Source: Saccostrea echinata
Lineage: Eukaryota
Direction: 5' to 3'
NCBI RefSeq assembly: GCF_033153115.1
Contig: NW_026889751.1
Coordinates: forward strand, 8,618,001 to 8,682,000
DNA: 64,000 bases
Part shown: positions 1 to 64,000 of the stretch, piece after piece
How positions within the stretch are numbered: position 1 is the first letter of the stretch
How the letters are laid out: each line of letters starts with the position of its first letter
The notes under the pieces: generated by a model
Told to the model about the DNA's origin: nothing
Databases searched by the model: none
The model's input: only the letters and a program-made list of their open reading frames with translations
Program-made: the position numbers and the translations under genes

Positions 1-84
1 ACGTCCCGCAGTGGGATTCGAACCCGTGACGTAAGGATCAACTCCTTACTCCGCGACTCTAGAGCAGACGCTCTAACCACTGCG
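1..84 (-). mobile_element. tRNA-derived sequence (SINE head or tRNA pseudogene), cut by the window edge
   Basis: The minus strand reads CGCAGTGGTTAGAGCG (A box/D arm) ... GTAAGGA-GTTGA-TCCTTAC (long variable-arm hairpin) ... GGGTTCGAATCCC (B box/T loop). The anticodon loop is 9 nt and no clean acceptor stem is visible, so it is not called a functional tRNA. Confidence 0.6.
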
Positions 85-640
85 TTCTATTTTTTTTAAA
101 AACTGAATTATGCCCATTAAAGATGAAGAAGGATATCTCAAGTTTCTATTCTAAAGCAAACATTATTTGTTAGTATTAAATATATTGTACTTTTAACCTC
201 AGGGAGGAGTCCGTAAGTCATACATGTAAGTTGCTCAAAATCCGGGGAAAGTGGGGTTTTTTTTGGTCTAATCTTATTGTATTTTTTTGTTTTTAGATTT
301 TTTACATGGTAAAATTTTGTATATTTATATTCATTAAGGGTAATTTCATTTTTATCTTTCTTTCTTTTTTTGCATTGAATTTCAAAATAGATAAATAAGT
401 AAAGAATTAAGGGGTTGTATAAATGAGGCTGGTTTGGTAGGAAAACTGATAAATACATATATGTGTTTCAGCTATTATAAAGTCACTGCAATCTGTTTTG
501 CAAAATTCTGTAACATAATTTTTTAGTATTCTATGTCCTTAATACGTCCTTTTATTTTATGTTTTGCTTTGTATATTGTAAAAATTATTGTAAAAGAATC
601 ACCTTTTCTCATTTTGACTTGTATTCTAATCTAATTAATT

Positions 641-1125
641 TAGGAATGACTCTAATTCGTGGCCAAATTATTCCAGTATAACCTGGTTTGGGTCAGTTTA
701 CGCTGTTTTATAATCCGCTTCGCCAAGAATTAGAGTCATTCCTTATAATTCAATTTCAAAATTTCTTTGCTTTTTATTAGTTCAAATTTGCCGCTCAATA
801 ATACAACCATAGTAACGGAAGTAACGGAAGTGATGGGAAGCGAGGGGAGGTAAAAACTGATACACAGGCCTAGCAGCCTTGTTGTTTATTTACATGTGGT
901 AAGATCGAATTATTGTTTTAAGTTAAAGGTACATTTATTAAATATGGAATTTTCCATGAATCCCGAGGACTTGAAATGAGAGGATTGTATGGATACAGAT
1001 GTTTCAGCTGGTTGTCGGGGGGGGGGGGGGGTGTCCCATACCAAACCAGGTTATACAGAAATAATTTGTGTTCCTTTTTGATTATTAACCAATCAGAGGC
1101 TAGAATACAAACAAAATTAAATTAT
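641..1125. mobile_element. Non-autonomous DNA element with terminal palindrome, copy 1 (palindrome arm partly deleted)
   Basis: Closely matches 7007-7553 along its length (TAGGAATGACTCTAATTC ... AATCAGAGGCTAGAATACAAAC..AATTAAATTAT). Confidence 0.8.
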
Positions 1126-1904
1126 TTCTTATTATAGCGTTTCGCGCACGAGAAATATTCGCCATTTTCGTGATCTTTTACTCTAGATTATTTCTCACCG
1201 CGAACCATTTATTTAACTGTTTAATTAATAAAATCAATGTAGAAAATTTCTCCTGTGGCGAAAATTTTAATTTTTAAGTCATTTGTACATGTACAACAGC
1301 TTAATTGTATAGTTACTGGTGATCAATCGTATTTAGAACGTTACTTTGTGTATATTAAACTACCCTTTTCCAATAAATCATACATTGCTCCACTGTTATT
1401 TTAATGAAACTAGTTTTTTTCCTTCATGTTTGCTCACTTCCATATATACAAGCCAGATAATTTTTTTTAAGATTTGGAACAGAGTACTAGGCTCCTCAAC
1501 TAAAAACTTTGATATTTTGTCTTTAGTATTTATTATTATTTTTTTTTCACATACATAATTTTTTGATAGCTTGAGATTTTTTATCAATTAATGATACGCC
1601 ATTTAAAAAACCTTTAGGCTTTTGCTTACCCCTTTTCTTTTAGCTTATGAATAGCTGATTCTCGAAGATTCAATGGAATTTTGTGCAACTAGAAAATTAC
1701 CATCGATAGATTTTGGGCGATTAAAACAAATGTTTGGACACTTTTGCAACAGATATTCAATCGAGTTTCAGTTGCCCAGACAGGAAAGGCCAATGGTATC
1801 CTAATTAATCAAGGTAGAAAGATGATTGTGTAATATACATAATATAAAAATTGTATGTTAATCATGATTTTGGTTAAAATTAAAGCAATATTTGTAAACA
1901 AAAG

Positions 1905-2780
1905 TAGTATTGCTGAAAAAGCTTGAAAAAGTACAACCGCTAGAATTGTAACAGGACTTCCTATTCTTGTGTCTAGAGAAGCACTTTATTCTGAAACTTG
2001 TTGGGAAACTTTAAAAACCATATACATGTATATTACAAAAATGACTACTCTGTTCAAAATTCACACGGGAAGAGTACCTGAATATTTGCATGATATTGTC
2101 CCCAATAAGCGTGAACATATTTCCATATACAATACCCGTACCAAACAAGATTATATTGTTCCAAGGTGTAGATTATAATTATTTAGAAACTCTTTCGTAC
2201 CTGATGCTGCAAAACAATGGAATTTACTAAAAACAGAGGTCAGAGAAGCCATCTAAAACAAAACATTTCGATAAACCTTGATAACAAAAATTAAAAATCC
2301 ACCATCATTCTTCTCTTTTGGTAAGCGGTACACCAATATCATTCATACTAAGACATTACTCAAAATCATGATCTATATAAACGAAACATTATAAATAGTC
2401 CTTTATGTTTGTGTGGAAAAAATGAAGATGTGCACCATTTCTTTTTCGCATGCAAAAATTATTCTAATGCAAGAAGTACTCTTTTTAATCGCTTGTTCAC
2501 TCTTGAACTGGTTACTATTGATATAAATCTATAATTATGTGGTGATGTTAATTTGCCTTTACAGATAAATATTAACAGTATTTTTGCTGCTGTTCATAAA
2601 TTTATTGGCGAAACATGTGGATTCTCTAGTTGATATGTAGATTGCTTTTTCACTTGTATTAATTGTATCATTTTTCTTTTAATTTGCATGACATATTGTA
2701 ATATATAAGTAGAGGAACTTAGTAAATTGTATAGAACTTGTTTCCAATCCTTTTGATGTATTCAATAAAATATGCTCAAA
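1905..2780 (+). mobile_element. 5'-truncated, degraded non-LTR retrotransposon (CR1/L2-like) ORF2 C-terminus and 3' UTR
   Basis: Across frameshifts and stops it reads LEKVQ..RIVTGLPILVSREALYSETCWETL..VPEYLHDIVP..YNTR..FRNSFVP..QWN.L..SPLCLCGKNEDVHHFFFAC, a post-RT region with a C-terminal CCHC-type motif. It ends near AATAAA at ~2764. Confidence 0.75.
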
Positions 2781-3545
2781 ACAACATCGACATTTTGTTC
2801 ACTAAATATATCTCGTTACATATATACATTAGATAAATTGTATGCACTTTGCTTTCGTATACCTTTTCAGCTATGTAGAGAGGAACTTCTTTTTTCGTTA
2901 CAAACTTCTGACATTTTCGTCAGCTGACATAAATAATTTGCATGTTGTATGTCGACAATCACATAAATAAGTTGTATGTCAACATAAATAAGTTGTAACT
3001 TGTATGTCGCCATTAAAAAGTTGAATCTCGCATCATTCTTATTGACAAGTTGTGGTGACAATATGGGTCACTGATATATATCAAAAGTTTATACTCAGTG
3101 TACGTGTTCTCACACATGGATAAGTTACCGTAAATTCATCGTCCGCATAATTTTACTCCTATTCGTCGTGCGACACAGTTGAACTTCGAGCGAAATCGAA
3201 CCACTAGATCCAAAAGGTCAAGTTTGGGCTATACTAATATACGGCGTATAGGTTTACAGGTAGATGAACAAAACTTTGAAATTCATGATGATGAAGTTCA
3301 AGGTTTTTTCTCAGATAATACATGTTTATGTTACATTAAGGTTTAAGATTCTACACATTTCAATTGAAGAAAATGATGAAATCTAAGAAAAACGCTTTCA
3401 TTTATTAACCTGAGCTCCCCTTTCCTGGTCTTTTGAATAGTAAGATAGAGCATTCATACAAAACCCTTCCGATGTGAATACATACAAATCACGTTTCTAC
3501 ACTTACTTTTAAGAAACGTGCAATTTTCTGCTCCAGTGAAGCATA

Positions 3546-6216
3546 ATGATCCGGACGTGCATTATTCTTGCTATTCTATCACTTTCCTTTGCTGATAATG
3601 TGAAATTCAAGGACTGTGGTAGGTGCCATTTCTTTCATTCCAAATTGAATACCGGTTTGCTTTGCAGTTCAATTTATTATCATTTTTTCTTCAACAGGAA
3701 AACTTTTTTTTTTTTTTTAAAAAAGAAGAAAATATATCAATTTTAATATTGAACTATTTTTTTTAAGTTATCTGCGCTGAGATAGTATTAGTTTTGTTGA
3801 ATTTAGACATCACCTACTTTTTGAAGCCAAGTATCTAGCTTTAGATATTGACCCCATTTGCACAACTTATGAGTGTTTGCATACATAACAAGAAGCATAG
3901 TGGAGGAAGTTCATACTTATAATTATGTGAACTTCTAGGGAACATTCGAATTAGTTCCAACGTGGACCCAGGTAGCATGAATTTATCAGTTTTTGCTAGG
4001 GAACCCTTCGCTCAATAATACATGCAATATAATGTTGGTCTGTTGCATGCACATGATTAAAGTCAACTTTTTGTGATCGGATTCGGCCGATCACAGTCGA
4101 TTCCATCATCCGGCATATATAACCGTTTGTGCGCACATGACGCGACGGACTACTTTGTCTACTAAATGCATTGACAGAGTCGTGTAAATTTATCACAATG
4201 TGTTAAGTACTAAGGAACTTTTTAATGCATTTACTTTGAGATCCATACATTCATACAGTTACATGGTGAATAACGTTGGTGTTTTCTCTATGTGCGCAAG
4301 AATTTCATTCACTTCCGAAATGGAAGTCTTGTACAACCTTTAGAGTCAAGTTTATTCGTTCACTGGTGTTTCGAGTAAGTCTAACTCATATATTACTTTA
4401 TTCGTTTACAAGCTTAGCTTTTAAAAAGATAGGTGAGCTATCCTTTGAATAAATCATAGATATCTGAAACATTGAATTAATTTGCTGAATCGAATAATTA
4501 TCAATAGGAAGGCACACTGATGTACTGGGGCGGTGTGTGTCAGTTTATAGTGATCTCTACAGACCAGTAAACACGGTATGCCATTCGACAACAAATTCAC
4601 AACAACCGAGTTTATTGGTCTGTAGAGACGACTATAAGCGGTTAGGAGATGGATAAAATATACAGGTTGGTTATAGAATATGTCTAGAATTAGGGGATGA
4701 AAGGTCGTTGATTGACCAATGCTGGAAAGTGGAAAAATACATCCCCAAAGTGCGTAGAAAATCTTGCGCCGTAAATTGCATTTTATTTACATTACGGGAT
4801 CTGTTAGCGTTATGGTCAAAGACTAAAATATAAAACCATAACGCTACAGTTCTGCAGCTATGGTTTATAGTTCTCATCAGAAGAAGGAGATTTTCATAAA
4901 TAATGGATTTTAAATACTAGTACATAACCATAGACCTGAACACTGGACCCAGGGAACTTTGAAAGAGGTCTTTAAAAAAAAATCATGCAAAATATTCAGT
5001 ACATGTTTAATATCTAGTAGTGAATTTTATGTTTTGTAAAGAAAATGCATTTTAATTTCAAATTCATGAGTGATGGAATTTTGTAGAGGATTAATTGCTG
5101 ATTATAGTCATGCAATTAGTTTCCTACTAGATGCCCAGAAGTAGGGAAGCTGATTTTTGAATATTGCTAAAATAAAAAAATTAGTTATGTTTTATATGAA
5201 AAAAATAAAGTTGAGCCCGTTCATATTCCTAATAAATTATTACAGGTTCCGTCTCGGGAAAAATAGAAAGCGTTGACGTTAATCCATGTCCGTCAGAACC
5301 TTGTCAACTGAAGAAAAACACCAACGTCACAATATCCCTCGACTTTACACCGAGTAAGTATTCAAGGTCGTCGGAAAGGGGAAGGGTGCGCTGGGTAACA
5401 ACTCCATCTCTACCCTTTCCAGAAACCTGGTTACGACCTTGGGCTATTGCACTGTTCATAAGTAGATAAAAATATACCTTAATGCAATTATTACATCAAA
5501 TCTAGGTAAGGAAAACCAATTCAAAATTCAAATGGAGGATCTTTGTCTTTCATGTTTCATTGCTACCTCTTTGGATATTATCAAGTGTAGATATATAGGT
5601 TAATTTAATTAATGTTTATTTCATTATCAATAAATCATTATAATTGATACATGCATTAGCAGAATTCAGCATAGATTTGTCTTTGAGGGTACTTTTACAC
5701 TCTTCTCCAGGTGCCAATTCGGCCACTTTTAAGACAGTTGTCCATGGAATTATTGGAGGGGTACCTGTCCCATTTCCAACCTCTAACGGGGCAGTCAACC
5801 CCCCTGTTCCCGTCCAACCAAATCAAAAGGTTACCTATACAAACTCCATCTTTGTTGAACCAGCTTATCCTAAGGTAAACAATACTTTTATCAAAAATAG
5901 TCAAAAAGCCGCTATTCAATATTCCAGTTATTGAACTGAGAATGAACAGAGAAATAAATACACGAGATTTGAAAAAGAAAGATATGAAAAAAAGGACAAC
6001 ATTAAGAAGTACAAGCATAGGAATATATGAATAAAGACTGCTTTATTGTGCTTTTACATTTTAGTGATGAGGAAATTTAAAAAAAAAACATCTTCAGTAA
6101 TACTTTTATTTTTTTTTTTAAATAAACAGATATCACTCCTTGTAAAATGGGAAATTGCAGACGCATCAGGGAAGGATTTTGTGTGTTTTGTCGTACCAGC
6201 GATGATAGTGGGATAG
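3546..6216 (+). CDS. NPC2: NPC2-like ML-domain lipid/sterol-binding protein, copy A (4 exons)
   Basis: Exons 3546-3618, 5246-5353, 5711-5874, 6130-6216, GT-AG and in frame. Signal peptide MIRTCIILAILSLSFA, then FKDCGS..VDVNPCPSEPCQLKK..VHGIIGGVPVPFP..YPKISLLVKWEI..VCFVVP. Confidence 0.93.
4548..4634. mobile_element. ~87-bp mini-foldback element (TAG...CTA ends) in intron 1 of NPC2-A
   Basis: TAGTGATCTCTACAGACCAGTAAACACGGT ... ACCGAGTTTATTGGTCTGTAGAGACGACTA form imperfect inverted arms. Confidence 0.65.
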
Positions 6217-7006
6217 ACCAAATATAAAAACACTACCGACTAAATATACATGTTTGAATACTATGTTATACAAGCCTGACAATAAAATTGATTTTTTTCC
6301 CCACACAAATGAGTCGTGTCATGAATTTACGATAAGACACAATATGGTAATCTTACAGGGAAGAAAAACATGGGGGGGGGGGGTCCTTCATTGTTTTATT
6401 GCGCTAAAAGAAAACAAAGAAGGAAGAAAGCTATTTTTTAAAAATATTATACCCTATCCGTTGAAAGTATTTCCATAATTTAATTCACGTTCATATCAGG
6501 AAAAAAAGTTGCGCTTTTTCGTCGTTTTTATAACAATGCCATTCATCTTTTCTTCCAAAGTTTCGAACACGTAAAATCTATACTCTTTTGTCACTTTCCC
6601 CGATTTTGAGGTCCCCCCCCCTCCCCCATTCATGAAAATAACAACTAATCTATGTTTATCTAAGTAAAATTAATAAGTTAAACTGTGTAAAATTCCATTT
6701 TTTATTAAAAGTTTTCAATTTGTCCCATAGAACTAGATAAAAAATAATAGATTTATAAGTATGATGGCCTGTATATGAATGACATTCCTTTGATAGCATT
6801 TTAGGGATATGTCAGGGTGATCCATTTCCCTATTATCAATATGCATATACAATGTATGCGATCTGATCTTACGATCTTACTGTGTAAGGTACAAAAATAC
6901 GGTATACATATATTTTTTGTTTATCACAGTGAAGTAAACTTCAAATTTAAGAATGACTGGTCTCTTAAACCATACACTAGCTTTCTACATTGTGTCAGCA
7001 ATATTT

Positions 7007-7553
7007 TAGGAATGACTCTAATTCTTGGCCAAATTATTCGAGTATAACCTGGTTTGGGTCAGTTTACGCTTTATAATCCGCGAAGCGGATTAAAAAACAG
7101 CGTAAACTGACCCAAACCAGGTTATACTCGAATAATTTGGCCAAGAATTAGAGTCATTCCTTATAATTTAATTTTAAAATCATTAAATAACTAAGGGTGT
7201 AGAATTTCGTTGCTTTTTATTAGTTCAAATTTGCCGCTCAATAATACAACCGTAGTAACGGAAGTGATGGGAAGCGAGGGGAGGTAAAAACTGATGCATA
7301 GGCCTAGCGGCAGCCTTGTTGTTTGTTAACATGTGGTAAGATCGAATTATTGTTAAGTTAAAGGTACAATTATTAAATCTGGAATTTTCCATGAATTCCG
7401 AGGACTGGAAATGAGAGGATTGTATGGATACAGATGATTCAGCTGGTTGTCAGAGGGGTGTGTCCCCATACCAAACCAGGTTACAGAAATAATTTGTGTT
7501 CCTTTTTGGATATTATCCAATCAGAGGCTAGAATACAAACGAAATTAAATTAT
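7007..7553. mobile_element. Non-autonomous DNA element with intact ~154-bp terminal palindrome, copy 2
   Basis: 7008-7161 is a near-perfect inverted repeat centred on CCGC-GAA-GCGG. The body matches 641-1125. Confidence 0.85.
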
Positions 7554-7766
7554 ATTTAGATGATATCTAGGATAGACAATGAATCTGCAAAACAGGCATG
7601 TTGTAAAATTTTATGTTGGTTTTATTACTTTGCTTGATTTTTTTAGTCCTAATTGTAGTACTTTGATGTGTCAAGTTGACCACTGACTTGCAGAGTGTCG
7701 CGTGATACTTTGACCTATCTACTCTCATCCTATCTTCTGAATAGGGAGAAATCGAACGATCACTAG

Positions 7767-7897
7767 NNNNNNNNNNNNNNNNNNNNNNNNNNNNNNNNNN
7801 NNNNNNNNNNNNNNNNNNNNNNNNNNNNNNNNNNNNNNNNNNNNNNNNNNNNNNNNNNNNNNNNNNNNNNNNNNNNNNNNNNNNNNNNNNNNNNNNN
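7767..7897. other. N gap (~131 nt) just upstream of NPC2-B
   Basis: Run of N in the sequence. Confidence 0.95.
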
Positions 7898-7968
7898 TAG
7901 TATGATCATTTTAATTATATAGAAAACTGTGATTGTTAAATCTCTGAAGACAATTAAATCAGTACAAT

Positions 7969-8992
7969 ATGGACCTAGTCTCCAGAATAATAATATTAAC
8001 TGTTGCGATGACTTTTGCTTCAGCTGACGTAATCACTTTCAAAGACTGTGGTGAGTTTACTAATGTTGTTAGTAGCTAGAGATTGTGAGTACAATATTTT
8101 GACAATGAAATATACATGTAAAGTCTTTCGTCGACAATAAATAAACTTTATCTGCCACGTTTGTACAGTTATAAAATTAAAATGATGTTGCACATGATAA
8201 AGGTTCTTATTGTGCTTCAGGAGTTTGCTAAGTTGTATATTTTATCAGAAATTTGTGTCCAATATTGTAGGTTCTGCTACTGGAACGGTGAACCAAGTCG
8301 ACGTGACCCCGTGTCCGTCAGAACCATGTCAACTAAAGAAGGGAGACAATGTTACAATGAAAGTAGAATTCACGCCTAGTGAGTGGCATTTCCGCTTTTT
8401 TATTTGGGTCACAATTCCTGGAAATATTGAACAGCAATAAGCTTCAAAATTTTTCATTTCTTTATTCAGAGGTGAATTCAACAAAATACTCGTCTGTACT
8501 CCATGGAATTATTGGAGGGGTTCCTGTGCCATTTCCGCTTCAAAATGGAATCACTTCCGGTCCAATAATTACAAACAGCAAAATCGTCTACTCAAATTTC
8601 CTGATGGTTCTCCCATCTTATCCTAAGGTAAGCTGCCTTCTCGCAAACACTAAACTTTATAGATGCAGAAAAAATCACTCTAGCTTTTAAAACATCGAAT
8701 TTCTTCCTTTCTTAATTTTTCATTGTTTATAACAGCACTTATGCGAGTCACCAAATTCTTATTAATAAATTATTCTAAAATGAAACACTTTTTATAATTC
8801 GTTATCGTCTTGAATTGTAAAAAGTTGATTCTACAATATTTGCAGATAAAACTAGCAAATTAAAACCTCACTCTGATATTTGAGTTGCTTTTTTTTTTTG
8901 CTCAGGTCTCGCTGGTCGCCAAACTGGAAATCCGAGACGATAACAGTAAAGATCTTGTGTGTTTTGTATGGCCTGTCCAGATTGTGGAATAG
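7969..8992 (+). CDS. NPC2: NPC2-like ML-domain protein, copy B (4 exons)
   Basis: Exons 7969-8050, 8271-8378, 8470-8627, 8906-8992. MDLVSRIIILTVAMTFASADVITFKDCGS..VDVTPCPSEPCQLKKG..LHGIIGGVPVPFP..YPKVSLVAKLEI..LVCFVWPVQIVE*. Confidence 0.93.
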
Positions 8993-10298
8993 AAGTCTTG
9001 ATCATCCAGTGGTTCGATCCTCCAAAGGGTCAAGTTCGCGATGACGACTGAGACTCTTCTTTTGCTTTTCGTTCCTGCATTGTAAATATATCATAAATAA
9101 TTTAGTTTCATCCTGTCTTTATACGTCATTTGTGTTTAAGAATAAATAAAAAAAAAAGTTTAACAGTCATTCCTTGTGTAAATATATTATGGAAGCCATG
9201 TTTCGAAGTCCTGGTCTTGGTGAGGAAGTCATTTCCCCTTATACAGTTGTGTGTTCCTCTTTCGTCATGGAATTGCAGTTAAATTTAAATCATATTAATA
9301 TAACGCAAAATTAAGAGCTCGGCACTTGGACAATGAAATTTACCTATGTCTTTATGTACTCTTTAATTGAGATTTCATGAAAATATTCTTTAGTTAAATA
9401 ACACATGTATGAAATGGTGTGAAACACTGTTCTTAGGAAATGGACCTGTCAACAACTGAATATATTCTAATGGACTTTACTAAATTCAAAGACCTTAAAA
9501 AAATGACCCAGAAAAAAACGGAGGAACAAGGTTTAAGAAAATCCAACATCTCTTCTTATTTCTATTCTACAATTACCATTTCAACGAGAAAGAGAACAAA
9601 AACACTTGAGGGAAAATTTTACTGTCGGTTTACTTAAGATTTTAATTGCGATTTACAATTTAAGACATATACTTGCACCACACTTTGACAAATTAAATGA
9701 ACTAAATGATTTAAAACTGTTAGATAAGAGTAAATTGAATCCGAAATAGTTTCGCCTGGGACGTTTTGCATAGCGTATTTCGTAATAAGATAGGATGTTG
9801 ACCATTTACTTCGGGAAAGTCGATAAAGTTCCAAAATAAGATACCATTATTCCAAAATCATCCCATTTATCAATAAAATGATAAAATTGACTGATAACCC
9901 GAGCTCAAGTAAGTGGGTCAATGTACCTTAAAAATTTAAAGTCGAAAATAGGGAACATGGTTGAGTAATTGTACTAAGACATCAATATAAATATATACAA
10001 TGTACTTTAATGTAGATTTAAGTATTTACACTCATGCCGACTTATGATCTATTCTCTTCTCTGTTGTGTAAAAATTTATATAGACCTTGCATGTTGCAAT
10101 AAAATGCAAAAAGGACCATATATTGATAAAACTTGACGGTGTACTGGAAAACTCTTAAATTTAAATGCCATTCATGCATCAAAGGTCAAATGAGGATTCT
10201 CGCATTGAAATTCCACGTGATTCCATCCGAATATAAACAAACCACTCTGAGAATTGTAACAATTCACAGAGTTGTCGACGTCCGAGACAAAGAAAATC

Positions 10299-12962
10299 AT
10301 GTCCCTCTCTCTCGCCTGTGCTCTGGTAGTCGTTGGTGTTATTGCCACCTGTTTTTGTGAACCGATCAACTTCAAAAAATGCAGTAAGTACATATCAGTA
10401 AGAGAGAAATATGAACGCCTCAGCCCACAATATTGTATTTATAAGTGACGAGAATGTAAGCTTCAAAAGAAGGAATTTACATGTAAGGATTGTATAATGA
10501 GAGTGAAGGAAGAAAATATGGTATTCAGAAGGAATTGATTTTGTTGTAAAAATAAATCTTTGAAGCTGGGTTGTCCAGTGCTAAATTATTTTCGATGTAT
10601 GTGTTAACTGTATGCATAAGTTCATAAAGCAGGGGAAATCGAACAGAATATGATATATTTAATATCTGTATATTTCCATATCAAATTACAATTATTTACA
10701 GATGGATCTCCAGACATAAAAACAGTCGATATCACACCTTGCAAGGAACAACCCTGTAAATTTTATCACGGGATGAACGTCACGGTGTCTGTAACATTCG
10801 TCTCAGGTTTGTATGTAGTAAAAACATTCTTTAGTTAATTCAAAAGTATGCCATTGAGAGAGTTGGCACATTCTAGTTTTCCAAAATTATAAAACTATTT
10901 CTTGTACCAAAGCTGAAGAAAACATTTGTGTGGGGACCAGAATCTTGTTAACTTACAAAATGGTATACTTTGTTTTATTAATCCTATACAAAAGTAAACT
11001 CGGGACCATAAAACCAATGCTTCATCCATTAAATACTTGGTTGACTGTCGCATGACAGGTATAGTATTTTACAGTTGCTATCTCCAGCCAATATAAATTG
11101 AGGCTTCAGTCTGTTAAATCCGTCTCTGACTGGATCTTATGTCATGAAAATAAGACTGCCCTTTGGAGGGACAACAGTGAATTCAAATTAAATTCAGGGA
11201 TTTAAGAAAATTTAATGAATTACTATTATATACATGTATAGTGAAAATTATTAAATGTATAAAACGTTTTTCAAATGAAATATTTTTGAAGTTACATCTT
11301 TTTTCTTTGAAGTGAGAGACTCCATTGGGCTAACAGCTGAGATCTATGGAATTCTTGCGGGAGTGCCCGTCAAATTTAACATGCCTAATCCAAACGGATG
11401 CAGATCCAGCAATATCACCTGTCCAATCAAAAACGGAGATCAATACACCTACAGTGGATTGTTCAATGTTCTGAAAACCTACCCAAATGTGAGTACATTG
11501 AGGGAGTATTTACCTACGAGACCATAATGGACTGTATCATGTAAAATTTGAATTTAGTAGATTGATGTAAATGCAAAATTTACATCATGTTGTAAATTTT
11601 GCATTTACTTCCATCTACTAAATTCAAAATGATGATATACAACATGATAAACTGTGTAAAACCAGAAAACTAACCTGTGAATCTTGTGAAGGAAAATCAA
11701 AGTCTCTTTTTTTTGGTTTTTTGGTTCATGTTTATGACTTTGATTGTTTAAAAATGTGAAAATAAATTATTATTTTGTAGAAGATTTGAAAAACAGAAAA
11801 ATTAATATTTTCCTACGCCGCTATTCCGCCAAAAATATAGTACCTACTAAATTCTTAGCTCAGTTTACCATTTCTCTGTCGAGAAAAGAAAAGAAAAATA
11901 AGATCTTTCAAATTCCTTAATATACTTTGAATTTTTAATTTGTTAGAAACAGATATTTTATACATGTACACGTGAACTACCTAAATATGTGTCAGTTGGA
12001 AAGCTATACATATTGAAGATAGTGTACCAGAAATAATATGCCATGTTATGCTAATGTAGGGAAGAAATTGTTTTATATGAAATGAACTTATCTATTTTCC
12101 TGAAAGTAAAATCTAAGCGGACGCAAACGGGGGGGGGGGGGGGCAAATATTTCTCATGGTTGATTTAAGTTGGAGCAAAATAAAACCTTGAAAAGTGTGA
12201 ATTTTCGGTAAATCACAGATCCATGCATTATTAATTTATATTTACATTTCCAAATGATCTTTGTGCGAGATAAGACTACAAATAAGGAAATAGCTTAATA
12301 TCTGCTCATCACGTACGGAACTGCATGCTAACTCACTGTGTATAGGATAGTAATATAATGGGTGGGGCTTGTAGTGCTAGAGTTTAAATTATTGAATAAA
12401 AATAACGTGTATACATGTATCTCATTTTTCTCATTCAATCGAGGATCAGAATAACTTTTTTTGTTTGTTTGTTTGTCTTTTTATTTTTATGATGATGATC
12501 AAACAGTTTGCTCAAGTGATGATATGCAAATTACCACGTGAGCAAAATGTTTGATCACATTATAAAGCCAACAAAAAAATAGATAAGTATTCCTTGAGTC
12601 ACTGTGCATCTTGGTTTCGTTTCTTTTGTGAAATAACAGATTTGAACCAATAATGTTGGCTTCTGATATGCAAGACAAGTTTTTTAAATCTGCTTACTAT
12701 ACCGTATGTGGCAGTTTAGATCCATCATCGTCCAAAATTATACTAGAGTAAGACTGATAAAGCGGAATACTGCTCTTTACCGCAATTACAACTATATATA
12801 CCAAAACGTATTCTATGCATTGACATGTTTACAAATCATATATTAATCAATGAAAGTATTTTCTTTTAAATTTAGATACGTCTAACAGTGCAATGGGATT
12901 TAAAGGCAGACGACAACAGTTATTTATTTTGCTTCGTGTTTCCCATGGAAATTGATAAGTGA
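10299..12962 (+). CDS. NPC2: NPC2-like ML-domain protein, copy C (4 exons)
   Basis: Exons 10299-10383, 10702-10806, 11313-11488, 12876-12962. Signal peptide, then FKKC..VDITPCKEQPC..IYGILAGVPVKFNMPNPNGCRSSNITCPIKNG..YPNIRLTVQWDL..LFCFVFPMEIDK*. AATAAA at ~13022. Confidence 0.93.
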
Positions 12963-14796
12963 CCATTCCTCATAAAATAGACACTGATTGAATCCATGTT
13001 TTCTCATTTTATAAAATTCACAATAAATTCACTGCTGCATGCTTAACTGTGCTCATGGTTTTTTGAGAGTAACTTGCATGGTAGTATTTCTAGAAAATTT
13101 CAACAGAATTCGAAAGCCATATCAATACTATTGTCAATATTTGCAGAAAAAATTAATCTATAGGGATGATTGACTTTAATAAATTTGATCAGGGTCCTCA
13201 CCTTTAAGGAGAACAAAGAATTTCTATTATTCTTCTTGAAACAAGTTTTAAATAAGTTGATATTGGCACCATGGTTCTTTACATGAAATCGAACATATCA
13301 GACGGGTGTTTCCATATGTGATATTTTTATATATCTGGGACAAGAAAAGTTCATTCGGGCTAAAATTATGCCCCTTATGCATTTCATTTTTTTAAGTTTG
13401 TTGGTTTGTTTTTTAGAACTATATCCAGTTTATAAAGATATATGGACAGGGTATAACTTGCAAGACATCGATTTACTTTGATTTGTTGCTCTACAATACA
13501 AATCATGATGTACTCTTTAGCAAATACCAATACGCATTACACAATGATACAAATTAGAATGATCAAGATTTACAAATAAAAATAAATGCATTGAAAAAAA
13601 AAACAAAAAAAGCTTGCTTTAAAAATGGTGGTTTCTATAAAAATCGAACAGGTCTCTGACGTTATATACTAGTATTTTTCCTATAATAAAATAAATATAC
13701 CCCCTTCCTGATAAAGAACTATTAGGTAGGGGTATATTTTTCCATTATAAAAATATTTAACGGCAGATGCCATTGAAATTTAATTTTCTTCTAATTTGTA
13801 TCGCTCGTATCAAGATATGATATCAAATGCAATGTATCGCTCATATCAAGATATGATATCAGATGCAATGCATTGTGATACTTTTTATACTGTGAGGACT
13901 GCGCATCAACCCTTATAATTTATGATTGTTAGCAACCACGCATTCATTATACCCGCACTCTCTAGAGGAAGAATGGGTATATCATTGTTCTCCACGTCCA
14001 CTACTCTGTCTGTCAGATTTTCTTGCCATTAACCCCTCCTTACCTCCTATATTTTAAGAGGTGTCCAAAAAAACAAACAAACAAACAAACAAATAAATCT
14101 GCCTCTATCTGATTGAACTGGTCTTGTAGATTTGCAATGAGATTTATGGTCCCTAGGGTTGGAAAAAAGTGTAGTTCAAAAATAATGATTGTCATTGGAA
14201 TTTCTGCTTCAAAGGATAGCAAAAAAATATATTTTTGCGTACACAAGTATAAATGGTCTTGTCATGTGGATGTTTAATGGAGATTCGGGAGTTTGATTTC
14301 TGCCCTATGTTCCATATGGAAGTTTTTCATCAGAACTCCGTGAATTTCGAGTTTTAAAACTTTATTTATTTATCCAAGGTTGAAGATGAACAATAAAGTT
14401 TCAGATGCTGCAAGCAACTATTTTCCATATTAGTGATAAGGCCAAGCACTGGAGTTGTCCCCAAGCAGCTATAATACCTTGGTTCATCAAAGTTGCACAG
14501 ATGGCGGCAATAAGTATGCATATTGTCAATTTAATCATATATTTTCTAGAAGATAATCAAAATGTTTTTGGATTCAGTTCCACTCTTAAGTAACCAAAAG
14601 TGCTACCCTAACCAGTCTTATTATAATGTTGCATCTTGGGATACATACTGTCAAGCTTTGCATAGTGCAGTTGTCCTATACTTCCTTGATGTGTGATCAA
14701 TTACATATACATCCCTAGGGTCGGAGGGGATAGTGTACTAGTAGTTTTAAAATAATAATTGTCACGCGAACTTCTGCTTCAAAGGGTAGCCATAAA

Positions 14797-15127
14797 AACA
14801 AGAGGCCCACGGGCCTTATAGGTTACCTGAGTATGCCATGAGCCCTGCCCTAACACCAGAACCTTGACCCATGGGACATAAAATTCACAATTTTGGAAAA
14901 GGCACCCTTGCATATTATAACTATACTCTTAGTTCATCAGCTTAATACCCAGGAGAAAAGGACACGATTTTCAAAGAATTGTTGCATTTTTTACAATGTA
15001 ATCATTAGAGCTCCGCCCTAACACCAGAACCCCTGACCCAGGTGCCATGAAATTCACAATTTTGGAAGAGGCATCCTTACTCATCTTAACTGTGCATTCA
15101 GTTTGTTTGCTAAATACCCCGGATCAA

Positions 15128-15167
<40 letters not shown>

Positions 15168-15968
15168 ATTCAACAGAGCCCTGTCCCAACACCAGAGCCC
15201 CTGACCTGGGGCCATAAATTTCACAATTTTGGACGAGGCAACCTTATTCGTCATTACTATACTCATAGTTCATCGGTGAGAAAAAGAGAGGATTGTCAAA
15301 GAATTATTGCATTTTTACTATGTAATCATTAAAGCCCCACCCTAACACCAGAACCCCTGAGCCAGGGGCCATGAAATTCACAATTTCTGAGGAGCAGAGA
15401 AGAAGATTTTCAAAGAATTAATGCATTTTCACTATATAATCAATAGAGCCCCGCCCTAACACAAGAACCCTTGACCCTGGGGCCATGAAATTCAAAATTT
15501 TGGAAGAGGCACTCTTGCTCTTCATAACTATGTACTTAGTAAGTTTATTTAATACCCAGGAGCAGAGAAGATTTTCAAAGAAATAATGCACTTTCACTAT
15601 ATGATCTATATAGCCCCCCCCCCCAGCACCCCTGACCCTGGGGTCATGAATTTCACAATTTGGTAGAGGGCTCAATGCTTATTACAATCATGCCAAGAGT
15701 TTGACTGCTTGATGTCCAGGAGTAAAGAAGAAGATTTTTAAAGATTGCTTTAATTTTGATAGTTTAGCCCCACCCCTCAGGCCCCAGGGGGGTAGGGGTC
15801 ATGAATTTCACATTTTTACTCCCCTGCACCCATAGATGCTATATGCCAAATTTGGTTGAAATTGGTTCAGTGGTTCCAGAGAAGAAGCTGAAAATGTTCA
15901 AATGTTAATGCACGGCGGATGAAAACAGATAGCAATAGGTCACCTGAGTAAACTCAGGTGACCTAAAA
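14797..15968 (-). mobile_element. Helentron-associated non-autonomous element (HINE-like) carrying a ~165-bp tandem-repeat array
   Basis: One end is AACAAGAGGCCCACGGGCCT..GGTTACCTGAGT; the other is the hairpin TAGGTCACCTGAGT-AA-ACTCAGGTGACCTA. About six diverged units lie between (ACCAGAACCCCTGACCC..CATGAAATTCACAATTTTGGAAGAGG..AAGATTTT..GCATTTT). Confidence 0.85.
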
Positions 15969-17546
15969 ATCGTATACATGTACTTTTCATGTGGATGTTT
16001 AATGGAAATTTGATTTCTGCCTTATGTTCCATGTACTTGCAAAGATGTTACTTTGGTGGGATACATATACTAGCAATCAAGTTTCATATTCTGTATATCC
16101 TAATTCTACAGCTGGGGCTTTTCAAGTATTCTAATTCTCATGTACATACTATTCAACAAATGACAAGTTTTATATAACTTTACTTCGAGTGTGCACTACA
16201 CAAGCAATCTGTCATAGACAAAATTGGTGAATAATCAATTTTTTTTTTTAAATGACTCCAGACTTAAGTAAAACAGTAAAGTGGGTATTATAACTCATTC
16301 CTGACAGATGGTTTTGGCCGTTTCTTAATTCTGGTTTCAGAAATATATCTCTTAAATAATGCATCAACATTCTGTAAAATTAATTAAATACACTTTACAT
16401 AGTTTCTGTCATAAAATATGCCTTTTTTCAATTATTAAAGCTTCTTCAGACAACTGTCTTAATTTCCTGCACACAAATTCAATGAATACTGTTTTAAAAG
16501 AAAAACATCAAAATATTAAAGGTAATACAGCTTTGTTTTTAATTTTTATTTAGAAAACAAAGATGAGATTGAATTCAAGTATATGACTAAAAAAAGTTAA
16601 AGTCAATCACAGAGGCATCAACCAATCTCTCCTTCTCTTACATAATCATATAACAACCTTTTTCATTGGTTTAAAGCTTGTTACTATGATGAATGATGAC
16701 TCAATAATAGTTATAAAAACAAATGGTTGACTAAATTAAGTACATGAACATGTAAGTATCTCAAGTACCTTTTAACAACTTGTGATAATATTTTACACAT
16801 TTACAGGATAAATCTTGTTATAAAAAGGAAGCACACATACACACATGCTTGCACCAAATGGAGAAATAACACCTTACAAATGCATGTCAGATCAAAAAAC
16901 ACTTTTTAACAAGAAAAAATTCAACTATCAATCATGGGTACCCTCCTCCAACAAAAAAAGTTTTAAAAATTGTTTAATGTTTGTTTGGTTTTTTTTTTAT
17001 TTGGGGGGGGGGGGGGGGGGTAAATTGATTTCTAAAACCTGGAAAATGTTGGCTTGAAAACAAAACAGCAAGTAAATAATGAGACACAATCAGATCTTTA
17101 ACATGCATAAAAAATAAGAATGCTTTTATTAAAAAGAGAGAGTAAACAATCAAACAACAAAATGATGCACACTGTACAATTTGGTATTTCAAAATTACTT
17201 TAGTCTATATAATATTTTACAAGCAATATATACTCGTACACCATATACATTTCAGACTTTTTCCATTATGTATTACATTCAGCTTTATATAGCAGCCATG
17301 CCTTTCTTAGCATAACTGAATACTACAATGGTGTACAAGTACTTGGCAAAATTTACCTTAATATAACTCAATATCATTAAAATTGATTGAAGTATCTTAT
17401 TACAATCATTTAGTAGTGTGAATCTGGAATACATTCTAGATAACTGAACACAAGAATTAAGACATACTATCAAAGTGTGGACTTTTATTTCTTGACTTGT
17501 ATAACAAGCAGCTGTTCTTCATAGAGATTCGATCAACATGATTTTC

Positions 17547-17577
<31 letters not shown>

Positions 17578-17621
17578 TTATTATGCTCATGCATGCATGT
17601 GTACATGCAGACTTCCATCTC

Positions 17622-19159
17622 TTACTGGATCTGAGCAGGAAGTTCAACACAAAACATTGACTGGCTATTTTCATTCACAAGTTCATACTTCACAACAAGT
17701 CTTATCTAAAAAATAAAATAGATTGGGAACTTAAAAACAAGCACTGATCTGAAAAAAAAATTGATTTAGTCATCCATCCAAATTTTGTTCAGGGTTAGGT
17801 ACAATTATACTCAGCCATAGTGAAGTTTGAGCTCATTTGACTTGAGAAAACTAGGTTTACTTAGCTTGGATATTTAAATTGTGCATTTTATTATTTATTA
17901 TACCTTAGGGTAATCTTTCAGAACTGGAATTTTGTTGGTATACTTGTAGCTTTTTCCAGCCACCACTGGACAAGTGATTCCTGAGTCTACACATCCATTT
18001 ACATTGGGGGGATTAAATGGAATGGGCACCCCACCAATGATACCATGAACTACAGCTTTGAGTTGTTTGGCAGCTGTGTCTACAAAATTCATTTTCCAAT
18101 CATTTAAAATTTCACAAACTAACCTATACATTACAGATAGATATCCAGTTATGTGATACATATGATGAACTTACTCATAGTGAAACTTCTAAAATGATAT
18201 AATAAACTGGCATACTTTAATATAATAAATACACTAGACAAATTACTAACACACCACCAAATGAAATTAATATTTTACTTTTCAAAACTTGTTTATGATG
18301 TATGAAAAAGTCTGAAAATGTGTATGGTGTATGGGTATTGCTTGTAAAATATTAAATAGACTTAATTTATTTTATTACTGTCTCAGTCTGTGTGTCTGTA
18401 TGTACATGTATGCATCCATGGAATAGAGATGTATAATAGAAATACACTTATAAATATATGCATGTAGGTTTTATTTAATAAAGGATACTGACCAGCAACA
18501 AAGTCCACTTCAATCGTAGCATTTGTTCCCCTTTTCAGAGTGCATGGTGCCACAGTGCATCCAAGAACACCGACACCCTTCACATGTGTTTTGCTATCTA
18601 TCAAAATAAGAAATCTGACATGCCAAATTGTACAATTTGTTTAGTACACTGAGAGAGATAAAGAGAGAACAATGTTTTTAATTTATTTTACTTAGGTGCA
18701 TAAATAAACAGCAGACTTTATGCATGTTTTTTTAAGGGGGCTTCTATGGTCCTCTTTCACTCCTTTCCCCAGACCCTTCCTCTTTCCCCCTTCCCTCAAG
18801 TCCCTTATGCCTTATTCAGTCCACCATCTATACCTGTTTCTCTACCTTTCCATTCACCCCTCCCCCATTTTCAAACTGATCTCCAGAAACAATAAATATT
18901 GTTAAAAAAAAAACACATTTCTTTAACAGTTTAACTTGCTTTGTTCTGATCATGCTGACTACTGAGTTAATATAAAGCAAAATATTATTTCTAACCATAG
19001 AAAAAATCTACACAACATTTAACGTTATATCTATAGATCTTTTAAATATGTCAAGTGGAACTTTCTAGATAATCAGTACCTACCGCATTCTTTAAATGGA
19101 ATGGCAGCAGATATAACAGAAAAAAGCACAGTTACAACACAGAGAACCAAAAGCTTCAT
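17622..19159 (-). CDS. NPC2: NPC2-like ML-domain protein, copy D (4 exons; most canonical)
   Basis: Minus-strand exons 19159-19084, 18597-18493, 18079-17904, 17705-17622. MKLLVLCVVTVLFSVISAAIPFKEC..GCTVAPCTLKRGTN..VHGIIGGVPIPFNPPNVNGCVDSGITCPV..YPKIRLVVKYEL..MFCVELPAQIQ*. Confidence 0.94.
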
Positions 19160-19201
19160 TTTTTTCGCTTGTGAACTCGAAGTTTTCCTCGTTTCTACCT
19201 A

Positions 19202-19250
19202 TCATGTGACCAAATCACGTGGCCGTCGTACGATTGACGAATACTTCCGT
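19202..19250 (-). promoter_or_regulatory. Paired CLEAR/M-box-like E-boxes and an ETS-like site upstream of NPC2-D
   Basis: TCATGTGAC (19202-19210), TCACGTGGC (19215-19223) and ACTTCCG (~19243) lie within 100 bp of the ATG of a lysosomal-type gene. Confidence 0.6.
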
Positions 19251-19333
19251 TTATAAATCAAGGTGTGGATCCATATATTTCGCAATGATGTGAAAATAAA
19301 TAATAGATTCGTCATAAAGAATGAATAAATGAG

Positions 19334-19488
19334 CAGGCCCGTAGCAACGGTTTCGAAAGGGGTGGCAACTTCCCTAATCTCGGTGGAGATTCGGCTGGGC
19401 TAGGTATTTGGTCGGTGGGCGTCAGACCAAATATCTAGCCCAGCCGAATCTCCACCGAGATTAGCAACTTCCCCCAAAAAATCTGACA

Positions 19489-19535
<47 letters not shown>

Positions 19536-19928
19536 GCATATCAGCATATAGCTCTCTCCTACAATGGGAGAGGATCGTACATTTTGGCTGTGGTTTGGGA
19601 CGATGTGGGGGGGGGGGGGGACTTAGCAAAATTATCTGACAAGCTAAAAAAAAGCTAAGCTGACCACAAGTGGTGGGGGGCAACTTTGCAAAAAAAATTT
19701 TCAAGCAAAAAAGAAAAAAAACTATTTACTGTCCAAATCCTGGAATTTGCCAGTGCTCGACCTTACAACAACAAAAAGGGGGGGGGGGCAACCAGCATCT
19801 AAAGCCGGGAAATTTACTATAGCAAAATACTAAACTCAGAAAAAAGTGGGAGGGGGGAGGGGCGGGCCCCCTGCCCCTCTCCCGCGTTCTACGGGCCTCC
19901 TGCCCCTCTCCCGCGTTCTACGGGCCTG
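19334..19928. mobile_element. hAT-like non-autonomous element with 5-bp TSD
   Basis: TIRs CAGGCCCGTAG..CGG / CCG..CTACGGGCCTG, with ATGAG on both sides. Internal poly-A and poly-G tracts. Confidence 0.7.
19374..19464. mobile_element. 91-bp foldback insertion nested in the previous element
   Basis: CTAATCTCGGTGGAGATTCGGCTGGGCTAG is followed by its exact reverse complement. The flanks carry a direct repeat of CAACTTCC (GCAACTTCCC if the ends are drawn 1 bp inward). Confidence 0.9.
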
Positions 19929-21680
19929 ATGAGTAAATGAATGAATGAATAGATAATTAAATAAATAAATAAATAAATATTTTTTTAGCCAATTTTTTTC
20001 TATATTGATACATAGAAAGTTCTGATAGTTTGCTTCACTACTACATATAACGTTATGTATCACATGGAAGGTGATGGTGACCATGTAACTGTTTGATCGG
20101 ATCCACTTTTTAAAATATGCCCCCCCCCCCTTTTTAATTTTTTTATTTTAAAAAAAAACACGTATGTAAATATATTGTAGTGTACTATTATGCATTTAGT
20201 ATCCATATGATGAATGGAGAGAGTTACATGTTAAGATACATGTATCGTGATTCAGTTCTACAAATATAACATTGTATAATTATTTCCTTCGACGTATTTG
20301 GCTCTAGTCTTTGGTACACCCCCCCCCCCCCAATTTCAGGTTTCAAAGTTGTTTTGTTTTTTTAATTTTAATATTTCGGATTTCCAACGTTTCGACATAA
20401 GCATCACTCAAAAGACATAATTTTCGAAATGCGCATCTGGTTACAACACAGAGATCGCATGTAAGAAGAAGCAGTTTTTTTCCTCTTTTAAACTCTGAGC
20501 GCATGTTTGTTTATTAATCTCCTTTTGACACCACATTATTAATGCAAATATATAATCACTGTTAAACGGAGAACAGTAGACAAACATGCACTGACTATGT
20601 ATAAAGTCAGTAAAAAGTGGGCGTCCACATTATATCGCACGGAGATTCAATAAATTGTAATGACCCCCGCTTTTGAAAACTGATTCGTAGTCCGTCAATA
20701 CATACTTTTATTTAATGTAATCACTGTTGAACATTTCTTCAATTAAAAGAAAAAAGCTTGTTTTGAAAGTTTCTTTTATCGCAAATTTCGCATTTCCTTA
20801 AGTGCAGTCATCCTTTCTATACAAAATAACTTTCCTCCTATGAAACAAGGTTTCCCTAGGAAGAAAGAAGAGGGGGAAAAAACCAGCCTCTACATGAGAT
20901 TTGAGCCCCCCTTTTCCATTTTTTTTTTTGACTTGTCAAAATAATTTTGACCTCCCACTCCCTCTCTCCGGTTCAAAAATTTCTGGATCAACCACTGCCT
21001 TAATACTTTTGGCATATGACAATTTGGCATGAATCATCAAAAACCATGTGAACTTGACCTTTGACTTGTCAACTTACTAGTTAATTAGGCAAAAAAAGTT
21101 GTTGGTTTTTTTTTTGCTTTGCTTTTGTTATTAACCTTGGCTTAATAACACAAAATGTCATGACTCCCACTTGACACTCTGATCTCTATCCATCTTCTTT
21201 CAGGGACGTTTGCAAGGATTAGAAAAGAATAATACCCCCCACCCCCCCGTACTTGGCTTGTGCAACATTCCTAGGATGATAAGTTGTAAACTACCAGTCT
21301 GTCCTTGACTGTTGACCTCATATGGATTTTCTATTTTTTTTAATATCTTCGCATACTTTTCAAGCTACATGTATGCTGATGTCACCAAAACATAAAGTGG
21401 TGTGTTTAACCATAACCTCCATATGACACTGATATTCAAATAATTCTAAATGGAGACATTTTAATATAATTTTGAATTATGTCACTGTGACCTAATTTCA
21501 TGACAAAATGCCTTTAATAACCTTGCCATAATCTAATGGATAGACAAAGAATGCCACAAGTTCAATAAATAGGTATAAGAAAAATACTGTGACTGTTAAC
21601 AAGCATAAATCTATAGAATATTGATCCCACAAACAAAATCCATTAAGCTTGAACCAAGATAAGTCTAACTGGTATGCTGA

Positions 21681-21858
21681 TACAGTTGAACTTTGGTATC
21701 TCAATTACAGATATCTTGAATACCAATATATATGTCAAAGTGATTTGGAAGTCCCAACTACCTAATCTTTAAGTATTTTACCATGGATATCTCTAATACT
21801 CGGATATCTTGGAAGTTTTTTCTCGGCCAGGAGTTCGAGATAACAAGGTTTGACTGTA
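21681..21858. mobile_element. ~180-bp TA-flanked MITE (Tc1/mariner-pogo type), family copy 1 of 7
   Basis: TA-CAGTTGAACTT..TATCTC ... GAGATAACAAGGTTTGACTG-TA. Related copies start at 31850, 35905, 37173, 37947, 41479 and 47839. Confidence 0.8.
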
Positions 21859-23394
21859 CATTCTTAGGGTAATATCAAAGCACATGTAGACACCCTACAA
21901 AAAGGGCAACATGAAACTATGATCTTTAAAGAATTTAGTTCGAATTCTTAAATCTGTTAATAAAACAAGAATATCAGTTTGTACATTCTGTGTTTTTTCT
22001 TTCTTTTTATTCATTATCTTTTTAACAATTTACTGTAAAAACAAAGTCAACCAAATAAAATGGTTCAATTTTCATGTAAAACAACTGATTTTTAAAACCT
22101 GGTCTATTGTATTTGTGTTTCAGTTTTATATCATAAACATGTACTGCAGTTTTTTTGTCAAATGAATGTTGCATATTAAAATAAGTTCAACTTTTAAATA
22201 CTACCAGCTTTAACAGATATACATGTACATTTTTTACAATTTTTTTCTCATCATAACACAATCAAATGGTATTTATGGTGAAAATCTCTTGGACTAAAAT
22301 TCAATACGCATATTTTTGACTCATTGAAAAAAAAAAAATACTTCTCTTCATACAATATTCTTAACATGTATTTTCAATCTAAACAATAAAACATGTCATA
22401 TTCATATGTAAGGAATTTATTGTGGAAGTATGCATACTCCTATATAAGTTTCCTTCTAAAAACAAATTATCGCACAAAATTTAGGATGAATGGGTGTGAA
22501 GCATTTATAGTTTTATAACAAAATTTAATGAATGCAATTCAAAAGAAAGAAATATCACACCAATTCAAAAGAAAGAAATATCAAACTGTATCTGTCTGCA
22601 AAATACAATATTGTATAAGATAGGGATGTAAAACAAAATTTTTTGATACATTTCAGTTTTTAACCCTTGGAAGAAATATTTATTGGACATCCTTCTTTTT
22701 CAAGAAATATAACAGGACTGTAATGTGTAATCTTCTTTTCTAGTTTTTACTTCAAATATTTAAAATAATAACAGTCAAGAGTGATCATGAGTCCAAATTT
22801 ATACATATATAGGCTTTCATAAAGTTAATTACTGCTACAACATTAATAATTCAGTACAAAAAAAATGTGGAGCTGATATTATCATCAAACAAAGTTCAAT
22901 AAATTAAAACACAAATCTTGCTGTTACTGGAAATCTAAAACAATGTCTTCACCACAAATAAATCTCTTAAGACTCTTTTGTTTCATTGTTGGGAACAAAT
23001 GTTGATAAATGAAGTAAAATAATTTGGATGAAAAAGTGGCTCATACTGTTCACAAAAATCCCAAGTATTTTTACACACGTGTGCTCTGATCAAGTATTTC
23101 AATTCTTAATGACCAATTATGTCAATTAGCTAAAAGATTAACCAACCATTCCTTCACAACTACAGTGACAGACGAGCAAGAAAATTCAATTTATTTCATT
23201 TCCCTGTACCATAAAATTGTAAACCATGTAATATAATGAAAAGTAAGAGACATTGTTTTCTTATTTCATTGCACAAACGAACTGATTATACATGTAATGG
23301 TAAATTTTTGCTACCAATGGATAAATTACTTGTGTTGAGTTCTGATTTGATTTTGATGACATGGGTCATACTTGGGGAAGGGGGGGGGGGTGTC

Positions 23395-26300
23395 TTATGC
23401 CATAAATACAACAAATATAATGAAAAACAATATAAGAACAGCAAATATCTTGATCATTAGCCACCGATTTGATGTCACTGACTGAAAGTACTTTAGAATT
23501 TCACTGTGAGCTGCTTCCACATTCATAACTGCATCATCTGTATTGGCATCAATTCTGAAGAGAAAAGTGTGACACAACATGCATGTAAGTAAAGAATTGA
23601 TTTATAAAAATACATTTACTTGTATTTCTTATACAAAATGTACAATTACTATAAGAACAGATTTATGGGAGGAGAGGTAAAATTATACTCCATCATGCAT
23701 CCATAGAACTTCAAGAACTTTTTAAAATAAAATTAAGATATTAAATCTGAAATAAATCATTCTATATAATTCTAAATAACATTACACTTTTCTAAATTAG
23801 CATGGAACAGAAAGTTCTTTTTTTCCCTCAAAAATCAATGTTAAGAATCTTTAATTGAGTTGTGCTAAAAAAAAAAAATTTATATGTGTTAACCACAAGT
23901 ACTCTGAGCACATTTAGCTAAGTTCTACTGACCTGTGCACCATTTCTTCCTGTTCTTTGACCATATGTGCTAGTTGTGTGAATATTCCACCTAACTCCAC
24001 AATTGTACTTTCTATATTCTTCATGGTGTCTGCTCTCTCCTGGATATAATCATCCTAGTAAACAAGAAAACAATAAAGCTGTTTTTCAGATTGAAAGAGA
24101 AAGCACTCTATAATCCAATATATGTCAAAAAAAATTTGATCCTCAGTGAAGTTCTTAAAATCATGGTAAATTTATCACTTTAATGAAGCGCTGAATTTTG
24201 TTTCCAATACAATGACCCAATGACCACGGTATATCAAACTTTTCATTCATATACACAGTTCGTTGCATTTTACTCCCACCCCCAACCCAACCGAATGCTT
24301 CATAGTCTTTTTTTTTTTTTTTTAAATTTATTTCACCTACCTGTTGGTCTATCAGCTGCATCTGCTGCTGAAATCTACTTTTATCCATACCGTCCATGTT
24401 AAGGACAACATCACCCCCTCCTGTGGCACCCTGGGAATTCATTTCATCTTGAAACAATACTGAACCTGTGGGAAAAAACCATATGATTTAGATATAATTT
24501 CTATAATCAAAAGTAAATCTGATGAAAAATTCAATAATTTACATCTAAAATCCACATAAAAGTATCTAGCTGAGTTCTGTTTTGAGGTGAGCTGATATAC
24601 AACTTACTTAAAAAATCAAATTTCATTAGTCAAACAGACAAATACAAATCTTTTGCTCAATACTATCCTGATAATCATGATACATGTATATTGAACCCAA
24701 TATTTATGATGACATGTCTTGCTAAACAATTTAAGTTCTATAACAAGAGGAGGCTTCACTTCCAGGTTTAGTTAACTTTGTCAGACATCCAGGAGTTACT
24801 TCCCTTGATAATATTGCTGCAAATTAAGCCACTTTATGCACAAACCATGTGGGTATTAAGTATCCAAGGCCCTCAAGTAGAAATACTTTGCAATATTTTC
24901 CTGTATTCTCATGTTTTGATAGAAATTCTTCTATCTGATACGAATCATGGAAATTGACGTAACTTTCAAAAATTGAAAACTCTTGAATAAATTTATTTCT
25001 CTTAAGAACTCACTGTGATTGCTGTATGTTGTGTTGGACATGGCTGGGGACTCTGAGAACTGATCTCGCCTGGTCTTCTGGTGCCTTAAATTCTGAGAAA
25101 TAACGAATCATTTTCTTAAAAATATAATCATTTGCTGGCTTAAGTACATAAAATTCAATGAAATATTTCAAGAAATATTTATTATCCACTATAAGAACTG
25201 TGCTACAAATTCAATAATTCATGTACATGCAACACAGTTAATACTGTTTATTGTTAATAAGTCATGACATTGGGGAATAAAAAAACCTTATAGAGAAAAT
25301 AAATTTCTTCAGTATACATACCTCTGTTCTGACTTCTAGGACTTCCTTGAAATCATTTGACATGGTGGCAAGTTTTGACTATTAAAAGAAGACATTGTCA
25401 AATTAATTTTGTGTAATGTTTTTTTAAAAAATGCAGACATAATTAATTCGTGAATTAATTCCTGATCACTGGTTTTCATAAACTTGTGCATATCTGATAC
25501 ATGTATAAATACAACAGTGTTTATCTTGTCTGCACCAATCAGACTGTGATCCTAAATTGTGCTAAACTTTAATTGTACTACACACCCAATAATTGTAAGG
25601 AAGTGAAAGGAGAGTGACATAACTAACAGTACACATCTTTGGTACAAGGACACACAGACTCTACTAACCTGTAAGGACACAACCACAGAGTTGGAGTGAC
25701 TCTGTACGTGCCTGGCATTAGGGTGTGATTTGGCCACCTGTTGAAGCTGTGCTATCTGTTTGTTCAGACTCTGTATGTCCTGATTAATAATGTAGGTCAG
25801 CTCCTGGATCTCTACTGGCTTGTCATCAAAGAGAGACTTCTTTTTAGCCACTTTAAAATTGAATAAGTCATAAAATTGAATAAGTCATTGTTATATGTAT
25901 TGACAAAACACTTTAATGAAGAAAATTCGAAAAACTGACTTTAATATGCAGGGCTAGAAATAATTATTTTTGATTACTGGTCACTCGGGCCATTGCCTTA
26001 AATTTTTACTGGTCAGCTTAGTACTTTCATTGTTCCACGGGGCCAGTAGATTTTAAAAAGACTGGCCCAAAACCTAAATATCATAGTAATATTTTTTTTT
26101 TATTGTGATTCTTAGATGTACAACTTAACAAAACAAGAAACATCAGAAGTTGGGACACACAACCCTGTCAAGTTAACTAGCCCGACTGTGAATGAATTTT
26201 ATTATGCATGAAAAAATGCTGACCCAAAGGGCACATGCCGTCTGCAATGTGCTAGCCCAGATTGAAAATTCACTGGCCCCAGACCAGCGGGCCATCAATT

Positions 26301-27580
26301 ATTTCAAGCCCTGATATGGTACTTACACATGGTGAGTTTTTCAAGTTTTGCAAATGTGTTTGCTAAGTCACGGCCAATTTTTCTGAAAAGACAAAAAACA
26401 AAGGCTGAATGAAATATACATTATATATTTGAATTATGAAGCAGGGTATCAAAAATCCTTGTCTGATCAAAGTAATCTGTTTATTTGGATAGATAGAATA
26501 AATTCTCTTAAATGCACCAAATATTTAAGCAATGCATATTAGTTTTACTTTATGGAGATTGATCCGCAATATTTTCATCTTCCCGTGTTTACATGCAATT
26601 TTTTGGCAATTTACAGAAATGAAAAAATATTATTATCATTGTCAATAATTTGAAATTACTTTGCAATTTGAGTAAATTCACTCCTTTGTCGTAAAGCTGG
26701 GTTTCTTTTGTGAGCCAGTGTTCCATTTCCCTGCAATATATACAATAAATAATTCATGGGAATGTTTTAATTGATACATAATAAGATGCATTCTCTACTC
26801 AGAATTCTGTTGACAGAATGTCAGCTGATTTCACAACATTGCCAACAATTTGGAAATAAAACCTGGTGAAAAAAAAGATAAGGATGAACTTCATTTTCTT
26901 GAAAACCAATATCTCAAATACCAGGGATATGGTTGAAATGTTGAATGAGAAGAGAATCTTTTGTAACTCATTAAAATATTGATCAATGCAAGTAAAGCAT
27001 AGTCAGAAATGAACTTTGATGTGACCTTTCAATACTCAACTGCAGTTTAAGAACATTTCTTATACTTGCATATTGTTGATTGCATTTGCAGTGGAAACAA
27101 TTATTTTCATTGGTTAACATGATGTGATGTCACATGTGTGCGTATTAGAGGAGTGCTTACTCAAGATCACAATACTTTATGTGATCAAGCAGTTCTGGGT
27201 AGGAGAGAGCTATATGCAGACTCCGAACAGTACAGCTTGAGGCAACGTATACTCCAAGCTTTATCAAGGATAGAAAAACTAACAAATCCCTGCATAAAAA
27301 TCTTTACCAATTACAAATGGGATTCTGTGTGTATCCATAAATAATGTAAAATTTGTTTTAAATCTCTGTGACTTTTGCTTAAAATATGTACTTAGTATAT
27401 ATACCATACCTGTCTTGATTGTAATAATTTTGCTGCAGAAAGAAACTCATTGGTTCGATCTCTACAAGACATTTCTGTGTCTATTGGAATCTCTGAGACA
27501 ATTGTCTGACTTGTTTGTGTGGATATTCTGCTTTGTTTAGAATCAGATCCAGAATTGGTATGGCGTCGTCTCGCTATCAT
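23395..27580 (-). CDS. STX5: Syntaxin-5 (Golgi Qa-SNARE), 9 coding exons
   Basis: Minus-strand exons 27580-27410, 26730-26660, 26382-26327, 25850-25669, 25378-25322, 25092-25014, 24465-24341, 24054-23933, 23554-23395. Diagnostic motifs: MSCRDRTNEF, TFAKLEKLT, KKKSLFDDKPVEIQELTYII, IESTIVELGGIFTQLAHMVKEQEEMV, C-terminal TM SVTSNRWLMIKIFAVLILFFIIFVVFMA. Confidence 0.97.
25949..26313. mobile_element. hAT-like MITE with 5-bp TSD in an STX5 intron
   Basis: TIRs CAGGGCTAGAAATAAT / ATTATTTCAAGCCCTG, with ATATG on both sides. Confidence 0.75.
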
Positions 27581-28199
27581 TGATCTTGTTCTAAGATGTC
27601 ATCTGAAATAAACGGGTATGATTTTAAAATGCTATTGGAAAAATTCCACTCTTAATACAAGCCTAAACACACCATTTACAAAACTGGCTGATATTGATAT
27701 CTCTCAGAAGAAATAAAGTTTTGATATTGTTGGGATTAATATGTCAATTCAGATTATGAATCATATATTGTGTGTGAAAAATTGTCAAATATATTTTTTT
27801 TCTACGTGAATAAATATTCCATGTCTATATCGTGAATATTTTGAACAAGTGTTCTTTTACCTAGCATTACATTCATTCCAATAATGGAAAATCATACATG
27901 TAATGTCAGAGACCTATCTATAGTACATAGGTCCCTGGTAATGTGCAATATGAAAGAAAAGAGAACTGGGCCGGGTGAAATATGGGACTGAATATTGATG
28001 AACTGGAGAAGGCATAGAAATATCCATAAATGTCGTTTCGTTTCAACAAGAATGAAACCATTTGAGGGAATTTCAAATGAACAATTTATACCTAAAATAG
28101 ATGGAACGTTACTTCTTGCTGTTAATATTTTTTAGCTTCATTCTAAACATTTTTAAAATTTTACATGTACAAATCAACCAAAATTCGTTTGTCATTTAC

Positions 28200-28489
28200 C
28201 TACCAAAACAAGACCGTCACACCGACTACCAAAAAACACGAACTTTCCACTTAATTTTTTAACTTTTACAGATACTCATGATCATATTTTCTGTTTTGAC
28301 ACAACAGCACAAATCTTCCACGAATCTATTACGTCACATCCGCCCGGCACCGGAAACAGTGCGCGCTGTTATAAAACGAAATCGTACACGAGGAGAATCA
28401 TTTGGTCGTGAGACCGTGAACAGTGCAGATGCAAAGAGCACGTTATGCTTACTCAACGATTTGCATGATAAATTAAGTAATATATCATA
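28200..28489. promoter_or_regulatory. Putative bidirectional promoter of STX5/MTR, including a probable non-coding first exon of STX5
   Basis: CpG-richer segment between head-to-head genes. Minus-strand donor (GTAG|GTAAAT) at ~28200. TTACGTCA-CATCCG and ACCGGAAA motifs at 28329-28356. Confidence 0.6.
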
Positions 28490-31400
28490 ATGCCTCCAAC
28501 TATTTCAGATTCCAAAACTGTAGGAAACACAGGTCTGTATATTTTAAAATGCAAAAATAATATTTTCCCGTACTTTAGTTGAATGTCTGTTTTGTTTGAC
28601 AACAAAAAAGTTGTCGCCCTTTTCATCAGACGATAATGTAAAGTTGAGGAGGGGTTGGGGGGAGGGGTGTCTAGCTTTTTTTTATGTAGTTCGATATGTG
28701 TACTATACGTGCTCATATTCAAATAACAGTTTTAGAATTGCTAGTAAAAGAGTTTATGTTAAGTAACCATTTATCTTCAAGTGATGGAAAAAATACAGAA
28801 GACTCTTCAGGAGCGGATCATGATATTTGATGGTGGAATGGGAACGATGATTCAGATGCATCGCCTGGAGGAGGAAGATTTTAGAGGAGAAGAGTTCAAA
28901 GATCATCCTAAAAGTCTAAAGGGGAATAATGATATACTTGTTTTAACTCAGCCAAAAATTATATTGGATATTCATAAGGTTTTTTATTTTTTTTTTCCAA
29001 ATCATTTTAATAGAATGAATGAAGTAAATTGTGTTAGAGTGCTATAGATAATTGATAAAAAGGAAAACTACAATTGTGCAGCATATCAAACACTATAAGC
29101 TTATCTTATCTAGGATCTGCCATGTAGAGAAAAATAAATATTGACTTAGTTCCTGTTCATGCAGAAGTTGTTGGATCATTGTTAATCAGACTTACACTCT
29201 CGTTAATTTATTCTTTAAATATCCAGGATTGGTCATGTGTAATCATGGTTGTTCTCCAGATTAAAAAAAAAGAAAGTAATTCTCTAAAAGAAAAGACTTT
29301 AACAGCCCTCCCCCCTAATAAAATGATAACCTTTTATATATTACTTTTATTTCTTGTAGGGTTATTTAGAAGCTGGTGCAGATTTTGTGGAAACAAATAC
29401 ATTTAGTGGGACCAGGATTGCACAAGCTGATTATGGAACAGAACACTTGGTATAATTATTATTAAGAAAAAGAAAAGAAAAGGAAAAAAAGTGAGAAATT
29501 GAGAAGAACTGTTTTTTACAGCCTTTTTTTTTTTACATTCCAAATGCTGTTATATTTCAGACCTACAGATTAAATTTTGAAGCTGCAAAAATTGCAAAGC
29601 AGGCTGCAGAAGAGGTTTCAAATAAAACAGGTCTGGATTCAAACTATAACCCCCCCCCCCCCATCAAAAAACAAAACAAAAACAAACAAAAAACAAGCAA
29701 GCAACGAAAGGATCAGATCAGAATTCTATGCTTTTTGAGACCTTGAAGGTGCTTGGACACATATTTGAACTTAATATTTTCTCAAATTTTCTGTATAATA
29801 TCACGACTTATAAATTGCAATAGCATTTCACACGAAAATATAATTAAAAACCTATTTTATCTGGAAATTATTGGAACTACGAATTCTGGGACGCGTTTGA
29901 TTAACACATCTTTGCACTTACACAAATTTTAACTTTATCCTTAATATTTAAGATAAGAAGCGATTTTGTTACGTATTAATGAAAAATATTACATATATAA
30001 TCCAGAAAATTTAGAGTAGAAATGTTAGACAGCAAAACCAAGTCACTAGTATTGTCAGTCCATGCTCTGTGATGGGTACAGAGTTTAACAAATTGAACAC
30101 ACCCGTGAAACGGAAACTGTTTTTGTAAACAGGGCACGAGCTCTGTTATTGTTAATGTTTACGATTCACTGGGTGTGTTCAATTGTTAAACTCTGCACAC
30201 ACCACTGAGCACGGACTTGCAATACTGTGAGTGGGTTTTACTTTCAAACATTTCTACTCAGAATTTTCTGGGTTGTAGTTTTAATATTTTTCATTAATAC
30301 ACAACAAATTTGCCACTTTTCTTAAGTATTCAGAATAAAATTAGAATACATGAAAGTGCAAGGATGTGTCAATCTAACGTGTCCAGAAATTTGAAGTTTT
30401 AATAACTTCGAGATGATATAAGATTTTTATTATATTTTAGTATGAAATGCTATAGCAACGTATAAGTCATGAAATTATACAGACAATTTGAGAAAATATT
30501 TACTTCAAACCTGTGTCCAAGGACCTTTAACTATAAAAAATTAAAATTTTATTGTTAATTTGTATGTGTGTGCCAACATGATCATTTCAGCAAATCATTT
30601 AAAATATTGAAATTTATGTATGTATAGGCATTCCAAAGTATGTAGCTGGTGCAATGGGTCCAACAAACAGAACTCTCTCTATATCTCCCTCTGTAGAGAA
30701 GCCAGAGTTTAGAAACATCAGTAAGTGACCATCACTTTGCTCACTATAGATACATTAACTCATTACTACTATAATTTTCTTTATAAGCTTGATTAAAAAA
30801 TTATCAGTGGTAAATAATTTCACCTCTCTGTCGACTTTCACTTAGTTCAAGTTGTCCAGTCAATGCTAAGAAAAATGAAAAAAAAATTTGTCTTTGTTGT
30901 GTGAGACTTTATTCAATTTGTTCCTCGATCTTCAAAATTTTTGCTTTGTCAGCTTTTGATGAACTGGTCGAAGCATATACAGAACAAGCCAAGGGGTTGA
31001 TAGAGGGAGGGGCAGACGTGCTACTGGTGGAGACAATTTTTGACACTGCGAATTCTAAGGCGGCACTATTTGCAATTGAAGAACTATTTCAGAAAGCAAA
31101 TTTTGAGTGTCCTGTGTTTGTGTCTGGAACAATTGTAGACAAGAGTGGTAGAACTCTCTCAGGGCAGACCACAGAGGCTTTCATTATTAGTGTGTCACAT
31201 GCAAATCCAATGTGGTATGTAGATATAGTGCTTTACAAATGAAAGTAACCAGAGGGCTTGTGAGCTTAAGTAATAAGCCACATTAAACGTATAATCTAAT
31301 TATTTGGAACTATTATATTTTTTGTTAAAAAAATAATTAAGGAAAATCATAATTACATATAAATCTCTATATTTGATAAGTTGAAGTGACAAACATGCTT

Positions 31401-34400
31401 TCAGCTTGATTGAATAAAGTCTAATTTTATTGTAAGTATTTCTTATGACTTTTTTGTTTTGTTTTCAGTATTGGATTAAATTGTGCATTAGGTGCCAATG
31501 AGATGAGACCTTTCATTGAAGCAGTCAGTAAAAATACAACAGCATACACAATATGCTATCCAAATGCAGGTTCGATTTCTCATAATTATTTTTCAGTACC
31601 CAATTTTATCCTATATATTTTTCAGGGACATGAAAAAAAAAAAAATAAACAAAATTTTGTTACAATTTACATTTTGTAGGATTACCAAATACATTTGGAG
31701 ATTATGATGAAACCCCAGAGAGCATGAGTGAACAACTCTCAGTAAGTAAACTGTGTTAATGGATGCAGAATGCATTATGTTTTCTCAGACTCATTGCATG
31801 CATTAATAAAATTTTATGAAAAGAAACCAAATTCATACAAATATTTAAACAGTTAAAATTTGGTATCTCCAACATCAATATCCAGAATACCATGGATATA
31901 TGGAAGTCAGATGAAGCCAAAACCACTTTTAGTTAATGTATTTCAACTTCAATATCTTGAATCCTCAGTATTTCAAAGTTTTTTTCTTGACCCAATCCAA
32001 TTTGAGATGATGAGGTTTGACTGTAGTTAATATAGATATTGTTTTGTTAGATGAGTCTTGCTATGTTTCTTTCAGAGTTTTGCACAGGCTGGCCTGTTGA
32101 ACATTGTAGGTGGGTGTTGTGGGACAACACCTGAACACATTAGGTGAGGAAATGTGTATGTTACCTGTTCTTCACTCTTCTCAGATCTGTTGACTGTTTT
32201 TTAAATAGTTTGATATTTTCCTTTATGCATTACAAGCAGACATAACTGGAATGGGATTTATATACAGTAATAAAAGACTAAAAGACATATTATTTCTCCT
32301 AGTATTTCAACATTTTTAAGTACTCTCTGTTTTGTATACAGTATATATTTCTCATCATCCATTTGTATGTTGTAATTCTTGCCGTTTGATAGATTTTTTT
32401 TTCTTACAGAGCAATAGCAGAAGGGGTTTCTCAATTCAAACCAAGAATTCCACCACAGGAGCTTAGGAAAGACTTCATGATGCTCTCAGGTAAAATTGAA
32501 TTGAATTTTTCAGCCAGCTATTCAATTTTATACAAAAAAAACCCCTTTCATTCAGACTATATGTCAGGACTGTAGCTTTTCTGTAGATTTGTAAAAGTGA
32601 ATGAGTAGAGAGGTAGGTACATGAAATATTTTGCTTATGAAGGATTTCAGAATGATTTGTACTTGTTCTTTAGGACTTGAGCCTACATATATAGGACCAT
32701 ATACTAACTTTGTGAATATTGGGGAGAGATGCAATGTAGCAGGATCTCGAAAGTTTGCCAGACTAATAAAAAATGGGGAGTATGAGGTGAGAGGAAAAAA
32801 ATCAAGTGTTCTGATATAGAAATCATGTTATCATTGATGGTTCTTGCATAAAAATTATATATTGAACATGATTGTTTTTGGATTTGCTTTTTATAAATGG
32901 AAACACATTTAAATGATACTTAAATCCTCAAGCTTCTTGCATTTTACATCTGTTTCCTAGTGCCTTTTAATTCCATTATTGTAACTTAATTTATTTTTCC
33001 ACCACTTGTGACAAAGAAGATGATTTAATGTCTTTTAGAAAGGCATATACACATGCATCTACAATACATAGTGGATCTTTAACTATGTATATTTGTATTC
33101 TAAAAATAACATAACATGGATTTGTTACTATGATACAGGAAGCCTTAAATATTGCAAAAACTCAGGTAGAAAATGGAGCACAGATCCTGGATATCAACAT
33201 GGATGAAGGGATGTTGGATGGAGTGGCATGCATGTCCAAATTTACCAATCTCATTGCTTCAGAACCAGAAATCTCAAAGGTCTGCAATCCCTCAAAAGTG
33301 TAAAGACCTAAAATTATTTAATGGTCAATATCCTGGTGATCTTTAATATGCAAAAAGGATTTTATTAATCTTCTCCCAGAAGAATTTTTGAGTATTTTGT
33401 TGCATAATGTGTGTGTGTTATTTTATAACAGGTGCCCCTCTGTATAGATTCCTCAAACTTTGCTGTGATAGAAGCAGGGCTGAAATGTACTCAGGGAAAA
33501 TGCATTGTAAACAGTATTAGCTTGAAAGAAGGAGAGGAGGACTTCATGGAAAAGGCTAGGAAGATAAAACTTTATGGTGGTGCTGTTGTGGTAATGGCAT
33601 TTGATGAGCAAGGACAAGTGAGTATTTATAGATTTAATTTTCAGGAGATAGATACCGTATATATTCGCCTATAAGTCGGTTTTTTTGGGAGTTAAACTTT
33701 GGTCCAAAACTCTTTATCCGACTTATAGGCGAGTTATAAAAAGATTGGTATTTTAGTTGGTCAATCCCTCTAATTTAAGCTTTAAAAATACAACCGACTT
33801 ATAGGCGGACCGGCTTATAGGCGAGTATATACGGTATGCATTATAAATTTTGGTGCAAGAGTTATCTTTCCAGAAAATGGTGTAATTCTCAACAAAGGGA
33901 TATCCTGTTTTTTTTCTTTCTCTGGAATCATGCAACAAAGATAATTCTAATATATATTAAGAGTAAAATGTTTAATATCAAAGTATAAAATTCTGTTTTT
34001 ACATGTATGCTTAGAAGTAAGTATCAGGCAGAATATTTTTTCACCCCTCTAGGCAGCAGACAGGAAAAGGAAGTATGAGATATGTGAAAGGTCATACAGA
34101 ATACTTGTAGACAAAGTGAAGTTCAACCCTAATGACATAATATTTGACCCTAATATCCTCACCATAGCAACAGGAATTGAAGAACACAACACATATGGAG
34201 TAGATTTCATCATGGCAACCAAAGATATCAAGGTTGTACTAAAATATGAATGTGACTTAATTTGCTCACATGTATTTGATAATAGCAGCCTATCCCAGTG
34301 CTATGCTTGAAATAAATATGGTAAATTTTTCTTTATATTGTTTTTTTATCTTACAGGTGAATAACAAAAATTTTTGACCTTATTGATTTATACTTTAGGA

Positions 34401-37400
34401 GACTTTACCAAGGGCCAGAGTTAGTGGGGGTGTGTCTAATTTCTCGTTTTCTTTTCGTGGAATGGATGCTGTTAGAGAGGCCATGCATAGTGTTTTCCTG
34501 TATCATGCAATCAAGGTATTGGGAATATTCTTAAAAGCTTGTTGTAGTCATAAAGTGTTGGAATTTTAGTGTTAGACTTGATAAAGAATTACACATTGAA
34601 AGATTTTGATTAACAATTACTTTAGTGATCTGAAACTTAACATCTCAAAGCCAAGGGAGAATACTCCTAATAAACACAGTTCATTGAAATCTTCATATTT
34701 CAATACAGTAAACATACATGAAATTACTTCGAACAAATTTATTCTAGTAGTTGAACATTATGCATCTGTGTCAATTTGGACTATGTGGAAAATTTTTCTT
34801 AATGTTCTGACACAGAACTGACACCATTTTCCTCACAGAGTGAATGTCTAACTACCAATAGTAAATTGTGATATTTGTTGAAGCCTCAGTTTTCATTAAT
34901 TATTTTTTGCCTCCTTATGATACATTTATATACAATGTTTTTAGAATGGAATGGACATGGGCATTGTCAATGCTGGATGTCTGCCAGTTTATGATGATAT
35001 TGAGCCCAAGCTTTTGGAACTCTGTGAAAATTTGCTGTGGAACAAAGATCCAGATGGGACAGAAAAATTGCTAGCATATGCTCAGGTAAAATTTTGTGAT
35101 TATACTTGGCTGAAAAGCATGTGTAAAGAGGTAATAAGTACAATGTATAGTAAGATGAAATACATGTAGTCAGCATAATTTCTAAGTTTATAATCATTCT
35201 GAAAATTCTGTGCATATATGAATTTTAGTCACTTATTTCCATGGCAAAGTAATCAGAGTTGTCAACTTCAGGTCTTCTTAAAAAATTATTTCAAGAGATT
35301 ATAGCAAAAATGATGATCTAAATGTATCTGCAGAGTATGGGAAAAGATGCAAAGAAGGCAGCAGTGAGTGACGAATGGAGGAACAAGAATGTGGAAGATA
35401 GACTTGAGTTCTCTCTTGTTAAGGTGACAAGACATTGTTTCTGTGTTAGATATCTAGTTCTGTCACTCGTCTTTTAGCCAGAATTAGAAACATTGTTACT
35501 TGTGTGAGCACATCTCCATGTCACCTTCAGTAGGTCATTTAAGCCAATTGATGCTTGTGTTCTGAGCTTCAGTTAAGATTATGTTTGAAAGTATATTTGT
35601 AGTCATGAATGATTCTTATTGTTGACAGGGAATAGACAAGTATGTCATAGAAGACACAGAAGAAGCCCGTCAGAACCAGGATTTGTACCCCCGACCCCTG
35701 AATGTCATCGAGGGACCGCTGATGAAGGGAATGAGTGTGGTGGGGGATCTCTTTGGGGCGGGGAAAATGTTTTTACCTCAGGTGATCAAATCAGCACGTG
35801 TCATGAAAAAAGCAGTGGGACATTTGATTCCCTTCATGGAAAAGGAAAAGGAGGAGAGAATGAAAAAGACTGGAGCTGTGGTGAGTTTTCATGCCACAAG
35901 AATTTACAGTTAAACCTTGTTATTTTGAACAAAGATATATCAATTACCGTATATATGTTGAATTGAGTTGGAAGTCCCAAACACGTTGCTCATGTATTTT
36001 AACCTCAATATCTCCAATCTTAGGTATCTTAAAGTTTTTTTTTCTTTAAACCCATTGAGTTAGAGAAGACAAGGTTTGGCTGTGTATAGATTGTATGTGG
36101 CATTATTTTGCTAGGTGTAAGGGAAACTATCCAAACATATGCAGTAGGCCTATCCACTTTGACTTGTATTTATTTTATCATGTATTAGAAATGGCCACTC
36201 TCAAACACAATCTTGTTTAATTATTTATCAAACACAATCATGTTTAATTATTATTCATTGACAGTCTCTGATAAAAGACTTTAAGCTTTTCCTATATTCT
36301 AAGATATGTTGTTTATCAGCAACTTTGGGAAGTTGACCTTTCCTTAGATTAAAAAAAATGTTTTTTCCCCATGAAGTGTTACAGTAATATACATTCTAGC
36401 ATTTCATTGTTTTGAATAGGAGAGTGGATATTCTGGAGTTATTGTCTTGGCAACAGTAAAAGGAGATGTCCATGACATTGGCAAGAATATTGTGGGAGTT
36501 GTTTTGGCTTGTAACAATTTCAAGTAAGTGTGTCTATTTTGCAGACAAATTGTTCCCTGAACATGATGTAAAATAAAAAAAAGTGTCATTGATGTGCATT
36601 AAATATGTGTTGGTATTTTATTTTTGTCATCAAGAGTCATAGATCTTGGAGTAATGACACCATGTGAGAAGATTCTTCAGACAGCCATGGAGGAAAATGC
36701 AGGTAAGGCTTATAAAAGGACTGTTATATCAATTATATATATGAATTAGGGATGGCAATTGAATACAGAATTGCTAATCGGTTAACCGCAAGAAGTTCCG
36801 ACCGATCAGTGCTCAACGGTGATTTGTTTAATATAATTTAAGAATTACAAGACAGTCGGGGTACAACTTAGTGTTTTAAAAAACAGAAATTAACAGTTCA
36901 TAAATTGACCAATTATACCCCGTGATCTCCATCCGGAGAACCATAATTACCTCCAAATAAGATTAAATAGATATGTGAAAAAAAACCTAAATTATCAACT
37001 TTTATGCAGAGGTTTCTTTTTAGGAATGAATTTAAGAAAATTGTGTTCAAATTTACATATATTTTATTTTTTTCTGACTAACCGATTACAGTTTTTCTAA
37101 CCGATTACCATCGTTCCAACCGAGTAATCGGTTAACCGGTTACAAATTGCCATCCCTAATATGAATATATGATACAGTCATACCTCATCTCAAACTCGAA
37201 GGGACCAAGAAAATACTTTGATATAACCAAGGATTCGAGATATCCAGGATAAAATACTTAAGGAATAATCAGTTGGGACTTCAAAATGACTTTGACATAC
37301 CCATGGTATTCGAGATATCCATGTTCGAGATACCGGAGTTCTTCTGTACATACAAAAACACATGTCTGTATTTATTTGATCTGCCCTGTGTTCTTAAAAT

Positions 37401-40400
37401 AATATTTGCTATGTTATGCCTTATGCAAAAAAAGGTAGGGTGAGTGGGATGGAGGAGATGTTCTTCTAGTACCTTGGAGTATGAAATTTGTTATCTAGTG
37501 ATGAAGTAAGGGATGATACCAGAACACAAGGTTTAATACTTAGGAAAGGGAAGCCTGATGAGAAAGTACATGTATCATTCCTTACCCAGTCAATTCATTT
37601 CCTGGTCATAAATTTTGTTGGAGAAATATTGGAAGTTACACTTAGTAAAAAAGTTGCATATGACTGGTGGATGTGTGTTGACTCTTAACCAAGGTCATTT
37701 GGACATGATCTTAAACTAATCACACTTTGAAAAGACTAAGGCTGAATAATCTTCAAAAGCCAAGTGATTCTACTCTGCTCCACTCATTTTTCTGATCTCC
37801 TGCACGCCTCACAAATCCTTGGGTTTTTGAGGAGTGGAACAAATCAGATATAGTTTGCTGCAGAGGATGACATGAAGTGGGAATTAGATAGGCAAGCTTG
37901 CAATTTGTGTTTTCTGAAACAAAATGTGCTTAAAAATCAATGGAAATACAGTTGAACTTCGGTATCTTGAACACGGATGTCTCAAATACCATGGATATCT
38001 TGAAGTGATAGGGAAGTCTTAACCACATATTTCTTTAGTATTTTACCCTAGATATCTCGAACCCTCGGATATCTCGAAGTTTTTTCTTTGTCCCATTGAG
38101 TTCAAGATAATGAGGTTTGACTATATGTTTAAAAATGAAAAAATTTAGAAGTTGACAAATTTTGTGACCTTTTTTGTATTTTATCACTTAGAATCAATAC
38201 TCATTTTGTAACAGGAGTGATAACAGATTTTTGGCTATGAACTATTACATAGTTCTGTGAGACACCCCAAAGTGGGGCCAAAAAGGGGTCTTAGCCTTTC
38301 TTGTCCTTGGTGTTCAAGTTTTTACAAGCAAAGCACTTGTGGGTGTGCCCTGTTTGGGGGGAGGGGGATTATGCCAATTAGAACAGTTCAACTTAGAATT
38401 GGTTGTTTCTTGTTATGAAAATCATTTTTAAAGTGGTAGTGGGGGTTTATGAGTTGTTACATATCGGCATCTTGACTTGTTTCAGACATCATTGGTTTGT
38501 CTGGACTAATCACACCCTCTCTGGATGAAATGATTTACGTTGCCAAGGAAATGGAGAGGATTGGAATGAAGGTCCCCCTTCTGATTGGTGGAGCCACCAC
38601 CTCAAAGTATGTATTGCCAAATACTCTTAAGAATACTGCATAATACCCGATAAAGAATAACCAATGATAAACAAATCTTACAAAGATTTTCCCAACTAAG
38701 AGTAGATCAGAATTGCAGATAAAAACCCACATTCCAACACCCTATCTTTAAAATGTGATGTTGTAGGAAAAAAATTCCTGAAGCTATTGAATTTAAAAAG
38801 TCAGTTTTAATACAAACATGCCTGTATGTTCTCTTGATCATTTTGTTAATTTAATAAATATTTACAAGTACACTAAAAATCATTCATTTCTTTACTGTAG
38901 GACCCACACAGCAGTTAAAATAGCCCCAAGATACAAGTCACCCACTATTCATGTACTGGATGCCTCCAAAAGTGTGGTGGTGGTGAGTTGAAAGATAGCG
39001 CATCATCTCTGTGTTGTTTTATTTCTATATACTGGTATTTGTTTTCGTTAAAATTTTTAGGTTTTTAGTTATGTTGCTTTAGTATAAAAAGAAAAAATGC
39101 CAGTCAAATCTTATGTACGGTAGTATATAAAAGTGGACAAAACATGGGAAAGAAATTATGTTTTCTGACAGATTAACTTAAAGATTTTTTGGCTATCTCT
39201 CATTTGTAATTACATTTACTCATGAATATAACTAATCGCAGATATACATGCATTTCATGTAAGTTCCCTAGAAATACATGATGTAGGTTTTTTTATGGAA
39301 ACCTTCTGTTATTAAAGAGTACAGCAGAGAGGAAAATGATTTAACCTTGTAAGTGTTACATGATGTCACTCTTTCTTTAAACAGTGTTCACAACTACTTG
39401 ATGAAGAAAATAAAGATGACTATGTAGAAGAAGTATCAGAGGATTATGAGGAAATCAGAACAGAACATTACAGCGGCCTTAAAGTAAGATACATGTAAAA
39501 TCAATTATAGGCTGCCTTACAGAACAAAATATAAAAACTATAATTAATGGAATGACAGTAATGAAAGTAAGAGCATGTTTCAAAGATCATAAATTTTAGT
39601 TGGTCCTAACTTTTTGCCTAATCAACTTTTATGGGGAAAAAGTCTTGTCAGAATCTTTAAATTTCAAATCAAAACACCACTGAAATTGATCTTGATTATA
39701 GAAAATCTTTAGATAGATTTTGGTATAGTTGTAGATCTTCTGTCAAAGAAAAACTTGATTGTAATTCAAGTATTAGATATATACACATACAAATCCAGTT
39801 CCAATTGGTTATCATTGTAGGACTTGTAGCACACATGGCATCAGAAAAAGAGGTTTAGGATACTATTAAAGGAAACTGCATTGACATTTGTATTATTTAG
39901 AAATGTAAATGCCTTGTTTCTTGTTTCAGGACAGGAAATATTTGTCAATTGAAAAGGCCAGAGAAAAGAAACTTTCTATAGACTGGACTTTATCTCCACC
40001 AGGTATGTTAAGTTTGTTTGTTTTTGCTTTTTGTTTGTTTGTTTGTTTTGGTCCAGAAACTTAATTTTAAAAACATTGGAAACACGAAACCCAATTTTAA
40101 CAAATAAAAATATTCAAGTGAATGAAAACCTGATCCTCAAAACAGAACCAGGATTTCATACATGTAGTTTACTACATTGTTGTCCTACATAAATATGCCT
40201 CACATGTCTACAAAATGTGGTCCAAGAAACTTGTTTATTGCATATATTAATATTCATCTCCCCAGAAAAAGATAGCAATATGTTTAGGTTGTATATAAAA
40301 CTGGACTTCAATATTCTCCCTATTTAGCACCACAACCGACTGTCATAGGCGTTAAAACCTATGAGAATTATGACCTATCTCGTTTGATTCCATACATCGA

Positions 40401-43400
40401 CTGGAAACCTTTCTTTGATGTATGGCAGCTCAGAGGAAAATACCCCAACAGAGGTTATCCCAAGATATTCAAGGACAAAACAGTGGGTAAGGTCTTTAAC
40501 ATAGGTCTTTTAAAACCATAACCAATGTATTGAATTTATTGATATTTCATTTGATAAGATATTCCTTCTATAGATCAATATTTCATCCTTTCTGAAAATA
40601 AATTATTGGCTGCTAGAACATGCATGGTTAGCTCTATCATGTTTGAAATAAGATTTTTGACTTTGAAATGACAGGACCAGAGGCCAAGAGAGTTTACAAT
40701 GATGCCCAGAACTTGCTCAAAACCATCACCACCACAAATAAGCTGCAGGCACATGGCGTGGTGGCGTTCTACCCTGCCAACAGTGTGGGCGATGACATAG
40801 AGGTTTATAATGAGGACGGAGAAGTGATAGAGGTCCTTCATGGACTCAGACAACAGGTATAATTACCAGTACATTTTTTGGGCACTTTTTTCCAAGGAAA
40901 GAAGAGTTAATGATTTTTATGTTCATTTGCACATGCATGTAAATATGTTCAGAGGTAACTTTTGGTCAGGGAGTGATTATACAATGTATTTTTTGTTACT
41001 GTCATTTCCATGTGGAGTCACATTTTTAAAATGTACATTTATCTGTTTTTCAATTATTTGTTACTAAGTAAATTTTTCTTATTTTTTAATTTCAATTTCA
41101 GGCAGAAAAGGAAGCCATGGACAAATCTCCATATTTATGTTTATCAGACTTCATAGCTCCTAAGAGTTCTGGCAAGAAAGATTACATTGGTTTGTTTGCA
41201 GTAACTGCTGGTCATGGTGTGGATAAAATGTGCAAAATGTTAGTACTACAAAATATTTATTGCAAGAGTAGATTAATGAATTTTTGATTTGTTAGAGCAC
41301 TTATGAGTTGTTATCCTATCTTAGATATGAAGAGAAGTTTGATGACTATGGAATTATCATGGTTAAAGCATTGGCTGACAGACTTGCAGAGGTAATGTGC
41401 CATTGAGTTTAGTTTCGTATCATGATGAATGCATTTTAAAAAGAAAAAATTGTGGCACATGAAGTGTTACATTTTACATACAGTTAAACCACATTATCCA
41501 AAACATGAAGGGGTTGATAAAAATTGAGAAATATGAGGATTTAGATAAACAGGTTTAAATACATAAAGAAAATGCGTTTGGGACTTCTAATTCAATTCAA
41601 CATATCCAAGGTATCCAATGTATTTGAAGTATTGATGTCTGAGATAACAAAGTTCAAATGTATTACATTTTGTTTATATAGGCATTTGCAGAGGAGTTAC
41701 ATGAGAGAGTGCGGAAAGAGATTTGGGGCTATGCTTGTGAAGAGGTTTTAGAAGCCAATGATCTACATAAAATTAAATACCAGGTAAAGTATTGTTTTGT
41801 AGACTACATTAGCTGTCTATTTTAGTTTTTTTTATTAATAGTGTCTGGGGTGTTCATCCTTCAGTATGTTTGTAACACTTGGGGGTACCCATCTATTATC
41901 CACAAGTACTCCTATACCACTGAGTAAAATTTAATGAAACTTTCACAGTATCTTTATTACTTAGTGCAATTGTGCACCTCCTATTTTTTGTTTTGATTGG
42001 ACAGATATTTTGGGTTTGCCTTAGCAAAATATAGAGACTACCATTCTTTCTATAACATGGGGGGTACCCATCTCTTATCCGCAACTCAATTCTATGCCAC
42101 TGAATAGATTTTAATGAAATTTTCAGAATCTTTATAACATAGTGCCATTGTACACCTCTATTTTCATATTCAGATATTTGAGGTTTCCCTTGGGAAAAAC
42201 TGGACCTTGTCTTTGTACTTATATGGGAGCAGGGGATGTCATTTTGTGAGCTCAGTGCTCACTGTACCTCTAGTTCACATGACTATGATAATGACAATTC
42301 TATTCTAGAAACTTACTGGGAATTCAAAACATTGAATATTTCTACAGCATTCGTCCTTTTAAGTAGTTGCCAATATGTTTTTTCATGACTTTATGGGCCT
42401 GTACATTTTATTTGAAATTTTAGCATTGAATTAAATGAATACTTAATAACAGGGAATTCGACCAGCACCTGGTTACCCTAGCCAGCCAGATCATACAGAA
42501 AAGGAAGTGATGTGGCGCCTCCTTAAGGCTGAGAAAGTGGGAATAACTCTAACAGAATCCTTAGCAATGTTCCCTGCAGCTTCTGTGTCAGGATTATACT
42601 TTGCTCACCCAAAGTCAGAGTATTTTGCAACTGGAAAGTTACAGAGGGACCAGGTGAGTTAAGTGGTCTCTTGTTAAATCACACTATTAACCACACTACA
42701 AATTGAAAAGGTTGAAATATTGGATGATAGAATTTTTTTGGTTTTCACTATTTTACAACAAAGATCAAATTATATAAAAAGCTATATTAAAGCTGACATG
42801 AATTCTTAAAAACGCAACATTTGCATCAATGTACGACTTGTTTCAAACCAACTATTCCGCCATATTTCTTTCAGATACATGTACCTTGTCTTGTTGTAAC
42901 GATATATACCCCGATGCCCTCGTTACACTTGAGTGAATTTTTGGTTCGGCTATCGACGCGTGCACATCTCCGATAGTAAAGTATTTGGGAACACATGAAT
43001 TGATAAAAAAAATTTAAAACCAGAACAGATAAAAACAGTCATAACGATAATTAGTCCCCTACCGGTGAAACCGGAGGGGACTATAGGTTTCCTCTGAGTC
43101 TGTCCGTCCGTCTGTCTGTCTGTCTGTCCGTCTGTCTGTCTGTCTGTCTGTCTGTCCCTCTGTCTGTCTGTCAGTCTGTCCCACTTGGTTTTCCGCACTT
43201 TTTTCCTAAACGCTTGCAGATATTGAGCTGATTTTTGGTATGTGAGTGTATCTTGATGAGTTACAGATCAAGTTTGCATTTCGTTCCGCTTCATTGATTT
43301 TTGACGGAATTACGGCCTTTTCAATTTTTTCGGGTTTTCCGCAATTTTCTTCTAAAAGCTTGTAGATATTGAGCTGATTTTTGGTATGTGGCTTTACCTT

Positions 43401-44295
43401 GATTAGTTACAGATCAAGTTTGCATTTCGTCCCGCTTCATTAATTTTTGACGGAATTATGGCATTTTCAATTCTTAACGGGAACGGAACCAGATTACACT
43501 TGCCGGTAGGGGACTAGTATTGCTAATGCAATACTCTCAGAATGCTTGTTATGAATAATTATCGTTTTGAATAACATAAATGCAAGTTTGGAAGAAAAAA
43601 ACATAGTTGCGCGTGTTTTTTAAAAGCATACCAATATATGCATAATAAACTTGAAATAAAACACAGTAAAACTCGTACAAACAATTTGCAATAATCTATC
43701 GTAAGAATGGAACAAACCACCACTCCACCAGCGTATTTCCTATGCATGTCCATATGCATTCAAATACAATTGATGCATATCGAGAGAACACGTCGAACAC
43801 CGTAAACTTATTCATACCTGAAAATAGACCACTGTGCCCGTTCGAAGATGTGCACATGCCGAATAATTTACACCTTGTATTCCATTTATTGAAATATGCA
43901 TCAAAAAGTAATAAACTCCATAAATACTCAACAGTAAACACGTTGTCACTTCATCGTACAGCCTTGCACTCGAATACGCTTAGTCCGTGCTGGTCAGATT
44001 TTGGTCAGGGAAAATATCAAAAGTAAAAAAGGGAATTAGTATTTGCCCAACTGGTTAAAAAATAAGACATCACTAAAAAAAAGTCTGATTGCTGATTATA
44101 AAAAACTAAACTGAGTAATTTGGTGTAAAAAAAAATGATTTAGAACACGACATGAGAGCATTTAACCAGAACACAATTAACAAATATACACATATGTGGG
44201 GGGGGGGGGGGGATACTCCCTTTTCTCAGAGTGTCTTTCAGGCACATAGCATCTAAGAAATAATTGACATTTTACCTGAAAAATCTTTGACAAGC

Positions 44296-44327
<32 letters not shown>

Positions 44328-47300
44328 TAAAAATTATAATAATAAGAAATAAATTTAAAAAAAATAAAATATAAAAAAATCTCCAAAATCCCATTTAATG
44401 GGGGGGGGGGGGGGGGGGGCAGTTGGGGGGAGGCAACTTTTTTGAGGATTTGATTATAGTGCAACAAAAAGTGGAGGAGATCAGCATTTGAGTGTGTATT
44501 TCATACTGAACAGTAAAACATTATGCTCGGAAAAAGGGGGCATCCCCCACCCACGCGTTCGACATGGATTTTTTATTTTAAGACTGGCTGCCGCCCCCCC
44601 CCCCCCAACTCTTATCCAACATTATTGTACATCGTACTCAAATATTTTTCTGCCAAAAATGATAGTATGAATGGAATCTGTCCCTCCCTTGACTACGGAT
44701 TTTTTAAATGCCTGTTTTCCTTCGTCACTTCCCCCAATTTTTAAGTGCATAAAGTTTTTCTTTTGCTTGTCAATCATTTTACTGCCCCCGCTCCCCCTCG
44801 CATACACACACTTTGAGAAACGGTGCTACGTGCCTGTTTTATATGCATGTATAGAAAGTCTTTCCAGATTGGAGTTTCCGCAGGTAGTCTAAAATTTGGT
44901 ACCTATTCAATTTCTTGTATTTTGAGAAAATCTTAAAAAATAGTTTAAGGATTACTGAAAACCTAAACCGCAAGATTAGAAATATTTTTTGCATTTTCAA
45001 TACAAGTACACACACTCTCTCTCTCTCATGTGTAAGTATCCGTACATGTAAGAGCAATAATGCATATACAATCCGATGTAGTAAAAATCATGGGAAATGA
45101 TATAGTCATTATAAGGGCAGATCGAGGAATTTTTCTGGGGCAGGGTGGATCAAACCTGCTGAAAAAATTGTCTCCTTTTTTTGACAAGCCAAAAAGAAAA
45201 GGAAAAGAAAAGAAAAAAAACTACACACCCAAACGAAAAGGGAACAAAACAATTGTGAAAACTATATATCACGGGAATGGAAACATGTGGACTCTTCTCA
45301 TGTACTTTCCAGAAGAAACAAATTCAGTTTTTTTGTTTCCTAAATTTACACCTTCGAAGAGCACAGAAGGTTCCTACCAGAAATTTTTTAAACAAGAAAA
45401 AAAATAACCAATATCAAAATGTTTTGTGGGGGGTGGATACTGTCAGGGGCACATTGTTTTCCTTTCCTATAAACTTTGACTATTAGTATATAATATTTGT
45501 AGAAATAATACACATGCACGCAACCATATTTTAATCATTCAGTCACATCACAAAATTTCTTTAAATATCTAAAACGTGTAAATATGTGTAGTTGTTAAAA
45601 AAAACTTATGTAATGTAATAATTAATACTTTTGCATCGCCTCGTGATATCTTTGGCAATGCGCGCGAAGATTGTTGAATCACACCACTTCACATTTGGGT
45701 ACACGGTAGAACTATTTCAATTATCAATATTACTTTCACATATACTAATAGTGTAATACTTACTCAACTTCAATATATACAAAAAAATGTACTGTAGATT
45801 ATTTATATACACATAATTATGTTTGTGCTTGTTGGTAACTGTACAATATTTACACATTACTATTTTTTTTACCACTTTACATCGAAAATATTTCTTTTTT
45901 AACTGTGTAATTAACTTATCGGTAAAACAAACATCTAATTAATTTACAGTTATTGTTATTACAGAGAAATAATCAAATTCCCACTTCGCCTTAGAACTTT
46001 TTCACATTTTTGTATCAATCGTGCTTGTAATTTGTGACGCCTAAAATTGTCCTGATTTGAAAATATCTACAGAAACAAATTGTCGAGTATGTGTAAATTT
46101 AAGATATATCAGTTTTATATCTAAAATAGTTGAGGCCAGTTAATTGCAAGTATTTAAATATATTTGATCAAGGAAAATCCGACCTTTTCCCGACGTTTGT
46201 TTAAAATATATTGAAAAATGTATTCTACATATCCCCCCCCCTTTTCATTTTCTTTATAAGATGTAAGATCTGTAACAAGAATGTATGTTTATGTAATAAA
46301 TTTGTTGTAATGAAGCCACATTCATGAACATATTTACTACATGTACCGACAACAGTTAGTTCGATTTCTGAAACGTTTTTTTTGCGTGACTATATTGTCT
46401 AATCAGGAAAATACCAGTGTCTTTTCCACCTTCGATATTTTCCCTGACCAAAAATGCTGATCGGCAGGGACCACGTGTGTTCAAGTGCTAGTGACAATTT
46501 GTTTACCGTTGAGTTACAAATGGAGTTATTACTTCTGTGATGTATATTTCAATAAAAGGAAAATAGGAAGTAATTCTTTCGACATGTGCACATCCCTGTA
46601 GCGATAGCTGTATTTCAGGCAGATGAGTATAAAGCGTTCGACGCGTTTTCTCGGCATGCATGCATGCATGTATTACTTCAATGCATAAGTTGCATAGTAT
46701 GTGCTTATACCGTGTAGCATGCATAAAGTTCAACAGTACAGTGGGGGTTTTTTTTGTGGAAAAAAAATGCATGTGGTAGCTTCTTTATTGTTCAAATATA
46801 TATGTTATGTATATCAAACATGCATTTGCCGTTTTGATTTTTATGCATTGCATCAAAATTATTCAAAATTTATATACTCATTTCCAGTTTTCAGTAAAAT
46901 TCCTAGTTATTGGTAGGATTGTTAGATTTATTGCATGTTCCAAAACTGCTTTATCGGAGATGTGTACAGGCCTACATGTTTTCGGTCAGTTCATGACGTG
47001 TTCCAAAACTTTGCTATCGGAGATGTGTACATGCCGACAGCCAGGCTAGAAAATCACTCAAGTGTAAAAAAAGCATCAGGGTTTATATAGCCGGTAAAAT
47101 AAGTGAGCGAATCTGGAAGAAATATGGCGGAAAAAGGAGTACGGGAATGAAATAAGTCGTACAAGGATGAAAATATCACATTTTTAAGAGTTCATGTCAG
47201 CTTTAAGGTTAACCATCCCTCTGATCACTTATTTAAAATTTTACTGCAACTCTCTTTTTTTTCAAAAGATTAAAATACATACAATTTCAGCATACCCTGC

Positions 47301-47568
47301 AGAACCAAATTTGACAGAAATTGCCTTTTGATTTGACAATTTTGTAAAGGAATGAAGGTCATTTTTCCTGATGAGCATTATCTCTCTTATGGGAGGGTCA
47401 GTGAACCTTAAAAAGAACCTCAAATGTGTGTTGTTACAAATTTAAAGGACAATTCTAAATTTAGATAATTTTATTTTTCAGATTGTTGATTATTCATCTA
47501 GAAAGTCAGTGGATGTGTCTGTGACTGAAAAGTGGCTAAGCTCAGTGTTGGCTTATGATCCAGAATAA
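28490..47568 (+). CDS. MTR: Cobalamin-dependent methionine synthase, 31 coding exons
   Basis: Exons 28490-28532, 28782-28978, 29360-29449, 29561-29630, 30628-30720, 30953-31214, 31469-31569, 31680-31741, 32076-32143, 32410-32489, 32674-32786, 33139-33279, 33432-33617, 34053-34232, 34399-34515, 34945-35085, 35334-35423, 35629-35880, 36420-36522, 36635-36702, 38486-38606, 38901-38982, 39385-39483, 39930-40002, 40328-40486, 40675-40856, 41102-41238, 41325-41391, 41682-41783, 42453-42653, 47482-47568. Motifs: [24 protein letters not shown] (Zn), [19 protein letters not shown] (B12), GIRPAPGYP (SAM). Confidence 0.97.
29743..30530. mobile_element. ~790-bp foldback element (Kolobok-like, TTAA target) in MTR intron 4
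   Basis: TTGA-AGGTGCTTGGACAC..ATATTTTCTCAAATT pairs with AATTTGAGAAAATAT..GTGTCCAAGGACCT-TTAA. Imperfect complementarity continues inward to a centre near 30120-30150. Confidence 0.8.
31850..32025. mobile_element. ~180-bp MITE family copy 2
   Basis: CAGTTAAAATTTGGTATCTC ... GAGATGATGAGGTTTGACTGTA. Confidence 0.7.
33653..33836. mobile_element. TA-flanked MITE (Tc1/mariner-pogo type, second family)
   Basis: TA-CCGTATATATTCGCCTATAAGTCG ... CGGCTTATAGGCGAGTATATACGG-TA, with internal repeats of CCGACTTATAGGCG. Confidence 0.85.
35905..36083. mobile_element. ~180-bp MITE family copy 3
   Basis: TACAGTTAAACCTTGTTAT ... GGAAGTCCCAA ... ACAAGGTTTGGCTGT. Confidence 0.65.
36747..37158. mobile_element. 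hAT non-autonomous element with 8-bp TSD
   Basis: TIRs TAGGGATGGCAATT / AATTGCCATCCCTA. ATATGAAT is duplicated at 36739-36746 and 37159-37166. Subterminal AACCG/AATCGGTTAACCG repeats. Confidence 0.9.
37173..37348. mobile_element. ~180-bp MITE family copy 4 (reverse orientation)
   Basis: TACAGTCATACCTC ... TTGGGACTTC ... TTCGAGATACCGGAGTTCTTCTGTA. Confidence 0.75.
37947..38125. mobile_element. ~180-bp MITE family copy 5
   Basis: TACAGTTGAACTTCGGTATCTTGAA ... AGATAATGAGGTTTGACT. Confidence 0.8.
41479..41662. mobile_element. ~180-bp MITE family copy 6 (reverse, diverged)
   Basis: TACAGTTAAACC ... TTGGGACTTC ... GAGATAACAAAGTTCAAATGTA. Confidence 0.6.
41840..42275 (+). mobile_element. Degenerate HINE-like element with two ~180-bp tandem units
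   Basis: GGGGGTACCCATCT..TTATCC..CCACTGA..TTTAATGAAA occurs at 41881 and 42061. It ends with the hairpin GTGAGC..GCTCAC followed by CTCTAGTT. Confidence 0.6.
43050..43550 (+). mobile_element. HINE-like Helentron element with (CTGT)n microsatellite, nested in the Kolobok-like element
   Basis: Subterminal inverted repeats TAGTCCCCTACCGG / CCGGTAGGGGACTA, a (CTGT)n tract, two ~145-bp tandem units (GATATTGAGCTGATTTTTGGTATGTG), and a 3' hairpin AGTATTGC-TAAT-GCAATACT followed by CTTGTT. Confidence 0.88.
44239..44836. mobile_element. CAGG...CCTG-ended element with poly-A/poly-G tracts, nested in the Kolobok-like element
   Basis: CAGGCACATAGCA / TGCTACGTGCCTG inverted ends. The TTGACAAGCAAAAA motif is shared with 19334-19928. 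No clear TSD. Confidence 0.55.
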
Positions 47569-47838
47569 GAAGGGTGTCAAAGTGTGTGATGCATCTGATA
47601 TAGCCCTGTGCTGTAATTACCGGTACTCTATGTGTACATATTTTTTGCATATCGAAAATGGAGTGCAAATGTTGGATCATAAACTTTGGTGATATTAGCG
47701 GTACATTCGGTACTTAACTCATGTTTAATGATATTTAAGTTGTTATCACTAATTAGCATGTAAGTAATGACACTAAAGACACCAAAAATATGTAACATAT
47801 TAAAATAAATATGCATACAGCATGATGTAGAAGGAAGA

Positions 47839-48075
47839 TACAGTTGAACTTCGGTATCTCAAACACGGATATCTCGAATACCATGGATATGTCAAAGTGT
47901 TGGGAATTCCTAATCACATATTTCTTAGGTGTTATGTTACCATGGATATGTCAAAATGTTGGGAATTCCTAACCACATATTTCTTAGGTGTTTAACCCTG
48001 GATATCTCGAACCCTCCAATATCTTGAAGTTTTTTCTCGGTCCCATCCAGTTCGGGATAACGAGGTTTGACTGTA
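47839..48075. mobile_element. MITE family copy 7 with an internal ~60-bp duplication, just 3' of the MTR stop
   Basis: TACAGTTGAACTTCGGTATCTC ... GATAACGAGGTTTGACTGTA; CATGGATATGTCAAA..TTCTTAGGTGTT occurs twice. Confidence 0.8.
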
Positions 48076-50101
48076 TATTGATATGAAGCAGATACAAGAG
48101 TTTCATGCTACAGAATTTTAAGACTGTCCAGAATCAATGACAGCATCTACATGTATACATAGTGAAATGACTTCATTAATGAGAAATAAAAACTTGTCGC
48201 ATCCTACTGTGTAGGTATAACATATGAATATTTTTAAGTGCAGAGTATGTGATTAAAAACCAAAATTTTTAGACTCCTTTTTACTTTTATGAAATGTAAC
48301 ACAGTGGTCATACATGTATGTGGTCTGAGACTTGCATGGGGATTCCATATAGGAAACAGAAGAGTTGTACTATGTATAGTTCTGTTAATTGGAGGATGAC
48401 TATAGAATTGTATCAACTGTAATTTCTTCGAATGCTGGATTCAGAATTTTGATGGCAAAAATAGTCATTCTATACTCTATTTCAAAAAAAGAAGAAAAGA
48501 TGAACAAAAGAGACAAAACCCATAGAAAAAAGATTATTGGAATGCCTTCCTTCGTAAATACTATCATGATATCAGAAAGTAAGGTGTTAATTTACTAGTA
48601 TGTAATACCTCCGCAGTCCGTACAAATCTGACAAAAAAAAAATGCTGAAATTAATTTATTTGTTGGCTTTTATTTTGAATAATACTGTATGTAACAAAAT
48701 GCCTCATTTCTACGTGGTGTTTTCCCCCATTTTGACAGCGAAAAGTATGATGAAATTTCAGTATGTCACAGTGGATTCCATCCCCTGTCCCCCAAAACCC
48801 TACCCCAGTATGACACTGTCACCCTTGTTTAATTAACAGATAAACTTATTTTTCACTCTTATACTATATATATTTTCAATGTCCAAAAATTAATTTTCAA
48901 TGGTGTATAAATTTGGAACATTTCCTCGTTATCTCCTAGTATGTTTTAATTTTACTATATGATTTTATTTCTAGCACAATTAGATTCACATGTATTATTG
49001 CATTTCGGAGTCTTCAAAAATTATTGCCACTGTGCTCTGTTACTGTCTGAGCAAAAAAATAATTTGATTCCACTAAAGACTGCGGAGACTGACTTAAGAA
49101 CTTATACGAGGGTCATTAAAAAATACGTAGACTTTTGTAATAACTTGTTTATTTAACATCGTATTATTATCAAAATTGGTAGAAATATTTCGAGCATAAA
49201 TCCGAGTAATATGAGTTTTAAAAAAATTCAAATATATCATGATATATGTCAGAATACTTCAAAATTTCAAACTGCAAAAAATGGGGCCACGGAGCAAGTC
49301 AAAATTTAGTTTGATAATCATAATGGAGTTAATAATGTCAATAGTTATATCTCTGTGAATTGGCATTAAAACAAAATATAAATGAAACATTCAAATTGAG
49401 TATGGCTGCATCATTTTATATGCCCAATTGTGATGCAATATTTTGCTTCGTTTATCAAAAAATAATTGCCGAAGACAGGTAGTCATCATTGAAAAGGGTA
49501 AAAAAAAAAGATGACGTCCCAGGACGTCTTTGAGCAGCAAGTAGCAAAACAATTTTGTTTTGGACTCGGGAAAACGCCATAACAAACTCGGGCAATGCTG
49601 TAGGAAAAAGAAAAATATATCAAACATTAACCATGCATGTTTTTATAAATGACAGGAAATTTGAGTTTGAGAGATTCTGTACTGAAACTAGGTGTGAAAT
49701 GGTATAGAAACCTTTTAAATGAATGGGTAAGGTGCCTCAGACCGTCTGTAAAATGAAGAGGTGGAGTATTTTTGTGAAACTGTCATGACATTTCTTCTAA
49801 GTAATTAATATCGTTGGTATGTTGTTAACCAAAAAAAAAATCAATTCTGGTAATTCTGAAAAATCTACCGATTCCAAAGGAATTTAAAAGAAATATAACC
49901 TAAAAGGAAACGTTTCAATTGAAGAAAACGATGTACATGTACATGATGTTATTTAGTATTCTTTTACCCATATAGCAAGTAAGCCATGAAAGTAATTAAG
50001 ATTGTCGTCTTTGGGAATATAAAACTTTAATAAATAAAACATCAATTGAGATTTTTACATAAAAAATCTTCCCTTTTTTAGAGCTAGGAATTATAAACAT
50101 A

Positions 50102-50832
50102 AAGAAGATGGGTGAACAAGGCGGGCGAAGTGCCTATAGTGCGACAAACATGAAGTGAAAAATAAAATCTCAATTATATCAAAATTTTCCTTGATATTTC
50201 ATCTAACATTAAAGTATACTTTATGTAAAATCTCTACAATTTACAAAAATCTCACAAAGACTGAAATTATTTGCCTACGAAATACCACACACACACTAAA
50301 GAGGACAAAAAGGATCATTTTCTCACACTTTCACAAACTTTTTCGATATTAGTGGGTCTTCGCTCCATTTTTTTGAAAGTTAATCCTAAAAGTTTGCATA
50401 AAAATATACATTTTTTAATTTACAAAAACATGGAGCAAAGACCCACTATACCTTAAAAGTACACTTTTATGAAAAAGCATTCGCATCTTTCCGAGAAATA
50501 CTTGAAGTCCATTAAGTCAAGGGTCATATCACAAACATGATTTAAATGCCACGATTCATCAGGAGCTGTGTAGCGTAGTGGTTAGCGTGTTAGTCTATGA
50601 TATTCTGGATTTTTATTGTTAGGGGTTCGAATCCCACGAATACCATTTTATATTTTTAATAAAAGAATAATTTTTCCGAGATCTTTTTTTCTCAGAAAAG
50701 TTTTGTTGATCATAATTTCATAAATTTCAATAATGAGAACTTTACTTTAAATACTTAATTCACAAATTGAATATGAATTTTTTAATATCTGAAGCTATAG
50801 GCATTCTGCACGCCTTGTTCACCCATCTTCTT
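50102..50832. mobile_element. TIR element containing an internal tRNA-like (Pol III A/B box) segment
   Basis: TIRs AAGAAGATGGGTGAACAAGGCG..GCCTATAG / CTATAGGC..CGCCTTGTTCACCCATCTTCTT. Internal GTAGCGTAGTGGTTAGCG ... GGGTTCGAATCCC at ~50569-50635. Confidence 0.8.
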
Positions 50833-51201
50833 GTACAATACTGCAACCTTTAAATAACAGCTTGTTGAATTGCATGTTGATACTGAGAAGAAAAATGATG
50901 TTGTACACTTAATTCGCTTTATTGTACTCACATAGTGAGTCTTGCCTTATCTGTAACAACTAAGCCTCCAGCTGTGTTGCCATTGTGCCATAGAGTGCGT
51001 TAAGAAGTTATTTGACTGTTGTATTACAATGGAAGGTGAAATTTGCCAGTACGTGTGTTGATTAACCTTTTGTCATAAACAGAACGTGAAGAAGACTCCC
51101 GAAACGCCATCACCTGCGTGGCTGTAAGAAAAAAAGGGAAAATGATCAATACAAATTCTTCTATATAAGAAAAACAAGATTATAATTGTATCCCACCAGT
51201 T

Positions 51202-54200
51202 ATGGAACGCAGGCATTTCCTGCCCTATGTATTGGGTATTATTGTATTAGGTTTACTAGAATTCTCCATCAGTGCCAGTGAGTACTATTTATATCGGTAC
51301 AAGGTAATCACTTAGAGTGAAGGAAACAGGAAAAATTAATTTCACTCTCTTACAAATTTCATCAAATTAGATTCATGTGAAAAAGAAACATTTAAAAACA
51401 TTTCTCTTTTACAAAATAGTTTGCTAGCCTGTAAACTTTCAATGTCTTCGCATGTAATGGTTTTGTCATTAAAAACTTTAAAAAGAAAATAAATAACCAG
51501 CAGAGCCTCAATAGGAAAAAAATCTGATGACAATTTCATGGTATCTTTTCTTAATTTCCACGTAAAACGTCAAAAGGTAATGTTTTCCCTTTTTGTAAGT
51601 AGGAATAAGGAATTCGGTAATGTGTCTGATGCAGATGATTTTTAAAACTTCCTATATTATTTTTTCATTCATTGTTTACAATGTTCTCAATGAAATTTAA
51701 AAAAAAATAATAATGATAAATAAGTAAAATAAAATAACAAAAATAAAAATCTTGCAATAAAAGTTTTGTTTTCTTTTCAGACTGAAAATATAACAAAACG
51801 GAAATTATCATAATTTTGCACATTTTCCAAAAAAAAAAATGCTGATCAATCTGTTCCATATTCAATATTTACTAAACCACGATACAGTAATAGAAGGTTG
51901 CAAAACAAAATGGGTCTCAAAGGTTTGGCATCTGAATGTATAAATCTGTATTTATGTACATGTATAAAGAAAGTACCGCCTTTTACAGATGAGTGCAAAT
52001 ATGAGGAAAAAATGCTCTCTTGTGAAAGCAGGAGAATACAGACAAGTAGTGGTCGAGAAAAGGAGATCAGAAAGCTTTGCAGACTGAATGTCCCAAAAGA
52101 AATAAAAGATTTAAAAATCAAACTTGTGAAGCAGGATAGTGTTTCCAAACCATGCATATATCAAAAGTCGTTCCGTCTGGTCAAGAAGAAGGGTATTAGA
52201 CATTTGGAAGTTCGTAATGGGTGTCGAGGAAAATTCAAGATCCGATATCGCAGGAAAAGTATGATTTCTTAATGTTCTTTTACCCGTCCTCGTTTATAAA
52301 GACTTTTCCCCAAACAGTTTCACATTCATTTCTTGACATTCATGTTTTATTTAGGTTTATTTTCTCAAAAGATTTTTGTAAAATTCCTTGCAACACAGAT
52401 TGCTCCAGAAAATGCGGCCCCAATGCTTTTTGGAAGAAGAGACGAAGAGGCAGAAGAGGCAAATGTCGATGTAAGAGAGGTTATCGTGGAAATCCAAAGA
52501 AGGGAGGATGTACTGGTAAGGTGATTTGTCCGAGCCCTGAATATTACAACTCTGTTAAAACAATTTTTTAAGAAACGACTAAATGAGAATACAAAAAGAA
52601 AATAAGCAACAAATAAGCAACAAACTAATAAAATTAACAAAAGATGGGCCCAGTTGCACTTTTCCCTCCGCTGTGCAATTTTGAAAAACCTCAATGGGAC
52701 ATGAACATGAATCACGAACATAACGACAACCCCTTCTATGTGAAAAATTAATATATTTGTAGAAATAAGTTGACGGAATTTAAAGAAAGATCTTGGATCC
52801 TGTTAAATATGACCCAAATCCATCTTTCTGTACAAATTTTTTCAGCTTCTTGTGTATGCCGAGCTTCTGGAGACCCACACTATTCTACATATGACGGTCA
52901 GAAAATCCACTTCATGGGCACTTGCAAGTACACGCTGACAAGAACATTGGGAAAGCAACCCTGTGCCTTTAACATCATGGTGTACAACGAAAGACGAAAC
53001 AACAAGAAATCAGTGTCCTATACCAAACAAGTGGATGTGGAAATTGGCAACAACAGAGTTTCACTATTCAAAGGCAAGATATCCCAGGTAGGAACCTTCA
53101 TGCACATCATTCTTCTTGTGAGTGGTGTTGCCATGGCCAAATACTAGTATGCGATGAAAACATGTATGATACATGGGTACTTTTTTGTTGGAGGGATTGT
53201 CTGATGACAAATGGAACTTGATTGTACCTGTTGGATTTGTAGGTCAATGAAAGAAATGTAAACATCACACAAATGCCCTTTGAAAAAGATGGCATTTTGT
53301 TGACGACTGTAGGGCGCCGTTTCGTCAAACTTCAATCACCATCTTGTGGATTGACCGTGCTTTGGGATGGCAAGCATTCTGTGGAAGTTTCTGCCGACAA
53401 GGGTAAGTACGGCGGCAAAATGACTGGAATCTGTGGGGACTGCAATGGAAAGAGAGATGACTTCCGCTTGGCCAATGGAACAAATGTATCACGATTGCCA
53501 GCAAAGGAAAAGTACAGAGAAATCGGAGATAGTTATCGCGTGACAGATGCAAAGAGTCCTATATCTGCGTGAGTACGACGTTTAACGTGGTCCGACAGTC
53601 AAGTTGCGTTCCCTGTATCGTTTGCACGTGCTATGAAATATCCATGAAAATTGTAAGAGTTGTTGATTTTCAGATGTGGTCCTACACCGGCATTTTCAAG
53701 TTGCACTCCGGAACAGACAAAGAGATTCAGTTCCAATGAAGCTTGTGGATTGATGGAGAGTACATCCGACGAAAATCCATTCAAGGAATGCGTCAAATGG
53801 ATGAAAACGACTAAAGATGCGGACGGAAACAGTCCATTTTCTTCTTGTCTTATTGATGCATGCAACAACGACGGAGCGAAGTTGAAGACAGTGACCTGCC
53901 CCGCGCTGGAGGAATTCGAAGAAATATGTGTAGAGAATGGCTACGCCCCACCAGAGGATAATATCTGGCGAAACATCACTTCCTGTTGTGAGCATTTGTA
54001 TTTCATACATGTATTTCTCATTGCCTGAAACTTTACTTTTAACTTCATAAGGGACTAACCCCGATTAATATCTTTTGAGTTGATTTCAATTGCTTCAAGA
54101 AATAATAATCGTAAGCATTTATTTAAAGCATTGGCAGAGGTTGAAAAATGCCATAAAAATGAGGAGTACGTAGAAGATGGAAGTGGATGTCCCAACACAT

Positions 54201-57200
54201 GCCTGTCCCCAAAGGCGGAAGAAACCTGTTCTGATCCTGATGTTGCAGGGTGTCAGTGTAAGAAAGGTTTTGTGAGAGATGGAGATATCTGCATACCTGT
54301 CAGTCAATGTGGATGCACTCTACTGAAGAAACGCGTTCCTGTACGGCATTACACTATTGTTTTCTTAAGCGATAAAACTTTTATTTGGAGGCAATAAAAA
54401 TTGATTTTACGCAAGTCTTTTTTACTTTAAAAAAAATCTTTTCTGTTTTGGATGTTAAAAATAGTTTTGAGAAATGAAGAAAAACCTGAACCCGAGAACA
54501 GTAATTTGATAAGGATAAAGAAACATTAAATACTTTAGATATTTAGAATAATTTGATTCTATCTGTAGGTTCATAAAATAACACGTTCTCGATATTGTAG
54601 GTAAATTCGAGCATACTTTCAGTAGACTGCAAACAGAGAATTTCATGCACTCTGAGGAACGGTGTTCCAAAAGTTATAGAAGAACCAGCAAAGTGTAGAA
54701 CTGACGAAATATGTCTGAATCTAAAAGGAAGAGGGGAATGTAAAAAAGGTAGTCTATATTCAACGGATTTTTTTCTGCTAAGAATTCGTTTAACGTAATT
54801 TCATTAGGCTATTGATGATCTCGTAAACGGAATAATAAATAAAGCCTTAAAATTAGAAACTTAAAAGTTGTAGTTTATGTGTATTTGGAGTTCAGGGTTA
54901 CCACATTTATCTTTATGTAATAACCAGATGAACGTTTTATTTTCATTTGTTGCTAAATTTAAAACTAAACACAGTTTACAGACACGATACAGATAATTCC
55001 TATTTGAAAATTAGAAAAAAAGTTTTTATTGAAAAAAAGCTACAAACCTGATGGGTTACAATTTTGTTAATTGTAAATATGAATTTCACAGCCCCAGCCA
55101 TCGTCGCTGAAGCACCCATTCCTCCTCCTAAAGCTAGCTCACCTGAAACTGGCCGTAAGTAATTTTATCATAACCGAGGTACAAAATTGATAGAGAAAGT
55201 TACAATCACACGAAATGTTGTGGACTAGCTTGAATCGTTAAAATAAACTTGGAACTAATATTTNNNNNNNNNNNNNNNNNNNNNNNNNNNNNNNNNNNNN
55301 NNNNNNNNNNNNNNNNNNNNNNNNNNNNNNNNNNNNNNNNNNNNNNNNNNNNNNNNNNNNNNNNNNNNNNNNNNNNNNNNNNNNNNNNNNNNNNNNNNNT
55401 TTTTTGGGGGGGGGGATCTACTTTTTATTTTACAAAACATAAAAAGTAGGGCATCAATATTCTATGTAAGTTAGGTAACGATATAATTTTATTGAATGAG
55501 ATGGCAATTGCCGGTAGATTGAATGAATAATAAATATTTCGATGCAGGTAAATGTAAAAAAGAGAAAAAGGTTGTGAGATGTGCAAGCCGTAGATTACAA
55601 CTCAGTAGTGGTCGACAGAAGGAGATCAAGAAGCTTTGTAGACTGGGGAATACCAGAGAAATTGAAGACGTCAGAGTCCAACTGGTCAAGCAAGATAAAG
55701 TGTCTAAACCTTGCATCAACAAAAAGTCGTTTCGCTTACTCAAGAGGAAAGGGAGATGGCATTTGGAAGTTCGCAATGGTTGTCGAGGGAAATTCAAGAT
55801 CCGATATCGCAGGAAAAGTAAGATTTCAAATAAGTTTATTTCTCATTCTCAGAGAATTTGATTTCCTATATTAATTCCCATGTTAAGTACATTGTTACTG
55901 AGCTTGTCGTAAGATATATGATCCTTTGTTTACGACGTAGATTGCTCCAGAAAATGCGGTCCCAATGCTGTTTGGAAGAAGAGACGAAGAGGCAGAGGAG
56001 GCAAATGTCGATGCAAGAGAGGTTATCGTGGAAATCCAAAGAAGGGAGGATGTACTGGTAAGATGATTTGTGAGTCTTGAAACTTACAATACGATGGAAA
56101 CAGTTTTTGAAAAAATATGACCAAAATCTATAAACCAAAACAAACTAACAAAAAAAAAATCATTTAAAAAAACAACAGCATAAAAAGTTCCCATTTTTCA
56201 TGTGCTAATGAAACTTACATACCGATACTTGTACATGAATTTAGTTGGTAATCTTGACAACTCCTCTTTATTTGCAAATTGATACATTTGTGGGGGAAAA
56301 AGTTGACAATATGTTGAGGAACTTGTCAAGATGAAATAATGGATTTTGGATATTGATGACCATGATCCAAATCCCATCTCTCTGTCCAATTCTCTTTCAG
56401 CTTCTTGTGTATGCCGAGCTTCTGGAGACCCACACTATTCTACATATGACGGTCAGAAAATCCACTTCATGGGCACTTGCAAGTACACGCTGACAAGAAC
56501 ATTGGGAAAGCAACCCTGTGCCTTTAACATCATGGTGTACAACGAAAGACGAAACAACAAGAAATCAGTGTCCTATACCAAACAAGTGGATGTGGAAATT
56601 GGCAACAACAGAGTTTCACTATTCAAAGGCAAGATATCCCAGGTAGGAACCTTCATGCACATCATTCTTCTTGTGAGTGGTGTTGCCATGGCCAAATACT
56701 AGTATGCGATGAAAACATGTATGATACATGGGTACTTTTTTGTTGGAGGGATTGTCTGATGACAAATGGAACTTGATTGTACCTGTTGGATTTGTAGGTC
56801 AATGAAAGAAATGTAAACATCACACAAATGCCCTTTGAAAAAGATGGCATTTTGTTGACGACTGTAGGGCGCCGTTTCGTCAAACTTCAATCACCATCTT
56901 GTGGATTGACCGTGCTTTGGGATGGCAAGCATTCTGTGGAAGTTTCTGCCGACAAGGGTAAGTACGGCGGCAAAATGACTGGAATCTGTGGGGACTGCAA
57001 TGGAAAGAGAGATGACTTCCGCTTGGCCAATGGAACAAATGTATCACGATTGCCAGCAAAGGAAAAGTACAGAGAAATCGGAGATAGTTATCGCGTGACA
57101 GATGCAAAGAGTCCTATATCTGCGTGAGTACGACGTTTAACGTGGTCCGACAGTCAAGTTGCGTTCCCTGTATCGTTTGCACGTGCTATGAAATATCCAT

Positions 57201-60200
57201 GAAAATTGTAAGAGTTGTTGATTTTCAGATGTGGTCCTACACCGGCATTTTCAAGTTGCACTCCGGAACAGACAAAGAGATTCAGTTCCAATGAAGCTTG
57301 TGGATTGATGGAGAGTACATCCGACGAAAATCCATTCAAGGAATGCGTCAAATGGATGAAAACGACTAAAGATGCGGACGGAAACAGTCCATTTTCTTCT
57401 TGTCTTATTGATGCATGCAACAACGACGGAGCGAAGTTGAAGACAGTGACCTGCCCCGCGCTGGAGGAATTCGAAGAAATATGTGTAGAGAATGGCTACG
57501 CCCCACCAGAGGATAATATCTGGCGAAACATCACTTCCTGTTGTGAGCATTTGTATTTCATACATGTATTTCTAATTGCCTGAAACTTTACTTTTAACTT
57601 CATAAGGGACTAACCCCGATTAATATCTTTTGAGTTGATTTCAATTGCTTCAAGAAATAATAATCGTAAGCATTTATTTAAAGCATTGGCAGAGGTTGAA
57701 AAATGCCATAAAAATGAGGAGTACGTAGAAGATGGAAGTGGATGTCCCAACACATGCCTGTCCCCAAAGGCGGAAGAAACCTGTTCTGATCCTGATGTTG
57801 CAGGGTGTCAGTGTAAGAAAGGTTTTGTGAGAGATGGAGATATCTGCATACCTGTCAGTCAATGTGGATGCACTCTACTGAAGAAACGCGTTCCTGTACG
57901 GCATTACACTATTGTTTTCTTAAGCGATAAAACTTTTATTTGGAGGCAATAAAAATTGATTTTACGCAAGTCTTTTTTACTTTAAAAAAAATCTTTTCTG
58001 TTTTGGATGTTAAAAATAGTTTTGAGAAATGAAGAAAAACCTGAACCCGAGAACAGTAATTTGATAAGGATAAAGAAACATTAAATACTTTAGATATTTA
58101 GAATAATTTGATTCTATCTGTAGGTTCATAAAATAACACGTTCTCGATATTGTAGGTAAATTCGAGCATACTTTCAGTAGACTGCAAACAGAGAATTTCA
58201 TGCACTCTGAGGAACGGTGTTCCAAAAGTTATAGAAGAACCAGCAAAGTGTAGAACTGACGAAATATGTCTGAATCTAAAAGGAAGAGGGGAATGTAAAA
58301 AAGGTAGTCTATATTCAACGGATTTTTTTCTGCTAAGAATTCGTTTAACGTAATTTCATTAGGCTATTGATGATCTCGTAAACGGAATAATAAATAAAGC
58401 CTTAAAATTAGAAACTTAAAAGTTGTAGTTTATGTGTATTTGGAGTTCAGGGTTACCACATTTATCTTTATGTAATAACCAGATGAACGTTTTATTTTCA
58501 TTTGTTGCTAAATTTAAAACTAAACACAGTTTACAGACACGATACAGATAATTCCTATTTGAAAATTAGAAAAAAAGTTTTTATTGAAAAAAAGCTACAA
58601 ACCTGATGGGTTACAATTTTGTTAATTGTAAATATGAATTTCACAGCCCCAGCCATCGTCGCTGAAGCACCCATTCCTCCTCCTAAAGCTAGCTCACCTG
58701 AAACTGGCCGTAAGTAATTTTATCATAACCGAGGTACAAAATTGATAGAGAAAGTTACAATCACACGAAATGTTGTGGACTAGCTTGAATCGTTAAAATA
58801 AACTTGGAACTAATATTTNNNNNNNNNNNNNNNNNNNNNNNNNNNNNNNNNNNNNNNNNNNNNNNNNNNNNNNNNNNNNNNNNNNNNNNNNNNNNNNNNN
58901 NNNNNNNNNNNNNNNNNNNNNNNNNNNNNNNNNNNNNNNNNNNNNNNNNNAAGTGACTTTTTTGGGGGGGGGGGGGATCTACTTTTTATTTTACAAAACA
59001 TAAAAAGTAGGGCATCAATATTCTATGTAAGTTAGGTAACGATATAATTTTATTGAATGAGATGGCAATTGCCGGTAGATTGAATGAATAATAAATATTT
59101 CGATGCAGGTAAATGTAAAAAAGAGAAAAAGGTTGTGAGATGTGCAAGCCGTAGATTACAACTCAGTAGTGGTCGACAGAAGGAGATCAAGAAGCTTTGT
59201 AGACTGGGGAATACCAGAGAAATTGAAGACGTCAGAGTCCAACTGGTCAAGCAAGATAAAGTGTCTAAACCTTGCATCAACAAAAAGTCGTTTCGCTTAC
59301 TCAAGAGGAAAGGGAGATGGCATTTGGAAGTTCGCAATGGTTGTCGAGGGAAATTCAAGATCCGATATCGCAGGAAAAGTAAGATTTCAAATAAGTTTAT
59401 TTCTCATTCTCAGAGAATTTGATTTCCTATATTAATTCCCATGTTAAGTACATTGTTACTGAGCTTGTCGTAAGATATATGATCCTTTGTTTACGACGTA
59501 GATTGCTCCAGAAAATGCGGTCCCAATGCTGTTTGGAAGAAGAGACGAAGAGGCAGAGGAGGCAAATGTCGATGCAAGAGAGGTTATCGTGGAAATCCAA
59601 AGAAGGGAGGATGTACTGGTAAGATGATTTGTGAGTCTTGAAACTTACAATACGATGGAAACAGTTTTTGAAAAAATATGACCAAAATCTATAAACCAAA
59701 ACAAACTAACAAAAAAAAAATCATTTAAAAAAACAACAGCATAAAAAGTTCCCATTTTTCATGTGCTAATGAAACTTACATACCGATACTTGTACATGAA
59801 TTTAGTTGGTAATCTTGACAACTCCTCTTTATTTGCAAATTGATACATTTGTGGGGGAAAAAGTTGACAATATGTTGAGGAACTTGTCAAGATGAAATAA
59901 TGGATTTTGGATATTGATGACCATGATCCAAATCCCATCTCTCTGTCCAATTCTCTTTCAGCTTCTTGTGTATGCCGAGCTTCTGGAGACCCACACTATT
60001 CTACATATGACGGTCAGAAAATCCACTTCATGGGCACTTGCAAGTACACGCTGACAAGAACATTGGGAAAGCAACCCTGTGCCTTTAACATCATGGTGTA
60101 CAACGAAAGACGAAACAACAAGAAATCAGTGTCCTATACCAAACAAGTGGATGTGGAAATTGGCAACAACAGAGTTTCACTATTCAAAGGCAAGATATCC

Positions 60201-63200
60201 CAGGTAGGAACCTTCATGCACATCATTCTTCTTGTGAGTGGTGTTGCCATGGCCAAATACTAGTATGCGATGAAAACATGTATGATACATGGGTACTTTT
60301 TTGTTGGAGGGATTGTCTGATGACAAATGGAACTTGATTGTACCTGTTGGATTTGTAGGTCAATGAAAGAAATGTAAACATCACACAAATGCCCTTTGAA
60401 AAAGATGGCATTTTGTTGACGACTGTAGGGCGCCGTTTCGTCAAACTTCAATCACCATCTTGTGGATTGACCGTGCTTTGGGATGGCAAGCATTCTGTGG
60501 AAGTTTCTGCCGACAAGGGTAAGTACGGCGGCAAAATGACTGGAATCTGTGGGGACTGCAATGGAAAGAGAGATGACTTCCGCTTGGCCAATGGAACAAA
60601 TGTATCACGATTGCCAGCAAAGGAAAAGTACAGAGAAATCGGAGATAGTTATCGCGTGACAGATGCAAAGAGTCCTATATCTGCGTGAGTACGACGTTTA
60701 ACGTGGTCCGACAGACAAGTTGCGTTCCCTGTATCGTTTGCACGTGCTATGAAATATCCATGAAAATTGTAAGAGTTGTTGATTTTCAGATGTGGTCCTA
60801 CACCGGCATTTTCAAGTTGCACTCCGGAACAGACAAAGAGATTCAGTTCCAATGAAGCTTGTGGATTGATGGAGAGTACATCCGACGAAAATCCATTCAA
60901 GGAATGCGTCAAATGGATGAAAACGACTAAAGATGCGGACGGAAACAGTCCATTTTCTTCTTGTCTTATTGATGCATGCAACAACGACGGAGCGAAGTTG
61001 AAGACAGTGACCTGCCCCGCGCTGGAGGAATTCGAAGAAATATGTGTAGAGAATGGCTACGCCCCACCAGAGGATAATATCTGGCGAAACATCACTTCCT
61101 GTTGTGAGCATTTGTATTTCATACATGTATTTCTCATTGCCTGAAACTTTACTTTTAACTTCATAAGGGACTAACCCCGATTAATATCTTTTGAGTTGAT
61201 TTCAATTGCTTCAAGAAATAATAATCGTAAGCATTTATTTAAAGCATTGGCAGAGGTTGAAAAATGCCATAAAAATGAGGAGTACGTAGAAGATGGAAGT
61301 GGATGTCCCAACACATGCCTGTCCCCAAAGGCGGAAGAAACCTGTTCTGATCCTGATGTTGTCAGTGTAAGAAAGGTTTTGTGAGAGATGGAGATATCTG
61401 CATACCTGTCAGTCAATGTGGATGCACTCTACTGAAGAAACGCGTTCCTGTACGGCATTACACTATTGTTTTCTTAAGCGATAAAACTTTTATTTGGAGG
61501 CAATAAAAATTGATTTTACGCAAGTCTTTTTTACTTTAAAAAAAATCTTTTCTGTTTTGGATGTTAAAAATAGTTTTGAGAAATGAAGAAAAACCTGAAC
61601 CCGAGAACAGTAATTTGATAAGGATAAAGAAACATTAAATACTTTAGATATTTAGAATAATTTGATTCTATCTGTAGGTTCATAAAATAACACGTTCTCG
61701 ATATTGTAGGTAAATTCGAGCATACTTTCAGTAGACTGCAAACAGAGAATTTCATGCACTCTGAGGAACGGTGTTCCAAAAGTTATAGAAGAACCAGCAA
61801 AGTGTAGAACTGACGAAATATGTCTGAATCTAAAAGGAAGAGGGGAATGTAAAAAAGGTAGTCTATATTCAACGGATTTTTTTCTGCTAAGAATTCGTTT
61901 AACGTAATTTCATTAGGCTATTGATGATCTCGTAAACGGAATAATAAATAAAGCCTTAAAATTAGAAACTTAAAAGTTGTAGTTTATGTGTATTTGGAGT
62001 TCAGGGTTACCACATTTATCTTTATGTAATAACCAGATGAACGTTTTATTTTCATTTGTTGCTAAATTTAAAACTAAACACAGTTTACAGACACGATACA
62101 GATAATTCCTATTTGAAAATTAGAAAAAAAGTTTTTATTGAAAAAAAGCTACAAACCTGATGGGTTACAATTTTGTTAATTGTAAATATGAATTTCACAG
62201 CCCCAGCCATCGTCGCTGAAGCACCCATTCCTCCTCCTAAAGCTAGCTCACCTGAAACTGGCCGTAAGTAATTTTATCATAACCGAGGTACAAAATTGAT
62301 AGAGAAAGTTACAATCACACGAAATGTTGTGGACTAGCTTGAATCGTTAAAATAAACTTGGAACTAATATTTNNNNNNNNNNNNNNNNNNNNNNNNNNNN
62401 NNNNNNNNNNNNNNNNNNNNNNNNNNNNNNNNNNNNNNNNNNNNNNNNNNNNNNNNNNNNNNNNNNNNNNNNNNNNNNNNNNNNNNNNNNNNNNNNNNNN
62501 NNNAAGTGACTTTTTTTGGGGGGGGGGGGGGGATCTACTTTTTATTTTACAAAACATAAAAAGTAGGGCATCAATATTCTATGTAAGTTAGGTAACGATA
62601 TAATTTTATTGAATGAGATGGCAATTGCCGGTAGATTGAATGAATAATAAATATTTCGATGCAGGTAAATGTAAAAAAGAGAAAAAGGTTGTGAGATGTG
62701 CAAGCCGTAGATTACAACTCAGTAGTGGTCGACAGAAGGAGATCAAGAAGCTTTGTAGACTGGGGAATACCAGAGAAATTGAAGACGTCAGAGTCCAACT
62801 GGTCAAGCAAGATAAAGTGTCTAAACCTTGCATCAACAAAAAGTCGTTTCGCTTACTCAAGAGGAAAGGGAGATGGCATTTGGAAGTTCGCAATGGTTGT
62901 CGAGGGAAATTCAAGATCCGATATCGCAGGAAAAGTAAGATTTCAAATAAGTTTATTTCTCATTCTCAGAGAATTTGATTTCCTATATTAATTCCCATGT
63001 TAAGTACATTGTTACTGAGCTTGTCGTAAGATATATGATCCTTTGTTTACGACGTAGATTGCTCCAGAAAATGCGGTCCCAATGCTGTTTGGAAGAAGAG
63101 ACGAAGAGGCAGAGGAGGCAAATGTCGATGCAAGAGAGGTTATCGTGGAAATCCAAAGAAGGGAGGATGTACTGGTAAGATGATTTGTGAGTCTTGAAAC

Positions 63201-64000
63201 TTACAATACGATGGAAACAGTTTTTGAAAAAATATGACCAAAATCTATAAACCAAAACAAACTAACAAAAAAAAAATCATTTAAAAAAACAACAGCATAA
63301 AAAGTTCCCATTTTTCATGTGCTAATGAAACTTACATACCGATACTTGTACATGAATTTAGTTGGTAATCTTGACAACTCCTCTTTATTTGCAAATTGAT
63401 ACATTTGTGGGGGAAAAAGTTGACAATATGTTGAGGAACTTGTCAAGATGAAATAATGGATTTTGGATATTGATGACCATGATCCAAATCCCATCTCTCT
63501 GTCCAATTCTCTTTCAGCTTCTTGTGTATGCCGAGCTTCTGGAGACCCACACTATTCTACATATGACGGTCAGAAAATCCACTTCATGGGCACTTGCAAG
63601 TACACGCTGACAAGAACATTGGGAAAGCAACCCTGTGCCTTTAACATCATGGTGTACAACGAAAGACGAAACAACAAGAAATCAGTGTCCTATACCAAAC
63701 AAGTGGATGTGGAAATTGGCAACAACAGAGTTTCACTATTCAAAGGCAAGATATCCCAGGTAGGAACCTTCATGCACATCATTCTTCTTGTGAGTGGTGT
63801 TGCCATGGCCAAATACTAGTATGCGATGAAAACATGTATGATACATGGGTACTTTTTTGTTGGAGGGATTGTCTGATGACAAATGGAACTTGATTGTACC
63901 TGTTGGATTTGTAGGTCAATGAAAGAAATGTAAACATCACACAAATGCCCTTTGAAAAAGATGGCATTTTGTTGACGACTGTAGGGCGCCGTTTCGTCAA
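51202..64000 (+). CDS. Secreted zonadhesin/FCGBP-like multi-repeat VWD-C8-TIL protein with lectin-like and EGF-like modules (3' end beyond the window)
   Basis: TATATAAG at ~51162. Signal-peptide exon 51202-51277 (MERRHFLPYVLGIIVLGLLEFSISA). Cassette 1 exons: 51989-52258, 52399-52515, 52846-53087 (ASGDPHYSTYDG), 53243-53568 (GICGDCNG), 53674-53987 (C8-like), 54129-54340 (TIL), 54601-54748 (TILa-like), 55092-55154 (Pro-rich). Cassettes 2, 3 and 4 start at 55548, 59109 and 62665. Intron phases are compatible throughout, but cassette 3 has a 7-bp deletion. Confidence 0.85.
52841..64000 (+). repeat. Near-identical ~3.56-kb tandem repeat (3 full periods plus the start of a fourth)
   Basis: The GDPH exon starts at 52846, 56401, 59962 and 63518 (periods 3555, 3561, 3556). 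The ORF track shows identical peptides, and introns are also near-identical. Confidence 0.98.

Follow-up and report, generated by a model that had tools for sequence, protein, structure and literature searches.

Architecture of the locus

The window, a 64,000-nucleotide stretch of the Saccostrea echinata genome, contains on its forward strand the first part of a gene of about 7,200 codons organized as a tandem array of VWD-containing units. The features identified are listed below in window coordinates.

51202..51277, +: first coding exon; ATG and a 25-residue hydrophobic leader, signal-peptide-like by eye; phase-1 donor GTGAGT
51989..52258, +: DUF3011-like exon of unit 1; 270 nt, phase 1-1, 89 full codons, 5 Cys, net charge +19, no Trp
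52399..52515, +: EGF-like exon; K/R-rich, five Cys, Trp in place of the third EGF Cys; assigned by eye, without a Pfam match
52846..53568 (52846-53087 and 53243-53568), +: VWD domain in two exons (Pfam); GDPH at 52869
53674..53987, +: C8 domain exon (Pfam)
54129..54340, +: TIL domain exon (Pfam)
54601..54748, +: E/TILa-like Cys-rich exon; no Pfam match alone; alignment to FCGBP seen for the counterpart in the C. virginica orthologue
55092..55154, +: Pro/Ala-rich linker exon; 21 codons, phase 1-1
55548..55817, +: DUF3011-like exon of unit 2; net charge +26, Pfam E 0.0035; no difference among units 2-9
59109..59378, +: DUF3011-like exon of unit 3
61349..61371, +: frameshifting 7-bp deletion, unit-3 TIL exon; not shared by units 1, 2 and 4-9
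62665..62934, +: DUF3011-like exon of unit 4
51989..64000, +: tandem array of ~3.55-kb units of 564 codons each; extends beyond the window to ten units

The limits of the unit-1 DUF3011-like exon are exact, with an acceptor AG at 51987-8 and a donor GT at 52259-60. Because the exon begins in phase 1, frame 1 of 51989..52258 is closed; translation from 51991 on the forward strand contains all the residues quoted in the preliminary description of this DNA (among them LSCES, IKLVKQDSVSKPCIYQKSFRL and LEVRNGCRGKFKIRY), and the richness in K/R described there is borne out by a K/R content of 33%. Unit 1 splices in frame from the upstream leader exon to the downstream EGF-like, VWD, C8, TIL and E exons, giving 679 codons with no stop and GT/AG at every internal junction. 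The proposed fusion of this exon into a VWD protein is thus real, but it is not a one-off: the exon is the first of ten copies, a diverged edge copy sharing 70% amino-acid identity with those of units 2-9, and is predicted to form the N-terminal domain of the mature protein.

The order DUF3011-like, EGF-like, VWD(GDPH), C8, TIL, E and linker occurs ten times, after which come a further two VWD assemblies, 13 EGF-like exons and, last, a C-terminal domain that ends near G000:C2:8724219 and has no Pfam match at E 0.01. GDPH is present in 10 of the 12 VWD domains of the gene, the product of which is predicted to be a secreted mucus-type protein of ~7,200 residues. Units 2-9 are near-identical (0-8 substitutions per 2,760 bp), each pair being separated by at least one event, and unit 3 is frameshifted in the present assembly by the deletion in its TIL exon. 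dN/dS values among units 1, 2 and 10 are 0.14, 0.10 and 0.14; the DUF3011-like exon is under purifying selection, and the units are homogenised rather than fast-diverging.

Homology to DUF3011

Results of a Pfam scan with the unit-1 exon show DUF3011 (PF11218) as the only family matched (E 0.0084, 16.5 bits), while the unit-2 exon and the unit-10 domain score 17.7 and 16.6 bits. All three lie under the PF11218 gathering cut-off of 25 bits, and the unit exons are therefore classed as DUF3011-like, without formal membership of the family. Of five related single-domain sequences put through the scan, P0003, P0006, P0007 and unit 10 match DUF3011 (E 0.0005-0.027) and P0004 has no match; an NCBIfam search with the domain gave no match. 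An unbiased search of 1.84 billion proteins returned seven matches, among them P0008 (E 2.5e-4), which Pfam identifies as a full DUF3011 protein (E 1.8e-53). Another of the seven, the bird protein P0005, is repetitive and of low complexity, has no Pfam match and was discarded as spurious.

The oyster array domains belong to a K/R-rich clade (hereafter K/R clade). A profile of 21 rows without this clade gives the unit-1 exon 32.6 bits, against 12.8 for the best of 1000 shuffles, none of which equals the exon's score; its columns were aligned with the clade present and some of its rows were found by a clade-including profile, which favours the match. An hhalign comparison of the K/R clade with canonical oyster DUF3011 exons yields a probability of 76% (E 2.2e-5). 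With a profile of the K/R clade alone, canonical DUF3011 repeats were not reached at significance (best domain E 0.12, Z = 20,000). Within the unit-1 exon, 16 of the 22 consensus columns are identical and 4 conservative, and C11, C30, C55 and C78 fall on the four Cys positions that are invariant among 49 reference repeats, 39 of which were chosen by a pattern requiring these Cys. LVKQDS and VRNGCRGKF fit the L-x-[RK]-Q-x-S and V-x-x-G-C-x-[GA]-x-F motifs, and C-E/A-S, L-V-K-Q and G-C-R-G-x-F are retained throughout the K/R clade. Taken together, these comparisons identify 51989-52258 as a divergent DUF3011 homologue, so that the DUF3011-like assignment of the preliminary description stands as homology while falling short of Pfam's own threshold.

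The two strongest non-conservative changes in well-kept family columns are G to R after S-F and W to E. E73 of unit 1 occupies the position where the Trp of [IVL]-W-V is expected (W in 39 of the 49 reference repeats, E in 4), and R62 that of the Gly following the S/T-aromatic pair (G in 37, R in 7). The replacement of the IWV aromatic, giving LEV, had been pointed out before; it is there, but it lies within the variation of the family, since Trp is also absent from 10 of the 49 references and P0008, a canonical DUF3011 protein, has [VI]EV in each of its four repeats. This Trp and this Gly are common rather than invariant in DUF3011 repeats. The unit domain carries in addition two inserted K/R-bearing hairpins. 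In a tree of 58 domains over 69 columns, the K/R clade is united (100/99) and its origin is not resolved; we therefore make no claim of horizontal transfer.

Structure models and comparison with AKL/ADEL lectins

The AlphaFold2 model of the domain is all-beta, and its pLDDT rises from 68.7 to 92.8 once a DUF3011 alignment is supplied. PDB sequence searches with the exon, with the DUF3011 protein P0040 and with an alignment profile found no solved relative. Fold searches yielded no clear match. The best Foldseek hits were at E 0.62 for the single-sequence model and at E 0.37, to Helix pomatia agglutinin (HPA), for the alignment-based one. VIA reached at most Z 5.8 with the former and returned, with the latter, phage depolymerase C-terminal domains (Z 6.0, r.m.s.d. 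3.0, 67 aligned), discoidin I (Z 5.3, r.m.s.d. 3.4, 78 aligned) and HPA (Z 4.5). These scores are at the level common to beta-sandwiches, and no link to H-type lectins is claimed. A three-copy complex prediction run without alignment gave no usable answer (score 0.01), and ESM Atlas searches with the unit-2 domain in P0001 and the C-terminal domain in P0050 gave no usable match.

To our knowledge, the function of DUF3011 is known only from stand-alone sea-hare egg lectins. Compared by motif, the oyster domain and AKL/ADEL share a four-cysteine core, L-x-[KR]-Q-x-S, C-x4-S-F and V-x-x-G-C-R-G-x-F; sequence searches with the oyster domain returned no AKL/ADEL sequence. According to the accessible text of PMC5484111, AKL is an egg-mass lectin of Aplysia, a stand-alone protein of 218-219 residues with three adjacent repeats. 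The AKL peptide ACT(I/L)GESFGYQK given there fits the C-x4-S-F stretch. The oyster array instead has one domain per 564-residue unit and ten per chain, with VWD assemblies between them, and its domain differs by the two hairpins, the W-to-E and G-to-R changes and a net charge of +19 to +26. A galactoside had been taken as the baseline ligand of the family, from which a polyanion would depart. This baseline does not fit AKL: galacturonic acid inhibits it at 0.013 mM, whereas 100 mM galactose does not (PMC5484111, same text). Ca-independent binding of galacturonic acid is a feature of the AKL/ADEL lectins, and since AKL already favours this acid, an anionic ligand would continue a family habit. 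By analogy, the DUF3011-like heads are likely to bind anionic sugars. AKL-40 is presented as antibacterial and antifungal in the available part of a review.

Relatives and exon shuffling

The C. virginica orthologue P0100 has the same architecture as the Saccostrea echinata gene, with a C-terminal domain 85% identical, and this architecture recurs in S. cucullata P0002 and C. gigas P0069, which indicates that the gene is conserved in other oysters. Database names of the relatives ('zonadhesin-like') derive from VWD similarity, and neither a MAM nor a transmembrane segment was seen in the C. virginica orthologue.

A second oyster family, bearing automatic names only (P0041, P0042, P0044 and P0050), is arranged as WSC(n)-EGF-VWD-C8-TIL-EGF-DUF3011-kringle2-C-terminal domain. 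Like the array gene, it combines a phase 1-1 DUF3011 exon in a VWD protein with a cationic N-terminal part and a homologous C-terminal domain; the difference is that its one copy of DUF3011 lies on the C-terminal side of the VWD assembly and is of canonical type (IWV/VWV, net +1 to +9). DUF3011 adjoins VWD also in pearl oyster and mussel, and the slot before EGF-VWD is filled in relatives by WSC modules or, by eye, a SUEL-type lectin. DUF3011 is a mobile phase 1-1 exon, and its occurrence in bivalve VWD, kringle, WSC and membrane proteins widens a family that standard annotation misses here.

Positive charge does not track the DUF3011-like domain itself. The EGF-like exon that follows it in unit 1 is 35% K/R, and the 130 residues before the first VWD carry +23 to +36 in 8 of 11 proteins, including relatives with WSC or other modules; charge is a family-wide property of the pre-VWD slot. 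In Pinctada, the domain of a DUF-EGF-VWD arrangement is near neutral (+2), and charge is therefore unnecessary for the fusion.

Comparison with FCGBP, mucins and cohesive adhesive proteins

The best solved relatives of the whole unit are FCGBP chains (E 1.9e-194). Both proteins consist of tandem VWD-C8-TIL-E assemblies, mostly with GDPH (11 of 13 in FCGBP, 10 of 12 in the oyster gene). FCGBP has an N-terminal IgGFc-binding domain, for which no Pfam match was found in the scanned exons or in the C. virginica orthologue, and the leader splices directly to the DUF3011-like exon. The oyster gene also differs from FCGBP by its cationic DUF3011-like/EGF-like head and Pro-rich linker between assemblies, its EGF array and its unnamed C-terminal domain. 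Gel-forming mucins have long PTS domains and a C-terminal cystine knot; here only short Pro/Thr-rich exons were seen, and the C-terminal domain is without Pfam match as stated above.

Adhesive proteins offer a second comparison. In the available portions of the respective papers, cleavage at GDPH is described for FCGBP (PMC10880436) and self-cleavage for the sea star protein Sfp1 (PMC9382459), and the flatworm protein Mlig-ap1 is a K/R-rich VWD protein of cohesive glue, blocked by heparin, with its K/R in low-complexity tracts (PMC6410801). The oyster gene resembles Sfp1 and Mlig-ap1 in being very large and cysteine-rich and in combining VWD, C8, TIL and EGF modules with a lectin-like one, the lectin role being putative in the oyster. 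It differs in that the lectin-like module is DUF3011 rather than SUEL, discoidin or C-type, and that its charge sits on folded modules and is repeated in each unit. Adhesive proteins of this type are made in adhesive glands and present in the footprint, an origin that is putative for the oyster product.

Possible larval adhesive context

In C. gigas, five consecutive models named 'IgGFc-binding protein (zonadhesin-like)', CGI_10010553-57, are pediveliger-specific, with adult-organ expression below 20% of the pediveliger level; three have VWD, TIL and EGF and one has seven EGF (PMC6337334, accessible text). Matched by architecture only, they stand in an order that fits the array gene broken into fragments; the same text makes no mention of a DUF3011 domain, and accession and neighbour look-ups yielded no tie between the array gene and these models. 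Neither of the two supplementary files from the footprint proteome of C. gigas contains a zonadhesin/IgGFc name or a matching identifier. No link to the array gene could be made for K1PRD3, an 'IgGFc-binding protein' listed in both competent-larva sheets of PMC4527670, and the available parts of PMC6368781, PMC5549309, PMC9957406 and PMC12817120 contain nothing on the family of the array gene. Gland cells containing acidic polysaccharide are present in the larval foot (PMC6193008), and the protein part of oyster larval cement is described as having resisted proteomics (PMC6193008 and PMC6337334, in the portions available). IgGFc-binding proteins have been reported from C. virginica mucus, as cited in the accessible text of PMC6337334. 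In view of the C. gigas models and the gland cells of the foot, a role of the array protein in the larval adhesive is plausible.

Proposed function and alternatives

We favour, with a probability of roughly 55%, a reading in which a divergent cationic DUF3011-like module heads ten VWD-C8-TIL units of a secreted ~7,200-residue protein and probably binds anionic sugars, cross-linking acidic polysaccharides, plausibly in a larval foot adhesive or mucus. The protein would be a secreted scaffold comparable to FCGBP and Sfp1 and, like them, would cut itself at GDPH, leaving pieces held together by disulfides. The spare N-terminal Cys of the DUF3011-like domain may pair with the spare first Cys of the next EGF-like module, which would create a two-module cationic head of net charge about +36 to +39. 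Such heads could bind anionic glycans (uronates or sulfates) with the avidity of ten per chain, and the resulting cross-linking of acidic polysaccharides would give a gel or fibre with a possible role at settlement. Only tentatively do we go further, to a picture in which the product is the main cohesive protein of larval glue: a VWD polymer of 7,000 residues that cleaves itself and whose ten disulfide-stapled DUF3011-EGF heads bind foot-gland acidic polysaccharides. In this picture it would belong to a family, so far undescribed, of mosaic cationic proteins that is shared by oysters, pearl oysters and mussels and is marked by an unnamed C-terminal domain, with glycan-binding modules (DUF3011, WSC, SUEL) exon-shuffled into the pre-VWD slot. 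A K/R-rich giant that is fragmented by annotation and that trypsin would cut finely, as reported for Mlig-ap1 in the text available, is a testable larval-cement candidate, with bearing on spat settlement in aquaculture, fouling and wet adhesives; the small, confidently modelled domain is a candidate for a first structure and ligand screen.

Because G to R and W to E fall in well-kept columns and unit 1 lacks Trp, a specific sugar site may be lost. The DUF3011 fold might then persist as a stable K/R carrier acting by plain electrostatics, through coacervation with polyanions or binding of silica, biofilm or acidic proteins, a minority possibility that we take seriously. It gains from the two inserted hairpins, from the charge found before VWD whichever module is present and from Mlig-ap1, where low-complexity K/R tracts serve the same end (PMC6410801, as available), but it sits poorly with the motifs kept throughout the clade, with dN/dS of about 0.1-0.14 and with [VI]EV in a canonical DUF3011 protein. 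A general role in the pallial or gut mucus of adults, as an FCGBP-like protein with cationic lectin-like heads that trap or agglutinate bacteria and food particles, would suit the closest solved relative, the IgGFc-binding proteins of C. virginica mucus and the activities of AKL-40; we consider it rather unlikely given the low adult-organ expression of CGI_10010553-57, if these are orthologous, the absence of the FCGBP N-terminal domain, and units 2-9 that are near-identical rather than diversified.

The egg-mass origin of AKL and the 'zonadhesin-like' labels could suggest an egg coat, gamete recognition or a shell/periostracum matrix. This is improbable, since the labels derive from VWD similarity, the C. 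virginica orthologue shows neither MAM nor transmembrane segment, and the units are homogenised under purifying selection. Least probable by far is a DUF3011 resemblance arising by chance, or an array that is an assembly artefact or dead gene: the Pfam score is sub-threshold, units 2-9 are almost uniform and one is frameshifted, but several independent homology tests are positive and dN/dS is about 0.1. The exact copy number could be wrong without affecting the domain call; each pair of units 2-9 nevertheless differs by at least one event, and both S. cucullata P0002 and consecutive models of C. virginica contain repeated units as well.

Homology of the exon to DUF3011

In the window, G000:C2:8618001-8682000, the segment 51989-52258 (+ strand) is exactly one exon of 270 nt, preceded by AG, succeeded by GT and in phase 1 at both ends. 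Its translation contains all residues quoted in the preliminary description and bears out the lysine/arginine (K/R) richness noted there (33% K/R, net charge +19); the domain has five cysteines and no tryptophan. DUF3011 is its sole Pfam match (E 0.0084), but the score of 16.5 bits falls under the Pfam cut-off of 25 bits, and formal membership is not assigned. The corresponding exon of the second repeat unit gives E 0.0035, and a phmmer search with it against 1.84 billion representatives returned seven proteins: five relatives that are likewise K/R-rich, the canonical four-repeat protein P0008 (E 2.5e-4; E 1.8e-53 against Pfam DUF3011) and a bird low-complexity protein, which was dropped.

Comparison by hhalign of nine rows of the K/R clade, the K/R-rich DUF3011-like domains that head VWD units, with four canonical exons of the same genome gave a probability of 76% (E 2.2e-5), and 47% with P0008 alone. 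The 21 rows of the DUF3011 alignment that lie outside this clade gave a profile which scored the exon at 32.6 bits, against 12.8 bits for the best of 1000 shuffles and 0.1 for the reversed sequence; this test leans somewhat towards a match, as the clade was included when the columns were aligned. In the opposite direction, the profile made solely from the K/R clade reached canonical repeats weakly, at E 0.12 or worse. At the consensus columns of 49 reference repeats (39 bacterial-type, a reading of unnamed proteins, six from oysters and four from P0033), the exon is identical in 16 of 22, conservative in four and changed in two (G to R and W to E), seven of the 22 being fixed by the pattern with which the bacterial-type repeats were cut. 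AlphaFold2 models an all-beta domain of eight strands, with a pLDDT of 68.7 alone and 92.8 with a 31-row DUF3011 alignment. The Pfam match, the reach to P0008 and the leave-clade-out score uphold the proposed homology, and we regard the exon as a divergent DUF3011 homologue (probability about 0.93).

Architecture and history of the array

The exon heads the first of ten units with a period of ~3.55 kb. Each repeat unit (564 codons) encodes DUF3011-like, EGF-like, VWD, C8, TIL and E-like modules and a Pro-rich linker; the S. echinata model P0001, annotated 'IgGFc-binding protein-like [Saccostrea echinata]', matches the units in the window letter for letter. Most of the charge of its repeat unit (+44) comes from the DUF (+26) and EGF-like (+13) modules, C8 and TIL being acidic. 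Spliced together, the leader, all eight unit-1 exons and the DUF exon that comes next give 679 codons with 0 stops, which confirms the fusion into a VWD protein described earlier and makes the DUF3011-like domain of unit 1 the predicted mature N-terminus.

Leader exon and neighbouring genes
51202-51277, 76 nt: first coding exon, hydrophobic leader of 25 residues ending in phase 1; signal peptide by eye
28700-41850, +: gene for cobalamin-dependent methionine synthase, immediately upstream (Pfam S-methyl_trans, Pterin_bind, B12-binding_2, Met_synt_B12); can serve as a marker of synteny
L015:5990 onward (stretch past the window, holding the gene's end): Dak1-domain gene (dihydroxyacetone kinase/TKFC-like), directly downstream

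Beyond unit 10 the gene continues with an EGF module and a VWD assembly, then short exons rich in Pro/Thr, 13 EGF-like exons and a final VWD assembly, and closes with a C-terminal domain; the predicted total is roughly 7,200 residues. GDPH is present in the VWDs of all ten units and absent from the last two VWDs. Elsewhere in the window lie an ML-domain (NPC2-like) exon cluster (5236-18170; four on +, one on -) with duplicated upstream segments ~6.4 kb apart (636-1125, 7002-7553), degenerate short tandem repeats with a period of ~150-170 bp (14819-15571 and 43187-43475) and a dispersed repeat family of ~75-120 bp (21.7-48.1 kb); these tandem and dispersed repeats are likely ordinary satellite or transposon remnants.

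Pairwise comparison of units 2-9 over 2,760 bp including introns shows 0-8 substitutions and 0-2 indels; no two are alike, at least one event separating each pair. Unit 1 shows zero mismatches to unit 2 from ~52,890 to 53,300 and 7-29 per 100 bases before ~52,890, and exon 51989-52258 is therefore an edge copy outside the homogenised tract, at 75% nucleotide identity. The edge is sharp (52789-52890) and lies close to the first VWD exon's acceptor site. When the DUF exons are compared between units 1, 2 and 10, dN/dS is 0.14, 0.10 and 0.14. The TIL exon of unit 3 carries a 7-bp deletion (61349-61371); since the TIL and E exons jointly span 360 nt in phase 1-1, skipping both would keep the frame. 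NCBI models split the array into pieces (P0001; P0009 'partial'), and both the apparent deletion and the apparent copy number are as read from the assembly.

DUF3011 as a mobile exon

In the C. virginica orthologue P0100 the parts follow the same order, the tail tracks exon by exon and the C-terminal domain is 85% identical. The repeat unit, or its DUF-EGF-VWD junction, is also seen in S. cucullata P0002 and C. gigas P0069, and Pinctada P0059, itself a row of the alignment, has the same DUF-EGF-VWD order by eye. A profile search (26 matches) places DUF3011 in a second oyster family (P0041, P0042, P0044, P0050) with the order WSC(n)-EGF-VWD-C8-TIL-EGF-DUF3011-kringle-kringle-C-terminal domain, in the WSC-DUF-kringle proteins P0045, P0048 and P0051 and in the predicted membrane protein P0037; precomputed Pfam labels miss it in every VWD protein among these matches. 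Mytilus P0183, outside the alignment, holds a DUF3011-like copy (E 5e-6). Four other DUF3011 exons occur in the S. echinata genome, three above the Pfam cut-off on C9 and one below it on C29, in phase 1-1 in the three with resolved junctions and, by eye, in the fourth. Judged from these sequences, DUF3011 is a mobile module and not confined to a single fusion.

Other DUF3011 loci of the genome
L019-L021, G000:C9:45.63-45.80 Mb: cluster of canonical DUF3011 exons in cationic WSC/VWD-DUF3011-kringle genes
L022, G000:C29:33.91 Mb: canonical DUF3011 exon of a predicted membrane protein, P0037-like, that carries a pair of DUF3011-like repeats and has a long inner tail

Net charge over the 130 residues that precede the first VWD lies between +23 and +36 for 8 of the 11 proteins of the family, whatever module stands there; of the other three, Pinctada is at 0 and two, one of them a truncated model, are at +13. 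An unnamed domain of ~90 residues, in which six cysteines are spaced out, closes this gene (92 residues; L015:1944-2219, G000:C2:8723944-8724219) as well as P0050, P0051, P0154, P0183 and the loci L024, L025, L026 and L027; it matched neither Pfam nor the Atlas, and 20 proteins of the set compared, oyster and mussel ones included, match the C. virginica copy at E 1.6e-4 or better.

Ligand and putative function

The preliminary description had the usual aromatic of the IWV motif replaced (LEV). Tryptophan is indeed usual there (39 of 49 reference repeats, with Tyr and Arg in three each), but Glu occupies the position in the remaining four, all from P0008, so that LEV appears unusual yet within family variation. 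Within an inserted hairpin, six of seven K/R-clade rows have another Trp, three positions before this one; it is absent solely in unit 1. Cationic charge and Trp loss are separable, because the four tandem K/R-rich repeats of P0033 (+7 to +19) retain [IV]WV and the near-uncharged Pinctada domain (+2) lacks the Trp; P0033 lends itself to comparison in ligand tests. The galactoside assumed earlier as baseline ligand is contradicted by AKL, the characterised DUF3011 lectin from Aplysia eggs, whose reported inhibitors are galacturonic acid (0.013 mM) and xylose (6.25 mM) but not galactose (100 mM); ADEL is termed galacturonic-acid-binding (PMC5484111). This preference makes an anionic ligand the baseline of the family.

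The closest solved relatives of the repeat unit are FCGBP chains, whose VWDs self-cleave at GDPH, with Asp and His required and the domain stabilised by cleavage (PMC10880436), and whose cleaved pieces are reportedly kept joined by disulfides (PMC8267560). By analogy, the protein would be secreted, cut itself at GDPH and stay held by disulfides, and its ten cationic lectin-like heads per chain would bind acidic polysaccharides; such a scaffold seems to us modestly probable. Canonical oyster DUF3011 exons have six cysteines in five of six cases, one extra per end; of these two extras only the N-terminal is present in K/R-clade and Pinctada domains, and the following EGF-like module lacks its third cysteine in the S. 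echinata gene, C. virginica, C. gigas and Pinctada. As each module thus has one spare cysteine, the two could pair, stapling both modules into one head; otherwise they may be free for inter-chain bonds.

Use of the scaffold in a larval adhesive is a tentative proposal, somewhat short of even odds, and a role in mucus is the candidate alternative. Zonadhesin/IgGFc-like proteins are reported from limpet adhesive mucus and from quagga-mussel footprints (PMC7333891, PMC12993968). Parallels for adhesion are the sea-star Sfp1, a self-cleaving cohesive scaffold of the footprint (PMC9382459), and the flatworm Mlig-ap1, which has K/R-rich regions with lectin, VWD and EGF modules, attachment being blocked by heparin (PMC6410801). 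The oyster larval foot has acidic-polysaccharide-rich cells beside the byssus duct (PMC6193008). Expression specific to the pediveliger is reported for five consecutive 'IgGFc-binding (zonadhesin-like)' models of C. gigas, of which three combine VWD, TIL and EGF and another contains seven EGF (PMC6337334); these are candidate counterparts of the present gene only.

DUF3011 has been treated as a stand-alone lectin or bacterial domain (PMC5484111, PMC8878817, PMC13027682), and 'von Willebrand' does not occur in the accessible text of PMC5484111. Mosaics of lectin and VWD modules are an already known kind; within the searchable open literature, there appears to be no description of DUF3011 as a shuffled module of such mosaics, repeated ten-fold in a cationic array.

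P0183 (Mytilus edulis, 3570 aa; P0182 is grouped with it) is 25.7% K/R with a net charge of +679 and combines its DUF3011-like copy with the shared C-terminal domain. It has FAMeT, VWD, TIL and EGF modules by Pfam, and SUEL-, WSC- and kringle-like parts by eye, a set that resembles that of Sfp1; FAMeT has been suggested to be possibly sea-star-specific among adhesives (PMC9382459).

What the first reader, a model, noticed from the sequence alone, without database searches (positions are those of the whole stretch)
51202..64000. Secreted polyprotein with an unusual repeating module: lectin-like + EGF + GDPH-VWD/C8/TIL/TILa + Pro linker
Seen: one signal-peptide exon is followed by an 8-exon cassette bounded by phase-1 introns and repeated in frame at least four times. 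Known: FCGBP, zonadhesin and tectorin repeat VWD-C8-TIL-TILa units directly. Here each unit also carries a ~90-aa basic domain, an EGF-like domain and a Pro-rich spacer; I do not recognise this architecture from a named protein. Inference: a polymeric extracellular (mucus, adhesive, shell or egg-coat) protein presenting many cationic glycan-binding heads. This is the best candidate for an undescribed system in the window.
Basis: partly seen in the sequence, partly recalled or inferred. Interest (0 to 1): 0.8.

Follow-up and report, generated by a model that had tools for sequence, protein, structure and literature searches.

The report
Oyster FCGBP-like giant protein with lectin-like heads
This is the start of a giant secreted oyster protein, related to the mucus protein FCGBP, in which every repeated unit also carries a very positively charged lectin-like domain; related oysters have the same unstudied gene under generic names, so it is a new variant of a known kind.

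Summary
The observation mostly holds. A signal-peptide exon (51202-51277) is followed by an 8-exon cassette of 1692 nt (564 codons) bounded by phase-1 introns. The window holds four copies; the fourth is cut at 64000. The three N runs lie in the intron between the Pro-linker exon and the next basic-domain exon, so they touch no codon. One flaw: as assembled, copy 3 lacks 7 nt in its TIL exon, which shifts the frame and gives a stop at 61382.

The array continues beyond the window. There are 9 near-identical units, one diverged unit, two more VWD assemblies and about 13 EGF exons. The gene spans about 55 kb and predicts over 7000 aa.

VWD, C8 and TIL pass Pfam cut-offs, and the closest solved structure is FCGBP. 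The basic domain is a diverged single DUF3011 repeat, the fold of the Aplysia galacturonic-acid-binding egg lectins. The EGF-like exon is a degenerate EGF. "TILa" was not confirmed.

The architecture is not unique. RefSeq models in Magallana angulata (6720 aa), Ostrea edulis and Saccostrea cucullata carry the basic domain; a UniProt Magallana gigas model is related but lacks it. In Magallana and Ostrea it occurs once per three VWD modules; here it occurs in every module. No characterised protein matches.

My reading is a GDPH-cleaved, disulfide-held matrix, mucus or adhesive protein with polycationic heads that bind acidic glycans. No RNA or read data could be obtained.

The parts
51202..51277 (+). 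Exon 1: start codon and signal-peptide-like sequence, phase-1 donor
   Evidence: Not tested with a signal-peptide predictor.
51989..52258 (+). Unit 0 exon A: basic DUF3011-like domain, diverged copy (70% aa to the other units)
52399..52515 (+). Unit 0 exon B: degenerate basic EGF-like domain (Cys3 replaced by Trp)
52846..53087 (+). Unit 0 exon C: N-terminal half of VWD with CRASGDPHY
53243..53568 (+). Unit 0 exon D: C-terminal half of VWD
53674..53987 (+). Unit 0 exon E: C8
54129..54340 (+). Unit 0 exon F: TIL
54601..54748 (+). Unit 0 exon G: Cys-rich module after TIL (E/TILa position, no Pfam hit)
55092..55154 (+). Unit 0 exon H: Pro-rich linker
55264..55399 (.). N run inside the H-to-A intron
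55548..55817 (+). Unit 1 exon A: basic DUF3011-like domain (net +26, 5 Cys)
55941..56057 (+). Unit 1 exon B: degenerate EGF-like domain (net +15, 5 Cys)
56401..56642 (+). Unit 1 exon C: N-terminal half of VWD, GDPH
   Evidence: (VWD E 3.2e-16)
56798..57123 (+). Unit 1 exon D: C-terminal half of VWD
   Evidence: VWD E 2.9e-9
57229..57542 (+). Unit 1 exon E: C8
   Evidence: C8 29.5 bits, cut-off 23.7
57684..57895 (+). Unit 1 exon F: TIL. The donor after ...KKRVP was chosen from the relatives' junctions.
   Evidence: (TIL E 2.4e-10)
58156..58303 (+). Unit 1 exon G: Cys-rich E/TILa-position module
58647..58709 (+). Unit 1 exon H: Pro-rich linker
58819..58950 (.). N run inside the H-to-A intron
59109..59378 (+). 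Unit 2 exon A
59502..59618 (+). Unit 2 exon B
59962..60203 (+). Unit 2 exon C
60359..60684 (+). Unit 2 exon D
60790..61103 (+). Unit 2 exon E
61245..61449 (+). Unit 2 exon F. It has a 7-nt deletion after 61359, which shifts the frame and gives a stop at 61382 as assembled.
61710..61857 (+). Unit 2 exon G
62201..62263 (+). Unit 2 exon H
62373..62503 (.). N run inside the H-to-A intron
62665..62934 (+). Unit 3 exon A
63058..63174 (+). Unit 3 exon B
63518..63759 (+). Unit 3 exon C
63915..64000 (+). Unit 3 exon D, cut by the window end. It runs to 64240 in extended coordinates, and the gene goes on to about 106219 (G000:C2:8724219).

Best explanation
The stretch is the 5' quarter of one very large oyster gene. 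It spans about 55 kb, has roughly 110 exons and predicts more than 7000 aa. The product is a secreted FCGBP-type protein.

Shown by sequence:
- A signal exon is followed by ten modules. Each module is a single, highly basic DUF3011-type lectin-like repeat, a degenerate basic EGF, a VWD-C8-TIL assembly plus a Cys-rich module, and a short Pro-rich linker.
- Two further VWD assemblies without GDPH and about 13 EGF/EB exons follow.
- Every one of the ten VWDs has the motif C-R-A-S-G-D-P-H-Y. The Cys lies 5 residues before the Asp, as in human FCGBP.

Inferred:
- As in FCGBP, each Asp-Pro bond cleaves itself in the ER, and the pieces stay joined by one disulfide per VWD. The secreted product would be a long, protease-resistant, disulfide-stitched chain.
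- The A+B heads (net +41 in 127 residues, no acidic residue in B) sit directly upstream of each cleavage site. They act as multivalent binders of acidic glycans such as uronic-acid or sulfated polysaccharides. This follows the galacturonic-acid specificity of the only characterised DUF3011 proteins.
- One molecule would thus cross-link polyanionic matrix in mucus, larval cement or a similar extracellular gel.
- The near-identity of the units, introns included, reflects recent amplification or ongoing concerted evolution. This has happened separately in each oyster genus.
For: Gene structure.

D-assembly domains: Pfam VWD E 3e-16 and 3e-9, C8 29.5 bits (cut-off 23.7), TIL E 2e-10. For the spliced M. 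gigas orthologue, the closest solved chains are FCGBP 8rde at E 1e-188, against VWF at about 1e-41.

GDPH: the GDPH context matches the FCGBP vWD1 peptide ...VCRAQGD|PHYTTFDG. FCGBP is cleaved at all GDPH sites and held together by one disulfide per VWD (PMC8267560; PMC10880436).

DUF3011 homology of exon A:
- Pfam DUF3011 is sub-threshold but consistent on five A-like sequences (E 5e-4 to 3e-2).
- A 3-sequence profile searched against 1.84 billion proteins hits only six proteins. One is a bona fide DUF3011 protein at E 2.1e-5, which itself scores 2e-24 in Pfam.
- hhalign gives 93% probability, E 2.8e-7.
- The ESM Atlas top three clusters are all DUF3011.
- AlphaFold gives a confident all-beta model, pLDDT 90.

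Ligand precedent: DUF3011 lectin AKL binds galacturonic acid (PMC5484111).

Charge and Cys counts.

Splice junctions: the junctions A|B, B|C, G|H and H|A are those used in independent RefSeq models of O. edulis, M. angulata and S. cucullata.

Real copies: units carry shared variant patterns, so they are distinct copies rather than one copy pasted repeatedly.

Position of the head: Mytilus homologues place a WSC carbohydrate-binding domain and a canonical 6-Cys EGF in the same position before a GDPH VWD.
Against: There is no transcript, protein or read evidence for this genome.

As assembled, unit 2 has a frameshift. If real, it would truncate the protein after about 2.7 modules.

The DUF3011 match is below Pfam's cut-off (17.7 against 25 bits). 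No solved structure resembles the model clearly: the best Foldseek E is 0.3 and the best VIA Z is 6.4. No PDB sequence hit was found.

Sugar binding by a single repeat with this extreme charge is unproven. AKL has three repeats.

In FCGBP the residue 14 positions after the Asp is Gln, and mutating it partly reduces cleavage. Here it is Met.

Exons A, B and H are all symmetric (phase 1-1), so they could be skipped in transcripts.
Confidence: 0.55

Rival explanations
1. The heads work by charge alone, not as lectins. The A+B segment is a polycationic anchor. It sticks to negatively charged surfaces such as biofilm, periostracum or mineral, or it drives coacervation with acidic partner proteins. 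The DUF3011 fold would be only a scaffold.
For: A has net +26 and B has net +15 with no acidic residue. Domain A evolves fast: it is 35-67% identical between oyster genera, while the VWD, C8 and TIL exons stay 68-86% identical. The DUF3011 match is sub-threshold.
Against: The Cys pattern and the ...S.PC...SF...V.NGCRG.F..Y core are conserved from bacteria to oysters. This argues that the fold and possibly a binding site are kept. The known ligand of the family is itself an acidic sugar, so the two readings overlap.
Confidence: 0.2
2. It is a mucosal immune component. An FCGBP-like mucus protein would use its cationic lectin-like heads to agglutinate or kill microbes, rather than to build an adhesive or matrix.
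For: FCGBP is a mucus protein. IgGFc-binding proteins are reported in oyster mucus and rise at metamorphosis. AKL-type lectins are reported to have antimicrobial activity (title and abstract of PMC8306185).
Against: The proteins in those papers were not linked to this gene. No expression data exist for this genome.
Confidence: 0.12
3. The array is partly an artefact or the gene is decaying. The copy number would be inflated by assembly of a near-identical tandem repeat, and the 7-nt deletion would mark a pseudogene or a consensus error.
For: Units are 99.4-99.9% identical, introns included. An N run sits at the same place in three units. Unit 2 has a frameshift. No reads were available to check.
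Against: Units differ by shared, patterned variants, and their spacing varies from 3530 to 3561 nt. Orthologues in three other oyster species show the same kind of long, homogenised array, with 14 GDPH sites in the M. angulata model. All other exons in all ten units are open, with intact splice sites.
Confidence: 0.1

Closest known systems
Human/mouse FCGBP (IgGFc-binding protein)
   Same: Both are secreted and built of many tandem VWD-C8-TIL-E assemblies. GDPH is present in most VWDs, with a Cys 5 residues upstream that holds the cleaved pieces together. The internal repeats are homogenised; human FCGBP has three VWD triplets (PMC8267560). FCGBP is also by far the best PDB match for the spliced M. 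gigas orthologue.
   Different: FCGBP has no DUF3011-like domain, no EGF before each VWD and no Pro linker. It has its own N-terminal domain, whereas here the signal exon is followed directly by domain A. This gene also has a tail of about 13 EGF/EB exons.
Oyster RefSeq/UniProt models: IgGFc-binding protein-like XP_052697478.1 (Magallana angulata), K1PIX3 and K1PR13 (M. gigas), zonadhesin-like XP_056022045/47/48 (Ostrea edulis), XP_062614735.1 (Saccostrea cucullata)
   Same: These are orthologues. They have the same B-C-D-E-F-G module at 63-96% identity, the same splice junctions, and domain A in the same position before B.
   Different: In Magallana and Ostrea, domain A occurs once per three modules and there is no Pro linker between modules. 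Here, and in S. cucullata, A and H are in every module. All of these are computed models. None is characterised and none has domain A annotated. The S. cucullata model reads exon B in the wrong frame.
DUF3011 lectins AKL/ADEL of Aplysia eggs (PF11218)
   Same: Domain A aligns with one DUF3011 repeat. It shares the Cys framework and the GCRG.F..Y end. The family's known ligand is an acidic sugar, galacturonic acid (PMC5484111).
   Different: AKL is a small free lectin with three repeats. Here a single repeat sits on one symmetric exon inside a giant VWD protein. It is far more basic and scores below Pfam's cut-off. AKL/ADEL were not among the six proteins my profile search returned at E 1e-3 or better.
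Mytilus 'zonadhesin' models (M. coruscus P0027, M. galloprovincialis P0028)
   Same: A canonical EGF directly precedes a GDPH VWD-C8-TIL assembly, and a carbohydrate-binding domain sits at the head.
   Different: The head is a WSC domain, not DUF3011. The EGF keeps all six Cys and is not hyper-basic. Identity is only about 33%.

Membership tests
FCGBP/zonadhesin-type proteins with repeated D assemblies | VWD domain (PF00094) above Pfam's cut-off | tested here: met
   exon C 60.5 bits and exon D 37.8 bits, against a cut-off of 22.9
FCGBP/zonadhesin-type proteins with repeated D assemblies | C8 and TIL follow each VWD | tested here: met
   C8 29.5 bits (cut-off 23.7); TIL 40.8 bits (cut-off 24.5)
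FCGBP/zonadhesin-type proteins with repeated D assemblies | E/TILa module after TIL | tested here: inconclusive
   There is no Pfam hit for exon G at E up to 1, nor in spliced relatives. Only its position and a 5-Cys pattern fit.
FCGBP/zonadhesin-type proteins with repeated D assemblies | Many D assemblies in tandem in one secreted chain | tested here: met
   Ten modules plus two further VWD assemblies follow one signal exon. Whether they form a single transcript was not tested.
FCGBP/zonadhesin-type proteins with repeated D assemblies | GDPH autocleavage site with an upstream Cys for the inter-fragment disulfide | tested here: met
   The motif C-R-A-S-G-D-P-H-Y is in all ten modules, compared with the FCGBP peptide in PMC8267560. 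Cleavage itself cannot be tested with these tools.
FCGBP/zonadhesin-type proteins with repeated D assemblies | FCGBP-specific N-terminal domain before the first VWD | tested here: not met
   The signal exon splices directly to domain A. The relation is therefore to the family, not orthology to vertebrate FCGBP.
DUF3011 (PF11218) lectin family | Pfam hit above the gathering score | tested here: not met
   17.7 bits against 25. By contrast, canonical DUF3011 exons elsewhere in this genome score 33-39 bits.
DUF3011 (PF11218) lectin family | Remote homology by profile methods | tested here: met
   The profile hits a true DUF3011 protein at E 2.1e-5 in 1.84 billion proteins. hhalign gives 93%, E 2.8e-7. 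ESM Atlas top hits are all DUF3011.
DUF3011 (PF11218) lectin family | Three tandem repeats, as in AKL/ADEL | tested here: not met
   There is one repeat per module, on one 270-nt exon.
DUF3011 (PF11218) lectin family | Binds galacturonic acid or another sugar | not testable with these tools
   This needs recombinant protein and glycan binding assays.
EGF domain | Six-Cys framework and a Pfam EGF hit | tested here: not met
   Cys3 is replaced by Trp, leaving 5 Cys. EGF_3 scores E 0.03, 15 bits against a cut-off of 28.5. It is positionally equivalent to a canonical 6-Cys EGF before the VWD in Mytilus, so it is a degenerate EGF.
Gel-forming mucins | Long PTS (mucin) domain and a C-terminal cystine knot | tested here: not met
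   Only 21-aa Pro linkers are present. The last exons give no CTCK hit.

The most novel reading that the evidence does not exclude
The head and the cleavage site may form one device. After GD|PH self-cleavage, each fragment ends in ...DUF3011-like - EGF-like - ASCVCRASGD, which carries a reactive Asp anhydride a few residues from a +41 polyanion-binding head. The head would dock an acidic polysaccharide so that the anhydride esterifies it, as the ITIH heavy chains do with chondroitin sulfate. One molecule with ten such sites would then be a self-activating covalent cross-linker, a glycan-templated glue such as oyster larval cement. Oyster genera would tune the head density: one head per module in Saccostrea, one per three modules in Magallana and Ostrea.
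Probability: 0.08. Interest if true: 0.8.

Novelty: new variant of a known kind. Interest (0 to 1): 0.45.

Why it matters
The function of FCGBP-type proteins is still poorly understood (PMC8267560), and oyster cement is hard to study by proteomics (PMC6337334). This gene gives a concrete, testable candidate: a giant D-assembly protein that carries ten polycationic lectin-like heads next to ten self-cleavage sites.

It also shows a DUF3011 repeat, a domain family known mostly from bacteria, recruited by exon shuffling on a symmetric exon into an animal matrix protein. The repeat is then homogenised at different periodicities in sister genera. Current annotation calls these genes 'zonadhesin-like' or 'IgGFc-binding protein-like' and misses the extra domain entirely.

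Tried and rejected
Searches and tools that gave nothing:
- PDB sequence searches with domain A, alone and as a profile, found nothing.
- NCBIfam found nothing useful.
- Fold searches of the confident domain A model gave only weak, common beta-sandwich matches. The best were an H-type lectin at E 0.3, and phage depolymerase C-terminal domains and discoidin I at Z 5.6-6.4, below the tool's stated noise level of 7-8. I make no fold assignment from them.
- The look-up of sequencing runs listed no run. Splicing, copy number and the 7-nt deletion remain unchecked.
- A word search restricted to domain A found only the S. cucullata model in its length range.

Leads that could not be closed:
- I tried to tie the M. 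gigas orthologues K1PIX3 and K1PR13 to the pediveliger-specific models CGI_10010553-557 of PMC6337334. This failed: no paper holds those accessions together and no supplements are held. The link stays a lead, based only on matching domain order.

Ideas rejected:
- A conserved furin site at the A/B junction. RYRR|K is present here, but the site reads RYRKK in Ostrea and TYQEK in Magallana.
- An overlapping gene on the minus strand. Only antisense shadows of the exons are seen.
Full report
**What is there**

The window is G000:C2:8618001-8682000 of a 923-Mb, 425-contig genome. The closest public protein is from Saccostrea cucullata, at 81-96% identity per exon. The host is therefore an oyster, probably a Saccostrea.

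From 51202 on the + strand, an ATG opens a 26-codon signal-peptide-like exon that ends in a phase-1 donor. Eight exons follow:
- A, 270 nt
- B, 117 nt
- C, 242 nt
- D, 326 nt
- E, 314 nt
- F, 212 nt
- G, 148 nt
- H, 63 nt

All have AG/GT borders. The intron phases, from the intron before A to the intron after H, are 1,1,1,0,2,1,0,1,1. Together the exons make 1692 nt (564 codons). The cassette begins and ends in phase 1, so copies follow one another in frame. The donor of F was set after ...KKRVP because the diverged tenth unit and the relatives' models use that junction.

**Repeat and gaps**

The cassette recurs every 3555-3561 nt. Units 1-3 in the window are about 99.9% identical, introns included. 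Unit 0 differs only in A (70% aa) and B (96.6% nt), and becomes identical just upstream of the first VWD acceptor.

The three N runs all lie in the H-to-A intron, between a GT donor and an AG acceptor of matching phase, so the reading frame does not depend on them. The H-to-A intron is 393-401 nt in the gap-bearing units and 369-397 nt in the gap-free units outside the window. I compared lengths only and did not inspect the letters of other copies.

Physical continuity could not be tested. The look-up of sequencing runs listed no run.

**A flaw in the 'in frame' claim**

Unit 2 lacks 7 nt in exon F after 61359. As assembled, this shifts the frame and gives a stop at 61382. It is the only broken exon among the 80 exons of the ten units. 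Without reads, I cannot tell whether it is a real allele or a consensus error in a near-identical array.

**Extent**

The array goes on beyond the window:
- There are nine near-identical units (0-8).
- A diverged H exon follows 1.4 kb after unit 8.
- A tenth unit is 65-89% identical at the protein level.
- After it come a linker exon and an EGF exon.
- Next is a VWD-C8-TIL assembly without GDPH.
- About 13 EGF/EB-type exons follow.
- A last VWD-C8-TIL-EGF assembly and a terminal Cys-rich exon end near extended coordinate 106219.
- A dihydroxyacetone-kinase-like gene follows at about 110000.

Units 1-8 differ at 2-16 positions over about 2.76 kb, with variants shared in patterns among units. 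They are therefore distinct copies, not one copy pasted repeatedly.

**Domains**

| Exon(s) | Result |
|---|---|
| C + D | VWD, E 3e-16 and 3e-9 |
| E | C8, 29.5 bits against a 23.7 cut-off |
| F | TIL, E 2e-10 |
| G | No Pfam hit, here or in spliced relatives; 'TILa' rests on position and Cys pattern only |
| B | EGF_3 at E 0.03 only |

- **Exon B.** Its Cys3 is replaced by Trp. It sits exactly where Mytilus homologues have a canonical six-Cys EGF before the VWD, so it is a degenerate EGF.
- **D assembly.** With the spliced M. gigas orthologue as query, FCGBP is by far the closest solved structure, at E 1e-188 against about 1e-41 for VWF.
- **GDPH.** Each of the ten VWDs has C-R-A-S-G-D-P-H-Y. 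This has the same spacing as the FCGBP peptide ...VCRAQGD|PHY. In FCGBP that Asp-Pro bond cleaves itself, and that Cys forms the single disulfide holding the fragments together (PMC8267560; PMC10880436).

**The basic domain**

Exon A encodes 89 residues with 33 Lys+Arg, net charge +26, pI 11.2 and five Cys. Exon B adds +15 with no acidic residue.

The evidence that A is a DUF3011 repeat:
- Pfam gives DUF3011 at E 0.0035, below the cut-off.
- A three-sequence profile was searched against 1.84 billion representative proteins. It found six proteins. One is the S. cucullata model. Four are short exon-like fragments, of which one matches the Magallana A exon and one resembles the Ostrea A exon. The sixth is a genuine DUF3011 protein, hit at E 2.1e-5 and scoring 2e-24 in Pfam.
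- hhalign of ten A-like sequences against that protein gives 93% probability, E 2.8e-7, over 87 columns.
- The ESM Atlas's three nearest clusters are all DUF3011.

AlphaFold gives a confident all-beta model, pLDDT 90. No solved structure matches it clearly, and no PDB sequence matches.

I conclude that A is a diverged single DUF3011 repeat. The only characterised DUF3011 proteins, the Aplysia egg lectins, have three such repeats and bind galacturonic acid (PMC5484111).

**Is the architecture new?**

No. Word-based and cluster searches retrieve named orthologues:
- zonadhesin-like proteins of Ostrea edulis
- IgGFc-binding protein K1PIX3 and zonadhesin K1PR13 of Magallana gigas
- a 6720-aa IgGFc-binding protein-like model of M. 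angulata, XP_052697478.1

Exon-by-exon BLAST and an HMM of domain A show that these carry the same B-C-D-E-F-G module at 63-86% identity. Domain A is in the same place, but only once per three modules. In the M. angulata model it lies at residues 5, 1421, 2855, 4289 and 5723. There is no Pro linker between modules.

Their A|B and B|C junctions are the ones I derived here. The S. cucullata model uses the same G|H|A junctions, although it then reads exon B in the wrong frame.

Within each species the modules are about 99% identical, while between genera they are 63-86% identical. This indicates concerted evolution in each lineage. The Saccostrea form is thus a variant in which a one-module unit, including A and H, has taken over the array.

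None of these proteins is characterised, and Pfam annotation does not show domain A in them.

**Function**

The identity as an FCGBP-type secreted protein is well supported. The rest is inference.

I propose the following. The chain is cleaved at each GD|PH and stays disulfide-linked. The polycationic DUF3011-like/EGF heads, which lie immediately upstream of each cleavage site, bind acidic glycans. One molecule then cross-links polyanionic matrix.

A lead for the tissue comes from M. gigas. Five adjacent 'IgGFc-binding protein (zonadhesin-like)' models, with VWD/TIL, then seven EGFs, then VWD+EGF, are specific to the pediveliger stage. They have been proposed as components of the larval adhesive (PMC6337334). 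That domain order mirrors this locus. I could not show that they are the same gene.

Rival readings are charge-only adhesion, a mucosal immune role, and an assembly-inflated or decaying array.

**Other DUF3011 exons in this genome**

The genome also holds three canonical single-exon DUF3011 repeats on contig C9, scoring 33-39 bits. They are flanked by EGF-like, kringle and WSC exons. One lies about 4 kb downstream of EGF-VWD-C8-TIL exons on the same strand. Single DUF3011 repeats therefore appear to be a shuffled module in oyster secreted proteins. Exon A is phase 1-1, which fits that.

**Limits**

- The spliced model was searched exon by exon, by reference.
- No RNA or DNA reads were available.

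Noticed in passing
window 61245-61449 (unit 2 exon F): A 7-nt deletion (TGCAGGG, after 61359) is unique to this unit among the nine near-identical ones. It shifts the frame and gives a stop at 61382 as assembled.
   Followed up: partly
L035, L036, L037 (G000:C9:45796913-45797149, 45678287-45678502, 45634960-45635169, minus strand) and L013: Three canonical single-exon DUF3011 repeats score above Pfam's cut-off. They are flanked by EGF-like, kringle and WSC exons. EGF-VWD-C8-TIL exons lie about 4 kb upstream of one of them on the same strand. This is probably a second family of multidomain DUF3011 genes, possibly another VWD+DUF3011 gene.
   Followed up: partly
P0031 (M. angulata XP_052697478.1), P0036 (O. 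edulis XP_056022045.1) compared with window units: Domain A occurs once per three VWD modules in Magallana and Ostrea, but once per module here and in S. cucullata. The modules are about 99% identical within each species. This shows lineage-specific concerted evolution with different repeat units.
   Followed up: yes
window 55941-56057 and P0031 modules: The EGF-like exon lacks Cys3 in Magallana modules that have no domain A before them (35 Cys per module).
   Followed up: partly
P0001 (S. cucullata XP_062614735.1), residues about 468-506: This RefSeq model leaves domain A through an internal donor and reads the EGF-like exon in the wrong frame. The public model of the closest relative is faulty there.
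   Followed up: yes
extended coordinates about 110000-113300 (G000:C2:8728000-8731300), + strand: The next gene downstream looks like a dihydroxyacetone kinase/triokinase (motif ...LLCGGGSGHEPAHAG). It marks the 3' limit of the giant gene.
   Followed up: no
window 55400-55416, 58951-58975, 62504-62530: The right flank of each N run starts with a T-run followed by a G-run. The unread or masked piece may therefore be low-complexity intron sequence. The letters were not looked up.
   Followed up: no
P0027 (Mytilus coruscus), residues 156-280: The mussel homologue has a WSC carbohydrate-binding domain and a canonical EGF before its GDPH VWD. A glycan-binding head before the D assembly may be a wider bivalve theme, with different domains filling the slot.
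   Followed up: partly
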